From the NCBI GenBank assembly GCA_963848835.1, contig CAWKFB010000006.1, forward strand, positions 180,279-244,278: a DNA stretch of 64,000 bases, written 5' to 3'. The stretch comes from Candidatus Aminicenantes bacterium. GTDB taxonomy: Bacteria; Acidobacteriota; Aminicenantia; Aminicenantales; UBA4085. How positions within the stretch are numbered: position 1 is the stretch's first letter; every line of letters begins with the position of its first letter. A model generated the notes under the pieces. It was not told where the DNA came from. It did no database searches and saw only the letters and a program-made list of their open reading frames with translations. Made by a program: the position numbers and the translations under genes. Of this stretch, positions 1 to 64,000 are shown one piece after another.

Positions 1-1
1 C

Positions 2-568
2 CAATGGATGACCGCCGGAGGCGGGATCATCCATCAGGAGATGCCGCAGGCCCAAAAGGACTTCCTCCGGGGGCTCCAGCTGTGGGTCAACCTCCCGGCG
101 GCGAAGAAGATGATGGCCCCGCGCTACCAGGACATCAAGGCGGCCGACATCCCCGAGGTCAGAGAGGGCTCCGGGGCCGTGGTAAAGGTGATTGCCGGGA
201 CCTACGGCCGCGCCCGCGGGCCGGTCCGGGACATCGTCAGCGATCCCGAGTACCTCGACGTCACGCTTCCGGCCGGAGTCCGGTTCGTCCATGACGTCGA
301 ACCGGACCACACCGCTTTCGTCTATGTCATCGATGGGGGAGGGGGCTTCGACGCCGAGGGCACGGCGCTCGCGGCCGGAAAAGCGGGGCTCTACGGGCCG
401 GGCCGGACGCTCATGGCCGCGGCGGGGAAAGAAGGGGCGCGCTTCATCTGCGTTTCCGGCCGGCCGATCGGAGAGCCCGTCGCCTGGCGCGGTTCGGTCG
501 TCATGAACACCGAGGCCGAGCTCGACCGGGCTTACGCCGAGATCGCCTCCAAGACGTTCATTAAATAA
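2..568 (+). CDS. pirin family protein, C-terminal part (5' end outside window)
   Basis: ORF is open from the window edge. QWMTAGGGIIHQEMP matches the conserved pirin WMTAGxGIxHxE region, followed by a cupin-like C-terminal half. Stop TAA at 566-568. Confidence 0.8.
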   Translation, partial: QWMTAGGGIIHQEMPQAQKDFLRGLQLWVNLPAAKKMMAPRYQDIKAADIPEVREGSGAVVKVIAGTYGRARGPVRDIVSDPEYLDVTLPAGVRFVHDVEPDHTAFVYVIDGGGGFDAEGTALAAGKAGLYGPGRTLMAAAGKEGARFICVSGRPIGEPVAWRGSVVMNTEAELDRAYAEIASKTFIK

Positions 569-661
569 TCGGGGGACGTGGCACTCGTTTCCCGATTATG
601 AAGAGATTTCGACAATATTTATTGTCCGAAACCGGGAAACGAGTGCCACGTCCCCTTATTT
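563..661. terminator. long palindrome H1 at a convergent gene junction (candidate bidirectional terminator or palindromic repeat)
   Basis: Perfect 23-bp arms at 572-594 and 633-655 (GGGGACGTGGCACTCGTTTCCCG). The 38-nt loop holds an inner hairpin GACAAT-ATTT-ATTGTC (611-626). A/T extensions aaataa and ttattt flank the stem. It lies between the pirin stop (568) and the GH28 stop (670). GTCCCCTTATTTA occurs twice, at 650-662 and 664-676. Confidence 0.45.
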
Positions 662-669
662 ACGTCCCC

Positions 670-2282
670 TTATTTAATCGCCGTCGCGGGCACGTCGGCG
701 GAAGAGCGGACGGCGGTTTTCGCCTCCCGGGTGTCGTTGTCCGTGAACAGGAGATTGCGGCTTCGCGGCCCGGAGACGCCGAAAAACGTCCCCGTCCCCG
801 CCGCGGCGCGGCAGTCATGAACCCAGGCATTGCGGACGTCCCGGAGCGCGACGGCGGGGCTCGCGGCGGAAGATTCCGCTTGCCGGGCCGTGATCCCGCG
901 AAGGTCCGCCCCGTCCACGTCCTCGAGGGCGAGGGCGCTCTTCCATTTCTCGTAAGAGGGCCCGTCCCAGACGATCTCGACGTCGCGGAGCTTCAGGTTC
1001 CGCGCCCGCCGGAAGGTCAGCGCGTCCACGGACTTGTCGTAGGGGGCGGCGGGATCGTGGGCGATGAAGAGCTTGACGTTTTCCATGGTGATCCCGTCAA
1101 GCGGGCTGTCCGGGTGCCCCTCGCAGACCGAGGCGCCCATCCCCCGGGCGATCACGTTTGAGATCTTGACGTTGCGAATGATCCCGGCCGGCCGGTCGTC
1201 CTCCGGTTTGAGGCTCTTGTGGACCTCGCTCCGCTTCTTGATGTTGAAGTGGAACGGCTCGCCGTCGCCCCACCAGAACCAGTCGTAGCCGGATGCAGTC
1301 GATGGTCAGGTTGGAGAGGACGACGTTCTCGACGATCCCGCCGTCGAAGTTCATGAAGGCGAGGCCGCGGTTGGAGTTCGTGATGACGCAGTTGTCGATC
1401 GTGACGTTCCGGATGGCGTTCATGTTCCCGTCGCAGAACTTGATCGCGCTCGAAGCCGACGAGAGCCGGCAGTTCGTCACCGTGATGTTCTCGCAGGGCA
1501 GGGCCGGGCCGAACCAGTTCATCGAATAAAAGACGAGGGCGTCGTCGCCGGTCTCGATCGTGCAGTTGGCGATGCGCACGTCCTGGCAGCCGTCCGGGTC
1601 GATGCCGTCCGCCCAGACGCCGTCCTTCAGGCTGGAGCGGATGAAGACGCCGTCGATGACCAGTCCGCCGGCAGCCGTACGAGATGCATCGTCCAGGACG
1701 GCGAATCGAGGAAGGAAATCCGGTGATCCGGACGTCCTTGCAGCGCAAGGAGCAGGACGAGCTTGCCGTACTGGTCCGTCTTCGGAAAGCTGCGGACGAG
1801 CGGCCCAGGCTGAGCTTTTCCAGTCTCGGCCTGGTTCGGATAGATGAAATCGTCGTGGATAGTCGCCCTTGGGCCGCCACTCGTAGTCCGCCTGGCCGTC
1901 GATCGTCCCGCGGCCCTCGAGCGTGATGCCCGCCAGGTCCTCGCCGTAGAACAGGGCCTCCTTGTCGAAGGCCTCCTTGCGCTTGGCGGAGAATAGCGGT
2001 CGCGCCCGCCTCGACATGGAGGCGGACCCTGCTGCGGAGATGGATCGTGCCCGTCGTGTATTCCCCGGGGGGAAGATAGACCATCCCCCCGCCGGCCGCG
2101 GCGCAGGCATCGACGGCCTTCTGGATCGCGGCCTGGGCGTCATCGGACTTGATCCCCGAGGCCCCGAAATCCCGGACATTGAACGCCCCGGGCAGTGACG
2201 CCGGGCGAGGGGAGCACGCCGCGAAGGCGAGGAGCAGGACCGCGGAGGCAGCCCGAACGGCCGTTTTCAGCCGGGCGGTCAT
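670..2282 (-). pseudogene. glycoside hydrolase family 28 (polygalacturonase-like) lipoprotein, broken by about 7 frameshifts
   Basis: Lipoprotein signal MTARLKTAVRAASAVLLLAFAAC. Parallel beta-helix motifs (CKDVRITG, SPSWTMHL, GIDPDGCQDVRIANCTIETGDDALVF, NVTIDNCVI) are spread over three minus-strand frames. Shifts lie near 1997, 1858, 1746, 1720 (deletion), 1680, 1667 and 1288. Length check: 1613 nt minus 6 insertions plus 1 deletion gives 1608 nt, or 536 codons. Confidence 0.8.
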
Positions 2283-2437
2283 CCGCGCCGCCCCCGGCCC
2301 ATCGTCCGCCCCGCCGCGCGTTTCGTCTGCATTTTTTGGATCGATCGCGCGGCCGTCGGGTTCCACTTGCCGAGCTTCTTGTTCACGAACCGGGTCTTCT
2401 TGTTCGCGGCGCCCTTTTTGAACGGAATCGCGGTCAT
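2279..2437 (-). CDS. hypothetical small basic protein (52 aa)
   Basis: ATG at 2437 with GGGAGG about 6 nt upstream. Third codon positions are strongly G/C. The TGA stop overlaps the GH28 ATG (ATGA at 2279-2282). Sequence is K/R-rich (MTAIPFKKGAANKKTRFVNKKLGKW...). No family recognised. Confidence 0.4.
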   Translation of the reverse strand: MTAIPFKKGAANKKTRFVNKKLGKWNPTAARSIQKMQTKRAAGRTMGRGRRG

Positions 2438-2595
2438 CACGTTCCTCCCGGCCGTAACCACGGCCGTAAGCTCGATTACCCTCGCCTGCCGGATTATATG
2501 CGGGAGCCGCCGCCCGGGCAACCCACCCCCGCTGCCTCCCTGACAACCTGTTGGCCGGATTGACAGGCCTACGACGATTTGTTACCGTCCCGGCA

Positions 2596-5500
2596 ATGGG
2601 AGCCTCGAAGCCGACTCTCTCGTCCGACGCGGAGATCAACTTCCCGGAGTTCGTCCTCCTGAACGCTTCGGCCGGGGCGGGGAAGACCTACCAGTTGTCG
2701 CTCCGGTTCGTCCAATTCCTCCTCTCCGACGCGATCGCCGAGAAGATGAAAGAGCCCGGTTCCGAAGCGGCGTCCGGTTTGCGCAATCTCCTCGCCATCA
2801 CCTTCACCAAGAACGCGGCCCGGGAGATGAAAGCGCGGATCCTGGGCCGGCTCAAGAAGGCGGCGCTCGGAGACCCGAAAGCGCTCGATGAGCTCGGCGC
2901 CGTGATCTCGGCCCCGCGGGAGGAGATCCAAGAGAAGGCCTTCGGGGCGGTCGAGGACATCATCGAGGGGTATTCGGACCTCCGCGTCGACACGATCGAT
3001 AGCTTCATGTCCGAGGTCTTCCGGGCATCGACCCTGGACCTCGGGATTTCGCCCGACTACGAGATCTCCCTGGAAGGGGCCGAGATCTTCGACTACGCCT
3101 TCCAGCGGTATCTCCGCCGGGTCGGGTCGGGCACTCCGGAAGGAGCCCGGTTCCTCGAGATCACCGGGGATGTCATGTCCTTCGTCCGGGAGGACGGAGC
3201 CTTCATCTGGGACCCCGCGGCCGTCATCGGGGAGAAGCTCACCTCGCTGACCGGCAAGCTGGCCGCCCGGACCTTGCCTCCGGACCTGACCGACCATCGG
3301 CGGGCGATGGGGCCGCTCGAAATGAGGATCAAGGTCCTCGTCGAGCGCATAGCTGCGTCGATCGAGGCGGCGGGCCTCGATCTCAACGCCCAGTGCCATT
3401 TCGGCAAATGGATGAGGGAGGCCGCCTCCGCCGGCCATTTCGTCAAGTTCCTCGATGCGAGCTTCAAGTCGTTTCCGATCAAGAAGCCGAAGGGCGAGGC
3501 CCCTGCGGAGTGCGGGGCGATCGAGCGGGACTGGCCTGAGCTCGAAGAGGCCGTCCGGGCCTACCGGGGCCGCTATGCCCGGGGCTTTTTCCTTCCCTAC
3601 CTCGAAGCCCGGGACAAGCTGGCCGCCACGCTCGCGGAGGTCAAAGCGCGGCGGGGGATTGTCATCCTCGAGGACGTATACACGCAGCTGCACCGCCTCC
3701 TCGGCCGCGGCGAAGTCCCGGAAGTCTATTTCCGGCTCGGGGACCAGATCTTCCACTACCTGATCGACGAGTTCCAGGACACCTCTCCGATCCAATGGGC
3801 GGTGCTGGAGCCGCTCATCGAAAACTCACTCGGCGGGAGGGGGAGCCTCCTCCTCGTCGGGGACACGAAACAGGCCATCTACGGATTTCGCAATGCCGAC
3901 TTCGAGATTCAGGCCGGGATCGTGCGGCAAGCAGGCTCCTTCGAGCCGTTCCCCTCGGTGGAAACCGTCGTCAAGCCGATGGCCGAGAACCACCGGAGCT
4001 GCGGCCGCGTCCTCGAATTCGTCAAGACCGTCTTTCACGGGAATGTGGCCGCGTCGGAGGAATACAGGGATGCGGCCAAGCTCAGCGGCTTGAACGATTT
4101 TGTGCAGGACGTTCCCGCCGAGCGCCGCGCGTCCGGCTACGCCGAATACGCCGAGATCCCCCGCGACGACGAGTCGTGGCCGGAAAAGAAGGAGGTCCAG
4201 GAGCGCGTCCTCGACCTGCTCCGGCGCGGCTTCCGCTTCCGGGACATCGGCATCCTCACCCTCAAGAACGAGTCCGTCGTCCGGATCGCCTCCTGGCTGA
4301 ACGAGATCGAGTTCGGGGGCCGGAGCGTGCCGTTCATCCCTTTCAGCAGCCTCGATATCCGCAAGCGCAAGATCACGGGCGAGATCCTCTCCTTCCTCAA
4401 GTTCCTGGACTCGCCCCCCGACGACCTAGCGTTCGCTGCGTTCCTCCAGAGCGATCTCCTCGCCGAGCGCCTGGTCCGTGATCCGGAGGAGCCGTTCACC
4501 CGTCGCGAGGAGTGGGCGGACCGGGTCCGGCGGTTCCTCTTCGAACGGCGGACGGAGCGCCGCAGCGGGCCTGCCTACACGGATTTCCGCTCGACCTTCG
4601 ATTCCATTTGGAAGAAGTATGTCGGACCCTATTTCAAGGCGGTCGGCTACTTCCCGCTCTATGATCTCGTGACCGAGATCTATCGCGGCTTTGACGTCTT
4701 CAGGAATTTCCCCAGCGAGGAAGCGGCCCTGGCCAAGTTCCTCGAAGCCATCAAGGATTTCGAGGGGATGGGCAAGAACGACCTCGGGGCGTTCCTCTCC
4801 GAAGCGGCATCCGACGAGCGCAGGGAATCGAAGTTGGATATCGATGTCCCCGTAGACATCGACGCGGTCCGGATCATGAGCATCCACAAGGCCAAGGGCC
4901 TTGGGTTCCCGGCCGTGATCCTCCTCCTCTACGGAGAACGGTTTCAGGCTTCGGAATTCTATCTCAGCGACAAAGACGGCTGCGTCCGCGTCCTCCGGCT
5001 GAACGAGACGCTGGCCGGCGCGGACGACGACCTGGAGGAGGTCTACCGTGCGGCCAGGGAGCGGGACCGCGTCGACCGCCTCAACACGCTCTATGTGGGA
5101 TTGACCCGGGCCAAGCAGGAGCTCCACGTCCTCGGGGTGAAGCGCGACAAGGAATCCTATCCCTTCGATTTCTTCGCCGGCTTGGGCGCCCGGCCGCTCG
5201 GAGAAAAAGGGCCGAGCCTCGAAGGGGCCCCGGCGGAAGAAGCGGGTCCGGAGCCCCGCCTCGAGCGGTTCGGAGACGCGGACGTCGTCGGGCGCTCGTT
5301 TACGCCGAGGGGCGCCCTGAGCGACCGCGGCATCCTTCGGGGGATCCACGCCCACGCCATCCTTGCCGGCATCGAATACGTCCGCACCTCATGGGCCGAG
5401 GAGGTCCGGCGGGCGATGGACGGATTGATCATTCCGGAATCGGAGCGGCCGCTGGCCGAGGACGCGGGCCGCGCGATCGCCGCCTATTTCGAGGCGTCCG

Positions 5501-5793
5501 AGCTCTCCGCTCTCTTCGCCGACCGGCCCGGACGGCGCGTCCTGACCGAATTCGATATCTGCGACGCCTCCGGGAACGTCCTCCGGATCGACCGCGCCGT
5601 CGTCGATCCGGGCGCCGTCGCTGTCCTGGACTTCAAGACGGGAAAAGAGTCCGAAGGCGGCGGCAAGCGGGCCGCCGAGGACAGGGCTCAGATGGAAGCC
5701 TATCTCGGGATCATGAGACAGGTCTACCCTGGGCGCGTGGTGGCCGGGATCCTCGCCCATATTGACCAGGGCCGGTGGGAGCGGGTGCCGTGA
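2596..5793 (+). CDS. UvrD/Rep-type helicase with C-terminal PD-(D/E)XK nuclease (AddA/RecB-like)
   Basis: Walker A NASAGAGKT, then DEFQDTSPIQW, VGDTKQAIYGFR, SIHKAKGLGFPAV and YVGLTRAK. C-terminal nuclease motif RIDRAVVD...VLDFKTGK. An alternative TTG start lies at 2551. Confidence 0.85.
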   Translation: MGASKPTLSSDAEINFPEFVLLNASAGAGKTYQLSLRFVQFLLSDAIAEKMKEPGSEAASGLRNLLAITFTKNAAREMKARILGRLKKAALGDPKALDELGAVISAPREEIQEKAFGAVEDIIEGYSDLRVDTIDSFMSEVFRASTLDLGISPDYEISLEGAEIFDYAFQRYLRRVGSGTPEGARFLEITGDVMSFVREDGAFIWDPAAVIGEKLTSLTGKLAARTLPPDLTDHRRAMGPLEMRIKVLVERIAASIEAAGLDLNAQCHFGKWMREAASAGHFVKFLDASFKSFPIKKPKGEAPAECGAIERDWPELEEAVRAYRGRYARGFFLPYLEARDKLAATLAEVKARRGIVILEDVYTQLHRLLGRGEVPEVYFRLGDQIFHYLIDEFQDTSPIQWAVLEPLIENSLGGRGSLLLVGDTKQAIYGFRNADFEIQAGIVRQAGSFEPFPSVETVVKPMAENHRSCGRVLEFVKTVFHGNVAASEEYRDAAKLSGLNDFVQDVPAERRASGYAEYAEIPRDDESWPEKKEVQERVLDLLRRGFRFRDIGILTLKNESVVRIASWLNEIEFGGRSVPFIPFSSLDIRKRKITGEILSFLKFLDSPPDDLAFAAFLQSDLLAERLVRDPEEPFTRREEWADRVRRFLFERRTERRSGPAYTDFRSTFDSIWKKYVGPYFKAVGYFPLYDLVTEIYRGFDVFRNFPSEEAALAKFLEAIKDFEGMGKNDLGAFLSEAASDERRESKLDIDVPVDIDAVRIMSIHKAKGLGFPAVILLLYGERFQASEFYLSDKDGCVRVLRLNETLAGADDDLEEVYRAARERDRVDRLNTLYVGLTRAKQELHVLGVKRDKESYPFDFFAGLGARPLGEKGPSLEGAPAEEAGPEPRLERFGDADVVGRSFTPRGALSDRGILRGIHAHAILAGIEYVRTSWAEEVRRAMDGLIIPESERPLAEDAGRAIAAYFEASELSALFADRPGRRVLTEFDICDASGNVLRIDRAVVDPGAVAVLDFKTGKESEGGGKRAAEDRAQMEAYLGIMRQVYPGRVVAGILAHIDQGRWERVP

Positions 5794-8719
5794 GCGTCGT
5801 CCTCGTCCCGCCTCGATCCGGCCTGATCGCCGCCCTGGCCGACCGCCTCCGTCCCAGGGGCAAGGACTATTCGGGAGCCTGGATCGTCTTTCCTGAAAAG
5901 CGGCCCGGCTATCATCTCCGGAAAGCGCTGGCTGGGCGCGAAGGCACGGGCTTCGTTCCGCCCCGGATCGATTCCTTCGACGGGTTCGTCGACCGCGTCT
6001 TCGAAGAGCGCCTGAAGCGGGCCGCGCCGCTCCTCGACCCGCTCGACGCGGTCAAGATCCTGTTCGACATCCATCGCTCCGGGCCGGCCCCTCTCGACGG
6101 CCTGCCGTACGTCCACCCGGACGACTTCTTCGCTTTCGGACATAAGATGTACGCCGACCTAGAGGGTCTGATCGAAGCCGGAGTCGGCCCGGCGAAGCTC
6201 CGCGAGCTCGACATCGTCGCCGAAGAGGGCCGCGAGCGCAAGATCCCGAAGCGGTCCCGCGGCCGCCTCCAATCCCTCTCGTTCTTCCTGGAGAGATTCT
6301 CCGCAGCCGTCGCCGCGGACGGCCTCTCGACCCCGGCCTCGCGCAAGGCCGAGGTCGCGGCCGCGATGGGTCCCGGCCTCTTTCCGCCGGACGAAGATCT
6401 CTTCTTCGCGGGGTTCTTCGTCCTGACCGAAATGGAACGACGGATCCTCCACGCGGCGGCGGAACGGCCCCGGACGACCCTTCTCTTCCTCGAGGGGCGC
6501 GGGATCGAATCGGCTCCTCGCCGCGATCGGCGCCGAACCGGGTTCGGCCGAGTGCACGGCCGCGGCGCCGGGCCCGCCCCCGCGGCTGAATTTCACCAAG
6601 AGCCCCGACACCCACGGCCAGGTCTTCGCCCTGAACGGCTGGCTCGCGGACCGGCGATCCGCTCCCGGCGGGCTCGACGACCGGAGCGTCGTCGTCCTGC
6701 CCGCGGCGGAGTCTCTTTTCCCGCGTCTATCACCAGACGCTGGCCGCCCTCCCCGAGGACGGCTTCAACATCTCCATGGGCTACCCGCTTTCCCGGACGC
6801 CGCTCTTCACGTTCTTCGAGCACCTCTTCGAGGTCCTCCGGACGCGCGATGACGACGGCCGCGTTTTCGGCCCCCGCTATCTCAACTTCGTTCTCCATCC
6901 CTACACGAAGAACATCTTCTACCGCGACCGGTCGGGCGAGCGCCCCGACGTGACCCGCGTCCTGTTTCATGCCTTCGAGGAGCATTTCGCCCGGAAGGGC
7001 ATGAGCGCGTTCTGGTCGCTCGAGGAGCTCGAAACGGAGGGGAACCTGTGGGCAACGGTCGACGAGCTCTCCAAATCGCTCGAGGACCGGCCGCTCCGCG
7101 GCGAGCTCCGAGACCATCTCCGGTCCATCCATGACGGGACGCTCCGGGACTTCGCCGAGATCCGCGACGCGGCCGATTTCGGCCGGAAGGTCAACCGCGT
7201 CCTCGAGTACGTATACGCCCACTCGTCCGCCCGCCAGCATCCCTTCTTCTATCCCTTCGCCGAGGCCTTCCGGAAGCGTTTCGAAGCGCTGGCCGGGTCG
7301 CGGTTCGGGACGGTCGCCTTCGAGGATCCGTCGAGCTATTTTCACTTGTTCCGGAAGATCGTGACCGGGGGCAACGTCCCCTTCGCCGGGACGCCTTTGC
7401 GCGGGCTCCAGGTCCTCGGCTTCTGGGAGACGCGCGGCATTCCCTTTGAGGATGTCGCCCTCCTCGACGCCAACGAGGGCGTCCTGCCGGCGTTCCCGCG
7501 CTCGGACACGCTCCTGCCCCGCGCCGTCCGAAAAGCTCTCGGCCTGCCCACCTATGCCGACCTCGAGCGGCAAATGGCCTATCACCTCGAGGCGCTCGTC
7601 CGGGGCGCCCGGCGGGTCCAGGTCTTCTATGTCGAAAACAAAGACCGGGAGCGGAGCCGGTTCGTGGAAAGAATCCTCTGGGATCTGGAAAAAGACGGCG
7701 GCGGGCCCCGCGGGAACGGATCCGTCGGCGCCGTCCGGTACGCGGTCGATCTCCGGACGGGAGATCCGGGCCCGGTCGCGAAGACTGCGGACATATTGGC
7801 ATTCCTCCGGGATTTCCGTTATTCCGCTTCGAGCCTCAACACCTACCTCGCTTGTCCGCTCAGCTTTTTCAACGCCCACGTCCTCGGCTTGCGCGAGCGG
7901 GAGTCCGCCGAGGATTCGCTCGAAAGCAAGGACATCGGGTCCCTCGTCCACGCCGTTCTCGAGGACCTCTACCGGCCGTTCGTCGGGAAGACCTTCAAAG
8001 CGTCCGATCTCGGGCGGGCCGGTCTCGAAGCCGCCGTCGAGAGGCGTTTCGGAGAGCGCTTCGGACGGGATCCGAGGGGCGGCGCTTTCCTCCTCAAGCA
8101 CCAGGTCGTCCGGCATCTCCGGGCGTTCCTGTCCCGGTACCAGGCGGAGGTCCTGGCGGACCAGCCCTCAGGCTCGATCAAGCTCCTCGAGCTCGAGACG
8201 AAGCGCGACCTCGAGCTTGCTTTCGGAACTGATTCCTATCCGGCCACGGTCAAGGCCGACCGGGTCGAGGAGAGGAACGGCGTCCTCCACATCTTGGATT
8301 ACAAGACCGGGGCGGGCTCGAAATTCCATGAGATCGGGTTCCATAAGCTGGCGGAGGTTTCGCCGAGTGAGCTTCTCTCAAAGCCGAGGGCCCATTATCC
8401 GGTCGCCTTCAAGAGCGTTCAGATCCCCTTTTATATCCTGGCCTTCTCCCGGCTTTTCGGGATCGCCCGGGAATCCGTCGAAGGCAAGATCGTACTGCTC
8501 GGCAAGACGTCGCCCGACGCGCGATGCGAGTTTTCCCCCTTGGATTCGAAGAGTCGAAAGGACGTCATGCCGCGGGAGCGGAAGCTCGAGATGATGGAAG
8601 CGGTCATCCACGGTCTGCTCCGTGAGATCAACGATCCGGCGGTCCCCTTCGTCCCGGCCGAAGACGCCGCTCTGTGCGCCGAGTGCCCCTACGCCGTCAC
8701 CTGTGATCGCTTAAGTTGA
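5790..8719 (+). pseudogene. AddB-like PD-(D/E)XK nuclease partner, two +1 frameshifts
   Basis: GTG at 5790 overlaps the upstream stop (GTGA). Sensible protein continues across three frames joined near 6510 and 6722. C-terminal nuclease motif HILDYKTG and terminal cysteines CAECPYAVTC resemble AddB-type Fe-S nucleases. Length check: 2930 nt minus 2 gives 2928 nt. Confidence 0.75.
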
Positions 8720-9805
8720 TTTCCTGAGCTCGGCGCAGGTGATGCCCCTGGGATTGAAGCACTTGTTGCAGGAGATGCAGGCGGATTTGGCGATGCGGCC
8801 GGTCCGGAAATCGCGGACGAGGAACGGTTCGCGGATGAACGGCCGGCTGAGCGAAACCATGTCGGCCCGGCCCGAGGCGACGATCCTCTCCATGGCGGCC
8901 AGGGTCCTGTTCCCGCCCAGGCCGATGATCGGGACGGGAAGGGCTTTCTTGAATTTCGACGCGGCCTCGACGAAATAGCCCTCTTCGCTCTCGGCGCGGA
9001 GCCCCTGCCATATCGAGCCCCGGCCCGCTTCGGAAGAGCCTCCGCTAACTTCGATCGCGTCCAGCCCGGCTTCGACCGCCCGCCCAGCCATCTCCAGGCT
9101 ATCCTCGACCTCGAGTCCTCCCGGAAGATAATCAGCGGAATTCCATTTGGCAATGACGGGGAAATCTTTGCCCGCGATCGTTTTGACGGCCCGGACGATC
9201 TCGACGATGGCGCGGACCCGGTTTTCAGCCGAGCCGCCCCATTCGTCCGCGCGCCGGTTGGTATAAGGCGAAAGGAACGCGCTCAGCAGATAGCCATGGG
9301 CGGCGTGGACCTGGACGCCGTCGAAGCCCGCCTCCTTGGCCCGGCGGCCGGCGGCGGCGAAGTCGCGGATGAGGGCCCGGATCTCCTCTCCGGTCAACTC
9401 ACGCGGCAGGACCTTGACCACCGGCTCGAAGACCGCGGACGGGGCGACGGGAATGCCGCCGGCGAGCTTTTCCTTCGTCTGCCGCCCGGCGTGGGCGATC
9501 TGGACGAAGATCTTGGAGGCGTAGCGATGGACGGCGGCCGAGATCCGGCTCAGAGGCTCGATCAACCGGTCTTCGTAGATGCCGGTCTGGCGCGGGCTGG
9601 CCTTTCCGATGGGCTGGACATAGGCGTGTCCGGTGATGATCAGGCCGACCTCGCCCTCGGCGAGACGAGCGAAGAGCTCGACGTGGCGGTCCGATGGCGC
9701 CCCGTCGTCCTCGCCGGCCATGAACTCATGCGTGGCCGAGCGGACGAAGCGGTTCGGGATCGCGGCGCCGGCGATCCGGATGGGGGTGAACAGGATCGAT
9801 TCCAT
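8711..9805 (-). CDS. NADH:flavin oxidoreductase, Old Yellow Enzyme family
   Basis: Intact 364-aa ORF. N-terminal FTPIRIAGAAIPNRFVRSATHE, QIAHAGRQ and HAAHGYLLSAFLSPYTNRRADEWGGS are typical OYE/TIM-barrel flavoenzyme motifs. Confidence 0.9.
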   Translation of the reverse strand: MESILFTPIRIAGAAIPNRFVRSATHEFMAGEDDGAPSDRHVELFARLAEGEVGLIITGHAYVQPIGKASPRQTGIYEDRLIEPLSRISAAVHRYASKIFVQIAHAGRQTKEKLAGGIPVAPSAVFEPVVKVLPRELTGEEIRALIRDFAAAGRRAKEAGFDGVQVHAAHGYLLSAFLSPYTNRRADEWGGSAENRVRAIVEIVRAVKTIAGKDFPVIAKWNSADYLPGGLEVEDSLEMAGRAVEAGLDAIEVSGGSSEAGRGSIWQGLRAESEEGYFVEAASKFKKALPVPIIGLGGNRTLAAMERIVASGRADMVSLSRPFIREPFLVRDFRTGRIAKSACISCNKCFNPRGITCAELRKST

Positions 9806-9873
9806 GCCGCGTATTCTAGACGATTTCTGTCCGTCGGCAAAGCATACGAAGGAAGGCGGGGCTCCCGGGGTTT

Positions 9874-9923
9874 CGGCAAGGGCGGTCTCGCTCGGCGGGA
9901 AATCCTGACGCTCTGCCTGTCAT
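9874..9923 (+). repeat. repeat module X, copy 1
   Basis: 50 nt matching 53213-53262 with one mismatch. The last 44 nt (GGGCGGTCTCGCTCGGCGGGAAATCCTGACGCTCTGCCTGTCAT) are identical. Confidence 0.85.
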
Positions 9924-9944
9924 TCGAGCTCCTAGGATCGCTCC

Positions 9945-10034
9945 GGGATTGCCCCACGCTCACGTTGGAACCCTTCTGGTTCCCCCCGAATTAGGCGGGG
10001 CCCCCCCTCCTGATGTTCGCTTTGGGGCAATCCC
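9945..10034 (+). repeat. repeat module W, full copy (hairpin-closed, about 90 nt)
   Basis: 12-bp closing helix 9945-9956 / 10023-10034. Inner hairpins GGAACC-CTTCT-GGTTCC (9967-9983) and CCCC-loop-GGGG (9984-10000). Near-identical inverted copy at 53820-53912, with partial copies at 53745-53800 and 39119-39180. Confidence 0.8.
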
Positions 10035-10274
10035 TTCGCTCTCTGAGTCTTCCGTATTTTATGCTTGCAACTGGTCACGTGCTCAAACATTCTCGCGGCG
10101 CCGCTACGCGGGGCTACCCGTCGGAGCTCGGGACGCAGAGCTGGGATTTCCCGATGTCGCTCGAGCCGCCCTCGCCTCTCCGCAAGCTCGCCCTTACGCG
10201 GCTTGTACGTTGGCGCACCGGATCATCCCAAGATGCGTGGGCATGCCGAGCGGACGACTCGGACGATGAAAATC

Positions 10275-10355
10275 GGGACGCTCCCAGGACTCATATAAAT
10301 CATCTACCCCACCTGCCGCCCCTAGAACTCGGGGCGGACTGTCGGTAAGCGTCCC
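10275..10355 (+). repeat. repeat module U, copy 1 (candidate structured RNA/ssDNA element)
   Basis: Closing helix GGGACGCT (10275-10282) / AGCGTCCC (10348-10355). A/T box TCATATAAATCATCTAC. Inner hairpin CCGCCCC-TAGAACTC-GGGGCGG (10316-10337), followed by ACTG..GGTA. Confidence 0.75.
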
Positions 10356-10383
10356 TCCCAGCATGTCGCTCATCAGGGTGACG

Positions 10384-10490
10384 CAGCGAATCGGCCAAGT
10401 CTGTCCGCGGCAGGATTCTCGATCGCCGCCGTAAGATGATTGGGTCGCATGCGTCTGATATTCGGGGCGCGAGGGGGGCTCCCTGAGCGG
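10384..10490 (+). repeat. repeat module Z, copy 1
   Basis: Homologous to the reverse complement of 53316-53415. Shared blocks are GCGAATCGGCC..GTCCGCGGCAGGATTC and GCGTCTGATATTCGGGGCGCGAGGGGGGCTCCCTGAGCG. Confidence 0.7.
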
Positions 10491-10510
10491 GCCAGCGCAG
10501 CGAGCTTACC

Positions 10511-10594
10511 GGGACGCCTTCAAAACTCTCATGCATATTTATCTCTCTCTCCTACCTCTCCCAAGACTAGGAGAGGACTGCTGGTAGGCGTCCC
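10511..10594 (+). repeat. repeat module U, copy 2
   Basis: Closing helix GGGACGCCT (10511-10519) / AGGCGTCCC (10586-10594). A/T box ATGCATATTTATCTC. Inner hairpin CCTCTCC-CAAGACTA-GGAGAGG (10555-10576), followed by ACTG..GGTA. Confidence 0.75.
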
Positions 10595-10741
10595 TCCTAG
10601 TTGAATGGAGTCGAGCGAGAGCGAGCGAGCACGGGGAGCGGATTTTTCTCGCTGGGGAAAATCCGCGTCCCGATCAGGGAGTCCCCCGGGAGCCCCGTCG
10701 GATTCACAAGGTATTCCGGTACGTGCTAACGTTAGCGAGGA

Positions 10742-11365
10742 ATGCAACGGAAGAAACCCTCCAAAGGTTTGGTAACATTGGACATGGACGAACAGCATCT
10801 TGTCGGCCGGCTGCAGACGGGCGATGAGGCGGCATTTGCCGAGATCGTCCATATCTACAAAGACAAAATCGTGAATTACCTGTACCAGATCACGGGCGAC
10901 TATCAACGGGCGGTCGACCTGTCCCAGGAGACCTTCATCCGGGTCTTCTTCAAGGCGGACAAATACAAGCCCATCGCCCCGTTCTCGTCCTGGGTCTATG
11001 CCATCGCCTCGAACCTGGCCAAGACCGACTTGAAAAAGCGGCGCCGCATGGCCGCCGTCTCCCTGGACGTCCTGCCGCCTACGGTCGAGCTCAGCACGCC
11101 GAGCGGCGAGGCGTCGGACTCCGGCCTCGTCCGGAACCTCCGCCAGGCCCTGGAGGCGCTCAACCCGCGCTACCGGATTCCGATCATCCTTAAGGACGTG
11201 GAAGGCTATTCCCAGGAGGAGATCGCCGCGATCATCAAGCGGCCGGTCGGGACGGTCAAGGCCCGGATCAGCCGGGGCCGGGCGATCCTCCGCAAACAGC
11301 TCGAAAAGGCCGCCGGGGCGGAGACGCCCCTGCGCGTCCAGGAGTTTCTCGATGGAAGAATATGA
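10742..11365 (+). CDS. ECF-type RNA polymerase sigma-70 factor
   Basis: Region 2 (IYKDKIVNYLYQITGDYQRAVDLSQETFIRVF, FSSWVYAIASN) and region 4 (ILKDVEGYSQEEIAAIIKRPVGTVKARISRGR). An alternative ATG start lies at 10784. Confidence 0.9.
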   Translation: MQRKKPSKGLVTLDMDEQHLVGRLQTGDEAAFAEIVHIYKDKIVNYLYQITGDYQRAVDLSQETFIRVFFKADKYKPIAPFSSWVYAIASNLAKTDLKKRRRMAAVSLDVLPPTVELSTPSGEASDSGLVRNLRQALEALNPRYRIPIILKDVEGYSQEEIAAIIKRPVGTVKARISRGRAILRKQLEKAAGAETPLRVQEFLDGRI

Positions 11366-11726
11366 TCTGCTGAAGCGGCTGGACCGCGTCGCGGCCCCGG
11401 CCGGTTTCGAAGCCCGCGTCGGGGCGCTCCTCGCGCGGCGCCGGGCCGGCCGGGCCCGGGAGATTCGCTCCCGGGTCTTCCGGTACTCGCTGGCCGGGGC
11501 GGGGGCGACGCTGCTCGCGGCCTTCGTCCTCCTTAACACGGTCTTCATCCGACCCGGCGGAATGGCCGGGCTCGCCCAAGGGGGAAGCCCCCGATCGGTC
11601 GCGAGCCTTCCGGTGACGGAGATGGTGGATTACCGGGGCGAGGCGCGGAACGCCGCCCTTCAGCCCGAAGCGCTCTACATTCTGGAAAACGTCTCGTACG
11701 CATCCAATGCCCGAATCCGATATTGA
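11352..11726 (+). CDS. putative membrane-anchored anti-sigma factor
   Basis: Overlaps the sigma gene by 14 nt. Small protein with one hydrophobic helix (YSLAGAGATLLAAFVLLNTVFI). The call rests on position only. Confidence 0.5.
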   Translation: MEEYDLLKRLDRVAAPAGFEARVGALLARRRAGRAREIRSRVFRYSLAGAGATLLAAFVLLNTVFIRPGGMAGLAQGGSPRSVASLPVTEMVDYRGEARNAALQPEALYILENVSYASNARIRY

Positions 11727-11745
11727 CCAGGAGGTCCTGAAACCC

Positions 11746-13332
11746 ATGAACAGAATCGCAAGAATCGCGGCCATCGCGGCTTCCTTCGCCTTGGCCTTTG
11801 CTTCATCGGCCCCGGCCGCCCAGGGGATCCAAGACAAGAAGATCGAGGAGATCACCCGGCAGGTCGCCCCGTCCGTCGTCAAGGTCGAAGCCCGGAATGG
11901 CGTGTTCAAGGTCGCCACCGGCGTCGTGGTCGACAAGGACGGATACATCGTCACGACCGCCCTCGTCTCCCCCCGCACCGAGAAGATCACCGTCGTCACA
12001 ACCGACGGGAAGCGCATCCCCGCCGAGTTCAAGGGGATGGATACCCAGACCCAGCTCGCTCTGATCCAGGCCAAGGACAAGAGCCTGGTCCCGATCGCCG
12101 CGGGGGACGCGATCGAATTAAAGCCGGGCGCCTGGATCGGCGTCGTCGGATTGTCCCCCGAGGACACGCCCGCGGTCACCCAGGGCATCGTCAGCTCCGT
12201 CGCTCCCGACCGGCTCCGGCTCAACGTCTGGGTCGTTCCCGGATCGAGCGGCAGCCCGGTCGTCAACGGCCAAGGCAAAATGGTCGGCCTGCTCCGGGGG
12301 GCCTATTACGACGACCAGCCCGTCGTCTTCGAGTTCCGCGAGCAGCAGGTCGTCGGCTCCGGGACGGTCATCAGCCGCGGCGAGACGCCGTCGGCCGGCA
12401 TGGCCCTGGCGATCCCCGTCGACGTCGTCGTCTCGGTCGCCGCGGACATCAAGAAGAGCGGCAAGGTCGAGCGCGGCTGGCTGGGCGTGACGACATCGGA
12501 CGACAGCGGCCGGGTCGAGATCGTCGAGATCGAATCCAAGAGCCCGGCCGAGCTGGCCAAGCTCAAGGAGGGCGATTTCCTCCTCAAGCTCGACGGCAAG
12601 GAGATCGTCGCGAGCCCCGGTCTGTCGAGCGCGGTCCGGGCCCGCAAACCTGGCGCGGACGTGACCTTCCAGGTCGAGCGGGACGGCAAGCCCGTGGACG
12701 TCCGGGTCAAGCTCGGGGAATATAGCGAGGATAACGCCCGGAGGGAGCTCGAAATGCTCTTCCCGAAGCTCTTTCCGATGACGAAACCGGAGGCCGACGC
12801 TCCCAAGTCCAGGTTGTTCACGCCGCGCAAGCCCTCGACCGCGCCGGCGCCCAACATGTTCCGCCCGTACAACCTTGAGAAGCGCCGCTACATCGGCGTG
12901 ACCCTGCAGACCCTGACTTCCGAGCAGGCCGAATCCTTCGGGGTCAAGGATGGCTATGGGCTCTGGGTCGCCGAGCTCGATCCCGACGGCCCGGCCAAGA
13001 AAGCCGGGATCAAGGTCGGCGACGTGATCCTCAGGGCCGAAGGCAAGAAGGTCGAATCCGCCGACGAGATCAGCGAGCTCATCCAGAGCCGGAAAAAAGG
13101 CGATAAGGTCAGGATCGAGCTCGTCCGCGATAAGAAAATGGCCGCCGTCGAGGTCGAGATTGCCGAGGACGAAGCCGGGGGCTTCTTCCCCGAAGCCGAG
13201 GCGTTCGTCCGTCAGTTCGGGAACGCTTACGAGAAAAACATCAACGAGTACCAGAAGAGCATCGACGAGCTCCGGACGAATAAAACCCTGGAGAAGCTCC
13301 TCAAATCGTCCCGGACCATGGTCCGGATCTGA
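11746..13332 (+). CDS. HtrA/DegP-like S1C protein with two PDZ domains; catalytic His and Asp appear substituted
   Basis: Signal peptide MNRIARIAAIAASFALAFASSAPAAQG. Trypsin-like core with GSSGSPV (Ser retained). PDZ-like segments GWLGV...EGDFLLKLDGKEI and IGVTLQ...VGDVILRAEGKKV. The upstream ATG at 11707 is the alternative start. Confidence 0.8.
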   Translation: MNRIARIAAIAASFALAFASSAPAAQGIQDKKIEEITRQVAPSVVKVEARNGVFKVATGVVVDKDGYIVTTALVSPRTEKITVVTTDGKRIPAEFKGMDTQTQLALIQAKDKSLVPIAAGDAIELKPGAWIGVVGLSPEDTPAVTQGIVSSVAPDRLRLNVWVVPGSSGSPVVNGQGKMVGLLRGAYYDDQPVVFEFREQQVVGSGTVISRGETPSAGMALAIPVDVVVSVAADIKKSGKVERGWLGVTTSDDSGRVEIVEIESKSPAELAKLKEGDFLLKLDGKEIVASPGLSSAVRARKPGADVTFQVERDGKPVDVRVKLGEYSEDNARRELEMLFPKLFPMTKPEADAPKSRLFTPRKPSTAPAPNMFRPYNLEKRRYIGVTLQTLTSEQAESFGVKDGYGLWVAELDPDGPAKKAGIKVGDVILRAEGKKVESADEISELIQSRKKGDKVRIELVRDKKMAAVEVEIAEDEAGGFFPEAEAFVRQFGNAYEKNINEYQKSIDELRTNKTLEKLLKSSRTMVRI

Positions 13333-13336
13333 TGCG

Positions 13337-13918
13337 TCAGGGCTCGAGCCAGCGGCGGGCGAGGGCCCGCAGCTCCTCGGGCGAGAGGCGCGGCGAGCCG
13401 TAGAAGCCCCGGGCGGTCCGCTGGCGGACCGCTTCGTAGAGGATGACGCCGACCGAGACGGACAGGTTCAGGCTCTGGACCATCCCGAACATTGGGACCC
13501 GGATCCGAACGTCGGCCAGCTCGAGCGCCGCGGCGGACAGCCCTTCCTTCTCGTTCCCGAAGACGACCGCCGTCGGACGGGTGTAGTCGATCGCGTCGTA
13601 GGGGACGGCCCCCGGTCCGAGATCGGTGGCGGCGATGAGAAATCCCCGTTCTTTGAGCTCCCGCAGACAGTCGGCCGCGGCGGCGTGATAGCGCAGCTCC
13701 AGCCACTTGTCCGCCCGGGTCGTGATGGCCTTGTTGATCGGGAGCGGCTTTCCGGCCGCGGAGATGATGTCCACGTTCAGGACGCCGGCGGCGTCGCAGG
13801 TGCGGAGGACGGCGTTGGCGTTGTGCTCGTTCGTGACGTCCTCGAGTACGACGTGGAGGTCGGGCTGGCGGCGGGACAGGACCCCCGTCACTCGGGCGAT
13901 CCGTTCGTCGGTCGGCAT
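13337..13918 (-). CDS. SpoU/TrmH-family RNA 2'-O-methyltransferase
   Basis: 194 aa starting at ATG 13918. Contains LEDVTNEHNANAVLRTCDAAGV, AVVFGNEKEGLS and PMFGMVQSLNLSVSVGVILYE (SPOUT knot motifs). Confidence 0.85.
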   Translation of the reverse strand: MPTDERIARVTGVLSRRQPDLHVVLEDVTNEHNANAVLRTCDAAGVLNVDIISAAGKPLPINKAITTRADKWLELRYHAAAADCLRELKERGFLIAATDLGPGAVPYDAIDYTRPTAVVFGNEKEGLSAAALELADVRIRVPMFGMVQSLNLSVSVGVILYEAVRQRTARGFYGSPRLSPEELRALARRWLEP

Positions 13919-13932
13919 GGCGGCCCCGGTTC

Positions 13933-14484
13933 TCAGCCGACGAGCAGCCGGACGATCAGGATCGACCAGACGATGACCGAGCCGAGAAGGGCCCGCGTCT
14001 CGCGGTTCTGGCGGTAGAGGTCCCAGCTGAACGTCGGGCCTTCGCCCGGGGCCCGGCGGCGGAAGGACGGGAAGAAGAGGGGGACCTGCTTCCCGTAGGT
14101 TTCGTACTCCTCCGGGAAGAGGCGCTTCATCCGCCTCAGCTCTTCCATGATGACGGGCGGGTAGAAAACCAGGAAATAGAGGGCGAACAGCCCGACGCAC
14201 CAGATGGAGTTCGCCCCGACGGCCATGGACAATCCGAGAAGAAAATTCCCGAGATAAAGAGGATTGCGGGTGTAGCGGTAGGGGCCGGAAACGGCCAGCT
14301 TCTTTTCCTTGCGGATGTGTCCGGCGGCCCAGCCGCGGATGAGCAGCCCGACCGCGCAGACCGCCAAGCCGATCGCGATCGACCGGACGGAGGGCCGGGC
14401 CAGGGCGATCACGGCGATGAGGACGAAGAGGGCCGCCCGGACGCGCCAGCGGTAGATGAGCGAAACGATCTTGGCTTCAGTCAT
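13933..14484 (-). CDS. isoprenylcysteine carboxyl / phospholipid methyltransferase family membrane protein
   Basis: Multi-pass membrane ORF carrying GPYRYTRNPLYLGNFLL, typical of the ICMT/PEMT family. Confidence 0.8.
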   Translation of the reverse strand: MTEAKIVSLIYRWRVRAALFVLIAVIALARPSVRSIAIGLAVCAVGLLIRGWAAGHIRKEKKLAVSGPYRYTRNPLYLGNFLLGLSMAVGANSIWCVGLFALYFLVFYPPVIMEELRRMKRLFPEEYETYGKQVPLFFPSFRRRAPGEGPTFSWDLYRQNRETRALLGSVIVWSILIVRLLVG

Positions 14485-15470
14485 GGCCGGCGAGCGAGCT
14501 GCGGATCAGGTCGGCGACCTCGCCGGGGCGGACGAGCTTCAGGCACTCGAGCGAATCGCAGGTCCTCAGGTAGCATCGGCTGCATGATATCTCATGATAG
14601 GCCGCTTTGTCTCGCTTCTTGAACGGGCCGTTGCGGCCGGGCAGGGTGGGGCCGAAGATCCCGACCACCGGAACGTCGAGGGCGCAGGCCGCCTGAAGGG
14701 CGAACGTATCGCCGCTGACGAGCAGCGCGGCGCTCTTCAGCAGGGCGAAGATCTCCGGGATCTCGAGGAACGGGGCGGCCGGAGCGCCGCTCCGGGCCGA
14801 GATCGTCTCGGCGGCGGCCTTTTCCTCCGCCGTTCCCCAGAGGAGAAGCGGGGAGAGAGGCTCGTCCCGGAGGATTCGCAGAAGCTCGATCCAGCTCTCG
14901 ATCGGCCAGCGCTTCGTCGGCCAGGCCGCCCCGACGTTGAAGATGACGAGCCTCCGGCCGGATCCGCCGGCGCTCGGACCGATCTTAGCCCGGACCGCGT
15001 CCCGGACCGCGTCGCGGGGATAACGATCGGGAATTCGATGTCCTCCGTTTCGACGCCGACGAGACCGAGGAGCTTGAGGTTCTTACGGATGACGTGGCCG
15101 TCCTCCGGGATCGCGGGAAGGGTCTTCGTGTAGAAGATCGCGGCCGCTTTCTCCCGGAGATTGGGGCGGGAGAAGCCGTAGCGGCGCCGGGCCCCCGAGA
15201 GCCGGCCGAGCAGGGCGGACTTGAGAAGCCCTGGAAATCGAGGACGATCTGGTCCCGGCCGCGGATTCTCTTCCGCCAGCCCGGCGAGCCGCGGACGATG
15301 ATCTCGTCGATCCCCTCGACGAGCTCGAGCAGGGGACGGCCCTTCTCCTCGACCAGCCAGCGGATCGCCGCCCCGGGGAATCGCCGGCGCAGGGCGGCGA
15401 ACGCCGGAACGGCGTGGACGATGTCGCCGAGCGAGCTCGTCCGGACGATCAGGAACCGCTCGGCGCTCAC
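14477..15470 (-). pseudogene. glycosyltransferase family 9 (LPS heptosyltransferase), two -1 frameshifts
   Basis: N-terminus (GTG start) SAERFLIVRTSSLGDIVHAVPAF. Middle VIFNVGAAWPTKRWPIESW. C-terminus VGIFGPTLPGRNGPF...C..C. The three frames join near 15229 and 15017. Length check: 994 nt plus 2 gives 996 nt. The GTG start overlaps the hldE stop (GTGA). Confidence 0.8.
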
Positions 15471-16957
15471 CGTCCCGCTTTCATCCGGGCGACGACGTCG
15501 CGGGATGACCTCGGACGCGCTCCGGATCTTCGGCCCGCCGGCGATGGCGATCCGACCGCCGTAGGCGAGGACGGTCGCTCTCTCCGGGACCGTTTCCTTC
15601 GTGTAATCGGATCCCTTGGCGTGGACGTCTGGCTTGAGGGTCCGGAGGATCTTCTCGACGTTCGGCTCGTCGAAGATCGGTGACGAAATCGACGCAGGCG
15701 AAGGCGGCGATGATCTCCACCCGCTCCGCTTCGGGGAGGATGGGCCGGCCGCGGCCCTTGAGCTTCCGGATCGACCGGTCGCTGTTCAAGGCGACGACGA
15801 GGATGTCGCCTTCGCCTTTCGCCGCCTCGAGGTACCGGACGTGTCCGGCGTGGACGAGGTCGAAGCCGCCGTTGGCCAGGACGATGCGCCGGCCTTTTTT
15901 CCGTTCGGAAGAGACGATGCGGCGGAGCTGGGGGAGGGTCTTGAGCTTCTTCAATGTTCGGAGACGATCGCCTGCTTGAGCTCGAGCGGACTGACGGTGG
16001 CGGTGCCTTTCTTCATGACCACGATCCCGCCGGCGTAATTGGCCAGCCGGGCCGCCTGGGGGAACGTCGCCCCCGCGGCCAGGGCGGCGGTGAAGACGCT
16101 GATGACGGTGTCTCCGGCCCCGGTCACGTCGACGATGTCGGTCGATCCGTGGATGGGGAGGAGGAGCGGCGCCTTGCCCTTCTGGAAGAGGGCCATGCCG
16201 CGCGAGCCGCGGGTGATGAGGAGGGCGGGGGAGCGGAGGGCGGTCCGGAGCGCTTCCCCGGCGGCGACGAGGGCCTCGGTCCCTTCGAGAGTATGGACCT
16301 TGAGGGCGTCCTCGACTTCGGGCTCGTTCGGCGTGGCGATCGTCGCTCCCTTGAATTCGAGGAGCCGGTAGCGCGAGTCGATGGTCACCGGCTTGCCGTT
16401 CTTCTTGAACGCGGGCAGGACGGCGCGGAAGATATCGTCTTTGACCGTGCGGTAGTGGTAGTCCGAGATGAGAAGGGCGTCGCACGTTCCGGAGAGGCGC
16501 TCGAGGGTCCGTTGCATCCTCCGGCGCAGGGCGGCGGATCGGGCACCGGTCCATCGCGGTCGATGCGGAGGATCTGCTGTTTCTTGGTGTTCTCCTCGCC
16601 GGCCAGGATGCGCGTCTTGAGCGGAGTCGAGTAGCTCTTGTCCGTGATCAGGGTCTCGGTCGAGACGCCGTGCTCGCGGAGGATCCGGTCGACCGTCCGG
16701 CCCGATTCGTCGTCGCCGACGATCCCGACGGGGACGGCCTCGACGCCCAGGGCCTTGAGGTTGAGGAGGGCGTTTCCGGCTCCGCCGAGGGAGTATTCGC
16801 GCGTCTGGTAGGATAGGATGAGGACGGGCGCCTCGCGGGAGATGCGCCGGGTCTTGCCGTAGAGGTACTCGTCGAGGATGATGTCGCCCCAGACGGCGAT
16901 ACGGAGGTGGACGAACTTGTCGATGATGGCCAGCAGGGCCAGGGGATTTTCGGTCAT
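15467..16957 (-). pseudogene. hldE: bifunctional D-beta-D-heptose 7-phosphate kinase / heptose 1-phosphate adenylyltransferase, four frameshifts
   Basis: PfkB kinase half (VWGDIILDEYLYGKTRRISREAPV, DVTGAGDTVISVF) and cytidylyltransferase half (IVLANGGFDLVHAGHVRYLEAAK, VALNSDRSIRKLKGRGRPI, PDVHAKGSDY). Shifts near 16541 (-1), 15952 (-1), 15678 (+1) and 15503 (+1). Net length 1491 nt, or 497 codons. GAGAGG lies upstream of the ATG at 16957. Confidence 0.8.
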
Positions 16958-17051
16958 AACCTCTCTGGGCTGATGTTTACCAGAAACGGGGAATCCCGTC
17001 AATCGCGTGCCGGTTGCAAAACGTCTCCCGTTCATCTATAAATAACGGCGC

Positions 17052-17137
17052 GCCGGAGTGGCGGAACTGGCAGACGCGCGGGACTCAAAATCCCGTCCGG
17101 GGCAACTCGGGTGTGGGTTCGATTCCCTCCTCCGGCA
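17052..17137 (+). tRNA. tRNA-Leu (anticodon CAA)
   Basis: 7-bp acceptor stem GCCGGAG/CTCCGGC with discriminator A. D-arm GCGGAACTGGCAGACGC. Anticodon stem-loop CGGGA-CTCAAAA-TCCCG. Long variable arm. T-arm GGGTTCGATTCCC. No encoded CCA. Confidence 0.9.
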
Positions 17138-17148
17138 CAAGGATCGCC

Positions 17149-18252
17149 ATGCCCTCACAACGTCTCGCTTCGGTGGACGCGTTCCGCGGTCTGACGATCG
17201 CGGCCATGATCCTGGTCAACAACCCCGGCAGCTGGAGCTTCGTCTATCCGCCGCTCCGCCACGCCGAGTGGCACGGCTGGACCCCGACCGACCTCATCTT
17301 CCCCTTCTTCCTGTTCATCGTCGGGATCTCGATCGCCCTGTCGTTCTCCCGGCGGCAGGCGGAAGGCCGGAGCCCTCGGAGCCTCTACGGCAAGATCTTC
17401 GAGCGCTCGGCGGCGATCCTGCTCATCGGCTGGTTCCTCCACCTCTTTCCCCGCTTCCGCTTCGCCACGATGCGCATCCCCGGGGTCCTGCCGCGGATCG
17501 CCGTCTGCTTTCTCTTCGGAGCCCTGATCTACCTCAACCTCAAGACGCGCGGCCGGATCGTCCTGACGCTCGCCCTGCTCGCCGGCTATTGGGCGGCGAT
17601 GACGTTCATCCCCGTTCCCGGTTTCGGCCCCGGCGTCCTCGACCTCAAGGGCAACCTGGCTTCCTATGTGGACACGAAGCTCCTGGCCGGGCACCTTTAT
17701 AGGACTGCCTTCGACCCGGAGGGCCCGTTGAGCACGATCCCGGCCATCGCCACGGTCCTCATCGGGACACTGGCGGGGGACTGGCTCCGCTCGGGCCGGA
17801 CGCTCTTCCGCAAATCGCTCGGGATCTTCGGCGCGGGCATCCTGCTGACGGCCGGAGGGCTCCTCCTTCATCCTTTCTTTCCGATCAACAAACAGCTCTG
17901 GACGAGCACGTTCGTCGTCTTCACCGCCGGGGCCGCCCTCCTCGTCTTCGGCGTCTGCTACGTTCTGATGGACCGCTATAATCTCAAGGGCTGGGCCTAT
18001 CCCTTCCTCGTCTTCGGGACGAACGCCATCACGGTCTTCGCCGGCTCGACGCTCATGGTCAAGATCCTCATGATGATCAAGTTCGACGACGGCGGGAAGA
18101 TCGTCAATCCGATGGGTTATTTCTATGCCCACGCCCTCTCGCCGCTCGCCGGCCCTTATCTCGGCTCGCTCCTGTTCGCCATCCTCTTGAACGTCCTGTG
18201 GTTCTTCATCATCTGGCCGCTGTACAGGAACAAGATCTTCATCCGGGTCTGA
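17149..18252 (+). CDS. HGSNAT-like acyltransferase family membrane protein (DUF1624/DUF5009-like)
   Basis: Multi-pass membrane ORF. N-terminal RLASVDAFRGLTIAAMILVNNPGSW is typical of the heparan-alpha-glucosaminide N-acetyltransferase-like family. Confidence 0.7.
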   Translation: MPSQRLASVDAFRGLTIAAMILVNNPGSWSFVYPPLRHAEWHGWTPTDLIFPFFLFIVGISIALSFSRRQAEGRSPRSLYGKIFERSAAILLIGWFLHLFPRFRFATMRIPGVLPRIAVCFLFGALIYLNLKTRGRIVLTLALLAGYWAAMTFIPVPGFGPGVLDLKGNLASYVDTKLLAGHLYRTAFDPEGPLSTIPAIATVLIGTLAGDWLRSGRTLFRKSLGIFGAGILLTAGGLLLHPFFPINKQLWTSTFVVFTAGAALLVFGVCYVLMDRYNLKGWAYPFLVFGTNAITVFAGSTLMVKILMMIKFDDGGKIVNPMGYFYAHALSPLAGPYLGSLLFAILLNVLWFFIIWPLYRNKIFIRV

Positions 18253-18327
18253 GACGCGCGGCCGCGCATTGCCAACCTCCGAAAGCCTGGATTATACTAG
18301 CCTTTCTCAAAACGGAGCTGATCAGCG

Positions 18328-19324
18328 ATGACGGATGCGATCCGGGTCGAAAACCTCCTCAAACGGTTCGAGGATGTGACCGCCGTGGACCGCATCAGCT
18401 TCTCCGTTCCGCAGGGCGAGCTCTTCGGGCTCCTCGGGCCGAACGGGGCGGGGAAGACGACCACCATCAACATCCTCTCGACGCTCATCCGCCCGACGTC
18501 CGGGACGGCCGAGGTCGGGGGCTACGAAGTGACGCGGAACCGCGACCTCGTCCGTAAGAGCATCGGGATCGTCTTCCAGGAGCCGGCCCTTGACGGCAAG
18601 CTGACCGGCCGGGAAAACCTCGAGTTCCACGCCATGATGTACGGGCTGGACAAGGCCGAGCGGCGAAAGCGGATCGCGGCCGTCCTCGACCTCGTCGAGC
18701 TTTCCGAGAAGGCCGCCGTCCTCGTCGAAAAGTACTCGGGCGGGATGAAGCGCCGGCTCGAGATCGCCCGGGGCCTCATCCATCGTCCGAAGGTCCTCTT
18801 CCTCGACGAGCCGACGCTCGGCCTGGACGCCCAGACCCGCCGCCACATCTGGGAGTACGTCCGCAAGCTCAACAAGGAGAGCGGGGTCACGATCATCCTG
18901 ACGACCCACTACATGGAGGAGGCGGATTTCCTCTGCGACCGGATCGCCATCATGGATCACGGGAAGTTCGTCGCCCTGGACACGGCGCCCCGACTCAAGG
19001 ACGTCCTGGGCGGCGACGTCGTCAGCCTGGAGATCGAATCCGGGCTGGAGCCGTTTCTGGCCCGGGCCCGCGGCCTCGACTGGAATCAAACAAGTCCACA
19101 TCCGCGAGAACGTCCTCCATCTGACCATGGACCGCGGCGAGCGCCGCATCCCCGAGCTTGTCGCCCTGGCCCAGGAGCTCGGGGCCGTCGTTTCCTGCGT
19201 CCATCTCCGCAAGCCGAGCCTCGAGGACGTCTTCCTCCACTTCACCGGCCGGACGATCCGCGACGAAGAGATCAGCGGAGCCGAGCGGAGCCGCGGGATG
19301 ATGAATCCCCACGGGAGACGGTGA
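18328..19324 (+). pseudogene. ABC transporter ATP-binding protein, one +1 frameshift
   Basis: Walker A GPNGAGKTT, signature YSGGMKRRL, Walker B VLFLDEPT. The C-terminal domain continues in the next frame from about 19084 (IKQVHIRENVLHLTMDRGERRIPELV...KPSLEDVFLHFTG) and ends at TGA 19322-19324. Confidence 0.8.
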
Positions 19325-20091
19325 TGGCGATCAGCGGCACGGCGGTCTATGTCCTCTGGCTCCGGGAGATGAAGCGCTATGCCCGGGCCAAGTCCAGGAT
19401 CATCGGCTCGCTCATCCAGCCGCTCTTTTTCCTGGCCTTCCTCGGACTCGGCTTCAACCGGATGGCCGTTCCCGGGGTCGCCAGCGGGGTGGATTATATT
19501 CACTTCCTCGTCCCCGGGATCATCGGAATGAGCCTCCTGTTCTCCTCGTCCATGCAGGGCTTGTCCGTGTTGTGGGACCGTGAATTCGGCTTTCTCAAGG
19601 AGATCATGGTCGCGCCGGTCAGCCGCCTGTCCATCGTCCTTGGGCGGATCGCGGGGGGGACGACGACGACCCTGATCCAGGCTTCCCTCGTCCTCATCGT
19701 GTCTTTGGTCCTCGGCTTCCGCATCAGGAATGCCTGGGGATTCGGGCTCGGACTCGTGTTCATGGTTCTCATCGCCTTCGCCTTCATCGGCATGGGGCTC
19801 ATCTTCGCCTCCCGGATGAAGGACATGCAGGGCTTCGGGCTCATCATGAACTTCGTCATCTTCCCCCTCTTTTTCCTCTCCGGCGCGCTCTACCCCCTGA
19901 AGAACCTGCCTGTCCCGGTCCGGGTTTTATCGCTCATCGACCCATTGACCTACGGCATCGACGGCCTGCGCGGGTGCTTGATCGGATCCGCTGAGCGCCC
20001 CATCTTGATCGACCTCGCCGCCCTGGCCGGCTTCGCCGTCCTGATGCTCGTCCTGGGCGCGTATTTCTTCGAAAAAAGCGAAAGCGTTTGA
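19324..20091 (+). CDS. ABC-2 type transporter permease
   Basis: ATG overlaps the upstream stop (TGATG). Six predicted membrane helices. ABC-2 style N-terminus YVLWLREMKRYARAKSRIIGSLIQP. Confidence 0.85.
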   Translation: MAISGTAVYVLWLREMKRYARAKSRIIGSLIQPLFFLAFLGLGFNRMAVPGVASGVDYIHFLVPGIIGMSLLFSSSMQGLSVLWDREFGFLKEIMVAPVSRLSIVLGRIAGGTTTTLIQASLVLIVSLVLGFRIRNAWGFGLGLVFMVLIAFAFIGMGLIFASRMKDMQGFGLIMNFVIFPLFFLSGALYPLKNLPVPVRVLSLIDPLTYGIDGLRGCLIGSAERPILIDLAALAGFAVLMLVLGAYFFEKSESV

Positions 20092-20111
20092 GGACATCCA
20101 AGGAGGGACCC

Positions 20112-21432
20112 ATGACCGCCCGCCGCATGATCGTTGGACTCGTCATTCTTGCCGCCGCGGGAGCGTTCTTCGCCTGCCGGACCGAGCCTCCGCGCGCCGC
20201 GGCCGCCCCGGGCCCGGCCGTCTCGCCCGGGATCGATGTGCTTCTGGCTAAGCATCTCGACCTCATCCGCGGCAAGCGGGTCGGATTGATCACGAACCCC
20301 TCCGGCGTCGGGCGGAGCCTTCGCAGCACGATCGACCTTCTCCGGGAAGCGCCCGAAGTGAAGCTCATCGCCCTCTACGGGCCGGAGCATGGCGTCCGGG
20401 GAAACGCCCAGGCGGGCGAGTTCGTCCCGTATTTCATGGACGAGAAGCTCGGCCTGCCCGTCTTCAGCCTGTACGGCCCCTCCATGAAGCCGGCGGCCGG
20501 GATGTTCAAAAACATCGACGAATACATGCGGTCGTTCGACACGACGCATGAGGACAAGAAGGTCGCCCCGGACATGACCAAGGGCCTCGACGTCCTCGTC
20601 TTCGATATCCAGGACGTGGGGACCCGGGTCTATACGTACGAGGCGACCATGGCCTACGCCATGCAGGCCGCGGCTGAGGCCGGGATCGAGTACATCGTCC
20701 TCGACCGGCCCAACCCCATCGGCGGGACGATCCTCGAAGGTCCGATTCTCGAATACCCCGAGTTCAGCTCCTTCGTCGGGCTCTATGCCGTCCCGCTCCG
20801 GTTCGGCCTGACGATCGGCGAGCTGGCCCGGATGTACAACGACCTGTTCCAGGAGAAGAAGGCCAAGCTCACGGTTATCCCGGCCGAGGGGTGGAAACGG
20901 GAGATGTGGTTCGACGAGACCGGCCTGCCGTGGGTCGTTCCGTCGCCCAACATTCCCACCCTCGAAGCCGCCGTCGTCTATCCCGGCCAGGTGTTCTTCG
21001 AGGGGACGAACGTCTCGGAGGGCCGCGGGACGACCAAGCCCTTCGAGTATTTCGGGGCGCCATGGATCGACGGCGTACGATCTGACGAAGAAGCTCAACG
21101 CCCTGGCCCTCCCGGGCGTCGTCTTCAGAGAACAGTGGTTCACCCCCACCTTCTCCAAATTCACCGGCCAGAACTGCGGGGGCTGCCAGATCCATGTCAC
21201 CGACCGGAGCGTTTACCGGCCGCTGGCGACGACCCTCCACATCATCAAAACCCTCCGCGACGGATACCCCGGTCCATTCGAGTTCCACGCCAAGTATTTC
21301 GACAAGATCATGGGGACGAGCTCGGTCCGGACCGCCCTTGAGGCGGGGAAGGCGGTCGGCGAGATCGTCGCCGGCTTCGAGCCGGGCCTCAGGGAGTTCG
21401 AGGCTAAAAGGAAGCCTTATCTTCTTTACTAA
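20112..21432 (+). pseudogene. DUF1343 (YbbC/NamZ-like exo-muramidase family) lipoprotein, one +1 frameshift
   Basis: AAGGAGG upstream of ATG 20112. Lipobox LAAAGAFFAC. Contains GLITNPSGV, LYGPEHG, VFDIQDVGTRVYTY and PSPNIPT. The frame changes at about 21075 (PWIDG | YDLTKKLNALALPGVVFRE...) and ends at TAA 21430-21432. Confidence 0.75.
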
Positions 21433-21445
21433 AGGAGCCGACGGC

Positions 21446-23020
21446 ATGCCGACCGCGAAGAACGCCTATTACCCTCTCTCGAACCCCATGTCCATGCTCC
21501 TGGACAAACCCGCCCGGGGCTTCCAGCGGAAGGACTTCCTCCGGATCATCGCCGAAAAGGGGATCGAGCGGATCACTTTCCACTACGCCGGACTGGACAG
21601 CAAGCTCAAGGAGCTCAAGATCCCGGTCGTCAGCCCGCTCCAAGCCGAGACCATCCTGGCCGAGGGGGAGCGCGTTGACGGCTCGTCGATCTTCAAGGGC
21701 ATGGTCGACATGGGCTTGTCCGACCTGTATGTCGTCCCGGTCTACAGGACGGCCTTCCTCAATCCCTTCGACGACAAGAGCCTCGATTTCATCTGCCGCT
21801 ACATCACCAAGGACGGCGCGCTGGCCCCCTTCGCCCCGGACAACATCCTGGCCAACGCGGCCGCGCTCCTGGCGAAGACGTCCGGTCTCGAGCTCCGCGC
21901 CCTGGGCGAGCTCGAATTCTACGTCCTATTCGATAAAGGCAAGCCCCTCTATCCGGCCCGCCGCCAGCGCGGCTACCACGCCTCCTCGCCCTTCGTGAAG
22001 AGCGGGCCGATCCTCAACGAGATGCTCCACCACATCGCCCAGCTCACGGGGGCGGTCAAGTATGCCCACAGCGAGGTCGGGTTCATCGAGAGCCTCCAGA
22101 GCGACGTCGAGGAGCTCAAGGACAAGCGGGCCGAGCAGATGGAGATCGAGCTCCTGCCCCGGCCGATCGAGGACATGGCCGATGACGTCGTCCTGGCCCG
22201 CTGGCTCATCCGCAACATCGCCTACCAGCACGGCCTGACGGCCACCTTCACCCCGAAGCTCGAGGAAGGCGTCGCCGGGAGCGGCATGCATTTCCACCTC
22301 GATCTCCGCCGGGAGGGCCGCAACGTCCTCGTCGGGCCCGACGGCCGCCTGTCGACCGAAGCCCGACGGCTCATCGGCGGGCTGTGCGAGTACGCCGACT
22401 CGCTGACCGCCTTCGGGAACACGGTCGCCTCCGCCTACCTCCGGCTCGTCCCGAACCAGGAAGCCCCGACCCGGATCTGCTGGAGCGACCTGAACCGGAG
22501 CGTCCTCATCCGCGTCCCCCTGGGCTGGACGAACGTCCCGGACCTCGCCCATCTCCTGAATCCCCAGGAGAAGGACACCTTCACGCCCGGCGACAGCCGG
22601 CAGACCGTCGAGCTGCGCAGCCCGGACGGCAGCGCCTCGATCCATCTCCTTCTCGCCGGGATGGCCATGGCCGCGGAATGGGGATTCCGGGATGAGCCGA
22701 GCATTCTCTTTCCCGGCGCGCTGCCGCTCGAGCTGGCCGAGAAGCTCTATGTCCAGGGGAACATCTTCGCCGATCCGGAGCTCTTGAAACGCCTGCCCTC
22801 GCTCCCTCCGAGCTGCGTCGCCTCGGGCCGGCTCCTCCTCGAGAAAAGGGCCCTGTACGAGCGCGAAGGGATCTTCCCGCCGAGCGTCACGAGTTACATG
22901 GCCAAGCAGCTCCAGGCCGAGGACGACGAATTCCTCAACTCCAAGATCCTCGCCCGCCCGGCCGACGACCGGCAGAACGAAACCCGCCGGATCATGCACA
23001 AGGACATTCACAAGCACTAG
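21446..23020 (+). CDS. glutamine synthetase family protein
   Basis: AAAGGAG upstream of the ATG. GS catalytic-domain motifs GSGMHFHLDL, ASAYLRLVPNQEAP and VELRSPD. Confidence 0.75.
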   Translation: MPTAKNAYYPLSNPMSMLLDKPARGFQRKDFLRIIAEKGIERITFHYAGLDSKLKELKIPVVSPLQAETILAEGERVDGSSIFKGMVDMGLSDLYVVPVYRTAFLNPFDDKSLDFICRYITKDGALAPFAPDNILANAAALLAKTSGLELRALGELEFYVLFDKGKPLYPARRQRGYHASSPFVKSGPILNEMLHHIAQLTGAVKYAHSEVGFIESLQSDVEELKDKRAEQMEIELLPRPIEDMADDVVLARWLIRNIAYQHGLTATFTPKLEEGVAGSGMHFHLDLRREGRNVLVGPDGRLSTEARRLIGGLCEYADSLTAFGNTVASAYLRLVPNQEAPTRICWSDLNRSVLIRVPLGWTNVPDLAHLLNPQEKDTFTPGDSRQTVELRSPDGSASIHLLLAGMAMAAEWGFRDEPSILFPGALPLELAEKLYVQGNIFADPELLKRLPSLPPSCVASGRLLLEKRALYEREGIFPPSVTSYMAKQLQAEDDEFLNSKILARPADDRQNETRRIMHKDIHKH

Positions 23021-23214
23021 TTGTGCGTCTCGCAAGGCACTTCACCGACTCGCAGTCCGAGGAGACGCACAACATCCGGGGGAGGTTGAGGGGGAATGGA
23101 TTGATTCCCCCTCAGGGGGTCAGCGAAGCGCCGAGGGGGGAGCTTGACTCCCCCCTGGAAGTGTCCCGTCTCTGTGATAAACTGAAGTTGAGGATCTTCT
23201 GAGACGGGACACTT
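23021..23214. repeat. composite hairpin element D
   Basis: Two related large-loop hairpins: TTGTGCGTCTC/GAGACGCACAA (23021-23072) and AAGTGTCCCGTCTC/GAGACGGGACACTT (23159-23214). They flank G-run/C-run hairpins and a V-type core ATTGATTC-CCCCC-TCA-GGGGG followed by the CGAAGCGCC motif. Confidence 0.55.
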
Positions 23215-23218
23215 GGCC

Positions 23219-24277
23219 ATGCCGAAAGAGACCATGACGCCGGCCGAGCGCTGGCGCTCCGTCCTCGGCCGGCGGACCCCCGACCGGCTGCCTCTCGATT
23301 ACTGGGGCACGGACGAGACGACCGCCCTTCTCAAGCGCCATCTCCGGGCGCCGACGAAGCGGAAGATGCTGGAGAAGCTCCACGTGGATTTCCTCGTCGA
23401 GGCCAAGCCCGTCTATATCGGGCCGCGGCGCCCACGGCTGACGGACGTTTTCGGCTGCAAGTTCCGCGAAATCGGCTACGGTCCCGGCCGCTACAGAGAG
23501 TGCGTCTCCGGCCCGCTGGCCGCGTTCTCCTCGGTCGAGGAGATCGAACGGAGCTATCGCTGGCCTTCTCCGGATTGGTGGGATTACAGCGGGATCCCCA
23601 AGAAGCTCCGGGGCCTCGAGCATCATCCGATCCGGGGCGGGGGATCGGAACCTTTCCTCACATATAAGTTCCTGCGCGGCCACGAACAGGCCCTCATCGA
23701 CCTCATCGAGAACCCGGAGATCGTCCATCACGTCCTGAAGAAGCTCTTCGACCTGGCTTATGAGGACACCCGGCGGATCCTCGAAACGATCCCCGGGAAG
23801 GTCACGGTCGTCTACGTCGCCGAGGACATGGGCGGCCAGTCCGACCTGATGTTCTCGGTCGACCACATCCGCGAGTTCCTCCTACCCGGGATGAAGCGGA
23901 TGATCGACCTGGCCCACTCGGCCGGGGCCGCCGTCTTCCATCACAACGACGGAAGCTGCCGCCGCATCCTGCCGGACATGATCGCGGCCGGGATCGACAT
24001 CCTCAACCCGATCCAGTGGCGGTGCCCGGGCATGGAGCGGGAAGGGTTGAAGCGGGATTTCGGGGACAGGCTCGTCTTCCACGGAGGCATGGACAACCAG
24101 CAAACCTTGCCCTTCGGAACGGTCGAGGACGTCCGCCGCGAGGTCCTCGAGAACATCGCCGTTCTCGGCCGGGGCGGGGGATACATCCTTGCCCCGTGCC
24201 ACAGGATCCAGTCTCTGACGCCTCCGGAGAACGTCGTGGCGATGTACGAAGCGGCATACGAGAACGGCTGGAGCTGA
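23219..24277 (+). CDS. uroporphyrinogen decarboxylase (URO-D) family protein
   Basis: 353-aa ORF with a URO-D-like C-terminal half (VFHHNDGSC, LNPIQW, FHGGMDNQ, YILAPCHRIQ). A TTG at 23213 is the alternative start. Confidence 0.75.
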   Translation: MPKETMTPAERWRSVLGRRTPDRLPLDYWGTDETTALLKRHLRAPTKRKMLEKLHVDFLVEAKPVYIGPRRPRLTDVFGCKFREIGYGPGRYRECVSGPLAAFSSVEEIERSYRWPSPDWWDYSGIPKKLRGLEHHPIRGGGSEPFLTYKFLRGHEQALIDLIENPEIVHHVLKKLFDLAYEDTRRILETIPGKVTVVYVAEDMGGQSDLMFSVDHIREFLLPGMKRMIDLAHSAGAAVFHHNDGSCRRILPDMIAAGIDILNPIQWRCPGMEREGLKRDFGDRLVFHGGMDNQQTLPFGTVEDVRREVLENIAVLGRGGGYILAPCHRIQSLTPPENVVAMYEAAYENGWS

Positions 24278-24287
24278 CCGCTTTAAT

Positions 24288-25812
24288 TCAACGAGGGAGC
24301 TTGTCGGCGTAACCCTTGTGACGCGGGAATTCCGCGGCGAGGGAGCGGGTCAGCGCATCGAACCGGGCCGCCGCCTCGCGATAGACGGCCGCGGCGGCGG
24401 GATCGGGCTCGATGACGGGTCCGTCGCGGCGGATGAGCCGTCCCGCGATCTCGGCGATCCCGGTCGTTTCCCCCCGGTCGAGCCCGTGATTCCAGATCGC
24501 CTGGATCGCGGCCCCGTAAGCGGCCGCTTCGCGTTCCGCGGGAACGGAGATGGGCGCGTCCATGACGTCGGCGGCGATGCGCAGCCAGACAGGATTTTCC
24601 GAGCCGCCTCCCGTTGCCCGGAGCTCCGTCGCGGCGAGTCCGAGTGAACGGAGCCGCCGTAATCCGTAGCGCAAGTTCAGACAGATGCCTTCGAACATCG
24701 CCCGGGCGAGGTTCTGAGGCCGGAGATTCCGCGAGGTCAGTCCGAAGAACGCGCCGCTCGCCTCCGGGAGGATAGGCACGCGTTCCCCGTCGAGGTAGGG
24801 GAGATAGATGATCCCTTCCGCACCCGGGGGCGCTTCCGAGGCGGCCGCCGCGAGACCCGCGTGATCGAGCCGGAACAGACGGCGCATCGCGTCCTCGCCG
24901 TTTCCGGCGTTGAGAGTGCAGCTCAGCGGAAGCCACGCTCCCGTGCTGTCGCAAAAGCAGGCGATCTCGCCCCCGGCGTCGACCGCCGGCTTCTCCGCGT
25001 AACATGAGATCGTCCCGGACGTTCCCAGGCTGAGGGTCGCCCCGCCCGGCGAGACATTCCCGGTCCCGATGGCGGCCATCATATTGTCGCCGCCCCCGCT
25101 CGCCACCAGAACCCGCCCGAACCCGAACTTCCGGGCGATCGAGGGCCGGATCGTCCCGGCCGGAGTCCGGGGGTGGACCGGGACGGGCAGGAGGTCCGGG
25201 AGACGAGGATCGATCGTCTCAAGCGCTTCGGTCCGCCAATTTCGCGTCCGGACATCCAATCAGGCCCGTGCCCGACGCGTCGCCGAACTCCATCCGGTAT
25301 TCCCCGGTGAGGTGGAAATTCAGGTAATCGTGGGGGAGGAGGATATGGGCGAGGGCATCGAAGCGGTTCGGCTCGTGGCGCTTCAGCCATAGGATCTTAG
25401 AGGCGGTATAGCCGACGGCCAGCCCGAGGCCGAGCTTTTCGATCGCGCCCGCGGGACCTCCGAGCCGGTCCGTGATTTCGCGCGTCTCTTCGATCGTCGA
25501 CGTGTCATTCCACAGCTTGGCAGGCCGGATCGGGAGGCCGGCGGCGTCGAGCGGCACGAACCCGTGCTGTTGTCCGGATATGCCGACGGCGGCTACATTC
25601 GAGGGATCGATCGAGGATGCACGGATCGCTTCGGCCAGGGCGCTCTCCAGAGCGGCCGTCCACATTTCGGGCCGTTGTTCGCTCGCGCCCGGCGGCAGAC
25701 CGGGGATCATTTCGTGAACGGCCTGGGCCCGCCCGAGCACCCTTCCCGTTTCGGAATCGACGACGAGGACCTTGGTGCTTCCGGTCCCGGAATCCACGCC
25801 GATAGCGATCAT
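24288..25812 (-). pseudogene. xylB: xylulokinase (FGGY family), one +1 frameshift
   Basis: N-terminus MIAIGVDSGTGSTKVLVV...ISGQQHGFVPLD...GDASGTGL. It continues in the next frame as MDVRTRNW...GGGDNMMAAIGTGNV. There is an extra T at about 25258 (ctgaTTggatg). Length check: 1525 nt minus 1 gives 1524 nt. Confidence 0.8.
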
Positions 25813-25819
25813 GACCTGA

Positions 25820-27439
25820 TCAATATACGCGAATCGGGTTCCTGAGGCGGCGGCCCAACTCGTCGAGGAGGACCGGCGTCTGATCGTTCAGCGGGAGCAT
25901 GAGATAGGCGTTCTTCTCGTAGAATTCACTCCCCTCGGGCAGGAAGAGCATCCGGGTGTTCGTGGCGAACTCTCCCCACGTCGAAAGCTGGGCCCGGACC
26001 CAGAAGACATAGTCGGCGTCCGCGGGGGAGTAGAAATACGTCCCCGCCCGGTGCGAAACCGGCCCGGCCGCGTCGAGGCTTGTATTGGCCGCGTTGACCC
26101 TCACACCGAAGATCCCGTAGCGGTTGAAGGAATTGACGAGGCCGACCCATTCCGCTTCGGCCGGGGCGACATGAACCAGCCCGAAGGGCTTTTCCGGAAG
26201 CTCGAGGAGCGGGCGCTCCACGACTCCCTCCTTCGAATCCTTGTAGATCAGGGTGTCGAAGAGCCTCTTGGCGAAGACCATCTGGTCGTTGCGGAGGGCG
26301 ATCACGCCGAGATCCTTGCGGGCGGTCACCCGCGTCTCGACGAGGACGTAAGGCGCGTCCTGCCCGAGCTCATAGCGGACCTCGGCGAAAAGGTCCTTGA
26401 CCCGAGGCAGCGGCCCTTTCCGGGAGTTGGCGTAGAGGAGCGGCCCGTTCTTTTCCGAGACGGACTCCGGCGGGTTCCAATCGAAAGCGTGGTCCCAGGG
26501 CTGTCCGGGCACGGAGACGTCGGGATTGAAGTGGATGACCCGCGACTCGTTATGAAGCTTGATCTTTTCCTTCAGGAACTCGATCGTGGAGATCTGGCCG
26601 CTCTGGGCGTCGAGGCCCAGGGCGATCCGCGAGGTCCGGATCGTCCGGCCGAGGCCATCCCCCGAGACGAAGGGCCCTGCGGCGGGCACGGCTTCGGCTC
26701 CGCCCTTCAGGACGACGAGGACCTTGCGCTCCCGGGCGGCCGCCTTGACCGAAGCCGCGAGCTTCACCGTCGTCGTTTCGGGGTGCGTCGACGCCGCGGT
26801 GATCAGGGGGACATTGTCCTTCCGCTCCAGGACCTGGCTGGGGACGGCTTTTCCGCCGTCGACGACGACGAGAGCGTCCTCGCCGATCTCGGCCTTGGGG
26901 GCGGTGACGGTCAGGGATATGATCTCCCCGTCGCGGGCGATCCCGGCCGGCTCCTCGATCACGAAAGCGGCATGGAAGCCTTCGGCGTACCCTTCGGGGA
27001 TCCCGCCCGCCGCGGGCGCCGCCGACGACCAGACGGCCGTCTTTTCCTTGGTCGGGGGAGCCTTGGCCGCGGGCGCCGCCGTCCGGCCCGTCGCGGGCGG
27101 GCTTTCCACGTAGGCGACCTCGAGCTTATAGGTCTTGCCGGAGATCCAGGCGTAATCGAAGGCGAGGTCGTAGAATCCCGGTGGGAGCGGCTTGGAGGCA
27201 TCGATGGGCTTCCCCGAGCGAAGGAGCATGTAGGGACCCGCGGGTCCGCCGTTCAAAGTCACGCGGACGATGGACGCCGTTCCCTTTTCCTGAGCGAACG
27301 AAGCGCCGATCCGATAGAAAGGATTCTCCGGCGTCGGCGCGGCGAATTCGAGCTTGGCCGGCTCGGCCGCGGGCGGCCGGGCGGCCGAGAATCCCGCCGC
27401 CAGGCACAACATCAAAACACCGAGCATCTTGGTTTTCAT
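25820..27439 (-). CDS. secreted protein of unknown function (539 aa)
   Basis: Intact ORF with signal peptide MKTKMLGVLMLCLAAGFSAARPPAAEP and coding-like G/C third positions. It sits tightly between the symporter and xylB genes. No family recognised. Confidence 0.7.
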   Translation of the reverse strand: MKTKMLGVLMLCLAAGFSAARPPAAEPAKLEFAAPTPENPFYRIGASFAQEKGTASIVRVTLNGGPAGPYMLLRSGKPIDASKPLPPGFYDLAFDYAWISGKTYKLEVAYVESPPATGRTAAPAAKAPPTKEKTAVWSSAAPAAGGIPEGYAEGFHAAFVIEEPAGIARDGEIISLTVTAPKAEIGEDALVVVDGGKAVPSQVLERKDNVPLITAASTHPETTTVKLAASVKAAARERKVLVVLKGGAEAVPAAGPFVSGDGLGRTIRTSRIALGLDAQSGQISTIEFLKEKIKLHNESRVIHFNPDVSVPGQPWDHAFDWNPPESVSEKNGPLLYANSRKGPLPRVKDLFAEVRYELGQDAPYVLVETRVTARKDLGVIALRNDQMVFAKRLFDTLIYKDSKEGVVERPLLELPEKPFGLVHVAPAEAEWVGLVNSFNRYGIFGVRVNAANTSLDAAGPVSHRAGTYFYSPADADYVFWVRAQLSTWGEFATNTRMLFLPEGSEFYEKNAYLMLPLNDQTPVLLDELGRRLRNPIRVY

Positions 27440-27470
27440 ATGACCTCCATCGAGAGACCGCGTCGCCCGG

Positions 27471-29255
27471 TCACGGGATGGCCCATGGGATCCTCCGGAC
27501 GATCTTGGTCAGGACAAACGCGGCGGCGATCCCGCCGGCGAGATAGAGCGCTCCCGGAACGTAGTCCCGGAAGAGGAGCTTCCCGAAGCCGAGAAGGAAG
27601 CACAGGATCAGAAGGACGGCCGCGATCCATCCGGCGAACGGCGCGAAGCCGAGCGGATAAGAGGCGCCGTTGCGGGCAGAGATCGGCTTCCAGAAGCCGC
27701 CCGGCCGGACTTTCCGATAAAAGGCCAGGAGCTGGGCGGCGTCGTCGGGCGGCGTCAGGAACGTCACGGAGAGCCAGACGATGGTGGTGAAGCCGACGAT
27801 GAGGAGAATGCCGACGCCCCAGGGATCGGCGTCGAAGCCCAGGGCGCGGAGGACGGAAGACGCGCCGGAAATGAGTGGAGAATCCGGGTCCGCCCTTAGA
27901 TAGACGGCCATCGCCGCCGAGGCGAGCAGGGCGGAGATTTCCGACCAGGCGTTGACCCTCCACCAGTACCAGCGGAGGAGGAGGACGAGCCCGATCCCTC
28001 CGGAAAGCTCCATGATCAGGGCCCAGCCCGAGCGTATGCTGCCGAGGGCGAAGGAGAAGGCGGTCCCGACGAGGGCGACGACGACGACGAGAATCCGCGA
28101 CGCGCGGACGTAATGGCGCTCGGACGCCCCTTTGCGGACGAAGGGCTTGTAGAAATCGTTGAGGAGATACGAGCCGGCCAGGTTCAGGATGGACTCGATG
28201 GTGGACATGTAGGCAGCGAAGAGGGAGGCGATCATCAGCCCGAGCAGGCCGCGGGGGAGGAAGGCCATCATCCGGGGATAGGCGGCTTCGACGGTTCCCG
28301 TGTCGACGTTCCCCGAGAGGCCCGGCAGGAGGACCATGGCGGCCAGGGCGGTCAGGATCCACGGCCAGGGCCGGAGGATGAAATGGGCGATATTGAACCA
28401 GAGGGTCCCCAGGACCGCGTGCTTCGGGTCCTTGGCGGCGAGCATGCGTTGGGCGACCCAGCCGCCTCCGCCGGGTTCGGCGCCGGGGTAATAGACGGCC
28501 CACCACTGGACAAACAGGGCGACGAAGAAGGCGAGGGGGAGGGCTTTGCCGAGCGGAGGGAATAAGGCCAGGAAATCCTTGCCGCTCCCGGCGGTGGCGG
28601 CCCGGACCGAGTCCATCAGCGCGGCCATCCCGCCCGCCTTTCCCACGGAGACGACAGCCAGGACGACGGCGCCGAGCATGGCGATGGGGAAAAGAAGCAT
28701 GTCCGTGGCTACGACGCCCCAGAGGCCGGCGACCGTGGTGTAGACGACGGTGATCAGGACGCAGACGCCCAGGGCCTGGAGGGCGGTGGCGCCGAAGACG
28801 ATCTGGAGGATCTTGACCATGGCCAGGGTCACCCAGCCGAAAGCGATCCCCGACGCGGGCAGGCCGAGATAAAGGGCCTTGAATCCGCGCAGGAACCGCG
28901 CCGCCCGGCCGGTATAGCGGAGGGCGATGAATTCGACCTCGGTCAAGACGGCCGCCCGGCGCCAGAGATGGGCGAAGAAGAAGATCGTCGCGCCGCCCCC
29001 GAAGAGGAAGGTCCACCAGAACCAATTGCCGGCGATCCCGTCCTTGATGACGATCCCGGTCACGGCGAGGGGAGTGTCCGAGGAGAAGGACGTGGCGACC
29101 ATGGATGTGCCCAGCAGCCACCAGGGAAGGCTCCGGCCGCTGACGAAATATTCGGAGACGCTGCGCCCGGCCCGGCGGCCGAAATAGAGGCCGACCGCGA
29201 TCGAGACGAGGAAATATCCGGCCAGGAGGATCCAGTCGATGGTCGAAAGGATCAT
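27471..29255 (-). CDS. sodium:solute symporter family transporter
   Basis: 594 aa starting at ATG 29255 (MILSTIDWILLAGYF). Multi-pass membrane protein with GRSLPWWLLGTSMVATSFSSDTPLAVTG, typical of the SSF family. The ORF-track N-terminal extension is non-coding-like. Confidence 0.85.
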   Translation of the reverse strand: MILSTIDWILLAGYFLVSIAVGLYFGRRAGRSVSEYFVSGRSLPWWLLGTSMVATSFSSDTPLAVTGIVIKDGIAGNWFWWTFLFGGGATIFFFAHLWRRAAVLTEVEFIALRYTGRAARFLRGFKALYLGLPASGIAFGWVTLAMVKILQIVFGATALQALGVCVLITVVYTTVAGLWGVVATDMLLFPIAMLGAVVLAVVSVGKAGGMAALMDSVRAATAGSGKDFLALFPPLGKALPLAFFVALFVQWWAVYYPGAEPGGGGWVAQRMLAAKDPKHAVLGTLWFNIAHFILRPWPWILTALAAMVLLPGLSGNVDTGTVEAAYPRMMAFLPRGLLGLMIASLFAAYMSTIESILNLAGSYLLNDFYKPFVRKGASERHYVRASRILVVVVALVGTAFSFALGSIRSGWALIMELSGGIGLVLLLRWYWWRVNAWSEISALLASAAMAVYLRADPDSPLISGASSVLRALGFDADPWGVGILLIVGFTTIVWLSVTFLTPPDDAAQLLAFYRKVRPGGFWKPISARNGASYPLGFAPFAGWIAAVLLILCFLLGFGKLLFRDYVPGALYLAGGIAAAFVLTKIVRRIPWAIP

Positions 29256-29263
29256 CGCCGGTG

Positions 29264-30256
29264 TCAGAACCGGACGAACACCCCGCCGCCCAGCCAGATC
29301 CCGGACAGGTCGAGATGGAATTTCCCGCTCCGGACGGCGGTCGGATCGGTCGTCCAGTCGTTGCTCGGATACTCGGACGTCAGGGTTTCCCACGTCCGGG
29401 CGATCGTCGTCGTTTTCAGCCCCCACTCGGAGTCCCATTCGGTCGTGACCCCGTCGCGGACCTCCCGGCCCGGACCGGAGAGCTTGGGAACGGTCCGAAA
29501 GCCGATGTTGACGCCGGCGAAAATGCCGAACCCCCGGCCCAGGAAATAGCTCAGCTTGCCTTCGACTTCGAGGCAGATGCCGATGCCCGTGCCCTCCATC
29601 CGGGTCGTTCCCTGGGTCGTCCGGCCGGTGTCGAGGCGGGGGGAAGCCTCGTTGAAGGACGCGGCCACCCCGCGTTCGAGCCACGTCGACTCGGACACGA
29701 CCCGGCCGAACAGCGGCCCGATCAGCACCCCCCCTTCGGCGGCCCAATTCTCCTTGGCCGGCTCGTAGAGGTGGACGCCGAGGAGCGGGGCCCAGGCGAC
29801 GATCGAGAGCTCGTAAGGCTTGAATTCGAGGCTGAGCTGGTCCGATGTCGCGTCCGCGTAGGTGCGGGTGTAGGCTCCGGCGAGGCTCGTGGTCGCCTTG
29901 GCCCCGAGGCGCTCGGCGCCTAGAGAGAGGATGATGTGATCGCTGATGTTGTATTTGATCCGGGCGCCGAGGGGAAAGGCCGTCTCGAACCCCTTCCAGG
30001 CGCCGTCGACCGTCTCCTTCCAGGACGACAGGACGGCCGAGGTGTAGAGATAGGTCAGGTACGAGTTGTAGAAGAACGACTGCCTGTTGCTCTGGAATTC
30101 CACGGCCTTGTTGATGGAGTTCTCGCGGAGGGTCGTCCCGAACCCGAAAACCTCGATCTGGAGTTTGGACGTCCGCTCGGCCGAAGTCTGGCCGAGCCCG
30201 GGAACGGCCGCGGCGGAAAGGACGGCCCAGCCCAGGATGAGAAGTCGCAGCTTCAT
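29264..30256 (-). CDS. putative outer-membrane beta-barrel protein
   Basis: Signal peptide MKLRLLILGWAVLSAAAVPGLGQ. Alternating amphipathic strands. C-terminal ...GGGVFVRF ends in Phe. Paralogous to 44430-45281. Confidence 0.6.
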   Translation of the reverse strand: MKLRLLILGWAVLSAAAVPGLGQTSAERTSKLQIEVFGFGTTLRENSINKAVEFQSNRQSFFYNSYLTYLYTSAVLSSWKETVDGAWKGFETAFPLGARIKYNISDHIILSLGAERLGAKATTSLAGAYTRTYADATSDQLSLEFKPYELSIVAWAPLLGVHLYEPAKENWAAEGGVLIGPLFGRVVSESTWLERGVAASFNEASPRLDTGRTTQGTTRMEGTGIGICLEVEGKLSYFLGRGFGIFAGVNIGFRTVPKLSGPGREVRDGVTTEWDSEWGLKTTTIARTWETLTSEYPSNDWTTDPTAVRSGKFHLDLSGIWLGGGVFVRF

Positions 30257-30282
30257 GAGGACCTCCAGATGTTCAACCCGCG

Positions 30283-30308
30283 TTCCGTGCGAAACGTTTC
30301 GGATGGAA
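30283..30308. promoter_or_regulatory. 26-bp imperfect palindrome with a perfect 12-bp core CGAAACGTTTCG (LacI-type operator-like)
   Basis: TTCC-GTG-CGAAACGTTTCG-GAT-GGAA lies in the 172-bp divergent region between the OMP-symporter operon (-) and kdgK-eda (+). The CG-centred GAAACGTTTC core resembles LacI/Cra-family operators. Confidence 0.45.
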
Positions 30309-30428
30309 TGCGCGGCCGGCCGCTTCGGGCGGGCCCATTGTATGGCTAAGGCGGGGATGAGTCAACGCGGCCCGGCGCGTGGACATTTCGCTCCGGTTAT
30401 ACTACTATTTTTCCCCCGGAGCCCGACA

Positions 30429-31457
30429 ATGAACTCGATCGCCACGTTCGGAGAGCTGATGCTCCGGCTCTCTCCGCCCGGCCGGGAGCGCCTGCTCCAG
30501 AGCCCGCGGCTCGAGACGCATTTCGGCGGCGGGGAAGCCAACGTGGCCGTGTCCCTGGCCCGCTTCGGGCACCCCGCCCGGTTCATCTCGGTCCTGCCCG
30601 CCAATCCCCTCGGCGACGCCGCCGCGGCCGAGCTCGCCCGCCGCGGTGTCGAGACGTCCTTCATCGCCCGCTCGGGCGGCCGCCTCGGCTTGTATTTTTC
30701 CGAACCGGGCGCCGGGCCGCGTCCGTCCGTGGTCATCTACGACCGGGAGTCGTCCGCCCTGGCCGCGGCCGCGGCCGGAACGATCGATTGGGCGCGGGCG
30801 CTCGAGGGCGCGAGCCTCCTCCATACGACCGGGATCACGCCCGCCTTGAGCCGGTCCGCGGCCGACCTGACCCGGGAAGCGCTTGCCGCGGCCCGGGCCA
30901 AGGGTCTCAAGGTCTCGATCGACCTCAATTTCCGGGCCAAGCTCTGGCGCTATGGAGCCTCCGCGATCGAGGTCATGGGGGAGCTTTTCGCCGCCGCCGA
31001 CCTGGGGATCGCCAATGAAGAGGACTGCCGGATGAGCCTGGGCATCGAAGGCGGCGTCTTCGGGCCGGACGGATCGGCCGACCCCGCCGCGGTCGAACGG
31101 CTGCTCGTACGGGTGAAGGCCGAGTTTCCGCGGCTCGAACGGATGGCGATCACGCTCCGCGAAAGCCGGAGCGCCGACCGGAACGTATGGTCCGCGGCTT
31201 TGCTTGGCCGGTCAGGGTTCCGGATGGGACCCCGCTTCGAGATCTTCCCCGTCGTGGACCGGATTGGAGCCGGAGACGCCTTCGCCGCCGGGCTCATCCA
31301 CGGCTTGGATGTTTTCGAGTCGGAAGGGGAGGCCCTTGACTTCGCCGTGGCCGCGTCCGCCTTCAAGCACACCATCCCGGGGGATTTCAACCTGGTTTCG
31401 GACGCCGAGGTCCGGGCCGTGATGTCCGGAGACGTATCGGGCCGGATCCGCCGATGA
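30429..31457 (+). CDS. kdgK: 2-dehydro-3-deoxygluconokinase (PfkB family)
   Basis: MNSIATFGELMLRLSPPG...GGGEANVAVSLARFG...DRIGAGDAFAAGLIHG, typical KdgK motifs. Lies directly upstream of eda. Confidence 0.85.
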   Translation: MNSIATFGELMLRLSPPGRERLLQSPRLETHFGGGEANVAVSLARFGHPARFISVLPANPLGDAAAAELARRGVETSFIARSGGRLGLYFSEPGAGPRPSVVIYDRESSALAAAAAGTIDWARALEGASLLHTTGITPALSRSAADLTREALAAARAKGLKVSIDLNFRAKLWRYGASAIEVMGELFAAADLGIANEEDCRMSLGIEGGVFGPDGSADPAAVERLLVRVKAEFPRLERMAITLRESRSADRNVWSAALLGRSGFRMGPRFEIFPVVDRIGAGDAFAAGLIHGLDVFESEGEALDFAVAASAFKHTIPGDFNLVSDAEVRAVMSGDVSGRIRR

Positions 31458-31482
31458 ACTCGGGAAGCACGGCGGCGTCGGC

Positions 31483-32127
31483 ATGAGCGTCCCGCGCGAT
31501 TCCGCCCTGAGCGTCATCCTGGAGACGCGGCTTGTCGCCGTGGTCCGGATGAAGTCGGCCGGGGTCCTTCCGGCCGCCGTGGACGCTCTCCGGCGCGGAG
31601 GTGTCCGGGCGATCGAGGTCACCCTGACGACGCCCGGAGCCCTTGCCGTCATCGGCGAGCTTGCCGCAACCAAGTCTCCCGGCGAGATCATCGGCGCGGG
31701 AACCGTCCTCGACGCCTCCGCCGCTGAGCGGGCTATGGATGCGGGCGCGGATTTCGTCGTCTCCCCGGTTCTCGATCCGGAGATCATCCGGGCCTGCCGC
31801 GCCCGCGACGTCTTCGTCTCCGCCGGCGGGCTGACCCCGACGGAGATCCTGGCCGCCTGGCGGGCGGGCGCGGACGTGGTCAAGGTTTTTCCGGCGACTT
31901 CGGCGGGGCCGAAATATTTCAAGGACCTCAAGGGTCCGTTCCCGGAGATCAGGCTGATGCCGACCGGCGGCGTCTCTCCGGAAAATGCGGCCGATTTTAT
32001 CCGAAACGGCGCTTGCGCCGTGGCCTTGGGGACCTCGCTTCTCGACGCGGACCTCGTCCGGTCCCGGGATTGGGACGAGATCGCCGGAAGGGCCGCGCGC
32101 CTCCTGGAGTCTCTCCGTGCGGTCTGA
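31483..32127 (+). CDS. eda: 2-dehydro-3-deoxyphosphogluconate / 4-hydroxy-2-oxoglutarate aldolase
   Basis: Contains VAVVRM, RAIEVTLTTPGAL, GAGTVL, VKVFPA and MPTGGVS, the KDPG aldolase hallmarks. Confidence 0.9.
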   Translation: MSVPRDSALSVILETRLVAVVRMKSAGVLPAAVDALRRGGVRAIEVTLTTPGALAVIGELAATKSPGEIIGAGTVLDASAAERAMDAGADFVVSPVLDPEIIRACRARDVFVSAGGLTPTEILAAWRAGADVVKVFPATSAGPKYFKDLKGPFPEIRLMPTGGVSPENAADFIRNGACAVALGTSLLDADLVRSRDWDEIAGRAARLLESLRAV

Positions 32128-33271
32128 GCGGCGCGGCGCGGTCCGCGCAATTATCGTTTGGGCGGCGCTTTTCCTCCCGGGCCTCGCCGCCGCCGCCCAG
32201 GACATCATGGCCCCGCTTCCTTTTCCCGTCCGCACACATGAGGAATGGTTCCGGATGCAGTATGGCGCGTCCCGCGAGGACTGGACGGCGAAGCTGGGGC
32301 GGGATTACGTCAATCAGAACAGCGGCCCGGCGTGCGTCGTAATGCTCCTTCATTATAAGAAGCGGACCGGGATCAAGAGCGATTTCGGCAGCTTCTCCGA
32401 CAGGCGGTATCCGCTCATCCACGCCGACTCCCGCTGGAAGTTCTGCCGCGCCAACTCTGATAAGGGATATCCGGGCGGCTTCGCCGAGGACGACCAGGCC
32501 GACGTCACGGCGGCCGAGTTGGCCGACGTCCTGACCCAGGAAGACGTTCCGGCGATCCCGCATTCCGGGAAGGCCGAAGCCACGCTGGAGCGGATCGCCC
32601 GGATCCTCTCCCAATCCAACCTGGCCGTCTGCCGCGTCGATCCTTCCGCATATTTCCGGGACGAGCGGTCCGGGAGTCCCCGCTGGGTCGTTGTTTTCGG
32701 AATAACGAAGGATTCCGTCGTGCTTCACGATCCCGGCCGGAACGAGGGCCGGAGCCGGAAAGTCGCCCGCCCGGCTTTCCTCGACGCGCTCCGGCAGGGA
32801 AGCGGGGGAGCCGATCCGGTGATGCTCGAATGCCTGACCTCAGTCGGAAGCTACGGCGACGGCTGGCACGCGGACGGCCGCTCCCGGCCGTTCGGCGAGG
32901 CCTGGCGCCGGTACGGAAAGTGGATCGGCCGGCCGGACAACCCGGGCGGGACGTTCCTCGTCCATTCCGTCGAAAGCTGCGTCGCCCAGGATTTCAAGCA
33001 AGACCTCGACCAGCCCCATTTCGGGAAAGCCGGGTCCAGTCTCGTGTTCCTCGACCGGGGGCGCCTTCGGGCCTTCTGGCTGAAGGGCGAATTCTACGAA
33101 AAATACATGGAGATCTGGGGCTTCCGCGAGCTGGGCTCGCCGCTCACGGACGAGTACACGGCGGGAGGGGCCGTCAAGCAGGATTTCGAAAAAGGCCGGC
33201 TCGAGCTCGCGGGCGGCGCGGTCGCCGTCCGCCTTGCCGCGGGAGCGTCCCCGGCGCCGATCAAGAAGTAA
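32117..33271 (+). CDS. secreted protein with papain-like (C39-like) N-domain and LGFP-like C-terminal repeat
   Basis: GTG start overlaps the eda end by 11 nt. Signal-like AIIVWAALFLPGLAAAAQD. Candidate nucleophile context NQNSGPACVVMLLHY. C-terminal LGSPLTDEYTAGGAVKQDFEKGRLEL resembles LGFP repeats. Confidence 0.5.
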   Translation: MRSERRGAVRAIIVWAALFLPGLAAAAQDIMAPLPFPVRTHEEWFRMQYGASREDWTAKLGRDYVNQNSGPACVVMLLHYKKRTGIKSDFGSFSDRRYPLIHADSRWKFCRANSDKGYPGGFAEDDQADVTAAELADVLTQEDVPAIPHSGKAEATLERIARILSQSNLAVCRVDPSAYFRDERSGSPRWVVVFGITKDSVVLHDPGRNEGRSRKVARPAFLDALRQGSGGADPVMLECLTSVGSYGDGWHADGRSRPFGEAWRRYGKWIGRPDNPGGTFLVHSVESCVAQDFKQDLDQPHFGKAGSSLVFLDRGRLRAFWLKGEFYEKYMEIWGFRELGSPLTDEYTAGGAVKQDFEKGRLELAGGAVAVRLAAGASPAPIKK

Positions 33272-33307
33272 ATGAAGAAGACATCCATCTCAGACCGAGG
33301 AGGCACC

Positions 33308-34297
33308 ATGAATAGACGCGATTTCTTCGTCCGCTCTCTTGCCGGAGCCGCGGTCCTCGGATCGTTGAATCCGAAGCCCCTCCGGTCCGCTCCGGCGCAG
33401 TCATCCGCCAAGACGACCGTCGCCCTGGTCAAGACCATGGACCGGGCCCAGGGGGTTAAAGAGGTCCTGAAGCTCGTCGGGCCGCCCTCTCCCAAGGGGA
33501 AGGCGGTCGTGATCAAGCCGAACTTCAACACCCAGGACCCGACCCCCGGCTCGACGCACAACGACACACTCCGCCAGATCGTTATGGAGATGAAGGCCCT
33601 CGGGGCCGGCTCGATCACGATCGCAGAGCGGAGCGGTCCGCCCCAGACGAAGAAAGTCATGGAGGAGAAAGGCATCCCGGCGATGGCCCAGGAGCTCGGG
33701 TTCGGAATCGTCAATTTCGAAGACCTCGGCCCGGACGGATGGAAGCACTTCAACCCGCCGGGAATCCACTGGCAGAACGGCTTCGACATCGCCCGGGTCA
33801 TCGCCGAGGCCGAGTACCTCGTTTCGACGTGCTGCCTGAAGACGCACGGGTTCGGGGGGATCTTCACCATGTCGCTCAAGCTGTCCGTCGGGACGACGCC
33901 CAAGAGCCTGATGCGCGAGCTTCACGCCGCCCGGACGACGCACATGCGGCGGATGATCGCCGAGCTGAGCCTGGGCTACAAGCCCCAGCTCATCGTCATG
34001 GACGGCATCGAAGTATTCACGGACGGGGGGCCGGGCACGGGTAAGAAGGCCGAAGCGGGCGTCTTCGTCGGCGGCACGGACCGCGTCGCGGTGGACGCCG
34101 TCGGCGTGGCCGTCCTCAAGCTCCTCGGCTCGAACGACGCCATCATGAACACGAAGATCTTCGCCCAGGAGCAGATCCAGCGGGCGGCCGAGCTCGGGAT
34201 CGGGGTGGACGGGCCGGACAAGATCGACCTCGTCGCCTCCGACGCGGCCGGCCGGGCGTATGCCGACAAAATCCGGGCGATCCTGGACCAGGGGTAA
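33308..34297 (+). CDS. DUF362 domain protein with twin-arginine signal
   Basis: GAGGAGG upstream of the ATG. Tat motif MNRRDFFVRSLAGAAVLG. DUF362-like core (VVIKPNFN, CLKTHGFGGIFTMSLK). Confidence 0.75.
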   Translation: MNRRDFFVRSLAGAAVLGSLNPKPLRSAPAQSSAKTTVALVKTMDRAQGVKEVLKLVGPPSPKGKAVVIKPNFNTQDPTPGSTHNDTLRQIVMEMKALGAGSITIAERSGPPQTKKVMEEKGIPAMAQELGFGIVNFEDLGPDGWKHFNPPGIHWQNGFDIARVIAEAEYLVSTCCLKTHGFGGIFTMSLKLSVGTTPKSLMRELHAARTTHMRRMIAELSLGYKPQLIVMDGIEVFTDGGPGTGKKAEAGVFVGGTDRVAVDAVGVAVLKLLGSNDAIMNTKIFAQEQIQRAAELGIGVDGPDKIDLVASDAAGRAYADKIRAILDQG

Positions 34298-34302
34298 GCG
34301 CC

Positions 34303-34878
34303 ATGACCCTCCAAGAGTTGATCCGCAAGCGCCGGACCATCCGGCAATTCGGTCCCCAGCCGGTCGCTCCTGAGGCTTTGTCCAGGATCGTCGACGCCGG
34401 CCGCCTGGCGCCCTCCGCGGCCAACCATCAGCCGCTCGAGTTCATCGCTGTCGACCGTGAAGACCTGCGGGCGAAGATCTATCCCGGTCTGAAATTCGCC
34501 TCGGCGATCGCCCCCGCGGGCTTTCCCCGGCCGGGCAACGAGCCGAAGGCCTATATCTTCACCCTCGTCAACCTGAAGATCCGGGAGAAGATGTACGAAT
34601 ACGACGTCGGGGCGGCGATGGAGAACATGTGCCTCGCCGCGCTGGCCGAGGGGCTCGCGAGCGCTTGGATCATCTCCATCGACCGGGCGGCCATGGCCGA
34701 GCTGTTGGGCGTTCCGGTGGAATACAAGATCGACTCCGTCTTGGCTTTAGGATATCCGGCCCAGGAATCGATCGCCGAGGTCTCGACCGAGACGACGACG
34801 TACTGGCAGGACGAGGATCTGACCTTCCACGTCCCGAAGCGTCCCCTCTCGGCCGTGCTCCACATCAACAAATTCTAG
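34303..34878 (+). CDS. nitroreductase family protein
   Basis: RRTIRQFGPQPV...RLAPSAANHQPLEFI is the classic nitroreductase FMN-binding N-terminus. 191 aa. Confidence 0.85.
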   Translation: MTLQELIRKRRTIRQFGPQPVAPEALSRIVDAGRLAPSAANHQPLEFIAVDREDLRAKIYPGLKFASAIAPAGFPRPGNEPKAYIFTLVNLKIREKMYEYDVGAAMENMCLAALAEGLASAWIISIDRAAMAELLGVPVEYKIDSVLALGYPAQESIAEVSTETTTYWQDEDLTFHVPKRPLSAVLHINKF

Positions 34879-34965
34879 AAATCGCTGCCAGTCATCTGAA
34901 TACGCCAATTTTCCGGACCGTGAAACAGCGAAATAGGCTTATTCAGATGACTGGCACCGATTTCT
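34877..34965. terminator. long palindrome H2 at a convergent gene junction (candidate bidirectional terminator or palindromic repeat)
   Basis: 26-bp arms at 34877-34902 and 34940-34965 (AGAAATCGCTGCCAGTCATCTGAATA) with one C-C mismatch, and a 37-nt loop. Starts inside the nitroreductase stop codon and ends 17 nt before the pmbA stop. Confidence 0.45.
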
Positions 34966-34981
34966 GTGAGCGATCCCGGAG

Positions 34982-36335
34982 CTAGGATCCGGCGATGAGC
35001 ATCTCGGCGACCTTGATAGTCGGGCCGCAGATCGAGCCGCGGAACTCGAGGTCGCTTCCGACCATCTCGATCCCCTTGAGGACTTCGTCCAGGTTCCCCG
35101 AAATCGTGATCTCGGAGACGGGATAAGCGATCTCGCCCTTTTCGATCCACAGGCCGAAGGCGCCCCGGGAGATGTCCCCGGTCACCGGATTCAACCCGTG
35201 GCCGAGCGTCCGGATGAGGAGAAGCCCCTCGGCGCAGGACCGGATGATCTCGTCGGGCGAATGAGGCCCGGCTTCCATGTAGAAGTTATTAGGCCCGGCG
35301 CCCGATCCGGCCGCGTTGCCCGTGGACGTCCTGCCCAGCTTCCGGGCGGCGTAGGTGTCGCACAGGAAGCTCTCCAGGATGCCGGCCGTCACGACCTTCG
35401 TCCGCCGGCAGGGGAGGCCCTCCGCGTCGAACGGGCTCGATCCGGGGCGGCGCGGCATCAGGCCGTCGTCGACGATCGTGATCCGATCGCTCGCGATGTG
35501 CGTCCCGAGACGCTCGGCGAGATACGTCGACCGTTGATAGACCGACGTCCCCGAGACGCAGGAAAAGAGGAAGCCCAGCAATCCCGACGTCATGAGCGGC
35601 TCGAAGATGACCGGAACACGGCGGGTCGCGGATCTTGCGCGGGCTGAGCTGCCGGACGGTCCGGGCGATCGCGGTCCGGGCGATCTTCTCGGGAGGGTCG
35701 AGGTCGCGAAAGTGCGTCTCCGCCGAAAACCAGAAATCCTCGACCTTGTCGTCGGTCGGACCGGCCTGGAGGGCTAGGCTCAGGTCGAAGTGCGTCCGGC
35801 GGAATTCGCCCAGGAAGCCGTTCGAGCTCGCCAGGACGGAGCGCGAATCGCCCGAGGAGAATCCCGCCCCATAGCTGTTGGTGATCCGCTTGTCGGCCAG
35901 GGCGATCCGCTCGGTTTCGAGGGCCAGGCCGATCTTCGTCCTCGGATCGAGCCTCTCGATCTCCGGATCGAAGAGGTCGAGCGCGGCCGGATCGATCCCG
36001 GCCGTGGCGAGCTCGGGCAGGCCGGAGAACGGATCGGGATTGGCCAGCTCGGCGCGCCGGACGGCGTTCCGGATGAGCTCGTGGACCGTTTCCTCCCGGA
36101 GGTCCGAGGACGAGGCGAAGGCGGTCTTGTGGTCCTTGATGACCCGGAAGCCGAGCCCGCGGCTCCCGGCTTCGACCAGGTTCTCGATCTCGCCCATCCG
36201 GATGTCGACAGAGAACTCGACCCCGTCGCCGATCGCGAGCTCGATCTCGTCCGCGCCCGCGCGCCGGCCGAAGTCGACGAGCTTCGCGGCTAGGTCGAGA
36301 AGCGGGCTTGCCGCGGCTCCCAGAGGGGCGCTCAT
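34982..36335 (-). pseudogene. pmbA: PmbA/TldE metalloprotease subunit, one +1 frameshift
   Basis: N-terminal part MSAPLGAAASPLLDLAAKLVDFGRRAGADEIEL... joins the C-terminal part ...TRRVPVIFEPLMTSGLLGF...GPTIKVAEMLIAGS at about 35627. The ATG overlaps the tldD stop (ATGA). Length check: 1354 nt minus 1 gives 1353 nt. Confidence 0.8.
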
Positions 36336-37784
36336 TCGCGTCCTCCGACGGTCATCTTGGAGATCTTGATCGTCGGGCAGCCGTCCATGACCGGGACATC
36401 CTGGCCTTCCTTGCTGCACGTGCCCGTCTGTTGGCTCCAGTCCAGATCGTCGCCGACCATCTCGATCCTGCGGAGGATGTCGAGGTTCGACCCGATGAGG
36501 GTCGCCTGCTTGACCGGGGCGGTCAGGCGGCCGTCCTCGATCAGGAATCCCGAGCTGACGGAGAACGTGAACTTGCCCGAGTCCTCGACCTGGCCGCCTT
36601 GGAACCGGTCGGCATAGAATCCCTTTTTCACCGAGCGTATGATCTCTTCGGGCGGAGTCTCGCCCGGATCGATATAGGTGTTGGCCATGCGCGGGATGGG
36701 GATGTCCGTGTAGTCCTGCCTCCTCCCGTGGCCCGTCGGCTTCATCTTGAGGATCCGCGCGGACAGGCGGTCCTGGAGGAGCCCCCGGACGACGCCGCGC
36801 TCGATGAGCGTGGCTTTGCCCGGGACCGTCCCTTCGTCGTCGATGCTATAGGAGCCGCGGAAGGACGGAATGGTCGGATCGTCGTGGATCGTCACGAGCG
36901 CCGAGCCGACCTTTTTGCCGATCTTGTCCCAGAAGACCGAGGTCTTCTTGCGGATGAAATCCGCTTCGAGGAGGTGGCCGACGGACTCGTGGATGAGCAC
37001 TCCGGCGTGGCCGGGCGAGAGGACGACGGGCATCTCGCCCGCGGGCGCCGGCCGGGCGTCGAGAAGCTGAAGGGCTTCCTCCGCCGCTTCCCGGCCGATC
37101 TCCTCGGGTGTCAGGACGCGGGAGAAATGCTCGAGGCCGACACGGCCTCCGCCGCCCGAGAAGCCGTACTCCCGCAGGCCCGCCTTCTCGGCGATGGCCA
37201 CGCAGGTCAGCTTGACCATCGGCCGCTCGTCGGAGGCGAGATGGCCTTCGGAATCGGCGACGAGAAGGCGCTGCATGCCGCTTTGGAAACCGGCTTTGAC
37301 CTTGTGGACCGCCGGATCGGCGGCCTGGCAGGCGGCGTAAGCCGACCGGACGAGGGCGATCTTGGCTTCGAGCGGGGCCGAGGCCGGCGGCAACTTCGAC
37401 GCGGAAGGGGCTCGGGACGGGACCGATCACGCGAAGATCGGCGGCCTTCGCCGAGGGGGACGAGGCCGCGATGGCGGCCGCGGAGCGCGCGGCCTGGCGG
37501 AGTCTCTCCGGAGAAAGGTCGTTCGTATATCCGTAGCCCGTCTTCTCTCCGGAAAGGACCCGGATCCCGACGCCGAGGGAAACGCTCTCGGATGTGTCCT
37601 TGATGATGTCCTCTTCCATGAAGATGGACTCGTGGGTCCGGTATTCGGCGAAAATCTCGGCGAAATCGCCGCCGGAAGCGAGCGCGGCGTCCAGGACCTG
37701 GCGCAGGAGGGTCGGGGTCAGGCCAAAGCGGTCTTCGAAGGAGAACATGTCGGCCATTCTGGCATAGATAAGCGGCTCCCGCAA
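36332..37784 (-). pseudogene. tldD: TldD metalloprotease, one +1 frameshift
   Basis: HESVGHLLEADF (HExxxH) and the GFYADRFQGGQV...GTCSKEGQ core. The N-terminal and C-terminal frames join at about 37393. Start is TTG at 37784 or ATG at 37757. Confidence 0.8.
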
Positions 37785-37808
37785 GAAGGGCTCCGGGATT
37801 GTACCTTT

Positions 37809-37969
37809 CCCGAAGCGCCGACGATTCCCTTTGCCCGTGCCGCTTTCGGATTTTCGTATTGATTTCTACCCCCCAGCCCCCCTACGACAAACAGGGGGGA
37901 TTTGAAAGCGGCTCGGGAAAGGTGTGCAGGGGGGAGAAGATCAATAAGGAAATTTGGGGGCGCTTCGGG
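37809..37969. repeat. nested head-to-head pair of V-type repeat units
   Basis: Outer helix CCCGAAGCGCC (37809-37819) / GGCGCTTCGGG (37959-37969). Inner unit at 37828-37922 has its own roughly 18-bp helix, an A/T box GTATTGATTTCTA and hairpin CCCCCC-TACGACAAACA-GGGGGG. A second A/T box TTATTGATCTTCTCC reads on the minus strand (37935-37955). Confidence 0.7.
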
Positions 37970-37993
37970 CCATCTTCGGAAATCGCCCCACGC

Positions 37994-39025
37994 TCACTTC
38001 CTGGCCGGCGAGGGAGCGCGCCGTCGCCGGGAGCGGAGCGAGAGAACCAAAATGGCGAGGGCGGCGAAGCCGTATTCGAACAGATTCGTGATGAGATGAA
38101 GGCTGAAGCCCGAGAGTACTGCGGTCGCCCGGTCGAGACCCATCAGGGCGAAAGCGAGGACCCAGGCCGATTCCCAGGTCCCGAAATCGGCGATCCCTTT
38201 CACGGGAAGGATCGAGGTGAGCTCCGCGGCGGTGATGGCCAGGATGAACTTCCAGAGGGCGAACTCGCCGAGGTCGGCCCCTTGGGCCCGGAGGATGGCC
38301 TGCAGGAGGACAAAGAGGGACAGGTACTTTAGGAGCCGGATGATCGAAGACACGAGGAAAAGGGGGAAGGCGATCGCCCGAGCCTGGATCCCGGCCAGGG
38401 ACAAAACGGTTTCGTCGAGCTTCCCGACGGCGTGCCGGGCCTTCGGCTTGTCGGCGAGGCGAAAGAGCCGCAGGACGCCCCGGACGAGACGGATGAAGAA
38501 ACGCGTCGCGGGGACGATCTTCCAGGCCAGGGCGAGGACCAGGATAAAGTATCCCAGGGCGAGCCCGATGAGAAGCGGGCCGGGCACGACGCTGGGCGCC
38601 GTCCGGGCGAAAAGGAGCGCCGCGAGGACGAAGGGAGACAGAGTCAGGAAATCGAAGACGAGCATGATGACCAGGGTCGATGCCGCGGCCTCGAACGGAA
38701 GGCCGATATTTCGGTTCAGGACGACTATATAGGAAAGCGATCCGATCCGGGCGGGCAGGAGGTCCTCGAGACCGTTCCGGACGAACGTGACGAGGAACAT
38801 GTCCCCCCAGCCGATCTTATGAGGCGCGAGCAGCCATTTCGAGCGGGCGGATTTCGCGATGGTCGCGACAAGGCTGATGAGGAGATAGAACGCCAGGCCG
38901 GGGACATGGATCCGGCTCAGCGTTCCCCAAAGATCGCGGAGGGGGATCGAGCTGAAGAGCCAGGCAAGCAGAGCGGCGGCGATTAGAATCGAGATCAGGA
39001 TGGAGAGCGGCTTCTTGCCCCGCAC
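37994..39025 (-). CDS. flippase-like / lysylphosphatidylglycerol-synthase-TM-region family membrane protein
   Basis: Eight predicted helices with a family-like LLPARIGSLSYIVVL segment. Probable GTG start at 39025; the ORF-track ATG at 39130 would read through repeat DNA. The 3' end overlaps a W-type repeat fragment (AATCGCCCCACGCTCAC, 37980-37996). Confidence 0.6.
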   Translation of the reverse strand: MRGKKPLSILISILIAAALLAWLFSSIPLRDLWGTLSRIHVPGLAFYLLISLVATIAKSARSKWLLAPHKIGWGDMFLVTFVRNGLEDLLPARIGSLSYIVVLNRNIGLPFEAAASTLVIMLVFDFLTLSPFVLAALLFARTAPSVVPGPLLIGLALGYFILVLALAWKIVPATRFFIRLVRGVLRLFRLADKPKARHAVGKLDETVLSLAGIQARAIAFPLFLVSSIIRLLKYLSLFVLLQAILRAQGADLGEFALWKFILAITAAELTSILPVKGIADFGTWESAWVLAFALMGLDRATAVLSGFSLHLITNLFEYGFAALAILVLSLRSRRRRAPSPARK

Positions 39026-39118
39026 GGCCGTATCTTCGCATTGTCGTTCGGGGCCCGTCAACCCAATCGAGCGCCCACGATAATGGATTGTGGGCTCCCG
39101 GTGAAGAGGGTCAAGGGG

Positions 39119-39180
39119 AGCGAACATCACGGAAGGGGGGCCCCTTTGGGGGGAACCGGGACGGGTTCCCCCGTGAGCGT
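39119..39180 (-). repeat. repeat module W, partial copy without closing helix
   Basis: GCGAACATCACGGAAGGGGGGCCCC..GGGGGGAACC-GGGACG-GGTTCC..CGTGAGCG aligns with 53832-53898 and with the reverse complement of 9956-10020. Indels relative to the other copies break any common reading frame. Confidence 0.65.
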
Positions 39181-39290
39181 TGAGTCATCCCGTAGCTCTC
39201 CTTGTTTGACCCGGTTCATCATGATATTCTGAAACTCCAAAAATGGGACCGATCATCGGCATTTTCCCGCTCTTCGCCCAGGAGGCCGAC

Positions 39291-41954
39291 ATGCTTTCGA
39301 CGCATCCTATCCGATCCCTCGTCGTCCTCGCCCTGGTTCTGGGGGCAATCGCGGCCGTCCGCGCCGTTGCCGCCGCCCCATCCGGGCCGGGAGCTCCGAC
39401 GGACCTCAAATGCGAATATCTCGTCGATCCTCTGGGGATCGACGTCCGAGAGCCGCGGCTGTTCTGGATCCCCTCGCATCCCGACCGGGGCGGGAAGCCT
39501 TCGGCCTACCAGATCCTCGTTTCCAAGGATCCTTCCTGCGCCAAAGGCGACGTCTGGGACAGCGGCGAAGTGGTTTCGCCCGAATTCATTCAGATCGTTT
39601 TCAAGGGCAAGCCGCTCGTCTCCGACACGACCTACTATTGGAAAGTCCGGACCTGGGACGCTTCGGGCGCCGTCGGCCCGTACAGCACGGTAGCCAAGTT
39701 CTCCACGGGCCTGCTGACCCCGTCTGAGTGGAAAGCCAAGTGGATCGGTGGAGGGAACGAGCTGCGGAAGGAATTCGAGGCCCCCGGAACCGTGACGCGG
39801 GCCTTCGTCTATATGAGCGGGCTCGGGTATTCCGAGCTCTATCTCAACGGCGCGAAGGTTGGGACGAGCGTCCTCGACCCGGCCTGGACGACTTACGAAA
39901 AGCGCGTTCTCTATGCCGCATACGACGTGACCGCCATGATCCGAAAAGGAAAGAACGCTCTGGCCGTCATGCTCGGGGAAGGCTGGTACAAGAACCGGGC
40001 CCTCCTCCTCGAGCTCCATCTCGAGACGACGGGCGGGAAGACGGCCGTCATCGTGAGCGATGAAAGCTGGAAGGCCGCCCAAGGGGCCATCGTCGAGGAT
40101 AGCGTTTATCACGGCGAGGCCTACGATGCCCGTTTGGAGACGCCCGGCTGGGACCTCCCGGGCTTCGACGACAAAGGATGGAAGAAAGCGGCCGCCGTCG
40201 CCGGGCCGAAGGGCGCGCTTTCCGCCCAGATGATGCCGCCGATCCGGGTCGTGGATACGCTCGTTCCGCTCAAGATGACGAGCCCGAAAGCCGGGACCTA
40301 CGTCTTCGACATGGGGCAGAACGCCAGCGGCTGGGCCCGCCTGCGGGTTTCCGGGCCGCGCGGATCGGCTATCCGCCTGCGCTTCGCCGAGCTCCTCTAC
40401 GACAACGGGATGATCAACCGGGAAAACCTGCGGAGCGCCCGGGCCGAGGACGTCTATATCCTCAAAGGAGAAGGGGAGGAGACCTACGAGCCGCGGTTCA
40501 CGTATCACGGCTTCCGCTACGTCGAGGTGACCGGTCTTCCCGGGGCGCCGAACGCCGAGACCCTCCGCGGCCGGGTCGTCTACTCGAGCGTGGGCCAGAC
40601 CGGCGCGTTCACCGCCTCGAAGCCGGTCCTGAACGCGCTCCAGCGCATCATCACCTGGGGCCAGAAGACGAACCTCCACAGCATCCCCACCGACTGTTCG
40701 CAGCGCGACGAGCGGATGGGCTGGATGGGCGACGCCCAGGGGACGGCCGAAGAGGCGATCATGAACTTCGACATGGCCGCCTTCTACACGAACTTCGTCC
40801 GGGACATCCGCGACGTCCAGGACGAGGCCGGGACGATCACGGACACCGTCCCGCACATCTGGGGCTCGCGCCCGGCCGACCCGGCCTGGGGCACGGCCTA
40901 TCCGCTCCTCTGCTGGTACATGTACCGCTACTACGGCGACCGCCGCGTTCTCGAGGAGAATTACGCCGGCCTGAAGAAATACGTCGATTTCCTCCGTTCC
41001 AAGGCCGAGAACGGCGTCCTCAAGTACAGCTACTATGGCGATTGGGTGGCCGTGGACAAGACGCCGGGGGCGCTCGTTTCGGATTTTTATTATTACTACG
41101 ACACGAAGGTTCTGGCCGAGATCGCCGCGGTCCTGGGAAAGTCCCAGGACGCGGGAGAATATGCCCGGCGCGCCGATGAGATCAAGGCGGCCTTTCATAA
41201 GGAGTTCTTCGATCCGAAGACCGGCAATTACGCCAACGGGACCCAGACCGCCAATGCCCTGGCCCTCTTCCTCGAGCTCGGACCGGAGCCCGCCCGCGGC
41301 TCGGCCTGGGGAAACCTGTTCGACAACGTCGCCTACAAGAACGACTCCCACTTGACGACGGGCATCATCGGGACGAAGTACATCATGGAGGTCCTGACCC
41401 GCCAGGGCGCGACCGACCTGGCTTACGATATCGCCTGCCGGACGACCTACCCGAGCTGGGGCTATATGATCGAGAACGGGGCGACCACGCTCTGGGAGCT
41501 GTGGCAGAAGCGCGAGGGCCCGTCCATGAACTCCCACAACCATCCGATGTTCGGGAGCGTAGGCTCGTGGCTCTACAAAGCGTTGGCCGGGATCGATATC
41601 GATCATTCCGCCCCCGCCTATGAAAAGATCCGCATCGAGCCCGGGATGGTCCGCGACCTGACCGCAGCTTCGGGAACGATCCAAACCGTCCGGGGCCGGG
41701 TGGCTTCGGTCTGGACGAGGTCCGATGACGCCGCCCGGCTCGACGTCATCATCCCGGTCGGAAGCGAAGCCGAGGTCGTCCTGCCGAAATTCAAGCTCAG
41801 GGAGGTCGTCCTCAAGGAAGGCGGGACTGTGATCTGGCGGGGCCAGAAAGCGGCGGGCCGGGTCCCCGGCGTGCTCGATTGCCGGGAAACTTCTTCATCG
41901 ATCGTTCTGAAGATCGGCTCGGGGGCTTATGCCTTTGAATGGACGGGCCGGTGA
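39291..41954 (+). CDS. alpha-L-rhamnosidase (GH78)
   Basis: GGAGG lies 5 nt upstream of the ATG. Signal peptide present. GH78 hallmarks: KCEYLVDPLGID..PRLFW, YYWKVRTWD, ELYLNG, TDCSQRDERMGWMGDA, WGYM...GATTLWELW. Confidence 0.9.
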   Translation: MLSTHPIRSLVVLALVLGAIAAVRAVAAAPSGPGAPTDLKCEYLVDPLGIDVREPRLFWIPSHPDRGGKPSAYQILVSKDPSCAKGDVWDSGEVVSPEFIQIVFKGKPLVSDTTYYWKVRTWDASGAVGPYSTVAKFSTGLLTPSEWKAKWIGGGNELRKEFEAPGTVTRAFVYMSGLGYSELYLNGAKVGTSVLDPAWTTYEKRVLYAAYDVTAMIRKGKNALAVMLGEGWYKNRALLLELHLETTGGKTAVIVSDESWKAAQGAIVEDSVYHGEAYDARLETPGWDLPGFDDKGWKKAAAVAGPKGALSAQMMPPIRVVDTLVPLKMTSPKAGTYVFDMGQNASGWARLRVSGPRGSAIRLRFAELLYDNGMINRENLRSARAEDVYILKGEGEETYEPRFTYHGFRYVEVTGLPGAPNAETLRGRVVYSSVGQTGAFTASKPVLNALQRIITWGQKTNLHSIPTDCSQRDERMGWMGDAQGTAEEAIMNFDMAAFYTNFVRDIRDVQDEAGTITDTVPHIWGSRPADPAWGTAYPLLCWYMYRYYGDRRVLEENYAGLKKYVDFLRSKAENGVLKYSYYGDWVAVDKTPGALVSDFYYYYDTKVLAEIAAVLGKSQDAGEYARRADEIKAAFHKEFFDPKTGNYANGTQTANALALFLELGPEPARGSAWGNLFDNVAYKNDSHLTTGIIGTKYIMEVLTRQGATDLAYDIACRTTYPSWGYMIENGATTLWELWQKREGPSMNSHNHPMFGSVGSWLYKALAGIDIDHSAPAYEKIRIEPGMVRDLTAASGTIQTVRGRVASVWTRSDDAARLDVIIPVGSEAEVVLPKFKLREVVLKEGGTVIWRGQKAAGRVPGVLDCRETSSSIVLKIGSGAYAFEWTGR

Positions 41955-41959
41955 GGCGG

Positions 41960-42846
41960 ATGATGCGCGCGGACGAAACCGACGAACTGATCCTTCGGGC
42001 GCTCGAAGAGGACATGCCCTTCGGCGATATCACCTCGGAGAGCCTCATTCCCCCGCGGGCGCTGGCCCGGGCCTTGCTCATGGCCAAGCAGCCCGGAGTC
42101 CTGGCCGGCCTCGAGGCCGCGATCCGCGTCTTCCGGGCGCTCGACCCGCGCGTCTCGGTCAACCGTTTCCTCTGCGACGGCGCGGCGTTCAAAGCCGGGG
42201 ACATCCTGGCCGAGATCGAAGGCCGGGCGGTCACGATCCTGGCCGCGGAGCGGACCGCGCTCAACCTCCTTCAACGGCTGTGCGGCATCGCCACGATGGC
42301 CCGCCGGTACGTCGATGCCGTCGCGGGCACGGGTGTCCGATCCTCGACACCCGCAAGACGACCCCGGGCCTGCGCGCCCTCGAAAAATACGCGGTCCGGA
42401 TGGGCGGGGCGTCGAATCACCGGGCGAATCTGTCGGCGATGGTCCTCATCAAGGACAACCACCTCATGATGGTCCCGGATATCGTCCGGGCGGTCAAGCG
42501 CGTCCGGCGGCGGGCGGGGAAGAAGATCCTGGTCGAGGTCGAAGTAACGAGCTTCGCCCAGGCCCGGAAAGCCGTCGCCGCCGGGGCCGACTGGATCATG
42601 CTCGATAATATGAAGCCCGCGGAGATGAAGCGGATCGTCCGCTGGATCGCCGGGCGGGCAAAGGTCGAGGCTTCGGGGAACATCGACCTGTCCACGGTCC
42701 GGAGCGTCGCGCGGACGGGTGTCGACTACATCTCCTCGGGCAAGCTGACCCATTCCGTCGAGTCCGTCGATATCAGCCTGGAGTTCCTCGGCCCGCTCGG
42801 ACGGAGCGTCAGCCGGCTGGGACCCAAGGTCCGGAGGAAGTCATGA
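41960..42846 (+). pseudogene. nadC: nicotinate-nucleotide pyrophosphorylase (carboxylating), one -1 frameshift
   Basis: LEEDMPFGDITS...ERTALNLLQRLCGIAT joins ILDTRKTTPGLRALEKYAVRMGG..NHR...IKDNH...MLDNM at about 42339. The stop overlaps the nadB ATG (ATGA). Length check: 887 nt plus 1 gives 888 nt. Confidence 0.8.
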
Positions 42847-44423
42847 CGACACGCCCCCCGGAGCATCTGTCCTCGGATGTCCTCGTCATCGGCTGCGGCA
42901 TCGCCGGAGCGAGTGCCGCCCTCGAGGCGGCCAAGCGCGGATTGAAGGTCATCGTCCTGTCGCGGAACGCGGACCCGCGTGAATCGAATTCCTTTTACGC
43001 CCAGGGGGGGATCGTCACCCTCGGCCCGGACGACGATCCCGCGCTCCTGCGCGACGACATCATCCGGACGGGCGACGGCATCAGCAATCCCGAGGCGGTC
43101 GATGTCCTCGTCGAAGAGTGCAAGCCTCTCGTCGAGGGGATCCTCATCCGGGAGCTGGGCGTGCCTTTCAGCCGCAACGCGGCGGGCGAGCTGGATTACG
43201 CTCGGGAAGCCGGGCACTCCCGCCGCCGGATCCTCCATGTCCAGGACTCCACGGGCCGGACGATCGAGGAGCATTTCATCGCCCGGCTTTGCGCGTTCCC
43301 CAACGTCACCCTCCTCCCGGGCCATACGGCCGTCGACCTCCTCACGATACCCCATCACTCCAGGAACGCGATCGACTATTACCATCCCCCGCGCTGCCTG
43401 GGGGCCTATGTCCTCGAGAACGCTACGGGGAAGGTCAAGTCCATCTTTGCCTCCCAGACGGTCCTGGCCGCGGGCGGCTGCGGCTCGGTCTTCCTCCACA
43501 CGTCGAACCCTCCCGACGCGATCGGCGCCGGCTACGCCATGGCCCTCCGCGCCGGGGCCCGCATCGTCAATATGGAGTACATCCAGTTCCATCCGACGTC
43601 CCTCTTCCACAGGGACGCGGCGAATTTCCTGATCTCCGAGTCCGTCCGCGGCGAAGGGGCGCGTCTCAAGACGCCGGACGGCCGGACGTTCATGGAGAAA
43701 TACAGCGACAAGGCCGACCTGGCTCCGCGCGACGAGGTCTCCCGGGCGATCTACGAGGAGATGATCAACACGAACTCGAGCCACGTCCTTCTCGACCTGG
43801 CGTCCTACGCGAAAGTGGACATCGCCGCCCGGTTTCCCCTGATCCACCAGACCTGCCTCCGCTTCGGGATCGACATCACCCGCGATCCCATCCCCGTCGT
43901 CCCGGCCGCGCATTTCTGCTGCGGCGGGGTGCTCGTCGACATTTGGGGAACGACGTCGCTCGACGGCCTGTCCGCGGTCGGGGAGGTCGCCTGCACGGGA
44001 CTCCACGGGGCGAACCGGCTGGCTTCGACGTCGCTCCTCGAAGGCCTGGTCTGGGGGACCCGGGCCGGGCGGAGGATCGCCGAACGTCTCGGCGCGGCCC
44101 GGCCGCCGTCGCCGGCCAATGTCCACGAATGGTATTATCCCGACCGGGAGGAGGCGATCGATCCCGCCCTTGTCCAGCAGGACTGGCTGACCATCCGCTC
44201 GATCATGTGGAACTATGCCGGGATCATCCGCACGGCCAAGCGCCTCGAGCGGGCCAAAGCGGACCTCGAGTATCTCCGCCACCGGATCGAGCGCTTCTAC
44301 CGGGAGGCGATGATGGACGCCTCCTTGGTCGGTCTGAGGCACGGGATCGAAGTCGCCCTGATGATCACCCACGCGGCGCTGGCCAATCCGGTCAGCCTGG
44401 GGGCGCACTACGTGAAGGCGTGA
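42843..44423 (+). CDS. nadB: L-aspartate oxidase
   Basis: FAD fold DVLVIGCGIAGASAALEA, then AQGGI, EYIQFHPT, GGVLVD and LHGANRLASTSLLEGLV. Intact 526 aa. Confidence 0.9.
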   Translation: MTTRPPEHLSSDVLVIGCGIAGASAALEAAKRGLKVIVLSRNADPRESNSFYAQGGIVTLGPDDDPALLRDDIIRTGDGISNPEAVDVLVEECKPLVEGILIRELGVPFSRNAAGELDYAREAGHSRRRILHVQDSTGRTIEEHFIARLCAFPNVTLLPGHTAVDLLTIPHHSRNAIDYYHPPRCLGAYVLENATGKVKSIFASQTVLAAGGCGSVFLHTSNPPDAIGAGYAMALRAGARIVNMEYIQFHPTSLFHRDAANFLISESVRGEGARLKTPDGRTFMEKYSDKADLAPRDEVSRAIYEEMINTNSSHVLLDLASYAKVDIAARFPLIHQTCLRFGIDITRDPIPVVPAAHFCCGGVLVDIWGTTSLDGLSAVGEVACTGLHGANRLASTSLLEGLVWGTRAGRRIAERLGAARPPSPANVHEWYYPDREEAIDPALVQQDWLTIRSIMWNYAGIIRTAKRLERAKADLEYLRHRIERFYREAMMDASLVGLRHGIEVALMITHAALANPVSLGAHYVKA

Positions 44424-44429
44424 CGGCGG

Positions 44430-45281
44430 TCAGAACCGCAGCCTGAGCCCGGCCGAGATCCCGAACCCGCTGAGGTCGAGTCCGGCCGCCCGCACGTTGA
44501 CGAAGGACGGCTCCGCCGGCTCGTCGGCGGAGAATGTCCCGGACGGGTATGCCTGAGTTCCCACGATCAGGTCATAGGCCCAGAACTTGGCCTCCGGCGT
44601 CTGGCTGGCGCTCTGGCCGAGAAACCAGCTCGTCGTATCGGCCAGATCGCCTTTGAGTTGGCTGATACGCAGGAGACGTCCGTCGGCCTGGAGGACGAGA
44701 GCCAGCCCCGGACGGAGGGCCCATTCCAAAGTCGCTCCCCCTTGAATTCCGATCGTCCCGGTCTTGGCGGAGAATTCGCGGGAATCGCCGTAGGCGAAGA
44801 AATCCGTTCCCAGGGATTGGCGGTGCCGGAAATCGACGAGATAATATCCCGCCCCTCCGAAAAGATCGAGCCCGAGGCGTTCCGCGAGGGGGACGGAGGT
44901 GTGCAGGTTGAGGGTGATCGGGATGACGGACAGCTTGGAATCGAACGCGTCTTCCAGGTTGACGAAGAGCCAGAAATATCGGAACCGGTTTTCGACGCTC
45001 ATCCGCTCGTAGCCGGCGCCGATCCCGATTTCCAGGTTGTTCGCGACGGGGATGAGGACCTCCAGCCCGCCGCGGAGGTCGAGCCGGAAAGGCCGGAAGC
45101 TCCCCTCGAGGCCGCCGGCGGCGTCGCGCAGCGCGTCATAGGCGCCCCGGAGGGAGCGGCTGTAGTCTCCATCGAGGAGATAGTTCATTCCGCCCGTCAG
45201 CTTGACGGAAACGCCGGCCCAGGCTCCGGCCGTGGCGAGGAGGAGGAAGGTCCCGCAGAGGAGGGCGGCCCGTTTTCGCAT
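44430..45281 (-). CDS. putative outer-membrane beta-barrel protein (paralog of 29264-30256)
   Basis: Signal MRKRAALLCGTFLLLATAGAWAG. The C-terminus ...LDLSGFGISAGLRLRF parallels ...LDLSGIWLGGGVFVRF of the other copy. Confidence 0.6.
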   Translation of the reverse strand: MRKRAALLCGTFLLLATAGAWAGVSVKLTGGMNYLLDGDYSRSLRGAYDALRDAAGGLEGSFRPFRLDLRGGLEVLIPVANNLEIGIGAGYERMSVENRFRYFWLFVNLEDAFDSKLSVIPITLNLHTSVPLAERLGLDLFGGAGYYLVDFRHRQSLGTDFFAYGDSREFSAKTGTIGIQGGATLEWALRPGLALVLQADGRLLRISQLKGDLADTTSWFLGQSASQTPEAKFWAYDLIVGTQAYPSGTFSADEPAEPSFVNVRAAGLDLSGFGISAGLRLRF

Positions 45282-45390
45282 GTTCGTTTCCCTACTTTTC
45301 AGTTTAATTGAATGTCCGCGAAAGTCAAACCGTTTGACATTTCGCACGTCGCGGTTAAAATAAGTTGTTTAAAATCACGGAGTTCATGAC

Positions 45391-48165
45391 ATGGCCGATC
45401 CGAACGAAGTCAAGGAGACGCTCAACCTGCCGAAGACCGGCTTCTCGATGAAGGCCCGGCTCGCGGAGAAAGAGCCCGAAATCCTGAAGAAATGGTCCGC
45501 GATCGATCTCTACGGCAGGATCCGGGCCGCCCGGAAGGGGAGCCCGGCGTTCGTCCTGCACGACGGTCCTCCCTACGCCAACGGGAACATCCACCTCGGC
45601 ACGTCCATGAACAAGATCCTCAAGGACTTCATCATCAAGTCGAGGACGATGGCGGGATTTGACGCGGCCTACCTTCCCGGCTGGGACTGCCACGGTCTGC
45701 CCATCGAGATCCACGTCGACAAGATCCTCGGGGCGAAGAAGAAGGACATGTCCGTCATCGAGATCCGGGACGTGTGCCGCGAGTACGCCCTGAAGTACGT
45801 GGACGTCCAGCGCCGGGAGTTCATCCGCCTCGGCGTGCTCGGAGAATGGGAGGCGCCCTATCTGACCATGGATCCCGGATACGAGGAATCCGTCCTCCGC
45901 TATCTCGCCGATTTCATGGCCGAGGGGAGCGTGTTTAAGGGCAAGCGTCCGGTCCACTGGTGCCCCCATTGCCGCACCGCGCTGGCCGAAGCCGAGATCA
46001 TCTACAAGGACAAGACGTCGCCTTCGATCTACGTCAAATTCCCGGTCGGCCCCGAGGTCGAGGAGCGCTTCCCGGTCCTGAAAGGCCGCCGCGCCTCCGT
46101 CGTCATCTGGACGACGACGCCCTGGACGCTTCCGGCGAACCTGGCCATCGCCTTCCATCCGGAGTACGAGTACGCCGCGTTCGAGGCGGGAAGGGAGGTC
46201 CTCATCGCGGCCAAGCGGCTCGTCCCGGTCCTGGCCGAGCTCTTCGGCCTTGGGGATCCGAAGATCCTGGCGGCATTCAGGGGCAAGGACCTCGAGGGGC
46301 TCAAGGCCCGCCATCCCTGGATCGACCGCGATTCGCTCTTCGTCCTGGCCGACTATGTCACCCTTGACGACGGCACGGGCTGCGTCCACACGGCTCCCGG
46401 CCACGGCTACGAGGACTACCTCACCGGCCTGGCTTACGGCCTCGACATCTATACGCCGGTCGATGATGAGGGGCTCTTCCTTCCCGAGGTCGAACGCTAC
46501 GCCTGCCAGTTCGTTTTCAAGGCGAACAAAGTCATCAACGCCGACATGAAGGCCGCCGGCGTGCTCCTCCACGAAGGCGAGATCAGCCATTCCTATCCCC
46601 ATTGCTGGCGCTGCAAGAACCCGGTCATCTTCCGGGCCACGTCGCAGTGGTTCATCTCCATGGACAAGACCGGGCTCCGGAAGCGGACGATCGAGGAGAT
46701 CAAGCGCGTCCGCTGGATCCCGTCCTGGGGCGAGGAGAGGATCTCGAACATGATGGAGGCCCGGCCGGACTGGTGCATCTCCCGGCAGCGGACCTGGGGC
46801 GTCCCGATCTCGGCCTTCCAGTGCCGCGACTGCGGGGAGCCTCTGGCGAACGCGGCGATCGCCCGCTACGTGGCCGCGATCTTCGGCCGGGAGGGCTCGA
46901 ACGCCTGGTTCGTCCGGCCCGCGGCGGAGCTCCTGCCGCCGGGGACGACCTGCCCGAAGTGCGGCGGGACGCGCTTCGACAAAGAGAACAACATCCTTGA
47001 CGTCTGGTTCGAGTCCGGCTCGAGCCACAACGTCCTCGGCCGGAGGCCGGATCTGCCGTACCCGGCGGACGTCTACATCGAAGGGCACGATCAGCACCGC
47101 GGCTGGTTCAACAGCTCGATCGTCGTGGGCGTCGCGGCGCGCGGCCGCTCGCCCTACACGACCTGCATCACCCACGGCTTCGTCCTCGACGCGCAGGGCA
47201 AGGCGATGTCCAAGTCGGCCGGGAACGTCATCGAGCCCGGGGCGATCATCGCCCGGGACGGGGCGGAGATCCTCCGGCTGTGGGCGGCCATGCTCAACTA
47301 CAAGGAGGACGCGCCGTTCGGCGGGGAGCTCCAGCAGAGGCTCGGCGAAGCCTACCGGAAGATCCGCAACACCTGGCGCTTCCTCCTCAGCAACCTGTAC
47401 GATTTTTCGCCCGACTCGGATTCCGTCCCGGCCGCGGAGCTCGAACCCCTCGACCGCTGGGCCCTCGATCGGGCCGCCGCGGTCGGCCGAAAAGTGCTCG
47501 AAGCCTATGACGCCTACGAATATCATCCGATCTTCCACGCGCTCTACAACTTCTTCACCGTGGACCTGAGCGCGTTCTACCTCGACATCCTCAAGGACCG
47601 GCTGTACTGCTCCGCGGCCGCCTCCAAGCCCCGCCGCTCGGCCCAGACCGCGATCTTCCGCATCCTCAAGGAATCGCTGCTCCTGGCCGCGCCCATCCTG
47701 CCCTTCACGACGGAGGAAGCCTGGGAAGCGCTGCCGGCCTTCGCCGGGAAAAGCGACTCGATCCATCTTGAGCTCTTCCCCGAGCTCGGGTCGACTTGGC
47801 TCGAACCCGCGGAGCGGGCGGATTGGGAGGTTCTCCTCCAGGTCCGGGACAAGGTCCTCAAGGAGCTCGAGGGTGCGCGGGAGCGCAAGCTCGTCGGGAA
47901 CGCTTTGGAGGCCCAGGTCCGCATCCAGGCCGCGCCGGCGGCGGCCGAGGTCCTCGAGCGGCACCGCGGCGGCCTGTGCGCCCTGTTCATCGTTTCAGAC
48001 GTCGTCGTCGAGCCCGGGGCCGGCGAGGAGACCACGGTTTCCGTGGTCCGGGCGCCGGGCGGGAAGTGCGTCCGGTGCTGGAGCTATTCTCCCGCCGTCG
48101 GGACGATCGCCTCCCATCCGGAGTTCTGCGAGCGCTGCGCGGGCGTCGCGGCGGAGCGGCCGTGA
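45391..48165 (+). CDS. ileS: isoleucine--tRNA ligase
   Basis: HIGH (PYANGNIHLGT) and KMSKS (KAMSKS) motifs, editing domain, and C-terminal zinc cysteines (CVRC...CERC). Intact 924 aa. Confidence 0.95.
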   Translation: MADPNEVKETLNLPKTGFSMKARLAEKEPEILKKWSAIDLYGRIRAARKGSPAFVLHDGPPYANGNIHLGTSMNKILKDFIIKSRTMAGFDAAYLPGWDCHGLPIEIHVDKILGAKKKDMSVIEIRDVCREYALKYVDVQRREFIRLGVLGEWEAPYLTMDPGYEESVLRYLADFMAEGSVFKGKRPVHWCPHCRTALAEAEIIYKDKTSPSIYVKFPVGPEVEERFPVLKGRRASVVIWTTTPWTLPANLAIAFHPEYEYAAFEAGREVLIAAKRLVPVLAELFGLGDPKILAAFRGKDLEGLKARHPWIDRDSLFVLADYVTLDDGTGCVHTAPGHGYEDYLTGLAYGLDIYTPVDDEGLFLPEVERYACQFVFKANKVINADMKAAGVLLHEGEISHSYPHCWRCKNPVIFRATSQWFISMDKTGLRKRTIEEIKRVRWIPSWGEERISNMMEARPDWCISRQRTWGVPISAFQCRDCGEPLANAAIARYVAAIFGREGSNAWFVRPAAELLPPGTTCPKCGGTRFDKENNILDVWFESGSSHNVLGRRPDLPYPADVYIEGHDQHRGWFNSSIVVGVAARGRSPYTTCITHGFVLDAQGKAMSKSAGNVIEPGAIIARDGAEILRLWAAMLNYKEDAPFGGELQQRLGEAYRKIRNTWRFLLSNLYDFSPDSDSVPAAELEPLDRWALDRAAAVGRKVLEAYDAYEYHPIFHALYNFFTVDLSAFYLDILKDRLYCSAAASKPRRSAQTAIFRILKESLLLAAPILPFTTEEAWEALPAFAGKSDSIHLELFPELGSTWLEPAERADWEVLLQVRDKVLKELEGARERKLVGNALEAQVRIQAAPAAAEVLERHRGGLCALFIVSDVVVEPGAGEETTVSVVRAPGGKCVRCWSYSPAVGTIASHPEFCERCAGVAAERP

Positions 48166-48638
48166 TGCGGGCCAACGGCAAGTACCTCGGCTTGATGGCC
48201 GGGCTCGTCGCCCTGGACCAGCTGACCAAGGCGATCCTGGTCAAGTCCGTCGCCCTTTACGGATCGATCACCGTCATCCCGGGGTTCCTCGACCTGTCTC
48301 ATGTCCGCAACAAGGGGGCGATCTTCGGGATGTTCAACCGGTCCGGGGCGAAGAGCGTCACTCTTCTTCTCGTCATCGCCTCGGTCATCGCCCTCGGCTT
48401 CGTCGCATATTACTTCCTCAAGACGCCCGCCTCCCAGCCCTGGACGAAGACGGCCCTTTCCCTCATCCTGGCCGGCGCGGTCGGAAACCAGATCGACCGT
48501 TTCTTCAGGGGAAGCGTCGTCGATTTCGTCGAGATCCACGTCAAGAGCTTCACCTGGCCGACGTTCAACGTCGCCGACGCCTGCATCTCGACCGGCGCGG
48601 TCCTCTTGGCCGCCCTTATCATCCTCAGGAGAACCTGA
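48165..48638 (+). CDS. lspA: lipoprotein signal peptidase II
   Basis: ATG overlaps the ileS stop (TGATG). Contains NKGAIFG, GNQIDR and FNVAD motifs. Confidence 0.9.
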   Translation: MRANGKYLGLMAGLVALDQLTKAILVKSVALYGSITVIPGFLDLSHVRNKGAIFGMFNRSGAKSVTLLLVIASVIALGFVAYYFLKTPASQPWTKTALSLILAGAVGNQIDRFFRGSVVDFVEIHVKSFTWPTFNVADACISTGAVLLAALIILRRT

Positions 48639-49438
48639 TGCATCCGATCCTGTTCAAGCTCGGCCCGGTGACCGTCCATTCCTACGGCTTCATGATGGCC
48701 CTCGGCGTGGCCGCGGCCCTCTGGTTCCTGGCCCGGGAAGGGAAGCGCCAGGGCATGGACGCGTCCCGCCTCCTCGACGCCGCCTTCTTCGTCATCATCG
48801 TCTCGCTTCTCGGAGCGAAGCTCATCCTGCTCGTCGGCGACCTGTCCTATTACCTGAAGAACCCCAAGCAGCTCTTCTGGATCGCCCGCTCCGGCGGGGT
48901 GTTCCAGGGCGGGCTCGCCTTCGGCATCCTCTTCGCCCTGTGGTACTTCCGGCGCAAGAAGATCCCGACCTGGAAGGTGGCCGACATCGCCGCTCCGGCC
49001 GTCGCCCTCGGCCACGGCTTCGGGCGGATCGGCTGCTTCCTGGCCGGATGCTGCTACGGAAAAGAATGCACGCTCCCCTGGGCCGCGACGTTCCATGACG
49101 CTTACGCCCACGACCTGACCGGAGTCCCGATCGACCAGTCGCTCCATCCGGTCCAGATCTACGAGGCCATCCTCAATTTCCTCAATTTCCTCTTCCTGGC
49201 CGTGCTCCTCCGCCGCAAGTCGTTCGACGGGCAGGTCTTTCCCGTCTACATCATCAACTATTCGGTCATCCGGTACTTCACCGAGCTCTTCCGGGGCGAC
49301 CACGCCGAAGGGACCTACCTCTTCCGCGGCCCGTCGGCCCTCCTCAGCGTCTCCTACCCCCAGTTCTTCTGCCTCGTCGGCCTCGTCGCCGGGATCCTCC
49401 TCTATCGCGTCTTCAAACGCCGGCGCCGTGACGCATAA
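48638..49438 (+). CDS. lgt: prolipoprotein diacylglyceryl transferase
   Basis: ATG overlaps the lspA stop. Contains YGFMMALG, GRIGCFLAGCCYG and HPVQIYE motifs. Confidence 0.9.
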   Translation: MHPILFKLGPVTVHSYGFMMALGVAAALWFLAREGKRQGMDASRLLDAAFFVIIVSLLGAKLILLVGDLSYYLKNPKQLFWIARSGGVFQGGLAFGILFALWYFRRKKIPTWKVADIAAPAVALGHGFGRIGCFLAGCCYGKECTLPWAATFHDAYAHDLTGVPIDQSLHPVQIYEAILNFLNFLFLAVLLRRKSFDGQVFPVYIINYSVIRYFTELFRGDHAEGTYLFRGPSALLSVSYPQFFCLVGLVAGILLYRVFKRRRRDA

Positions 49439-50363
49439 GACCTTCCGCATCGGTCCGGACGCCGGGGCCGGAGAGCGGCTCGATGTCTTCCTCGCCCGGC
49501 GCATCCCCGATTTCGCCCGGGCCCAGTTCCAGCGCTTCATCGACAAGGGCTTCGTCTTCGTCAACGGGGAGCGCCGCAAGCCCAGCCTGAAGCTCCGCGC
49601 CGGCGACAAGGTCGAGGCCGATATCGAGATCCCCGAGCCGGGCGCGCCCCAGCCCGAGGACATCCCGCTCCGGGTCATTTACGAAGACGAGTCGATCGCC
49701 GTGATCGACAAGCCCTCCGGCATGGTTGTCCATCCGGGCGCCGGCGCCCGGTCGGGCACGCTCGTCCACGCCCTTCTCCATCGGTACCCCGAGATCCGGG
49801 GGGTAGGGGAGGAGGACCGGCCCGGGATCGTCCATCGCCTCGACAAGGAGACCTCGGGCGTCATCCTCGTCGCCCGGACCGCGGCGGCGCATCTCGAGCT
49901 CAAGAGGCAGTTCAAGGCCCGCGAAGTCAAGAAAGTCTACCTCGCCCTCATCGCCGGCCGTCCCGCGCGGGAGGAGGGCAGCTTCGACTGGCCGATCGGC
50001 CGGCACCACCGCCACGGCGAGCGGATGTCGATCAAGACCGACAAGCCGCGCACGGCGATCACGGATTACCGGATCGCCCGGACGATCGGGGACTTCACCC
50101 TCCTCGAGGTCCGTCCCTTGACCGGGCGGACCCATCAGATCCGGGTCCATCTCGCCGCCGCCGGCCACCCGGTGGTGGGGGACCGCCGCTACGGGTCGCG
50201 AAAGACGGGCGAGACGACGTTTCCCCGGCTCTTTCTCCACGCCCGGGAGCTGTCGTTCCGTCATCCGGTCACCGGGGCTCGACTCGCCTTCGCTTCGCCC
50301 CTTCCCCCCGAGCTCGACGCCGTCCTCGAGTCGCTTGAATCGCCGCCCGGTCCTGGTGTATGA
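49428..50363 (+). CDS. rluD: RluA/RluD-family 23S rRNA pseudouridine synthase
   Basis: S4-like N-terminus, HRLDKETSGVILVA catalytic motif, and GRTHQIRVH. Confidence 0.9.
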   Translation: MTHKTFRIGPDAGAGERLDVFLARRIPDFARAQFQRFIDKGFVFVNGERRKPSLKLRAGDKVEADIEIPEPGAPQPEDIPLRVIYEDESIAVIDKPSGMVVHPGAGARSGTLVHALLHRYPEIRGVGEEDRPGIVHRLDKETSGVILVARTAAAHLELKRQFKAREVKKVYLALIAGRPAREEGSFDWPIGRHHRHGERMSIKTDKPRTAITDYRIARTIGDFTLLEVRPLTGRTHQIRVHLAAAGHPVVGDRRYGSRKTGETTFPRLFLHARELSFRHPVTGARLAFASPLPPELDAVLESLESPPGPGV

Positions 50364-50434
50364 TGACGTTTCTTTTACGCCGTTTTTAAGCGCTCTCCGC
50401 TCGTCGGAACGACCACAGACTGGGAGGATCGCGT

Positions 50435-52528
50435 ATGAAAGACTATGCGCCCGAAATGATCCGCAACGTCGCCCTGATCGGCCATGGCGCCTCGGGGAAG
50501 ACCTCTCTCGCCGCGGCCGTCCTCTTCGACGGCGGCGCGACCGGCCGGCTGACCAAGGTCGACAAGGGCAACACGGTCACTGATTTCGAGCCGGAGGAGA
50601 TCGACCGGAAGATCTCGATCAGCTCGGCCCTCTGCTTCGTCGAATGGAACGGCTATAAGATCAATATCCTGGACACGCCCGGCTACAGCAACTTCCTCTG
50701 GGACACCCGAGCCGGGCTGCGGGCCGTGGACGCGGCCGTCGTCCTCATCGACGGCGTCGCGGGCGTCGAGGTCGGGACGGAGAAAGTCTGGGAGATGATC
50801 GACGAGCTCGCCCTGCCCCGCTTCGTCCTCATCAACAAGCTCGACCGCGAGAACGCGAGCTTCGAACGGGCCGTCGCCGCCGTCCACCAGTTCTTCGGCC
50901 GGCAGGCCGTCCCCGTCCAGATCCCGCTCGGGGCGGAAAAGGACTTCCGCGGCGTCATCGACGTCATCCTCCAGAAGGCCTGGGTCTTCGACAAGGACGA
51001 GAGCGGAAAATTCAAGGTCGAGCCCGTCCCGGCCGAGTTCAAGGCCGAGGCCGAGAAGCGCTACAAGGACCTCGTCGAGATGGTCGCCGAGAACGACGAG
51101 AAGCTCATGGAAAAGTACCTTGAAAAAGGGGAGCTGACCCCTGAAGAGGTCATGGCCGGGTTCAAGGCGGGCGTGTTGAAGCACCAGCTCTACCCCGTCT
51201 TCGCCGCATCGGCCCTCCTCAACATCGGCATCCCGCCCTTCCTCGACGGGATCGCCGCCTATGCCCCGTCGCCTTTGGACACGCCCGAGACGCCCGTCTC
51301 GATCAACGGCCAGGGGGCGGAGCTCAAGCTCAGCGCCGATTCTCCGTTCGCCGCCCTCGTTTTCAAGACAATCTCCGATCCGTATACGGGCCGGATCTCG
51401 ATGATGCGGGTCCTGGCCGGAAAGGCCAACCCGGATTCGACCGTGGCCAATCCGGGCAAGGAGACGGAGGAGAAGCTCGGGGGGCTCTTCTACCTCCAGG
51501 GCAAGGAGCAGGTCCCGGCCGGCCAGGCCAAAGCCGGCGATCTCATCGCCACGGCCAAGCTCAAGGCGACCTCGACGGGCGACACGCTCTCGGCCAAGGG
51601 ATCGGGGATCCTCATCCCGCCGATCAAGTTCCCCGAGCCCTCGATCTCGTTCGCCATCGAGCCCAAGACGCGGGCCGACGAGGACCGCATCTCCCAGGCC
51701 TCGCACCGGATCATGGAAGAGGACCCCACCGTCCGCTTCGAGCGCGATCCGGACAGCGCCCAGCTCCTCATCTCGGGGGGCGGCGAGCTTCATGTCCGCA
51801 TCATCACCGAAAAGCTCAAGAAGCGCTACAACGTCGACGTCGAGCTCAAGCCTCCGAAGGTCTCCTACAAGGAGACGATCAAGGGGCGGGCCGACGTTCA
51901 GGGCCGGCACAAGAAGCAGACGGGCGGCCGGGGCCAGTTCGGCGACGTCTGGATCAAGATGGAGCCCTTGCCGCGCGGCAAGGACTTCGAATTCGAGGAC
52001 AAGATCTTCGGCGGATCCATCCCGCGGAACTTCATTCCCTCGGTCGAGAAGGGGGTCATCGACGCCAAGAAGAAGGGCGTCCTGGCCGGCTACCCGGTCG
52101 TGGATTTCAAGGTCATCCTGTACGACGGGTCGTACCACGAAGTCGATTCGTCGGACATCGCCTTCAAGATCGCCGCCTCCAAGGCCTTCAAGCTGGCCAT
52201 GCAACAGGCCAAGCCGACCATCCTCGAGCCGGTCATGAACGTCGAGGTCTACACGCCCGAAGCCTACATGGGCGACATCATGGGCAACCTCAACGGCCGC
52301 CGGGGGAAGGTCTCGGGCATGGAGCAGAAGGGGCACATGCGGATCCTCAAGGCCGTGGTCCCCATGTCCGAGATGCTCGACTTCGAGCCGACGCTGACCT
52401 CGATCACGGGCGGCCGGGGATCGTTCATCATGGAATTCTCACACTATGAGGAGGTCCCCTCGCACCTCCAGCAGAAGATCATCGCCGAAGCGATCAAGGA
52501 AGGCCGGGTCCGGCCCGAGGAGGAGTAA
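50435..52528 (+). CDS. elongation factor G family GTPase (divergent P-loop, paralog-like)
   Basis: GGGAGG upstream of the ATG. G1 is GHGASGKTS where canonical EF-G has AHIDAGKTT. G3 DTPGY and G4 NKLD. EF-G domains II-V are present (GDTLS, GGGELHV, SYKETI, FEDKIFGGSIP). Intact 697 aa. Confidence 0.85.
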   Translation: MKDYAPEMIRNVALIGHGASGKTSLAAAVLFDGGATGRLTKVDKGNTVTDFEPEEIDRKISISSALCFVEWNGYKINILDTPGYSNFLWDTRAGLRAVDAAVVLIDGVAGVEVGTEKVWEMIDELALPRFVLINKLDRENASFERAVAAVHQFFGRQAVPVQIPLGAEKDFRGVIDVILQKAWVFDKDESGKFKVEPVPAEFKAEAEKRYKDLVEMVAENDEKLMEKYLEKGELTPEEVMAGFKAGVLKHQLYPVFAASALLNIGIPPFLDGIAAYAPSPLDTPETPVSINGQGAELKLSADSPFAALVFKTISDPYTGRISMMRVLAGKANPDSTVANPGKETEEKLGGLFYLQGKEQVPAGQAKAGDLIATAKLKATSTGDTLSAKGSGILIPPIKFPEPSISFAIEPKTRADEDRISQASHRIMEEDPTVRFERDPDSAQLLISGGGELHVRIITEKLKKRYNVDVELKPPKVSYKETIKGRADVQGRHKKQTGGRGQFGDVWIKMEPLPRGKDFEFEDKIFGGSIPRNFIPSVEKGVIDAKKKGVLAGYPVVDFKVILYDGSYHEVDSSDIAFKIAASKAFKLAMQQAKPTILEPVMNVEVYTPEAYMGDIMGNLNGRRGKVSGMEQKGHMRILKAVVPMSEMLDFEPTLTSITGGRGSFIMEFSHYEEVPSHLQQKIIAEAIKEGRVRPEEE

Positions 52529-52555
52529 GCCGGCGTCCGCCCCCGCGGCGGACCT

Positions 52556-53140
52556 TCAGTCGGCCGACCAATCGATCGGCCCGAACTTCTGTTCGATCTC
52601 TTTGGTCAAGTCGGTGATCTTCGCTTTCAGGATGTAGAGATCCTGCATCTGGCCGGTCTGGTCCTTGACATAATCCGGAAGGATGCTCTGGTCGTGGAAA
52701 CCCATCTTCCGGGCCAGGTTGAGGGCGGCTTCCTGCGGTTTCATCATCCAGACCGTGACCGTTTCCACGTTCTTTCGTAGGGCGAGCCTGTAGAGCTCCC
52801 GCATCAGGATCATGCCCACGCCGCGGCGCTGGAACGCCGGGGCGATGATCACCCTCAGCTCTCCCTGGTGGCGCCTCCATTCTTCGAAAGGCAGCTCCAG
52901 GACGCCTTTGCCGATGATCGCGCCGCCGGTTTCGGCCAGGATCCGGAAGTGGTAGCCGAAGTCCATGAGCTTGATCCGCTGCTCCATGGTCTTGCGGTTG
53001 GTCACGTCGATCCGGAGATAGCGCCGGTCTTCGGGCGGGAGGGTCGCGTAGAAATTCATCAGGGCCTCGAAATCCTGCTTGGGGTCCATGTCCCGGATGG
53101 TAATCTCCGCGCCGTCCTTCAAGACTTCGCGCTTGAGCAT
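52556..53140 (-). CDS. GNAT family N-acetyltransferase
   Basis: Acetyl-CoA motif FQRRGVGMILMRE. 194 aa. GGAAGAGGAGGG lies upstream of the ATG. Confidence 0.8.
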   Translation of the reverse strand: MLKREVLKDGAEITIRDMDPKQDFEALMNFYATLPPEDRRYLRIDVTNRKTMEQRIKLMDFGYHFRILAETGGAIIGKGVLELPFEEWRRHQGELRVIIAPAFQRRGVGMILMRELYRLALRKNVETVTVWMMKPQEAALNLARKMGFHDQSILPDYVKDQTGQMQDLYILKAKITDLTKEIEQKFGPIDWSAD

Positions 53141-53212
53141 GATCCCTCCTCTTCCTTCCTGATTCGACTATAGGTCCGCCCCCCTCCGTTGTCAAGAAAG
53201 TTCGGGATGGAT

Positions 53213-53262
53213 CGGCGAGGGCGGTCTCGCTCGGCGGGAAATCCTGACGCTCTGCCTGTCAT
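53213..53262 (+). repeat. repeat module X, copy 2
   Basis: Matches 9874-9923 (49 of 50 nt, with 44 contiguous identities). Followed at 53272-53285 by CGGGGCTCCCGGGG, which precedes X in the other island. Confidence 0.85.
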
Positions 53263-53315
53263 CGAAAAGAACGGGGCTCCCGGGGGCTCCCCCGGCTCAC
53301 GAAGAATGTTCGCCT

Positions 53316-53415
53316 TAGGGAGCCCCCTCGCGCCCCGAATATAAGACGCGGACGTCCTGCGAGTTTTCGTCGATCTCGGTGAATCCTGCCGCGGACGGCT
53401 CGGCCGAATTCGCCG
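53316..53415 (-). repeat. repeat module Z, copy 2
   Basis: Its reverse complement aligns with 10384-10490. Confidence 0.7.
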
Positions 53416-53540
53416 CATCCTTCCCCCGACCCGGGGGACCCCATCCGGCTCATCGTCCGAGTCGTCCGTACGTCAGGCGCGCGCTCCCAATGGCCGATCG
53501 TGGGACGGTGAGCGAAGATATCGCCATCGTACCTGCGGGA

Positions 53541-53623
53541 GGGACGCCTACCTGCAGTCCCTTCGAGTCGTAGAAGGGGAAGGGGATGTAGAGAATTATA
53601 GATAAGATTCCGGAAGGCGTCCT
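53541..53623 (-). repeat. repeat module U, copy 3
   Basis: Read on the minus strand: AGGACGCCT ... TATAATTCTCTAC ... CCCTTC-TACGACTC-GAAGGG ... ACTGCAGGT-AGGCGTCC. Same architecture as 10275-10355 and 10511-10594. Confidence 0.75.
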
Positions 53624-53648
53624 GGTCTTATGCGCGGTCCGAAGATCG

Positions 53649-53731
53649 CCCGAAGCGCCCCCCGAATTTCTTTATTGATATTCTCCTCCCTGCCCCCCAA
53701 CTAACATGGGGGGATTCGTCGGCGCTTCGGG
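53649..53731 (+). repeat. repeat module V (U-like unit with a different closing helix)
   Basis: CCCGAAGCGCC (53649-53659) / GGCGCTTCGGG (53721-53731), plus CGAAT/ATTCG. A/T box TTTATTGATATTCTCC. Hairpin CCCCCC-AACTAACAT-GGGGGG. Related copies at 37809-37969 and 23080-23125. Confidence 0.7.
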
Positions 53732-53744
53732 AAAGGAACGAACC

Positions 53745-53800
53745 CGCGCTTCGCGGAGGGAACCCGCTCGGATTCCCCTTGTGAGCATTGGGGCAATTCT
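53745..53800 (-). repeat. repeat module W, second degenerate copy
   Basis: Minus strand reads AATTGCCCCAATGCTCAC-AAG-GGGAATCC-GAGC-GGGTTCCC-TCCGCGAAGCG, which parallels the 5' half of W. Confidence 0.5.
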
Positions 53801-53819
53801 GAAAAACTCTCCGGGCGGA

Positions 53820-53912
53820 GGGATTGCCCATAAAGCGAACATCAGGAGGGGGGGCCCCGCCTAATTCGGGGGGGAACCAGGAGGGTTCCAACGTGAGCTT
53901 ATGGGCAATCCC
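53820..53912 (-). repeat. repeat module W, full copy (inverted relative to 9945-10034)
   Basis: Closing helix GGGATTGCCCAT/ATGGGCAATCCC. Hairpins GGAACC-CTCCT-GGTTCC and CCCC-GAATTAGGC-GGGG. The tail CCTCCTGATGTTCGCTTT is conserved. Confidence 0.8.
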
Positions 53913-53978
53913 GAAGCCGTTTGACTTGGACCCTACGGGTTCATATCATACGTCCGGCTCGAAAAGGAGAATCCATCC

Positions 53979-55241
53979 ATGATCCACAGCCCGCTGAAGA
54001 TGATCGCGCTCATGACCCTTGCCGCGGCCTCGGTACTCGCCCTGGGCGCCGCGGCCCAGGACGCGGCCGGCGACCCGACCCTCCGTCTCAAGCTCGGCGA
54101 TCCGCGCTTCAAGGACAAGACCCTCGATATCCCCGCCGACAGTCTCGTTTCGGTCGAGACGGGGAAGCCGGTGCCCTTCGCCAAGATGATCGAGGAGATG
54201 AAAGCGGCCCGGATCATCCACGTCGGCGAGACCCATAACTCCAAGCCCATCCACGATTTCCAGGCCCGAATCATCCGGGCCCTGTACGCACAGGACCGCG
54301 GCCTCGTCATCGGCCTGGAGATGTTCCCGGCGACGATGCAGGACGTCCTCAACAGGTGGAGCCTGGGCATCCTGTCCGAGGAGGAGTTCATCCGAGAAGC
54401 CCGCTGGTACGTCACCTGGAACTTCAACTTCGGCTTCTACCGCGACGTCTTCGTCTTCGCCAAGGAGAACCGCATCCCGATCTACGGCTTGAACGCTCCG
54501 CGGGAGATCATCACCAAGATCCGGATGAAGGGCTGGGACTCTCTGACGGACGAGGAAAAGGCCCTTGTCCCGAAGCCCGACCTGACCCACGCCGAGCACC
54601 GGGAGCTCATGAAGCAGATCTTCGGCGGCGCGGAGATGCCCCACGCCATGGCAGGAGCTGGCGGCGCGGAGGCGATGTTCGAGGGCCTCTACCGGGCCCA
54701 ATCGGCTTGGGACGAGGTCATGGGCTCGAACGCCGCCGCGATCACCGAGCGGGAGCGGAAGAAGATGGTCGTCCTGGTGGGGTCCGGGCACCTGATCTAC
54801 AACCTCGGCCTCAACCGGCGGGCGTACGAGAAGAGCAAGCTGCCCTTCAAGACGGTCATCGGCGTGTTCGTCGACAAGAGTAAGACGGTCGAAACCGTCG
54901 CCCGTAGCCTGGGGGATTATCTCTTCGGCATCGCCGAGGAAGCGCGGCCGGCGTATCCCTCGATCGGGATCGGATTCAAGAAGGTCAAAGACCTCGACAA
55001 CCTCTTCGTCGAGACGAAGCCCATCGATGGCGTCGCGAGGGGCCAGGACATCGAAAAGGGAGACATCGTCCTGACCGTGGACGGCCGGACTTGGACGGAC
55101 GCGAACGAGCTCCGGACTTATCTGGCCGCCCTTCCTTGGGACGGAGAAGTCAAGCTCCACATCCTGCGCGCGGGCGTGGAGAAGGACGTGACGCTCAAGA
55201 TCACGATGAGCCCGCCCCCTCCGCCGCCGGCGAAAAAGTGA
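53979..55241 (+). CDS. ChaN-like (haem-binding uptake/Tiki superfamily) protein with C-terminal PDZ domain
   Basis: Signal peptide. IIHVGETHNS and VLVGSGHLIYNLGL are typical of the ChaN family. PDZ-like IGIGFKK...GDIVLTVDG. Proline-rich tail PPPPPPAKK. Confidence 0.65.
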   Translation: MIHSPLKMIALMTLAAASVLALGAAAQDAAGDPTLRLKLGDPRFKDKTLDIPADSLVSVETGKPVPFAKMIEEMKAARIIHVGETHNSKPIHDFQARIIRALYAQDRGLVIGLEMFPATMQDVLNRWSLGILSEEEFIREARWYVTWNFNFGFYRDVFVFAKENRIPIYGLNAPREIITKIRMKGWDSLTDEEKALVPKPDLTHAEHRELMKQIFGGAEMPHAMAGAGGAEAMFEGLYRAQSAWDEVMGSNAAAITERERKKMVVLVGSGHLIYNLGLNRRAYEKSKLPFKTVIGVFVDKSKTVETVARSLGDYLFGIAEEARPAYPSIGIGFKKVKDLDNLFVETKPIDGVARGQDIEKGDIVLTVDGRTWTDANELRTYLAALPWDGEVKLHILRAGVEKDVTLKITMSPPPPPPAKK

Positions 55242-55257
55242 TGGGGAGGCAGCGAAC

Positions 55258-56217
55258 ATGAGAACTCTTTTCCATAAAACCATCGCCGCCGCGTGTCTTT
55301 TCCTCCTCCTCGCAACCAGCCTTCCGGCCCAGGAAGGGGGGAAGCTCCCCGTCCTCGACCGGTTGAAGGCGCGCATCGAGCGCGTCGTGCGGAACGCGGA
55401 CGGTACGGTCGGCGTCGCCGTCCGGCACATCGAGTCCGGCCGCGGATTGGTCGTGAATGGAGACGTCCTCTTTCCGATGGCCAGCGCCTTCAAGGTCCCG
55501 ATCCTCACCGAGCTCCTGGCGCAGGCGGCCGAGGGAAAGTTCAGCCTGGAGGACGAGATCGTCGTCGCGAAGGACGACCAGCATCCCGGAAGCGGGATGA
55601 TCTCCTCCCTCATCGTGCCGGGGATCAAGCTGTCGGTCCTGAACATGGCCCATTTCATGATGATGATCAGCGACAACTCGGCGACCGACATGCTCCTCGA
55701 AAAAGTCGGCCCGGCCAGCGTGAACGCCCGGTTGCGGGCCGCCGGGATCGAAAGAATGACCGTCGGCCGCTCCTGCCAGGCCATGATCCAGGACTACCGC
55801 GAGGCGGTTTCGGGACTGAAGACCCGCGAAGAGCGGAAGAAGGCGATCGTCGCTTATGGAGAGAATCCCGACGACGCGGCGACTCCGGTCGCGATGAACA
55901 ACCTCCTCGAGAAGATCGTCCGCCAGGAGATCCTGGACCCGGCGAGCTGCGACCTGATCCTGGCCATCATGCGGAAGTGCGAAACGGGCGCGGCCCGGAT
56001 CAAGGGATTGCTGCCCCCGGGGACCGCCGTCGCCCACAAGACCGGGACGATCGCGGGGACGGTCAACGACTGCGGCGTGATCACCCTCCCGGACGGGCAG
56101 GGGCGGATCGTCCTGACCGTGTTCTGCAAAGACTTCATGGGTCCGACCGAGGACGTCGAAGCCCTGATCGCCGGGATCGCCCGGGTCGTCTACGATTGTT
56201 TCTACTTCACGGACTGA
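55258..56217 (+). CDS. class A beta-lactamase-related serine hydrolase
   Basis: Signal peptide. SxxK (MASAFK), SDN (ISDNSATD) and KTG (HKTGT) motifs are all present. Confidence 0.8.
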   Translation: MRTLFHKTIAAACLFLLLATSLPAQEGGKLPVLDRLKARIERVVRNADGTVGVAVRHIESGRGLVVNGDVLFPMASAFKVPILTELLAQAAEGKFSLEDEIVVAKDDQHPGSGMISSLIVPGIKLSVLNMAHFMMMISDNSATDMLLEKVGPASVNARLRAAGIERMTVGRSCQAMIQDYREAVSGLKTREERKKAIVAYGENPDDAATPVAMNNLLEKIVRQEILDPASCDLILAIMRKCETGAARIKGLLPPGTAVAHKTGTIAGTVNDCGVITLPDGQGRIVLTVFCKDFMGPTEDVEALIAGIARVVYDCFYFTD

Positions 56218-56226
56218 CCCGGCCGC

Positions 56227-57111
56227 TCACTTCTTTTCGGTCAGCTCGAGATAGATGGTCTCGACGAGGCTCGGCCATCCCCGTCCGGCCGAGCCCGCGG
56301 GCGCCTCGGGGATCCCGAAGACCGTCTTGACCTCGGCGAGGGTTTTCCCTTCCTTGACCAGGGCCGCGATCTTGGCCTGCTTTTCCCGGATGGAGGCGAG
56401 AACCGTTTTGAGCTCGTCCTTGGTCAGGGGATCGTTGTGCCCGCTGAGGTATGTGTCCGCGTCCAGGGCGATCATGGTTTCGAGGGCCTTGGCGTAGCCC
56501 TCGGATGTCCCGTGCTTCTGCCGGTGGATCAGCGGATCCCGGCCGACAAACGCCAGGTCGCCGGCGAAAGCGGCCTTGAGGCCGCGGAAATAGACGATCG
56601 TGTCGCCGGCCGTATGGGCCGGGCCGGCGGGGATGAGGTCGATGACCTCGCCCCCGATCCGGAGGCTGAAGGTCCGGGTATAGGTTTGGGTCGGAAGATA
56701 AGCCCGCAGGCCTTCGAGCTTCTCGCCCTTGAAAGCTTCTTCCATTTCCCCCTTCGTCGCCTCGCTGGCGAGGATCACGGCTCCCTTCGGATACCCCTCC
56801 AGGCCGTTGACGTGGTCCCCGTCGCTATGGGTGATCAGGATGTGGGTGATCGGCAGGGAGGTGATCTTTGCGATCTCCGCGACGGTCCGGCGGGTCGCCT
56901 CCGCGGTCATCTTCGCGTCGACCGCGATCACGCCCTGATCGTAAACGTAAAAACCGGTATTGGCCATGGACCCCTTGACGAAATACAGCCCGCCCCGGAT
57001 CTTTTGAACGACGGGTGCCTGGGACGGCGCGGCTTGCGGCCCGGCGGCCGGGGCTTCGGATGCGGGGATGAGAAAGGCCAAGGCCAGCAGAACGGGTGTC
57101 ATCGATATCAT
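56227..57111 (-). CDS. MBL-fold metallo-hydrolase, secreted
   Basis: AAGGAGG upstream of ATG 57111. Signal peptide. HxHxDH motif (ITHSDGDHVNG) and a downstream GPAHTAGD. Confidence 0.8.
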   Translation of the reverse strand: MISMTPVLLALAFLIPASEAPAAGPQAAPSQAPVVQKIRGGLYFVKGSMANTGFYVYDQGVIAVDAKMTAEATRRTVAEIAKITSLPITHILITHSDGDHVNGLEGYPKGAVILASEATKGEMEEAFKGEKLEGLRAYLPTQTYTRTFSLRIGGEVIDLIPAGPAHTAGDTIVYFRGLKAAFAGDLAFVGRDPLIHRQKHGTSEGYAKALETMIALDADTYLSGHNDPLTKDELKTVLASIREKQAKIAALVKEGKTLAEVKTVFGIPEAPAGSAGRGWPSLVETIYLELTEKK

Positions 57112-57189
57112 GAGAGCCTCCTTGGAAGGGTCGGGCATCCTTTTATAATCCAGCCGCCGGGTCGGGGGCAAGCGGACCGGGTTCAGATT

Positions 57190-57873
57190 CTAAGGATGCG
57201 GCCGCGGGTCGATGAGGCGCCTGACCTTCTCGACCGTCGCGGTGTGGGCGACTAAGCCCGCCATCCGCAGCAGCGACATGGGCGACGTCCGGACCTCGAC
57301 CCGGCCGGCCTTGACCGCCGCGATGATCGAGGCCGTGTCTTTGTCCGCGTCGACGAGGGAGTAGGTCATCCCGAACTGGCGCAGGTCGTGGCTGTCCGAA
57401 TTGCCCACGAGGGGCTTGCCGAAGTCCCGCGCCGTCCGGACCGCGGCCTTGTTCAGGTTGAGCAGGGGATTGTGATAGCAGGTGAACTCGATCGCGTCGA
57501 TCCAGGGCAGCAGGAGAAAGAGCCGCTTGCGGAGCGACTTGAAAAAATGGAAGAACGGATGCGGGGCGATGGTCAGGCTCCGATCGCTGTAGAGACGGGG
57601 AAGATCGCGGAGAGTACAGCCCTCGAGCCGGGGTTCGAACTCAGGATTGATCACGACGATGTGAGCGTCATCGGCCGTGATCTCGACGCCGGGGAGGAGA
57701 AGCAGGCCGCGCGCCTCGGCCGCGGCGGCCAGGGAAGGGGACCAGACGCCCCGGTCGTGGTTCGTCACGGCCAGGGCGTCGAATCCGAGCTCCGCCGCCC
57801 GCTCGAACAGCCGTCGGGCGGTATACTTGACGTAGTCCTTCGGATCCTCCCGGGTGTGGACGTGGAAGTCCAC
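57190..57873 (-). CDS. PHP domain phosphoesterase family protein
   Basis: VDFHVHT with GTG as the probable start, then ALAVTNHD and GNSDSHD. The longer ORF-track N-terminus overlaps mdh and looks non-coding. Confidence 0.65.
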   Translation of the reverse strand: MDFHVHTREDPKDYVKYTARRLFERAAELGFDALAVTNHDRGVWSPSLAAAAEARGLLLLPGVEITADDAHIVVINPEFEPRLEGCTLRDLPRLYSDRSLTIAPHPFFHFFKSLRKRLFLLLPWIDAIEFTCYHNPLLNLNKAAVRTARDFGKPLVGNSDSHDLRQFGMTYSLVDADKDTASIIAAVKAGRVEVRTSPMSLLRMAGLVAHTATVEKVRRLIDPRPHP

Positions 57874-57899
57874 CTTGAGAGGACGGCGCTTCGCGGCCC

Positions 57900-58832
57900 T
57901 CAGAGTTTCGTCTCTTCGACCGTTTTCTTGACCGACAGGACCGTCTTGTCGAGCTGGGCCCGCTCCTCGTCGTTGAGCTTGATTTCGAAGATCTTCTCGA
58001 TGCCCTTGGCCCCGATGAGGGCCGGAACGCCGATGAAGAGGCCGTGGATCCCGTACTCGCCCTCGCACAGGGCGGCCGAGGGGAGGATGCGGCGCTTGTC
58101 CTTGAGGAAGGACTCGGCCATGACGATCGCGCTCCAAGCCGGGCTGAAGAACGCCGAGCCCTTGCCGAAGAGCTTGACGATCTCGGTTCCGGCTTCGCGG
58201 GTCCGCAGGGCGAGCTTGTCGATCTGCTCCTTGGTCGCGATCTCGGTCAGGGGCACACCGCCGACCGTGGTCAGGCGGGGGAGGGGCACCATGTCCGGGC
58301 CGTGCCCGCCGAGGACGGCGCCGGCGACGTCGGTCACGGACACGCCGAGCTCCATGGCGACGAAGGCTCTCCAGCGGGCCGTATCGAGAGTGCCGGCCAT
58401 GCCGACGACGCGGTTTTTGGGGAAGCCGGTCAGCTTGTAGAAGGCGTAGACCATCGCGTCCAGGGGGTTCGTGACGATGATGCAGAACGCGTTGGGGGCG
58501 TACTGCTTCACGCCCGCCGCGACCTTGGTGATGATCTCGATATTGACCGCGAGGAGGTCCTCGCGGGTCATCCCGGCCTGGCGGGGCTTGCCGGCCGTGA
58601 CGATGACGACGTCGGCCCCGGCGATGTCCGCGTAGTTCGAGGTGCCGGTGATGTTCGCGTCGTAGTTGCCGTGGGGAGCCATCTCCATGAGGTCGAGGGC
58701 CTTGCCCTTGGCCGGGTTCTCGAGCTCGGGGATGTCGAGGATGACGATGTCCCCCATTTCCTTCTGCGCGGCGAGCATGGCCAGGATCTGTCCGATCTGG
58801 CCGCCGCCGATCAATGCGATCTTCTTTCTCAT
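57900..58832 (-). CDS. mdh: malate dehydrogenase (LDH-like family)
   Basis: AAGGAGG upstream of the ATG. Contains KIALIGGGQIGQ, IVTAGKPRQAGMTREDLL, VTNPLD and GGHGPDMVPL. Confidence 0.9.
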   Translation of the reverse strand: MRKKIALIGGGQIGQILAMLAAQKEMGDIVILDIPELENPAKGKALDLMEMAPHGNYDANITGTSNYADIAGADVVIVTAGKPRQAGMTREDLLAVNIEIITKVAAGVKQYAPNAFCIIVTNPLDAMVYAFYKLTGFPKNRVVGMAGTLDTARWRAFVAMELGVSVTDVAGAVLGGHGPDMVPLPRLTTVGGVPLTEIATKEQIDKLALRTREAGTEIVKLFGKGSAFFSPAWSAIVMAESFLKDKRRILPSAALCEGEYGIHGLFIGVPALIGAKGIEKIFEIKLNDEERAQLDKTVLSVKKTVEETKL

Positions 58833-58987
58833 ATGAACCTCCTTCGGAATGAATGCGCCGTTCGTAAAAGGCATTCTAGTGGAACGTCCGGCTAAAATCA
58901 AATTGCTTGGAGCCGGTGAATTCAATAAACTAGGGGCGGTTTCATAGCACCGCCCGGACGTGAGAGGGCGGTCCCGAGGAGTTCATC

Positions 58988-61538
58988 ATGCTGGAATCGT
59001 ACCGGAAGAATGAGGAAGAACGGCGCGCTCTGGGCATCCCACCCCTGCCCTTGAGCCCCGAAGAGACGGCCGAGGTCTGCCGGCTCCTCGAAGCCCCGCC
59101 GCCGGGCGTGGGACCGGATCTCCTCGCCCTCCTCCGCGACCGGGTTTCGCCGGGGGTGGATCCCGCGGCCAAGGTCAAAGCGGAATGGCTCGCCCGCGTC
59201 GCTTCGGGCTCGGTCTCTTCGCCGGCCCTTTCCCGGTCCGAAGCCGTCGCCCTCCTGGGCACGATGCTCGGCGGCTACAACGTCGCTCCGCTCGTCGGCT
59301 TGCTCGACGATCCCCAGCTCGGTTCCGAGGCCGCCCGTGCCCTCGGCCGGACCGTTCTCGTCTATGGCGCTTTCGACAAGGTCGCCGACATGGCGGCTTC
59401 GCACCAGAACGCCAAGGCCGTCATGCGCGCCTGGTCCGAGGGGGAGTGGTTCCTGTCGCGTCCGCCCCTGCCGGAGAGCGCGACCCTGACCGTTTTTCGC
59501 GTCGACGGAGAGATCAACACCGACGACTTTCTCTCCGGCAAAGCAAGCTTCGACGCGGCCCGACATTCCGCTCCACGCCCTGTCGATGGGACAGACGCGC
59601 TTCCCCGGCGGTCTCGCGGCGATCGCGGGCTTCAGAGCCGCGGGCAAGCGCGTAGTCTTCGTCGGCGACGTGGTCGGCACCGGCTCGTCCCGGAAATCGG
59701 CCTGCAACTCGGTTATGTGGCACATCGGCGAGGACATTCCCTTCGTCCCCAACAAGCGCCGCGGCGGGATCGTCCTGGGCGGGAAGATCGCCCCGATCTT
59801 CTTCAACACCACGGAGGACTCCGGCGGGCTGCCGATCGGAGAGGTCGACGTGAACGGGATGAAAATGGGAGATGAGATCGTCTTGGACCTCAAAGCCGGG
59901 GTCATCCGCGGCGCGGGCGGAAAGGTGTTATCACACTTCAGCCTCAAACCGGCCACGCTCCCCGACGAGTTCCGAGCCGGCGGCCGATTGAACTTCATCA
60001 TCGGCCGGGCCTTGACCAACAAGGCGCGAGCCCGTCTGGGGCTTCCCGAAGCCGAATTCTTCACCCGCGTTGAAAACCCAAAACCCAAGCCGGCTCAGGC
60101 GTATTCGCTGGCCCAGAAGATCGTCGGCCGGGCCTGCGGCCTCCCCGGCGTCCTGCCCGGGACGGCATGCGAGCCGAAGATGACCACGGTCGGGTCCCAG
60201 GACACGACCGGGCCCATGACCGCCGACGAGCTCAAGGAGCTGGCCTGCCTGGAGTTCCAGTGCGGCCTGTTCATGCAGTCGTTCTGCCACACCGCCGCCT
60301 ATCCCAAGCCCGCCGACGTGAAGATGCACCGAACCCTGCCGGGTTTCATGATCGAGCGGAAGGGCGTGGCCCTCAATCCCGGCGACGGCGTCATCCATTC
60401 CTGGCTCAACCGCCTGCTCCTGCCCGACACGATGGGCACGGGCGGCGATTCGCACACCCGATTCCCGATCGGCCTCAGCCTGCCGGCCGGGTCCGGCCTC
60501 GTCGCCTTCGCCGGAGCGCTCGGGTTCATGCCGCTCGACATGTACGAGTCCGTCCTCGTCCGCTTTCGCGGGACTCGCCGGCCCGGGATCACCCTCCGCG
60601 ACGTCGTCAACGCCATTCCCTATTTCGCCATCAAGGAAGGGCTCCTGACCGTGGCCAAGAAGGGCAAGAAGAACGTCTTCAATGATCGGATCCTCGAGAT
60701 CGAAGGGCTGGACGATCTGACCGTGGACCAGGCCTACGAGCTGACCGACGCCTCCGCCGAGCGCTCGGCGGCCGGAAGCGTCATCGCCCTCAAGGTCGAA
60801 GCCGGTGGCCCGTTTCCTCCGGAGCAACGCCGCCCTGATGAAGAAGATGATCGAGGCCGGCTACCGGGACGCAGAGACGCTCAAGCGCCGGATCGACGCC
60901 TGCGAGGCCTGGCTGGCCAAGCCGTCCATGATCGAACGGGACGCCAAAGCTGAATATGCCGCCGTCCTCGAGATCGACCTGGCACGATATCCGCGAGCCG
61001 ATCCTGGCCTGCCCGAACGATCCCGACGACGTCAAGCTCCTGTCGGACGTCGCCGGCGACCGCATCGACGAAGCCTTCATCGGCTCCTGCATGGTCAACA
61101 TCGGCCATTTCCGGGCCGCCGGCCGCATCTTCGACAAGGCGCCGCTATCCCGAAGACGCGGATCTGGATCACGCCGCCGACGAAGATGGATGATGATCCA
61201 GCTCAAGAAAGAAGGATATTATTCGATCTTCTCCCAGGTCGGGGCGCGGACGGAGATCCCCGGCTGTTCGCTCTGCATGGGCAACCAGGCCCGCGTCGCA
61301 GCCCGGCGCGACCATCATCTCGACCTCGACGCGCAATTTCGACGACCGGATGGGGGACGGGGCGCGGGTCTACCTCGGCTCGGCCGAGCTCACCGCCCTC
61401 GCGGCCCTGAAGGGCCGGCTGCCCGCGGCCGAAGAGTACTTCACGGTCATGAAGGAAAAGGTCCTCCCCGCCGCGGCCGACATCTATCGCTACCTTCAGT
61501 TCGACGAAATGAAGGATTTCACTCTGATCTATGCCTGA
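58988..61538 (+). pseudogene. acnB: aconitate hydratase 2 / 2-methylisocitrate dehydratase, six frameshifts
   Basis: Collinear with E. coli AcnB from MLESYRK to the C-terminus ([103 protein letters not shown]). Shifts near 59530, 60801, 60985, 61141 (-1), 61190 and 61300. Length check: 2551 nt minus 5 plus 1 gives 2547 nt. Confidence 0.85.
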
Positions 61539-61574
61539 ACGGCCGCGGTTCGGCCGTCCGGAAGGAGAAACGGA

Positions 61575-62333
61575 ATGATCTCACTCGAAGGCAGGAAAAC
61601 CCTGATTACGGGCGGATCCCGGGGGATCGGCCGGGCGACGGCCCTCCTTTTCGCCCGGGCCGGAAGCGACGTCGCCTTCACTTACGGCTGCCAGGAAGCC
61701 GCGGCCCTCGAGGTCCTCAAGGCCATCGAGCCGACCGGCCGGGCCGGTCTCGCCTTCAAGTGCGATATCGCGGACGAGGCCGCGGTCCGGAACGTCGTCG
61801 CGGAGATCGTCCGGGCCTGGGGCGGGATCGATGTCCTCGTCAACAACGCCGGGATCTGGACCGGTCTCGAGATCGGAGAGTCGGACACCGACGCCTGGAA
61901 GGAAACGCTCGCCGTCAACCTGGACAGCGTCTATTATTTCAGCGACGCCGTGATCCCGCACATGAAGGCCCGGAAGCGGGGCTGGATCATCAACGTCGGC
62001 TCGACGGCCGGGATCCGGGGCGAGGCCCATCACTCCCACTACGCCGCGACGAAGGGGGCCCTGAACGCCCTGACGAAGTCCTGGGCCGTCGAGTTCGCGC
62101 CTTGGGGGATCCGGGTCAATTGCGTCGCCCCCGGCTGGGTGGACACCGACATGTGCACCGAGGTGTTCAGCGACAAGGATTTCGAGGAGAGCGTCCGCCA
62201 ATCCATCCCCTTGAAGCGCATCCCGCCGGCCGAGGATATCGCCGGTCCGATCCTCTTCCTGGCCTCCGACCTGGCCCGGCACATCACCGGGGCGATCATC
62301 AGCGTCAACGGCGGGTCCGTCCTGTGCGGATGA
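61575..62333 (+). CDS. short-chain dehydrogenase/reductase (FabG-like 3-oxoacyl reductase)
   Basis: [14 protein letters not shown], and the S...YAATK catalytic motif. Intact 252 aa. Confidence 0.85.
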
Positions 62334-62411
62334 AAAGGCGGGGAAAATCCTTCAATTTTTCCTTGACAGGCCTTTCCGGCTTGTGTTATTGAAGGTTGCG
62401 TATCAGGTATT

Positions 62412-63299
62412 ATGGGTAAGAAACATCTCTCCCTGATCGTCATCCCCCACACCAAAACGACCACTCGGACTCTGTCCTTTTCCAAGAGGACGGTCCGGCT
62501 GGCGGTCTGGTGCGGATCGATCGCGGCCGTGTTTCTGCTCGGCGTGACGGCCGATTACCTCCGCATCCGGATCTCGAACCGGAGCTACGGCGCGCTGAAG
62601 GCGGAGAACCAGACGCAGAAGGAAACGATCCGCGAGTACGAGGCCAAGATGGGGTCCCTGGAGACCCGGGTCAAGGGCTTCGACGAATACATCAAGAAGC
62701 TGAACCTGATGGCCGGGATCACGACCGAGCAGACGCTCAAGGACTTCAACGTCGGCGATTATCCGCGGGACGAGGAAGCGGCCCCCAACAGCGGCCCGGT
62801 TCCGCCGCCCGGCGCCCAGATCCAGGGCCTGCAGAACAAGGCCGACGATCTCCAGCGGAGCTTCGACACCCTGAAGACCTTTTTCGAGAGCAACGCCTCC
62901 TTCCTGGCTTCCCAGCCGAGCATCTGGCCGACGAACGGCTGGACCTCCTCCGGCTACGGGTATCGGATGGATCCGTTCACCCAGAAGCAGACGTTCCATT
63001 ACGGGCTTGATATCGTCGCGACCGGGGGGAATCCGGTCGTCGCTCCGGCCGACGGATTCGTCGCCGAAGTCAGCCGCTCGGGCCAGTACGGCAACTCCAT
63101 CGTCCTCAGCCACGGCGGCGGCCTGACGACGCTCTACGGCCACCTGAGCAAGATCAACGTCGCCTCGGGACAGAAGATCAAGCGCGGGGATCTGATCGGC
63201 AATGTCGGCAGCACGGGAAAATCGATCGGTCCGCACCTCCATTACGAGGTCCGGATGAACGGTAAACCCGTCAATCCCGTCAGGTTCATCCTCGATTAA
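62412..63299 (+). CDS. M23 family metallopeptidase with N-terminal membrane anchor and coiled-coil
   Basis: HYGLDI and GPHLHYEVR LytM-type zinc motifs. Confidence 0.85.
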   Translation: MGKKHLSLIVIPHTKTTTRTLSFSKRTVRLAVWCGSIAAVFLLGVTADYLRIRISNRSYGALKAENQTQKETIREYEAKMGSLETRVKGFDEYIKKLNLMAGITTEQTLKDFNVGDYPRDEEAAPNSGPVPPPGAQIQGLQNKADDLQRSFDTLKTFFESNASFLASQPSIWPTNGWTSSGYGYRMDPFTQKQTFHYGLDIVATGGNPVVAPADGFVAEVSRSGQYGNSIVLSHGGGLTTLYGHLSKINVASGQKIKRGDLIGNVGSTGKSIGPHLHYEVRMNGKPVNPVRFILD

Positions 63300-63320
63300 T
63301 CCGCCGGACGGACGGCCGGA

Positions 63321-64000
63321 TCACCCCAGGATCTCTCCCGCTTCCACGCGTCCGCCGGCCGCATAAGCGCGGGCATCCATGACCTTCCGGCTCTCGGGCT
63401 GGAGCTCGAGGATGCGATAGACGGAACCGTCGCCGCAGACGACGTCGATTCCGGCGCCGGAGAAGGCGGCCAGCGTTCCGGGGGCGGCCGCGCGGACTTC
63501 CCGGCTCTCGACCAGCCCGCCCTTGAGCAGGTTCAACCGCACGCCCCGCCGGAACGTGAACGCGCCCGGGCGGGGAGTGAAGGCGCGGATTCTCCGCTCG
63601 ATCTCGATCCCGGGGGCGGACCAATCGATCCGGCCTTCCTCCTTGGCCAGCTTGGGGGCGAGCGTGGCCGCGGCATGATCCTGGGGAGCGAACGGGATCG
63701 ACGCGATCCGCTCGAGCGTGCGCTTGAGCAGATCCGCGCCGATCGCGGCCAAGCGGGCTTCGAGCTCCCCGGCGGTTTCCGCGGGGAAGATGGCGGTCTC
63801 GGCCGTGGTCAGGACGTCCCCTTCGTCCATTTTTGCGTTCAGCCGGAAGATCGTGACCCCCGTCCGCTCCTCGCCCCGGAGGATGGCCCATTGCACGGGA
63901 GCGGCGCCGCGGTATTTCGGCAGAAGCGAAAAATGGACGTTGATCGAGCGCCATGGAGGAAGGTCGATTATAGAGGAGGGGATGATCTGGCCGAAGGCGA
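63321..64000 (-). CDS. fmt: methionyl-tRNA formyltransferase (5' end outside window)
   Basis: NVHFSLLPKYRGAAPVQWAILRGEERTGVTIF reads through to the window edge. The C-terminal domain ends at 63321. Confidence 0.85.
   Translation of the reverse strand, partial: AFGQIIPSSIIDLPPWRSINVHFSLLPKYRGAAPVQWAILRGEERTGVTIFRLNAKMDEGDVLTTAETAIFPAETAGELEARLAAIGADLLKRTLERIASIPFAPQDHAAATLAPKLAKEEGRIDWSAPGIEIERRIRAFTPRPGAFTFRRGVRLNLLKGGLVESREVRAAAPGTLAAFSGAGIDVVCGDGSVYRILELQPESRKVMDARAYAAGGRVEAGEILG

What the first reader, a model, noticed from the sequence alone, without database searches (positions are those of the whole stretch)
53213..53912. Second mosaic island, collinear with the first when read on the opposite strand but with module X flipped
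The 838-bp gap between GNAT (-) and the ChaN-like gene (+) is also gene-free.

- **Order on the minus strand:** W (53912-53820), a degenerate W (53800-53745), V, U3 (53623-53541), about 125 nt, Z (53415-53316), P, then X in reverse.
- **Comparison with island A:** the W-U-Z order is kept, but the island is inverted relative to its flanking genes. The P-X pair sits at the other end in the other orientation.
- **Local arrangement:** U3 (minus) and V (plus) are back to back, with their 5' ends 26 bp apart.

Two divergent promoter regions 43 kb apart share this architecture. That suggests either a mobile composite element or a common regulatory or structural role.
Basis: seen in the sequence. Interest (0 to 1): 0.68.

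Follow-up and report, generated by a model that had tools for sequence, protein, structure and literature searches.

The report
Nested hairpin repeats filling promoter gaps
The 838-base gene-free gap is real and is built from a previously undescribed family of small, hairpin-folding DNA repeats of an uncultured Aminicenantes bacterium; the repeats nest inside one another and pile up between back-to-back promoters, much like the known REP/BIME and MITE repeats of other bacteria.

Summary
Island B (53196-53920) shares modules X, W, U, Z and a short Y with island A (9806-10741). X is direct and the rest are inverted, at 73-98% identity, far beyond chance or low complexity.

- **More copies in the window:** V recurs at 37794-37980 and W at 39101-39197.
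- **Host:** a Candidatus Aminicenantes genome.
- **Insertion polymorphism:** in syntenic relatives the GNAT/ChaN gap is 135 bp (empty), 664 bp (a different mosaic), or holds a gene. The miniW-Z-Y-U-V block of island B sits 5 kb away, in the Ldh/aconitase gap, in one relative. Island B lies exactly between the two -35 boxes.
- **Structure:** U (about 90 nt, three nested helices) and W (about 100 nt, three-way junction) recur on many metagenome contigs, with covarying stems and invariant unpaired bases. V and U sit inside loops of W scaffolds.
- **Negative searches:** no Rfam match, no coding potential, and no transposase in the DNA held.

Best reading (about 0.55): non-autonomous, structure-dependent interspersed repeats that nest and accumulate upstream of promoters. 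They are akin to REPIN/BIME or MITE elements but meet the tested defining features of none of them.

Open lead: the 3' end of W abuts an outward -35 box in 7 of 20 scaffolds; the 5' end never does.

The parts
53167..53195 (-). Core promoter of the GNAT gene (TTGACA-17-TATAGT). This is the left boundary of island B.
   Evidence: Promoter scan, 11 of 12 matches. It is conserved in L002, L004 and L007.
53212..53262 (+). Module X. Its CGCCCTCGCC end lies 18 nt from the GNAT -35.
   Evidence: 50/51 identical and direct to 9873-9923. Further copies at L002 9402-9458 and L002 15080-15127.
53273..53336 (-). The core GGCTCACGAAGAATGTTCGCC is closed by the stem GGGGGCTCCC/GGGAGCCCCC.
   Evidence: W covariance model scores 32 bits. 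The same 21-nt core, with a different complementary stem, is at L004 14926-14970.
53314..53419 (.). Module Z.
   Evidence: 73% to rc of 10380-10487. Its 3' part is 95% identical to L004 15023-15060.
53420..53535 (.).
   Evidence: 86% to L004 15064-15176. Its core 53450-53484 is 83% to rc of 10235-10269.
53536..53625 (-). Module U (U3). Three nested helices: GGGACGCC/GGCGTCCC, CTACC/GGTAG, and a covarying inner hairpin with loop TACGACTC.
   Evidence: Covariance model R1 scores 85.6 bits, E 4e-21. Covariation on 19 copies.
53636..53806 (+). W::V composite.
   Evidence: V is 96% identical to L004 15298-15397 and 91% to L002 9826-9922. The architecture is seen in L010, L019, L021 and L002.
53815..53918 (+). 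Full W. It is a three-way junction: P1 GGGATTGCCCAT/ATGGGCAATCCC, an invariant GCGAAC/GTGAGC segment, the variable hairpin P2, and P3 GGAACC/GGTTCC. It is preceded by the linker GAAAAACTCTCCGGGCGGA (53801-53819).
   Evidence: Model R2 scores 104.7 bits. Fold z-score -4.6. Covariation.
53921..53949 (+). Core promoter of the ChaN-PDZ gene (TTGACT-17-TATCAT). This is the right boundary of island B and starts 3 nt after W.
   Evidence: Promoter scan, 10 of 12 matches. It is conserved in L002, L004 and L007.
9873..9923 (+). Island A: module X.
9939..10039 (-). Island A: full W. Its 3' end points towards the OYE-type oxidoreductase gene.
   Evidence: Model R2 scores 109.8 bits. The orthologous gap in L015 also has a W(-).
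10124..10176 (-). Island A: X', a diverged inverted copy of X. X..X' bracket about 300 bp with W nested inside.
   Evidence: Local alignment. The same X..X' pair without W is at L002 9402-9648.
10273..10360 (+). Island A: U1.
   Evidence: Model R1 scores 91 bits.
10380..10487 (.). Island A: Z (reverse complement of island B's Z).
10509..10599 (+). Island A: U2.
   Evidence: Model R1 scores 95.4 bits.
37794..37980 (-). Island C. It lies between the TldD and LPG-synthase genes, both on the minus strand. A V on the minus strand is split by a nested V-like copy on the plus strand (37835-37919).
   Evidence: blastn 87-89% for the two halves. Sequence. Alignment.
39101..39197 (+). A further W copy, just upstream of the rhamnosidase gene.
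   Evidence: Model R2 scores 69.7 bits. Sequence.

Best explanation
Island B is not one element. It is a pile-up of small, non-coding, structure-dependent interspersed repeats of an Aminicenantes lineage. The families are X, mini-W, Z, Y, U, V and W.

**Shown**
- Each well-sampled module folds into a defined multi-helix hairpin. Its stems covary and its loops and junctions are invariant.
- The modules are present or absent at orthologous sites in close relatives.
- They nest inside one another. V sits in the P2 hairpin of W. U sits after AACATC or in the P3 loop of W. V sits in V, and W sits in the X..X' element.
- Whole blocks sit at different loci in different genomes.
- In this window they occupy exactly the dispensable DNA between two back-to-back -35 boxes.

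**Inferred mechanism**
- The modules are non-autonomous mobile DNA, copied in trans by an enzyme encoded elsewhere in the genome.
- That enzyme reads the folded single strand or cruciform: conserved junction bases plus stems of any sequence. This is how HUH/Y1 transposases read REP/REPIN and IS200/IS605 ends.
- Exposed loops of resident copies and promoter-upstream DNA are the preferred or the only tolerated targets.
- The result is mosaic islands that grow until they hit the -35 boxes.
- The different orientation of X versus W/U/Z in A and B follows from independent insertions, each with its own polarity towards the nearest promoter. It does not need an inversion of a composite.
For: **Repeat modules are real and multi-copy**
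-.
- U: 25 distinct copies in 204 kb held, and 16 of 22 exact-pattern metagenome hits are full U copies.

**Structure is conserved through compensatory change**
- U: 96.9% of cells paired, 6 pairs with double changes, and 0 of 500 shuffles reach the covariation score.
- W: 94.6% paired, 7 pairs with double changes, 0 of 500 shuffles.
- Mini-W copies share a 21-nt core but have unrelated complementary stems.

**Insertion polymorphism at the GNAT/ChaN gap**
- 135 bp in L004, with 19 bp between the -35 boxes.
- 664 bp in L002.
- 838 bp in the window.
- A Peptidase_S74 gene in L007.

**Insertion polymorphism at the Ldh/aconitase gap**
- Empty in the window and in L007.
- 386 bp in L002.
- 692 bp in L004, where it carries island B's block.

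**Nesting:**

**The island lies exactly between the two -35 hexamers, with no sigma-70-like promoter inside**.

**No sign of another role**
- No shared function among flanking genes.
- Module orientation relative to flanking genes is mixed.
- No strand signal from G-U versus A-C pairs, 10 against 7. This fits a DNA-level palindrome.
- No Rfam family.
- No coding potential.
Against: - **No transposase.** None was found among 38 window ORFs. E. coli RayT finds nothing in 223 kb of held Aminicenantes-like DNA. A single-copy enzyme would easily be missed in this sample.
- **No unambiguous target-site duplication** at any filled or empty junction.
- **W is unusually elaborate.** Its three-way junction, with an invariant GCGAAC/GUGAGC segment that could form tandem G-A pairs, is more complex than any known transposase-recognised hairpin and looks RNA-like.
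- **V is more conserved than expected.** It is 96% identical between the window and L004, against 75-80% at four-fold degenerate sites of flanking genes. This means either selection on the copy or recent movement.
- **W scaffolds show polarity towards promoters.** An outward sigma-70-like promoter starts 2-7 nt after the 3' end in 7 of 20 scaffolds and next to the 5' end in 0 of 20. Pure selfish insertion does not predict this.
- **Copy number per genome is unknown.** Only 64 kb of this genome is available.
Confidence: 0.55

Rival explanations
1. The modules are host cis-acting DNA elements of promoter regions. They would be docking sites for a nucleoid-associated or regulatory protein, or cruciform-forming insulators that absorb the negative supercoiling generated between divergent promoters. 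They would be kept by selection, with W placed directly upstream of -35 boxes.
For: - Island B fills exactly the space between two divergent -35 hexamers.
- About 9 module-bearing gaps are divergent, 9 tandem and only 1-2 convergent. REPs favour tandem and convergent gaps (PMC3733652).
- The 3' end of W (..CCCGGAGC) lies 2-7 nt from an outward promoter in 7 of 20 scaffolds, against 0 of 20 at the 5' end.
- A TCCCGGAGC-like motif sits 3-5 nt upstream of the GNAT -35 in all four genomes, including the 'empty' L004.
- X keeps the same end towards the nearest -35 in all 4 copies.
- V is more conserved than four-fold degenerate sites.
- W persists next to the OYE promoter in L015, at 78.5% flank identity.
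Against: - Close relatives have functional-looking promoters with no modules at all (L004 GNAT/ChaN; the window and L007 Ldh/aconitase).
- Module content at one promoter differs completely between relatives.
- Flanking genes share no function.
- Some W copies face gene 3' ends or lie in convergent gaps.
- Abutting the -35 is partly expected if islands simply expand until they reach an essential element.
Confidence: 0.2
2. U, W and V are genes or domains of structured non-coding RNAs. W would be a scaffold with a variable P2/P3 expansion. They would be transcribed from unrecognised promoters and act as RNA.
For: - Multi-helix consensus structures with covarying stems and invariant unpaired nucleotides.
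- Length variation is confined to hairpin tips, as in many RNAs.
- U and V share an AT-rich box followed by a pyrimidine tract resembling an anti-Shine-Dalgarno sequence.
- Folding z-scores of -4 to -6.
Against: - No sigma-70-like promoter or intrinsic terminator is associated with any module.
- In islands A and B the modules lie upstream of both flanking promoters, so those promoters do not transcribe them.
- Orientation relative to neighbouring genes is mixed.
- G-U versus A-C counts give no strand preference (10 against 7).
- Copies are gained and lost between close relatives, and half-copies and nested copies are common. This is atypical for RNA genes.
- No Rfam match, even at E up to 10.
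Confidence: 0.12
3. Islands A and B are two copies of a single composite transposon or a segmental duplication, with X later inverted by recombination.
For: - W, U and Z appear in the same relative order on opposite strands.
- A 375-470-bp block does occur at another locus in L004.
Against: - Identities of the shared modules differ widely (X 98%, W 88%, Y 83%, U 74%, Z 73%).
- Y and U are in swapped order.
- A has X', U2 and about 300 nt with no counterpart in B. B has V, a W half and a mini-W with no counterpart in A.
- There are no common termini.
Confidence: 0.05
4. The finding is an artefact: low-complexity G/C similarity, or a misassembled duplicate.
For: The window does contain several genes split by frameshifts. 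Homopolymer lengths in the modules may therefore be unreliable.
Against: - Matches are long and complex, with E down to 5e-29.
- Copies are diverged and rearranged.
- The same modules are found in independent JGI, ENA and Logan assemblies.
Confidence: 0.02

Closest known systems
REP / REPIN elements and their BIME clusters (Enterobacteria, Pseudomonas); RAYT (Y1 HUH) transposases
   Same: - Intergenic, non-coding, multi-copy palindromic units.
- Stems are kept by compensatory change.
- Units are clustered into mosaics with conserved linkers.
- They persist at a locus over long times while content turns over (REP properties from PMC3733652; abstracts listed).
- U even contains GTAG and CGTC.
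   Different: - Units here are 57-175 nt with two or three helices and a three-way junction, not 20-40-bp single hairpins.
- GTAG and CGTC lie inside helices, not as an unpaired end tag.
- Gaps carrying them are mostly divergent or tandem and promoter-proximal, not downstream or convergent.
- No RAYT was found in the DNA held.
Bacterial MITEs that nest and fold (Correia/NEMIS of Neisseria, ERIC/IRU, RUP) - from my own knowledge
   Same: - Size of 50-300 bp, terminal inverted repeats and long stem-loop potential.
- Nested insertions.
- Location next to promoters, with possible effects on them.
- The X..X' element (about 240-300 bp, roughly 50-bp imperfect terminal inverted repeats) looks most MITE-like.
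   Different: - No clear target-site duplication.
- No parent insertion sequence with the same ends.
- Internal hairpins covary wholesale while loops stay invariant. Transposases that read only the terminal repeats do not require this.
BOX elements of Streptococcus pneumoniae (boxA-boxB-boxC) and RIME of Rhizobium - from my own knowledge
   Same: - Modular, mosaic intergenic repeats built from a few structured sub-units in variable number and order.
- Often close to gene starts.
   Different: - Unrelated sequence and different host phylum.
- Here the modules nest inside each other's loops rather than only abutting one another.
IS1397/ISKpn1-type insertion into REP loops, and IS200/IS605 derivatives (PATEs) - from my own knowledge
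   Same: - Hairpin loops of resident repeats serve as insertion targets.
- Folded single-stranded ends are recognised.
   Different: - The inserted units here are themselves tiny non-coding hairpins.
- No conserved 4-5-nt target flanks one end at a fixed distance.

Membership tests
REP / REPIN-RAYT | The unit is a single 20-40-bp imperfect palindrome (a REPIN is two inverted REPs). | tested here: not met
   U is about 90 nt with three nested helices. W is about 100 nt with a three-way junction. W::V is about 170 nt. Definition taken from PMC3733652.
REP / REPIN-RAYT | An unpaired GTAG or CGTC tag at one end of the palindrome. | tested here: not met
   U has ..GGTAGGCGTCCC.., but GTAG pairs with CTAC (P2) and CGTC lies in P1. 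W, V and X have no such tag.
REP / REPIN-RAYT | A cognate single-copy RAYT (Y1 transposase) gene flanked by the repeats. | tested here: inconclusive
   No transposase domain in 38 window ORFs. tblastn with E. coli RayT against 223 kb gives nothing below E 0.8. The rest of the genome is not retrievable.
REP / REPIN-RAYT | Predominantly downstream of genes, in tandem or convergent gaps. | tested here: not met
   About 9 divergent, 9 tandem and 1-2 convergent gaps. Islands A and B lie upstream of both flanking promoters.
REP / REPIN-RAYT | High copy number (over 100 per genome). | not testable with these tools
   Only 64 kb of this genome is held. It carries 3 U, 3 full W plus 1 W::V plus 1 mini-W, 3 V, and 2 X plus X'.
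BIME-type mosaic cluster | Clusters of palindromic units combined with a small set of conserved linker motifs, in variable number and order. | tested here: met
   Recurrent junctions are U-TGCAGGTCGGCGAC-W and W-GAAAAACTC..GCGGA-W. Combinations vary across L009-L028 and the window.
BIME-type mosaic cluster | Regular alternation of unit orientation. | tested here: not met
   U(+)-W(+) and W(+)-W(+) tandems are common, and orientation is mixed elsewhere.
MITE | Terminal inverted repeats bounding a short non-coding unit. | tested here: met
   W has 12-14-bp arms and U has 8-bp arms. X and X' are about 50 nt and about 70% alike.
MITE | A target-site duplication of fixed length. | tested here: inconclusive
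   Filled and empty sites were compared. Only a doubtful TGCC repeat is seen in L004, and no clean single-module insertion is available.
MITE | A parent insertion sequence with the same termini. | not testable with these tools
   This needs the whole genome or a taxon-restricted search. None is present in the DNA held.
Any Rfam RNA family (ribozymes, riboswitches, sRNAs) | A match to a curated covariance model. | tested here: not met
   Only a tRNA reaches gathering score in the window. Islands A and B give only noise at E 0.9-9.
IS200/IS605-derived PATE | Insertion 3' of a fixed 4-5-nt target with strict strand orientation. | tested here: inconclusive
   The 3' end of W lies next to TTGAC-like hexamers, but at a variable 2-7 nt. 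Both orientations occur within 64 kb.

The most novel reading that the evidence does not exclude
W (with its passengers U and V) is a new class of structured nucleic-acid element that docks, in a fixed polarity, 2-7 nt upstream of -35 boxes. In effect it would be a mobile 'promoter-upstream module'. Its three-way junction, with an invariant GCGAAC/GUGAGC core, would be read by a still unknown protein or act as RNA or cruciform to tune or insulate neighbouring promoters in Aminicenantes.
Probability: 0.2. Interest if true: 0.7.

Novelty: new variant of a known kind. Interest (0 to 1): 0.48.

Why it matters
- **A repeat system in a phylum with none described.** Aminicenantes (OP8) is an uncultured, widespread sediment phylum, and a full-text search found no paper on its repeats. 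This gives it a family of interspersed structured repeats, with ready covariance models for U and W.
- **Assembly and annotation.** It explains why the long intergenic regions of these genomes are long. It also flags sequences that will break short-read assemblies and mislead gene callers and searches for non-coding RNAs.
- **Biology.** Three features go beyond classic REP/BIME or MITE behaviour: modules nest inside each other's loops, stems change wholesale around invariant junction bases, and W shows polarity towards -35 boxes. These make two questions testable. What enzyme or host factor reads such folds? Do mobile hairpins shape promoter architecture?

Tried and rejected
- **Rfam.** Gathering threshold on the whole window, and E up to 10 on both islands: nothing but a tRNA.
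- **tRNA/tmRNA scan.** Only tRNA-Leu.
- **GTDB genome scan with a W pattern.** One chance hit in Vreelandella, so the host species is not among the representatives.
- **Retrieving more of the same genome.** The ChaN protein and its identical database twin are 'not on record' for contig look-up. The cluster look-up gave no accession.
- **Viral contigs.** The U tail gave two chance matches and the W core none.
- **Target-site duplications.** None convincing.
- **Strand assignment from G-U versus A-C pairs.** Neutral, 10 against 7.
- **Promoters or terminators inside modules.** None.
- **Small proteins in the island.** No Pfam hit.
- **Transposase or RAYT search.** Negative in what is held.
- **U as a peptide gene on the opposite strand.** Rejected, because the ATG is not conserved among copies.
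- **Hammerhead-like reading of CUGAUG in W (opposite strand).** Rejected: the helices do not have the hammerhead order, and Rfam gives no hit.
- **IHF-site reading of the AT-rich box of V and U.** Rejected: the consensus WATCAANNNNTTR is not met.
- **Strict orientation of W towards the downstream gene.** Only about 7 of 11 assessable copies, so not significant. The tighter -35 abutment test is what shows polarity.
Full report

Yes. The gap between the GNAT acetyltransferase gene (minus strand, 52556-53140) and the ChaN-PDZ gene (plus strand, 53979-55241) is 838 bp. None of its ORFs hits a Pfam family.

- X: 53212-53262 equals 9873-9923 in direct orientation, 50 of 51 bases.
- W: 53803-53917 equals the reverse complement of 9940-10051, 87.8% over 115 nt, E 5e-29. 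A 42-nt stretch is identical.
- Z: 53314-53419 against 10487-10380, 73%.
- A short piece I call Y: 53450-53484 against 10269-10235, 83%.
- U: 53538-53626 against 10597-10508 (74%) and against 10359-10298 (73%).

The 'degenerate W' is a true W 3' half. W, U and Z are thus collinear on opposite strands while X keeps its orientation.

- Y and U are in swapped order.
- Island A contains a second, inverted, diverged X (X', about 10124-10176).
- The modules are not limited to two islands. V recurs at 37794-37980 and a further W lies at 39101-39197.

The matches are complex sequence, not G/C runs.

**2. Whose genome, and what do relatives show?**

The ChaN protein has hundreds of homologues. Those that carry a name are called Candidatus Aminicenantes or Acidobacteriota MAG proteins. 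An identical protein sits on a 374-kb NCBI/ENA contig whose DNA could not be fetched.

Three syntenic relatives could be read:

| Relative | ChaN identity | GNAT/ChaN gap | Ldh/aconitase gap (5 kb downstream) |
|---|---|---|---|
| L002 | 86% | 664 bp: X, X', U, a truncated W, V and a W end | 386 bp, holding an X and other material |
| L004 | 84% | 135 bp; the two -35 hexamers are 19 bp apart | 692 bp, holding miniW-Z-Y-U-V |
| L007 | 78% | holds a Peptidase_S74-domain gene | 152 bp, with the two -35 boxes touching |
| window | - | 838 bp (island B) | about 155 bp, empty |

The L004 block is collinear with window 53293-53740 at 81.5%, with V at 96%. So the same block sits in one gap in the window genome and in the neighbouring gap in L004, and the other gap is empty in each.

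A contig orthologous to the flank of island A (L015, 78.5% identity) also has a W on the minus strand next to the oxidoreductase promoter. It is followed by a U rather than preceded by an X.

The promoter scan places island B exactly between the GNAT promoter (TTGACA-17-TATAGT, 53195-53167) and the ChaN promoter (TTGACT-17-TATCAT, 53921-53949). It finds no promoter inside the island. Island A is similar.

**3. Anatomy of the modules**

*U.* An exact-pattern scan of JGI metagenomes with the U tail gave 22 loci. Sixteen are full U copies and six are chance hits in coding DNA.
- Nineteen distinct copies align into an element of about 90 nt.
- Outer helix: GGGACGCC/GGCGTCCC.
- An AT-rich box follows, then helix CTACC/GGTAG.
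- The inner hairpin has a 7-bp stem that changes wholesale between copies (CCTCCCC, CCTTCCC, CCGCCCC, CCCCTCC, CCCCTTC ...), while the loop TAGGACTC and the tail GGACTGCNGGTAGGCGTCCCTCC stay fixed.
- 96.9% of cells pair, six pairs show double changes, and no shuffle of 500 reaches the observed covariation.
- A covariance model finds 25 distinct copies in 204 kb, including contigs of 55-57% G+C.

*W.* Ten W copies give a three-way junction.
- P1 covaries: GGGATTGCCCAT/ATGGGCAATCCC, GGTATCACCCAT/TGGGTGATACC, GGGATCGCCCAT/ATGGGCGATCCC ...
- An invariant GCGAAC opposite GTGAGC could hold tandem G-A pairs.
- There is a single-stranded AUCAGGAGGGGGG stretch.
- P2 is a hairpin of free sequence, and P3 is a conserved GGAACC/GGTTCC hairpin.
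- 94.6% of cells pair and no shuffle of 500 reaches the covariation score.

*Nesting.* The W model also recovers long hits in which another module sits inside the scaffold.
- V occupies P2 in L010, L019, L021 and L002.
- U sits after AACATC, and a second inverted U sits in the P3 loop, in L014 and L027.
- A different insert of about 170 nt occupies L018.
- Mini-W copies (window 53273-53336; L004 14926-14970) keep the core GGCTCACGAAGAATGTTCGCC with unrelated complementary stems.
- Island C is a V interrupted by a V-like copy in the opposite orientation.
- The U model weakly hits V (16-22 bits), and the two share an architecture.
- X and X' bracket about 240-300 bp, and in island A this unit carries W inside it.

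**4. What it is not**

- No Rfam family matches, even at E up to 10.
- No phage contig carries the modules.
- G-U versus A-C counts in U helices are 10 against 7, so they give no strand preference.
- Orientation relative to neighbouring genes is mixed, and flanking genes have unrelated functions.
- In islands A and B the modules lie upstream of both promoters, so the flanking genes' promoters do not transcribe them.

This argues against riboswitch-like or mRNA-embedded roles, and weakens a plain RNA-gene reading.

**5. Most likely mechanism**

The best-supported reading is a set of non-autonomous, structure-dependent interspersed repeats that insert into promoter-distal intergenic DNA and into the loops of resident copies. 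The result is mosaic islands that grow until they reach essential promoter elements.

*Shown:* multi-copy families, structure kept by compensatory change, presence or absence at orthologous sites, nesting, relocation of a block, and exact filling of the space between -35 boxes.

*Inferred:* mobilisation in trans by an enzyme that reads folded single strands or cruciforms, as Y1/HUH transposases do for REP/REPIN and IS200/IS605 ends (background from PMC3733652, and the abstracts listed). DNA between divergently firing promoters is negatively supercoiled, which would favour hairpin extrusion there (my inference).

*Weak points:*
- No transposase in the DNA held.
- No convincing target-site duplication.
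- W is more elaborate than known transposase substrates.

**6. The strongest counter-lead**

W scaffolds are polar with respect to promoters.
- In 7 of 20 scaffolds a sigma-70-like promoter pointing away from W begins 2-7 nt after its 3' end (..CCCGGAGC). These are window ChaN, its L002 orthologue, L027, L018, L014, L010 and L021.
- None of the 20 has such a promoter at the 5' end.
- The background rate of such promoter matches is 0.8% per position.
- The -35 boxes are resident, not delivered by W. The ChaN TTGACTT is present in L004 and L007 without W.
- A TCCCGGAGC-like motif also sits 3-5 nt upstream of the GNAT -35 in all four genomes, including the empty site.
- V is 96% identical between the window and L004, while four-fold degenerate sites of the flanking genes are 75-80% identical.

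These facts keep a host-function reading alive (promoter-upstream architectural or regulatory DNA). I put it at about 0.2.

**7. Comparison with known systems**

The islands work like BIME or RIME clusters of REP-type palindromes, like nested MITEs, and like the modular BOX elements.

They are not members of REP/REPIN as defined: unit size, the unpaired GTAG/CGTC tag and the genomic location were all tested and not met. MITE membership is open, because terminal inverted repeats are present but a target-site duplication and a parent insertion sequence are unresolved.

A full-text search found no description of repeats in Aminicenantes. I therefore rate this a new variant of a known kind.

**8. 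Caveat on sequence quality**

Several genes of the window are split by frameshifts.
- Aconitase is in at least four frames, while EF-G, IleRS and Ldh are intact.
- FGGY kinase, PmbA, TldD and a PfkB-type kinase appear as overlapping pieces.

These are either pseudogenes or indel errors. In the second case, homopolymer lengths inside the G/C runs of the modules are not reliable. The modules themselves are confirmed in independent assemblies.

Noticed in passing
window 53918/53921; L002 9940; L027 2357; L018 1380; L014 5883; L010 1563; L021 406: The 3' end of W-type scaffolds (..CCCGGAGC) lies 2-7 nt from an outward-facing sigma-70-like promoter in 7 of 20 scaffolds. The 5' end never does (0 of 20). 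The -35 boxes are resident, because they are also present in relatives that lack W.
   Followed up: partly
L004 9905-9925 (empty GNAT/ChaN site); window 53196-53215; L002 9385-9412; L007 2925-2950: A TCCCGGAGC-like motif, identical to the W 3' terminus, sits 3-5 nt upstream of the GNAT -35 in all four genomes, including the one with no island. It may be a relic of a W arm or part of the promoter.
   Followed up: partly
window 58988-61535: The aconitase B gene is broken into at least four reading frames relative to the intact 847-aa orthologue of L002. Neighbouring EF-G, IleRS, Ldh and PHP genes are intact. It is either a pseudogene or local indel errors.
   Followed up: partly
window 24288-25812; 34982-36419; 36332-37784; 15481-17035: FGGY kinase, PmbA, TldD and a PfkB/cytidylyltransferase gene each appear as two overlapping ORFs that carry successive domains. 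This suggests frameshifts, from assembly indels or gene decay, at a high density for 64 kb.
   Followed up: no
L007 3107-3820: In this relative the GNAT/ChaN gap holds a 237-aa ORF with a Peptidase_S74 domain (a tail-fibre chaperone type) instead of repeats. The gap accepts different kinds of foreign DNA.
   Followed up: no
window 53636-53750 vs L004 15298-15397: V is 96% identical between two genomes whose four-fold degenerate sites are only 75-80% identical. V is either constrained or recently exchanged.
   Followed up: partly
L014 (57% G+C) and L023 (55% G+C): Contigs with much lower G+C than the window (65%) carry high-scoring U copies (80-105 bits), up to five on one 14-kb contig. The family spans compositionally distinct lineages.
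   Followed up: no
window 34877-34965 and 567-660: There are two long, near-perfect inverted repeats (35-nt arms at 91% and 31-nt arms at 90%) in short gaps at gene ends. They are unrelated to the island modules and are probably bidirectional terminators or another repeat type.
   Followed up: no
L009, L015, L018, L019, L021, L025 (for example L018 1069-1180): A recurrent higher-order unit is U(+) - TGCAGGTCGGCGAC - W(+). In island B, U and the W::V scaffold are instead back to back.
   Followed up: partly
window 18328-20091: A single 587-aa ORF carries both an ABC ATPase domain and an ABC-2 permease domain. It is either a natural fusion or a lost stop codon between two genes.
   Followed up: no
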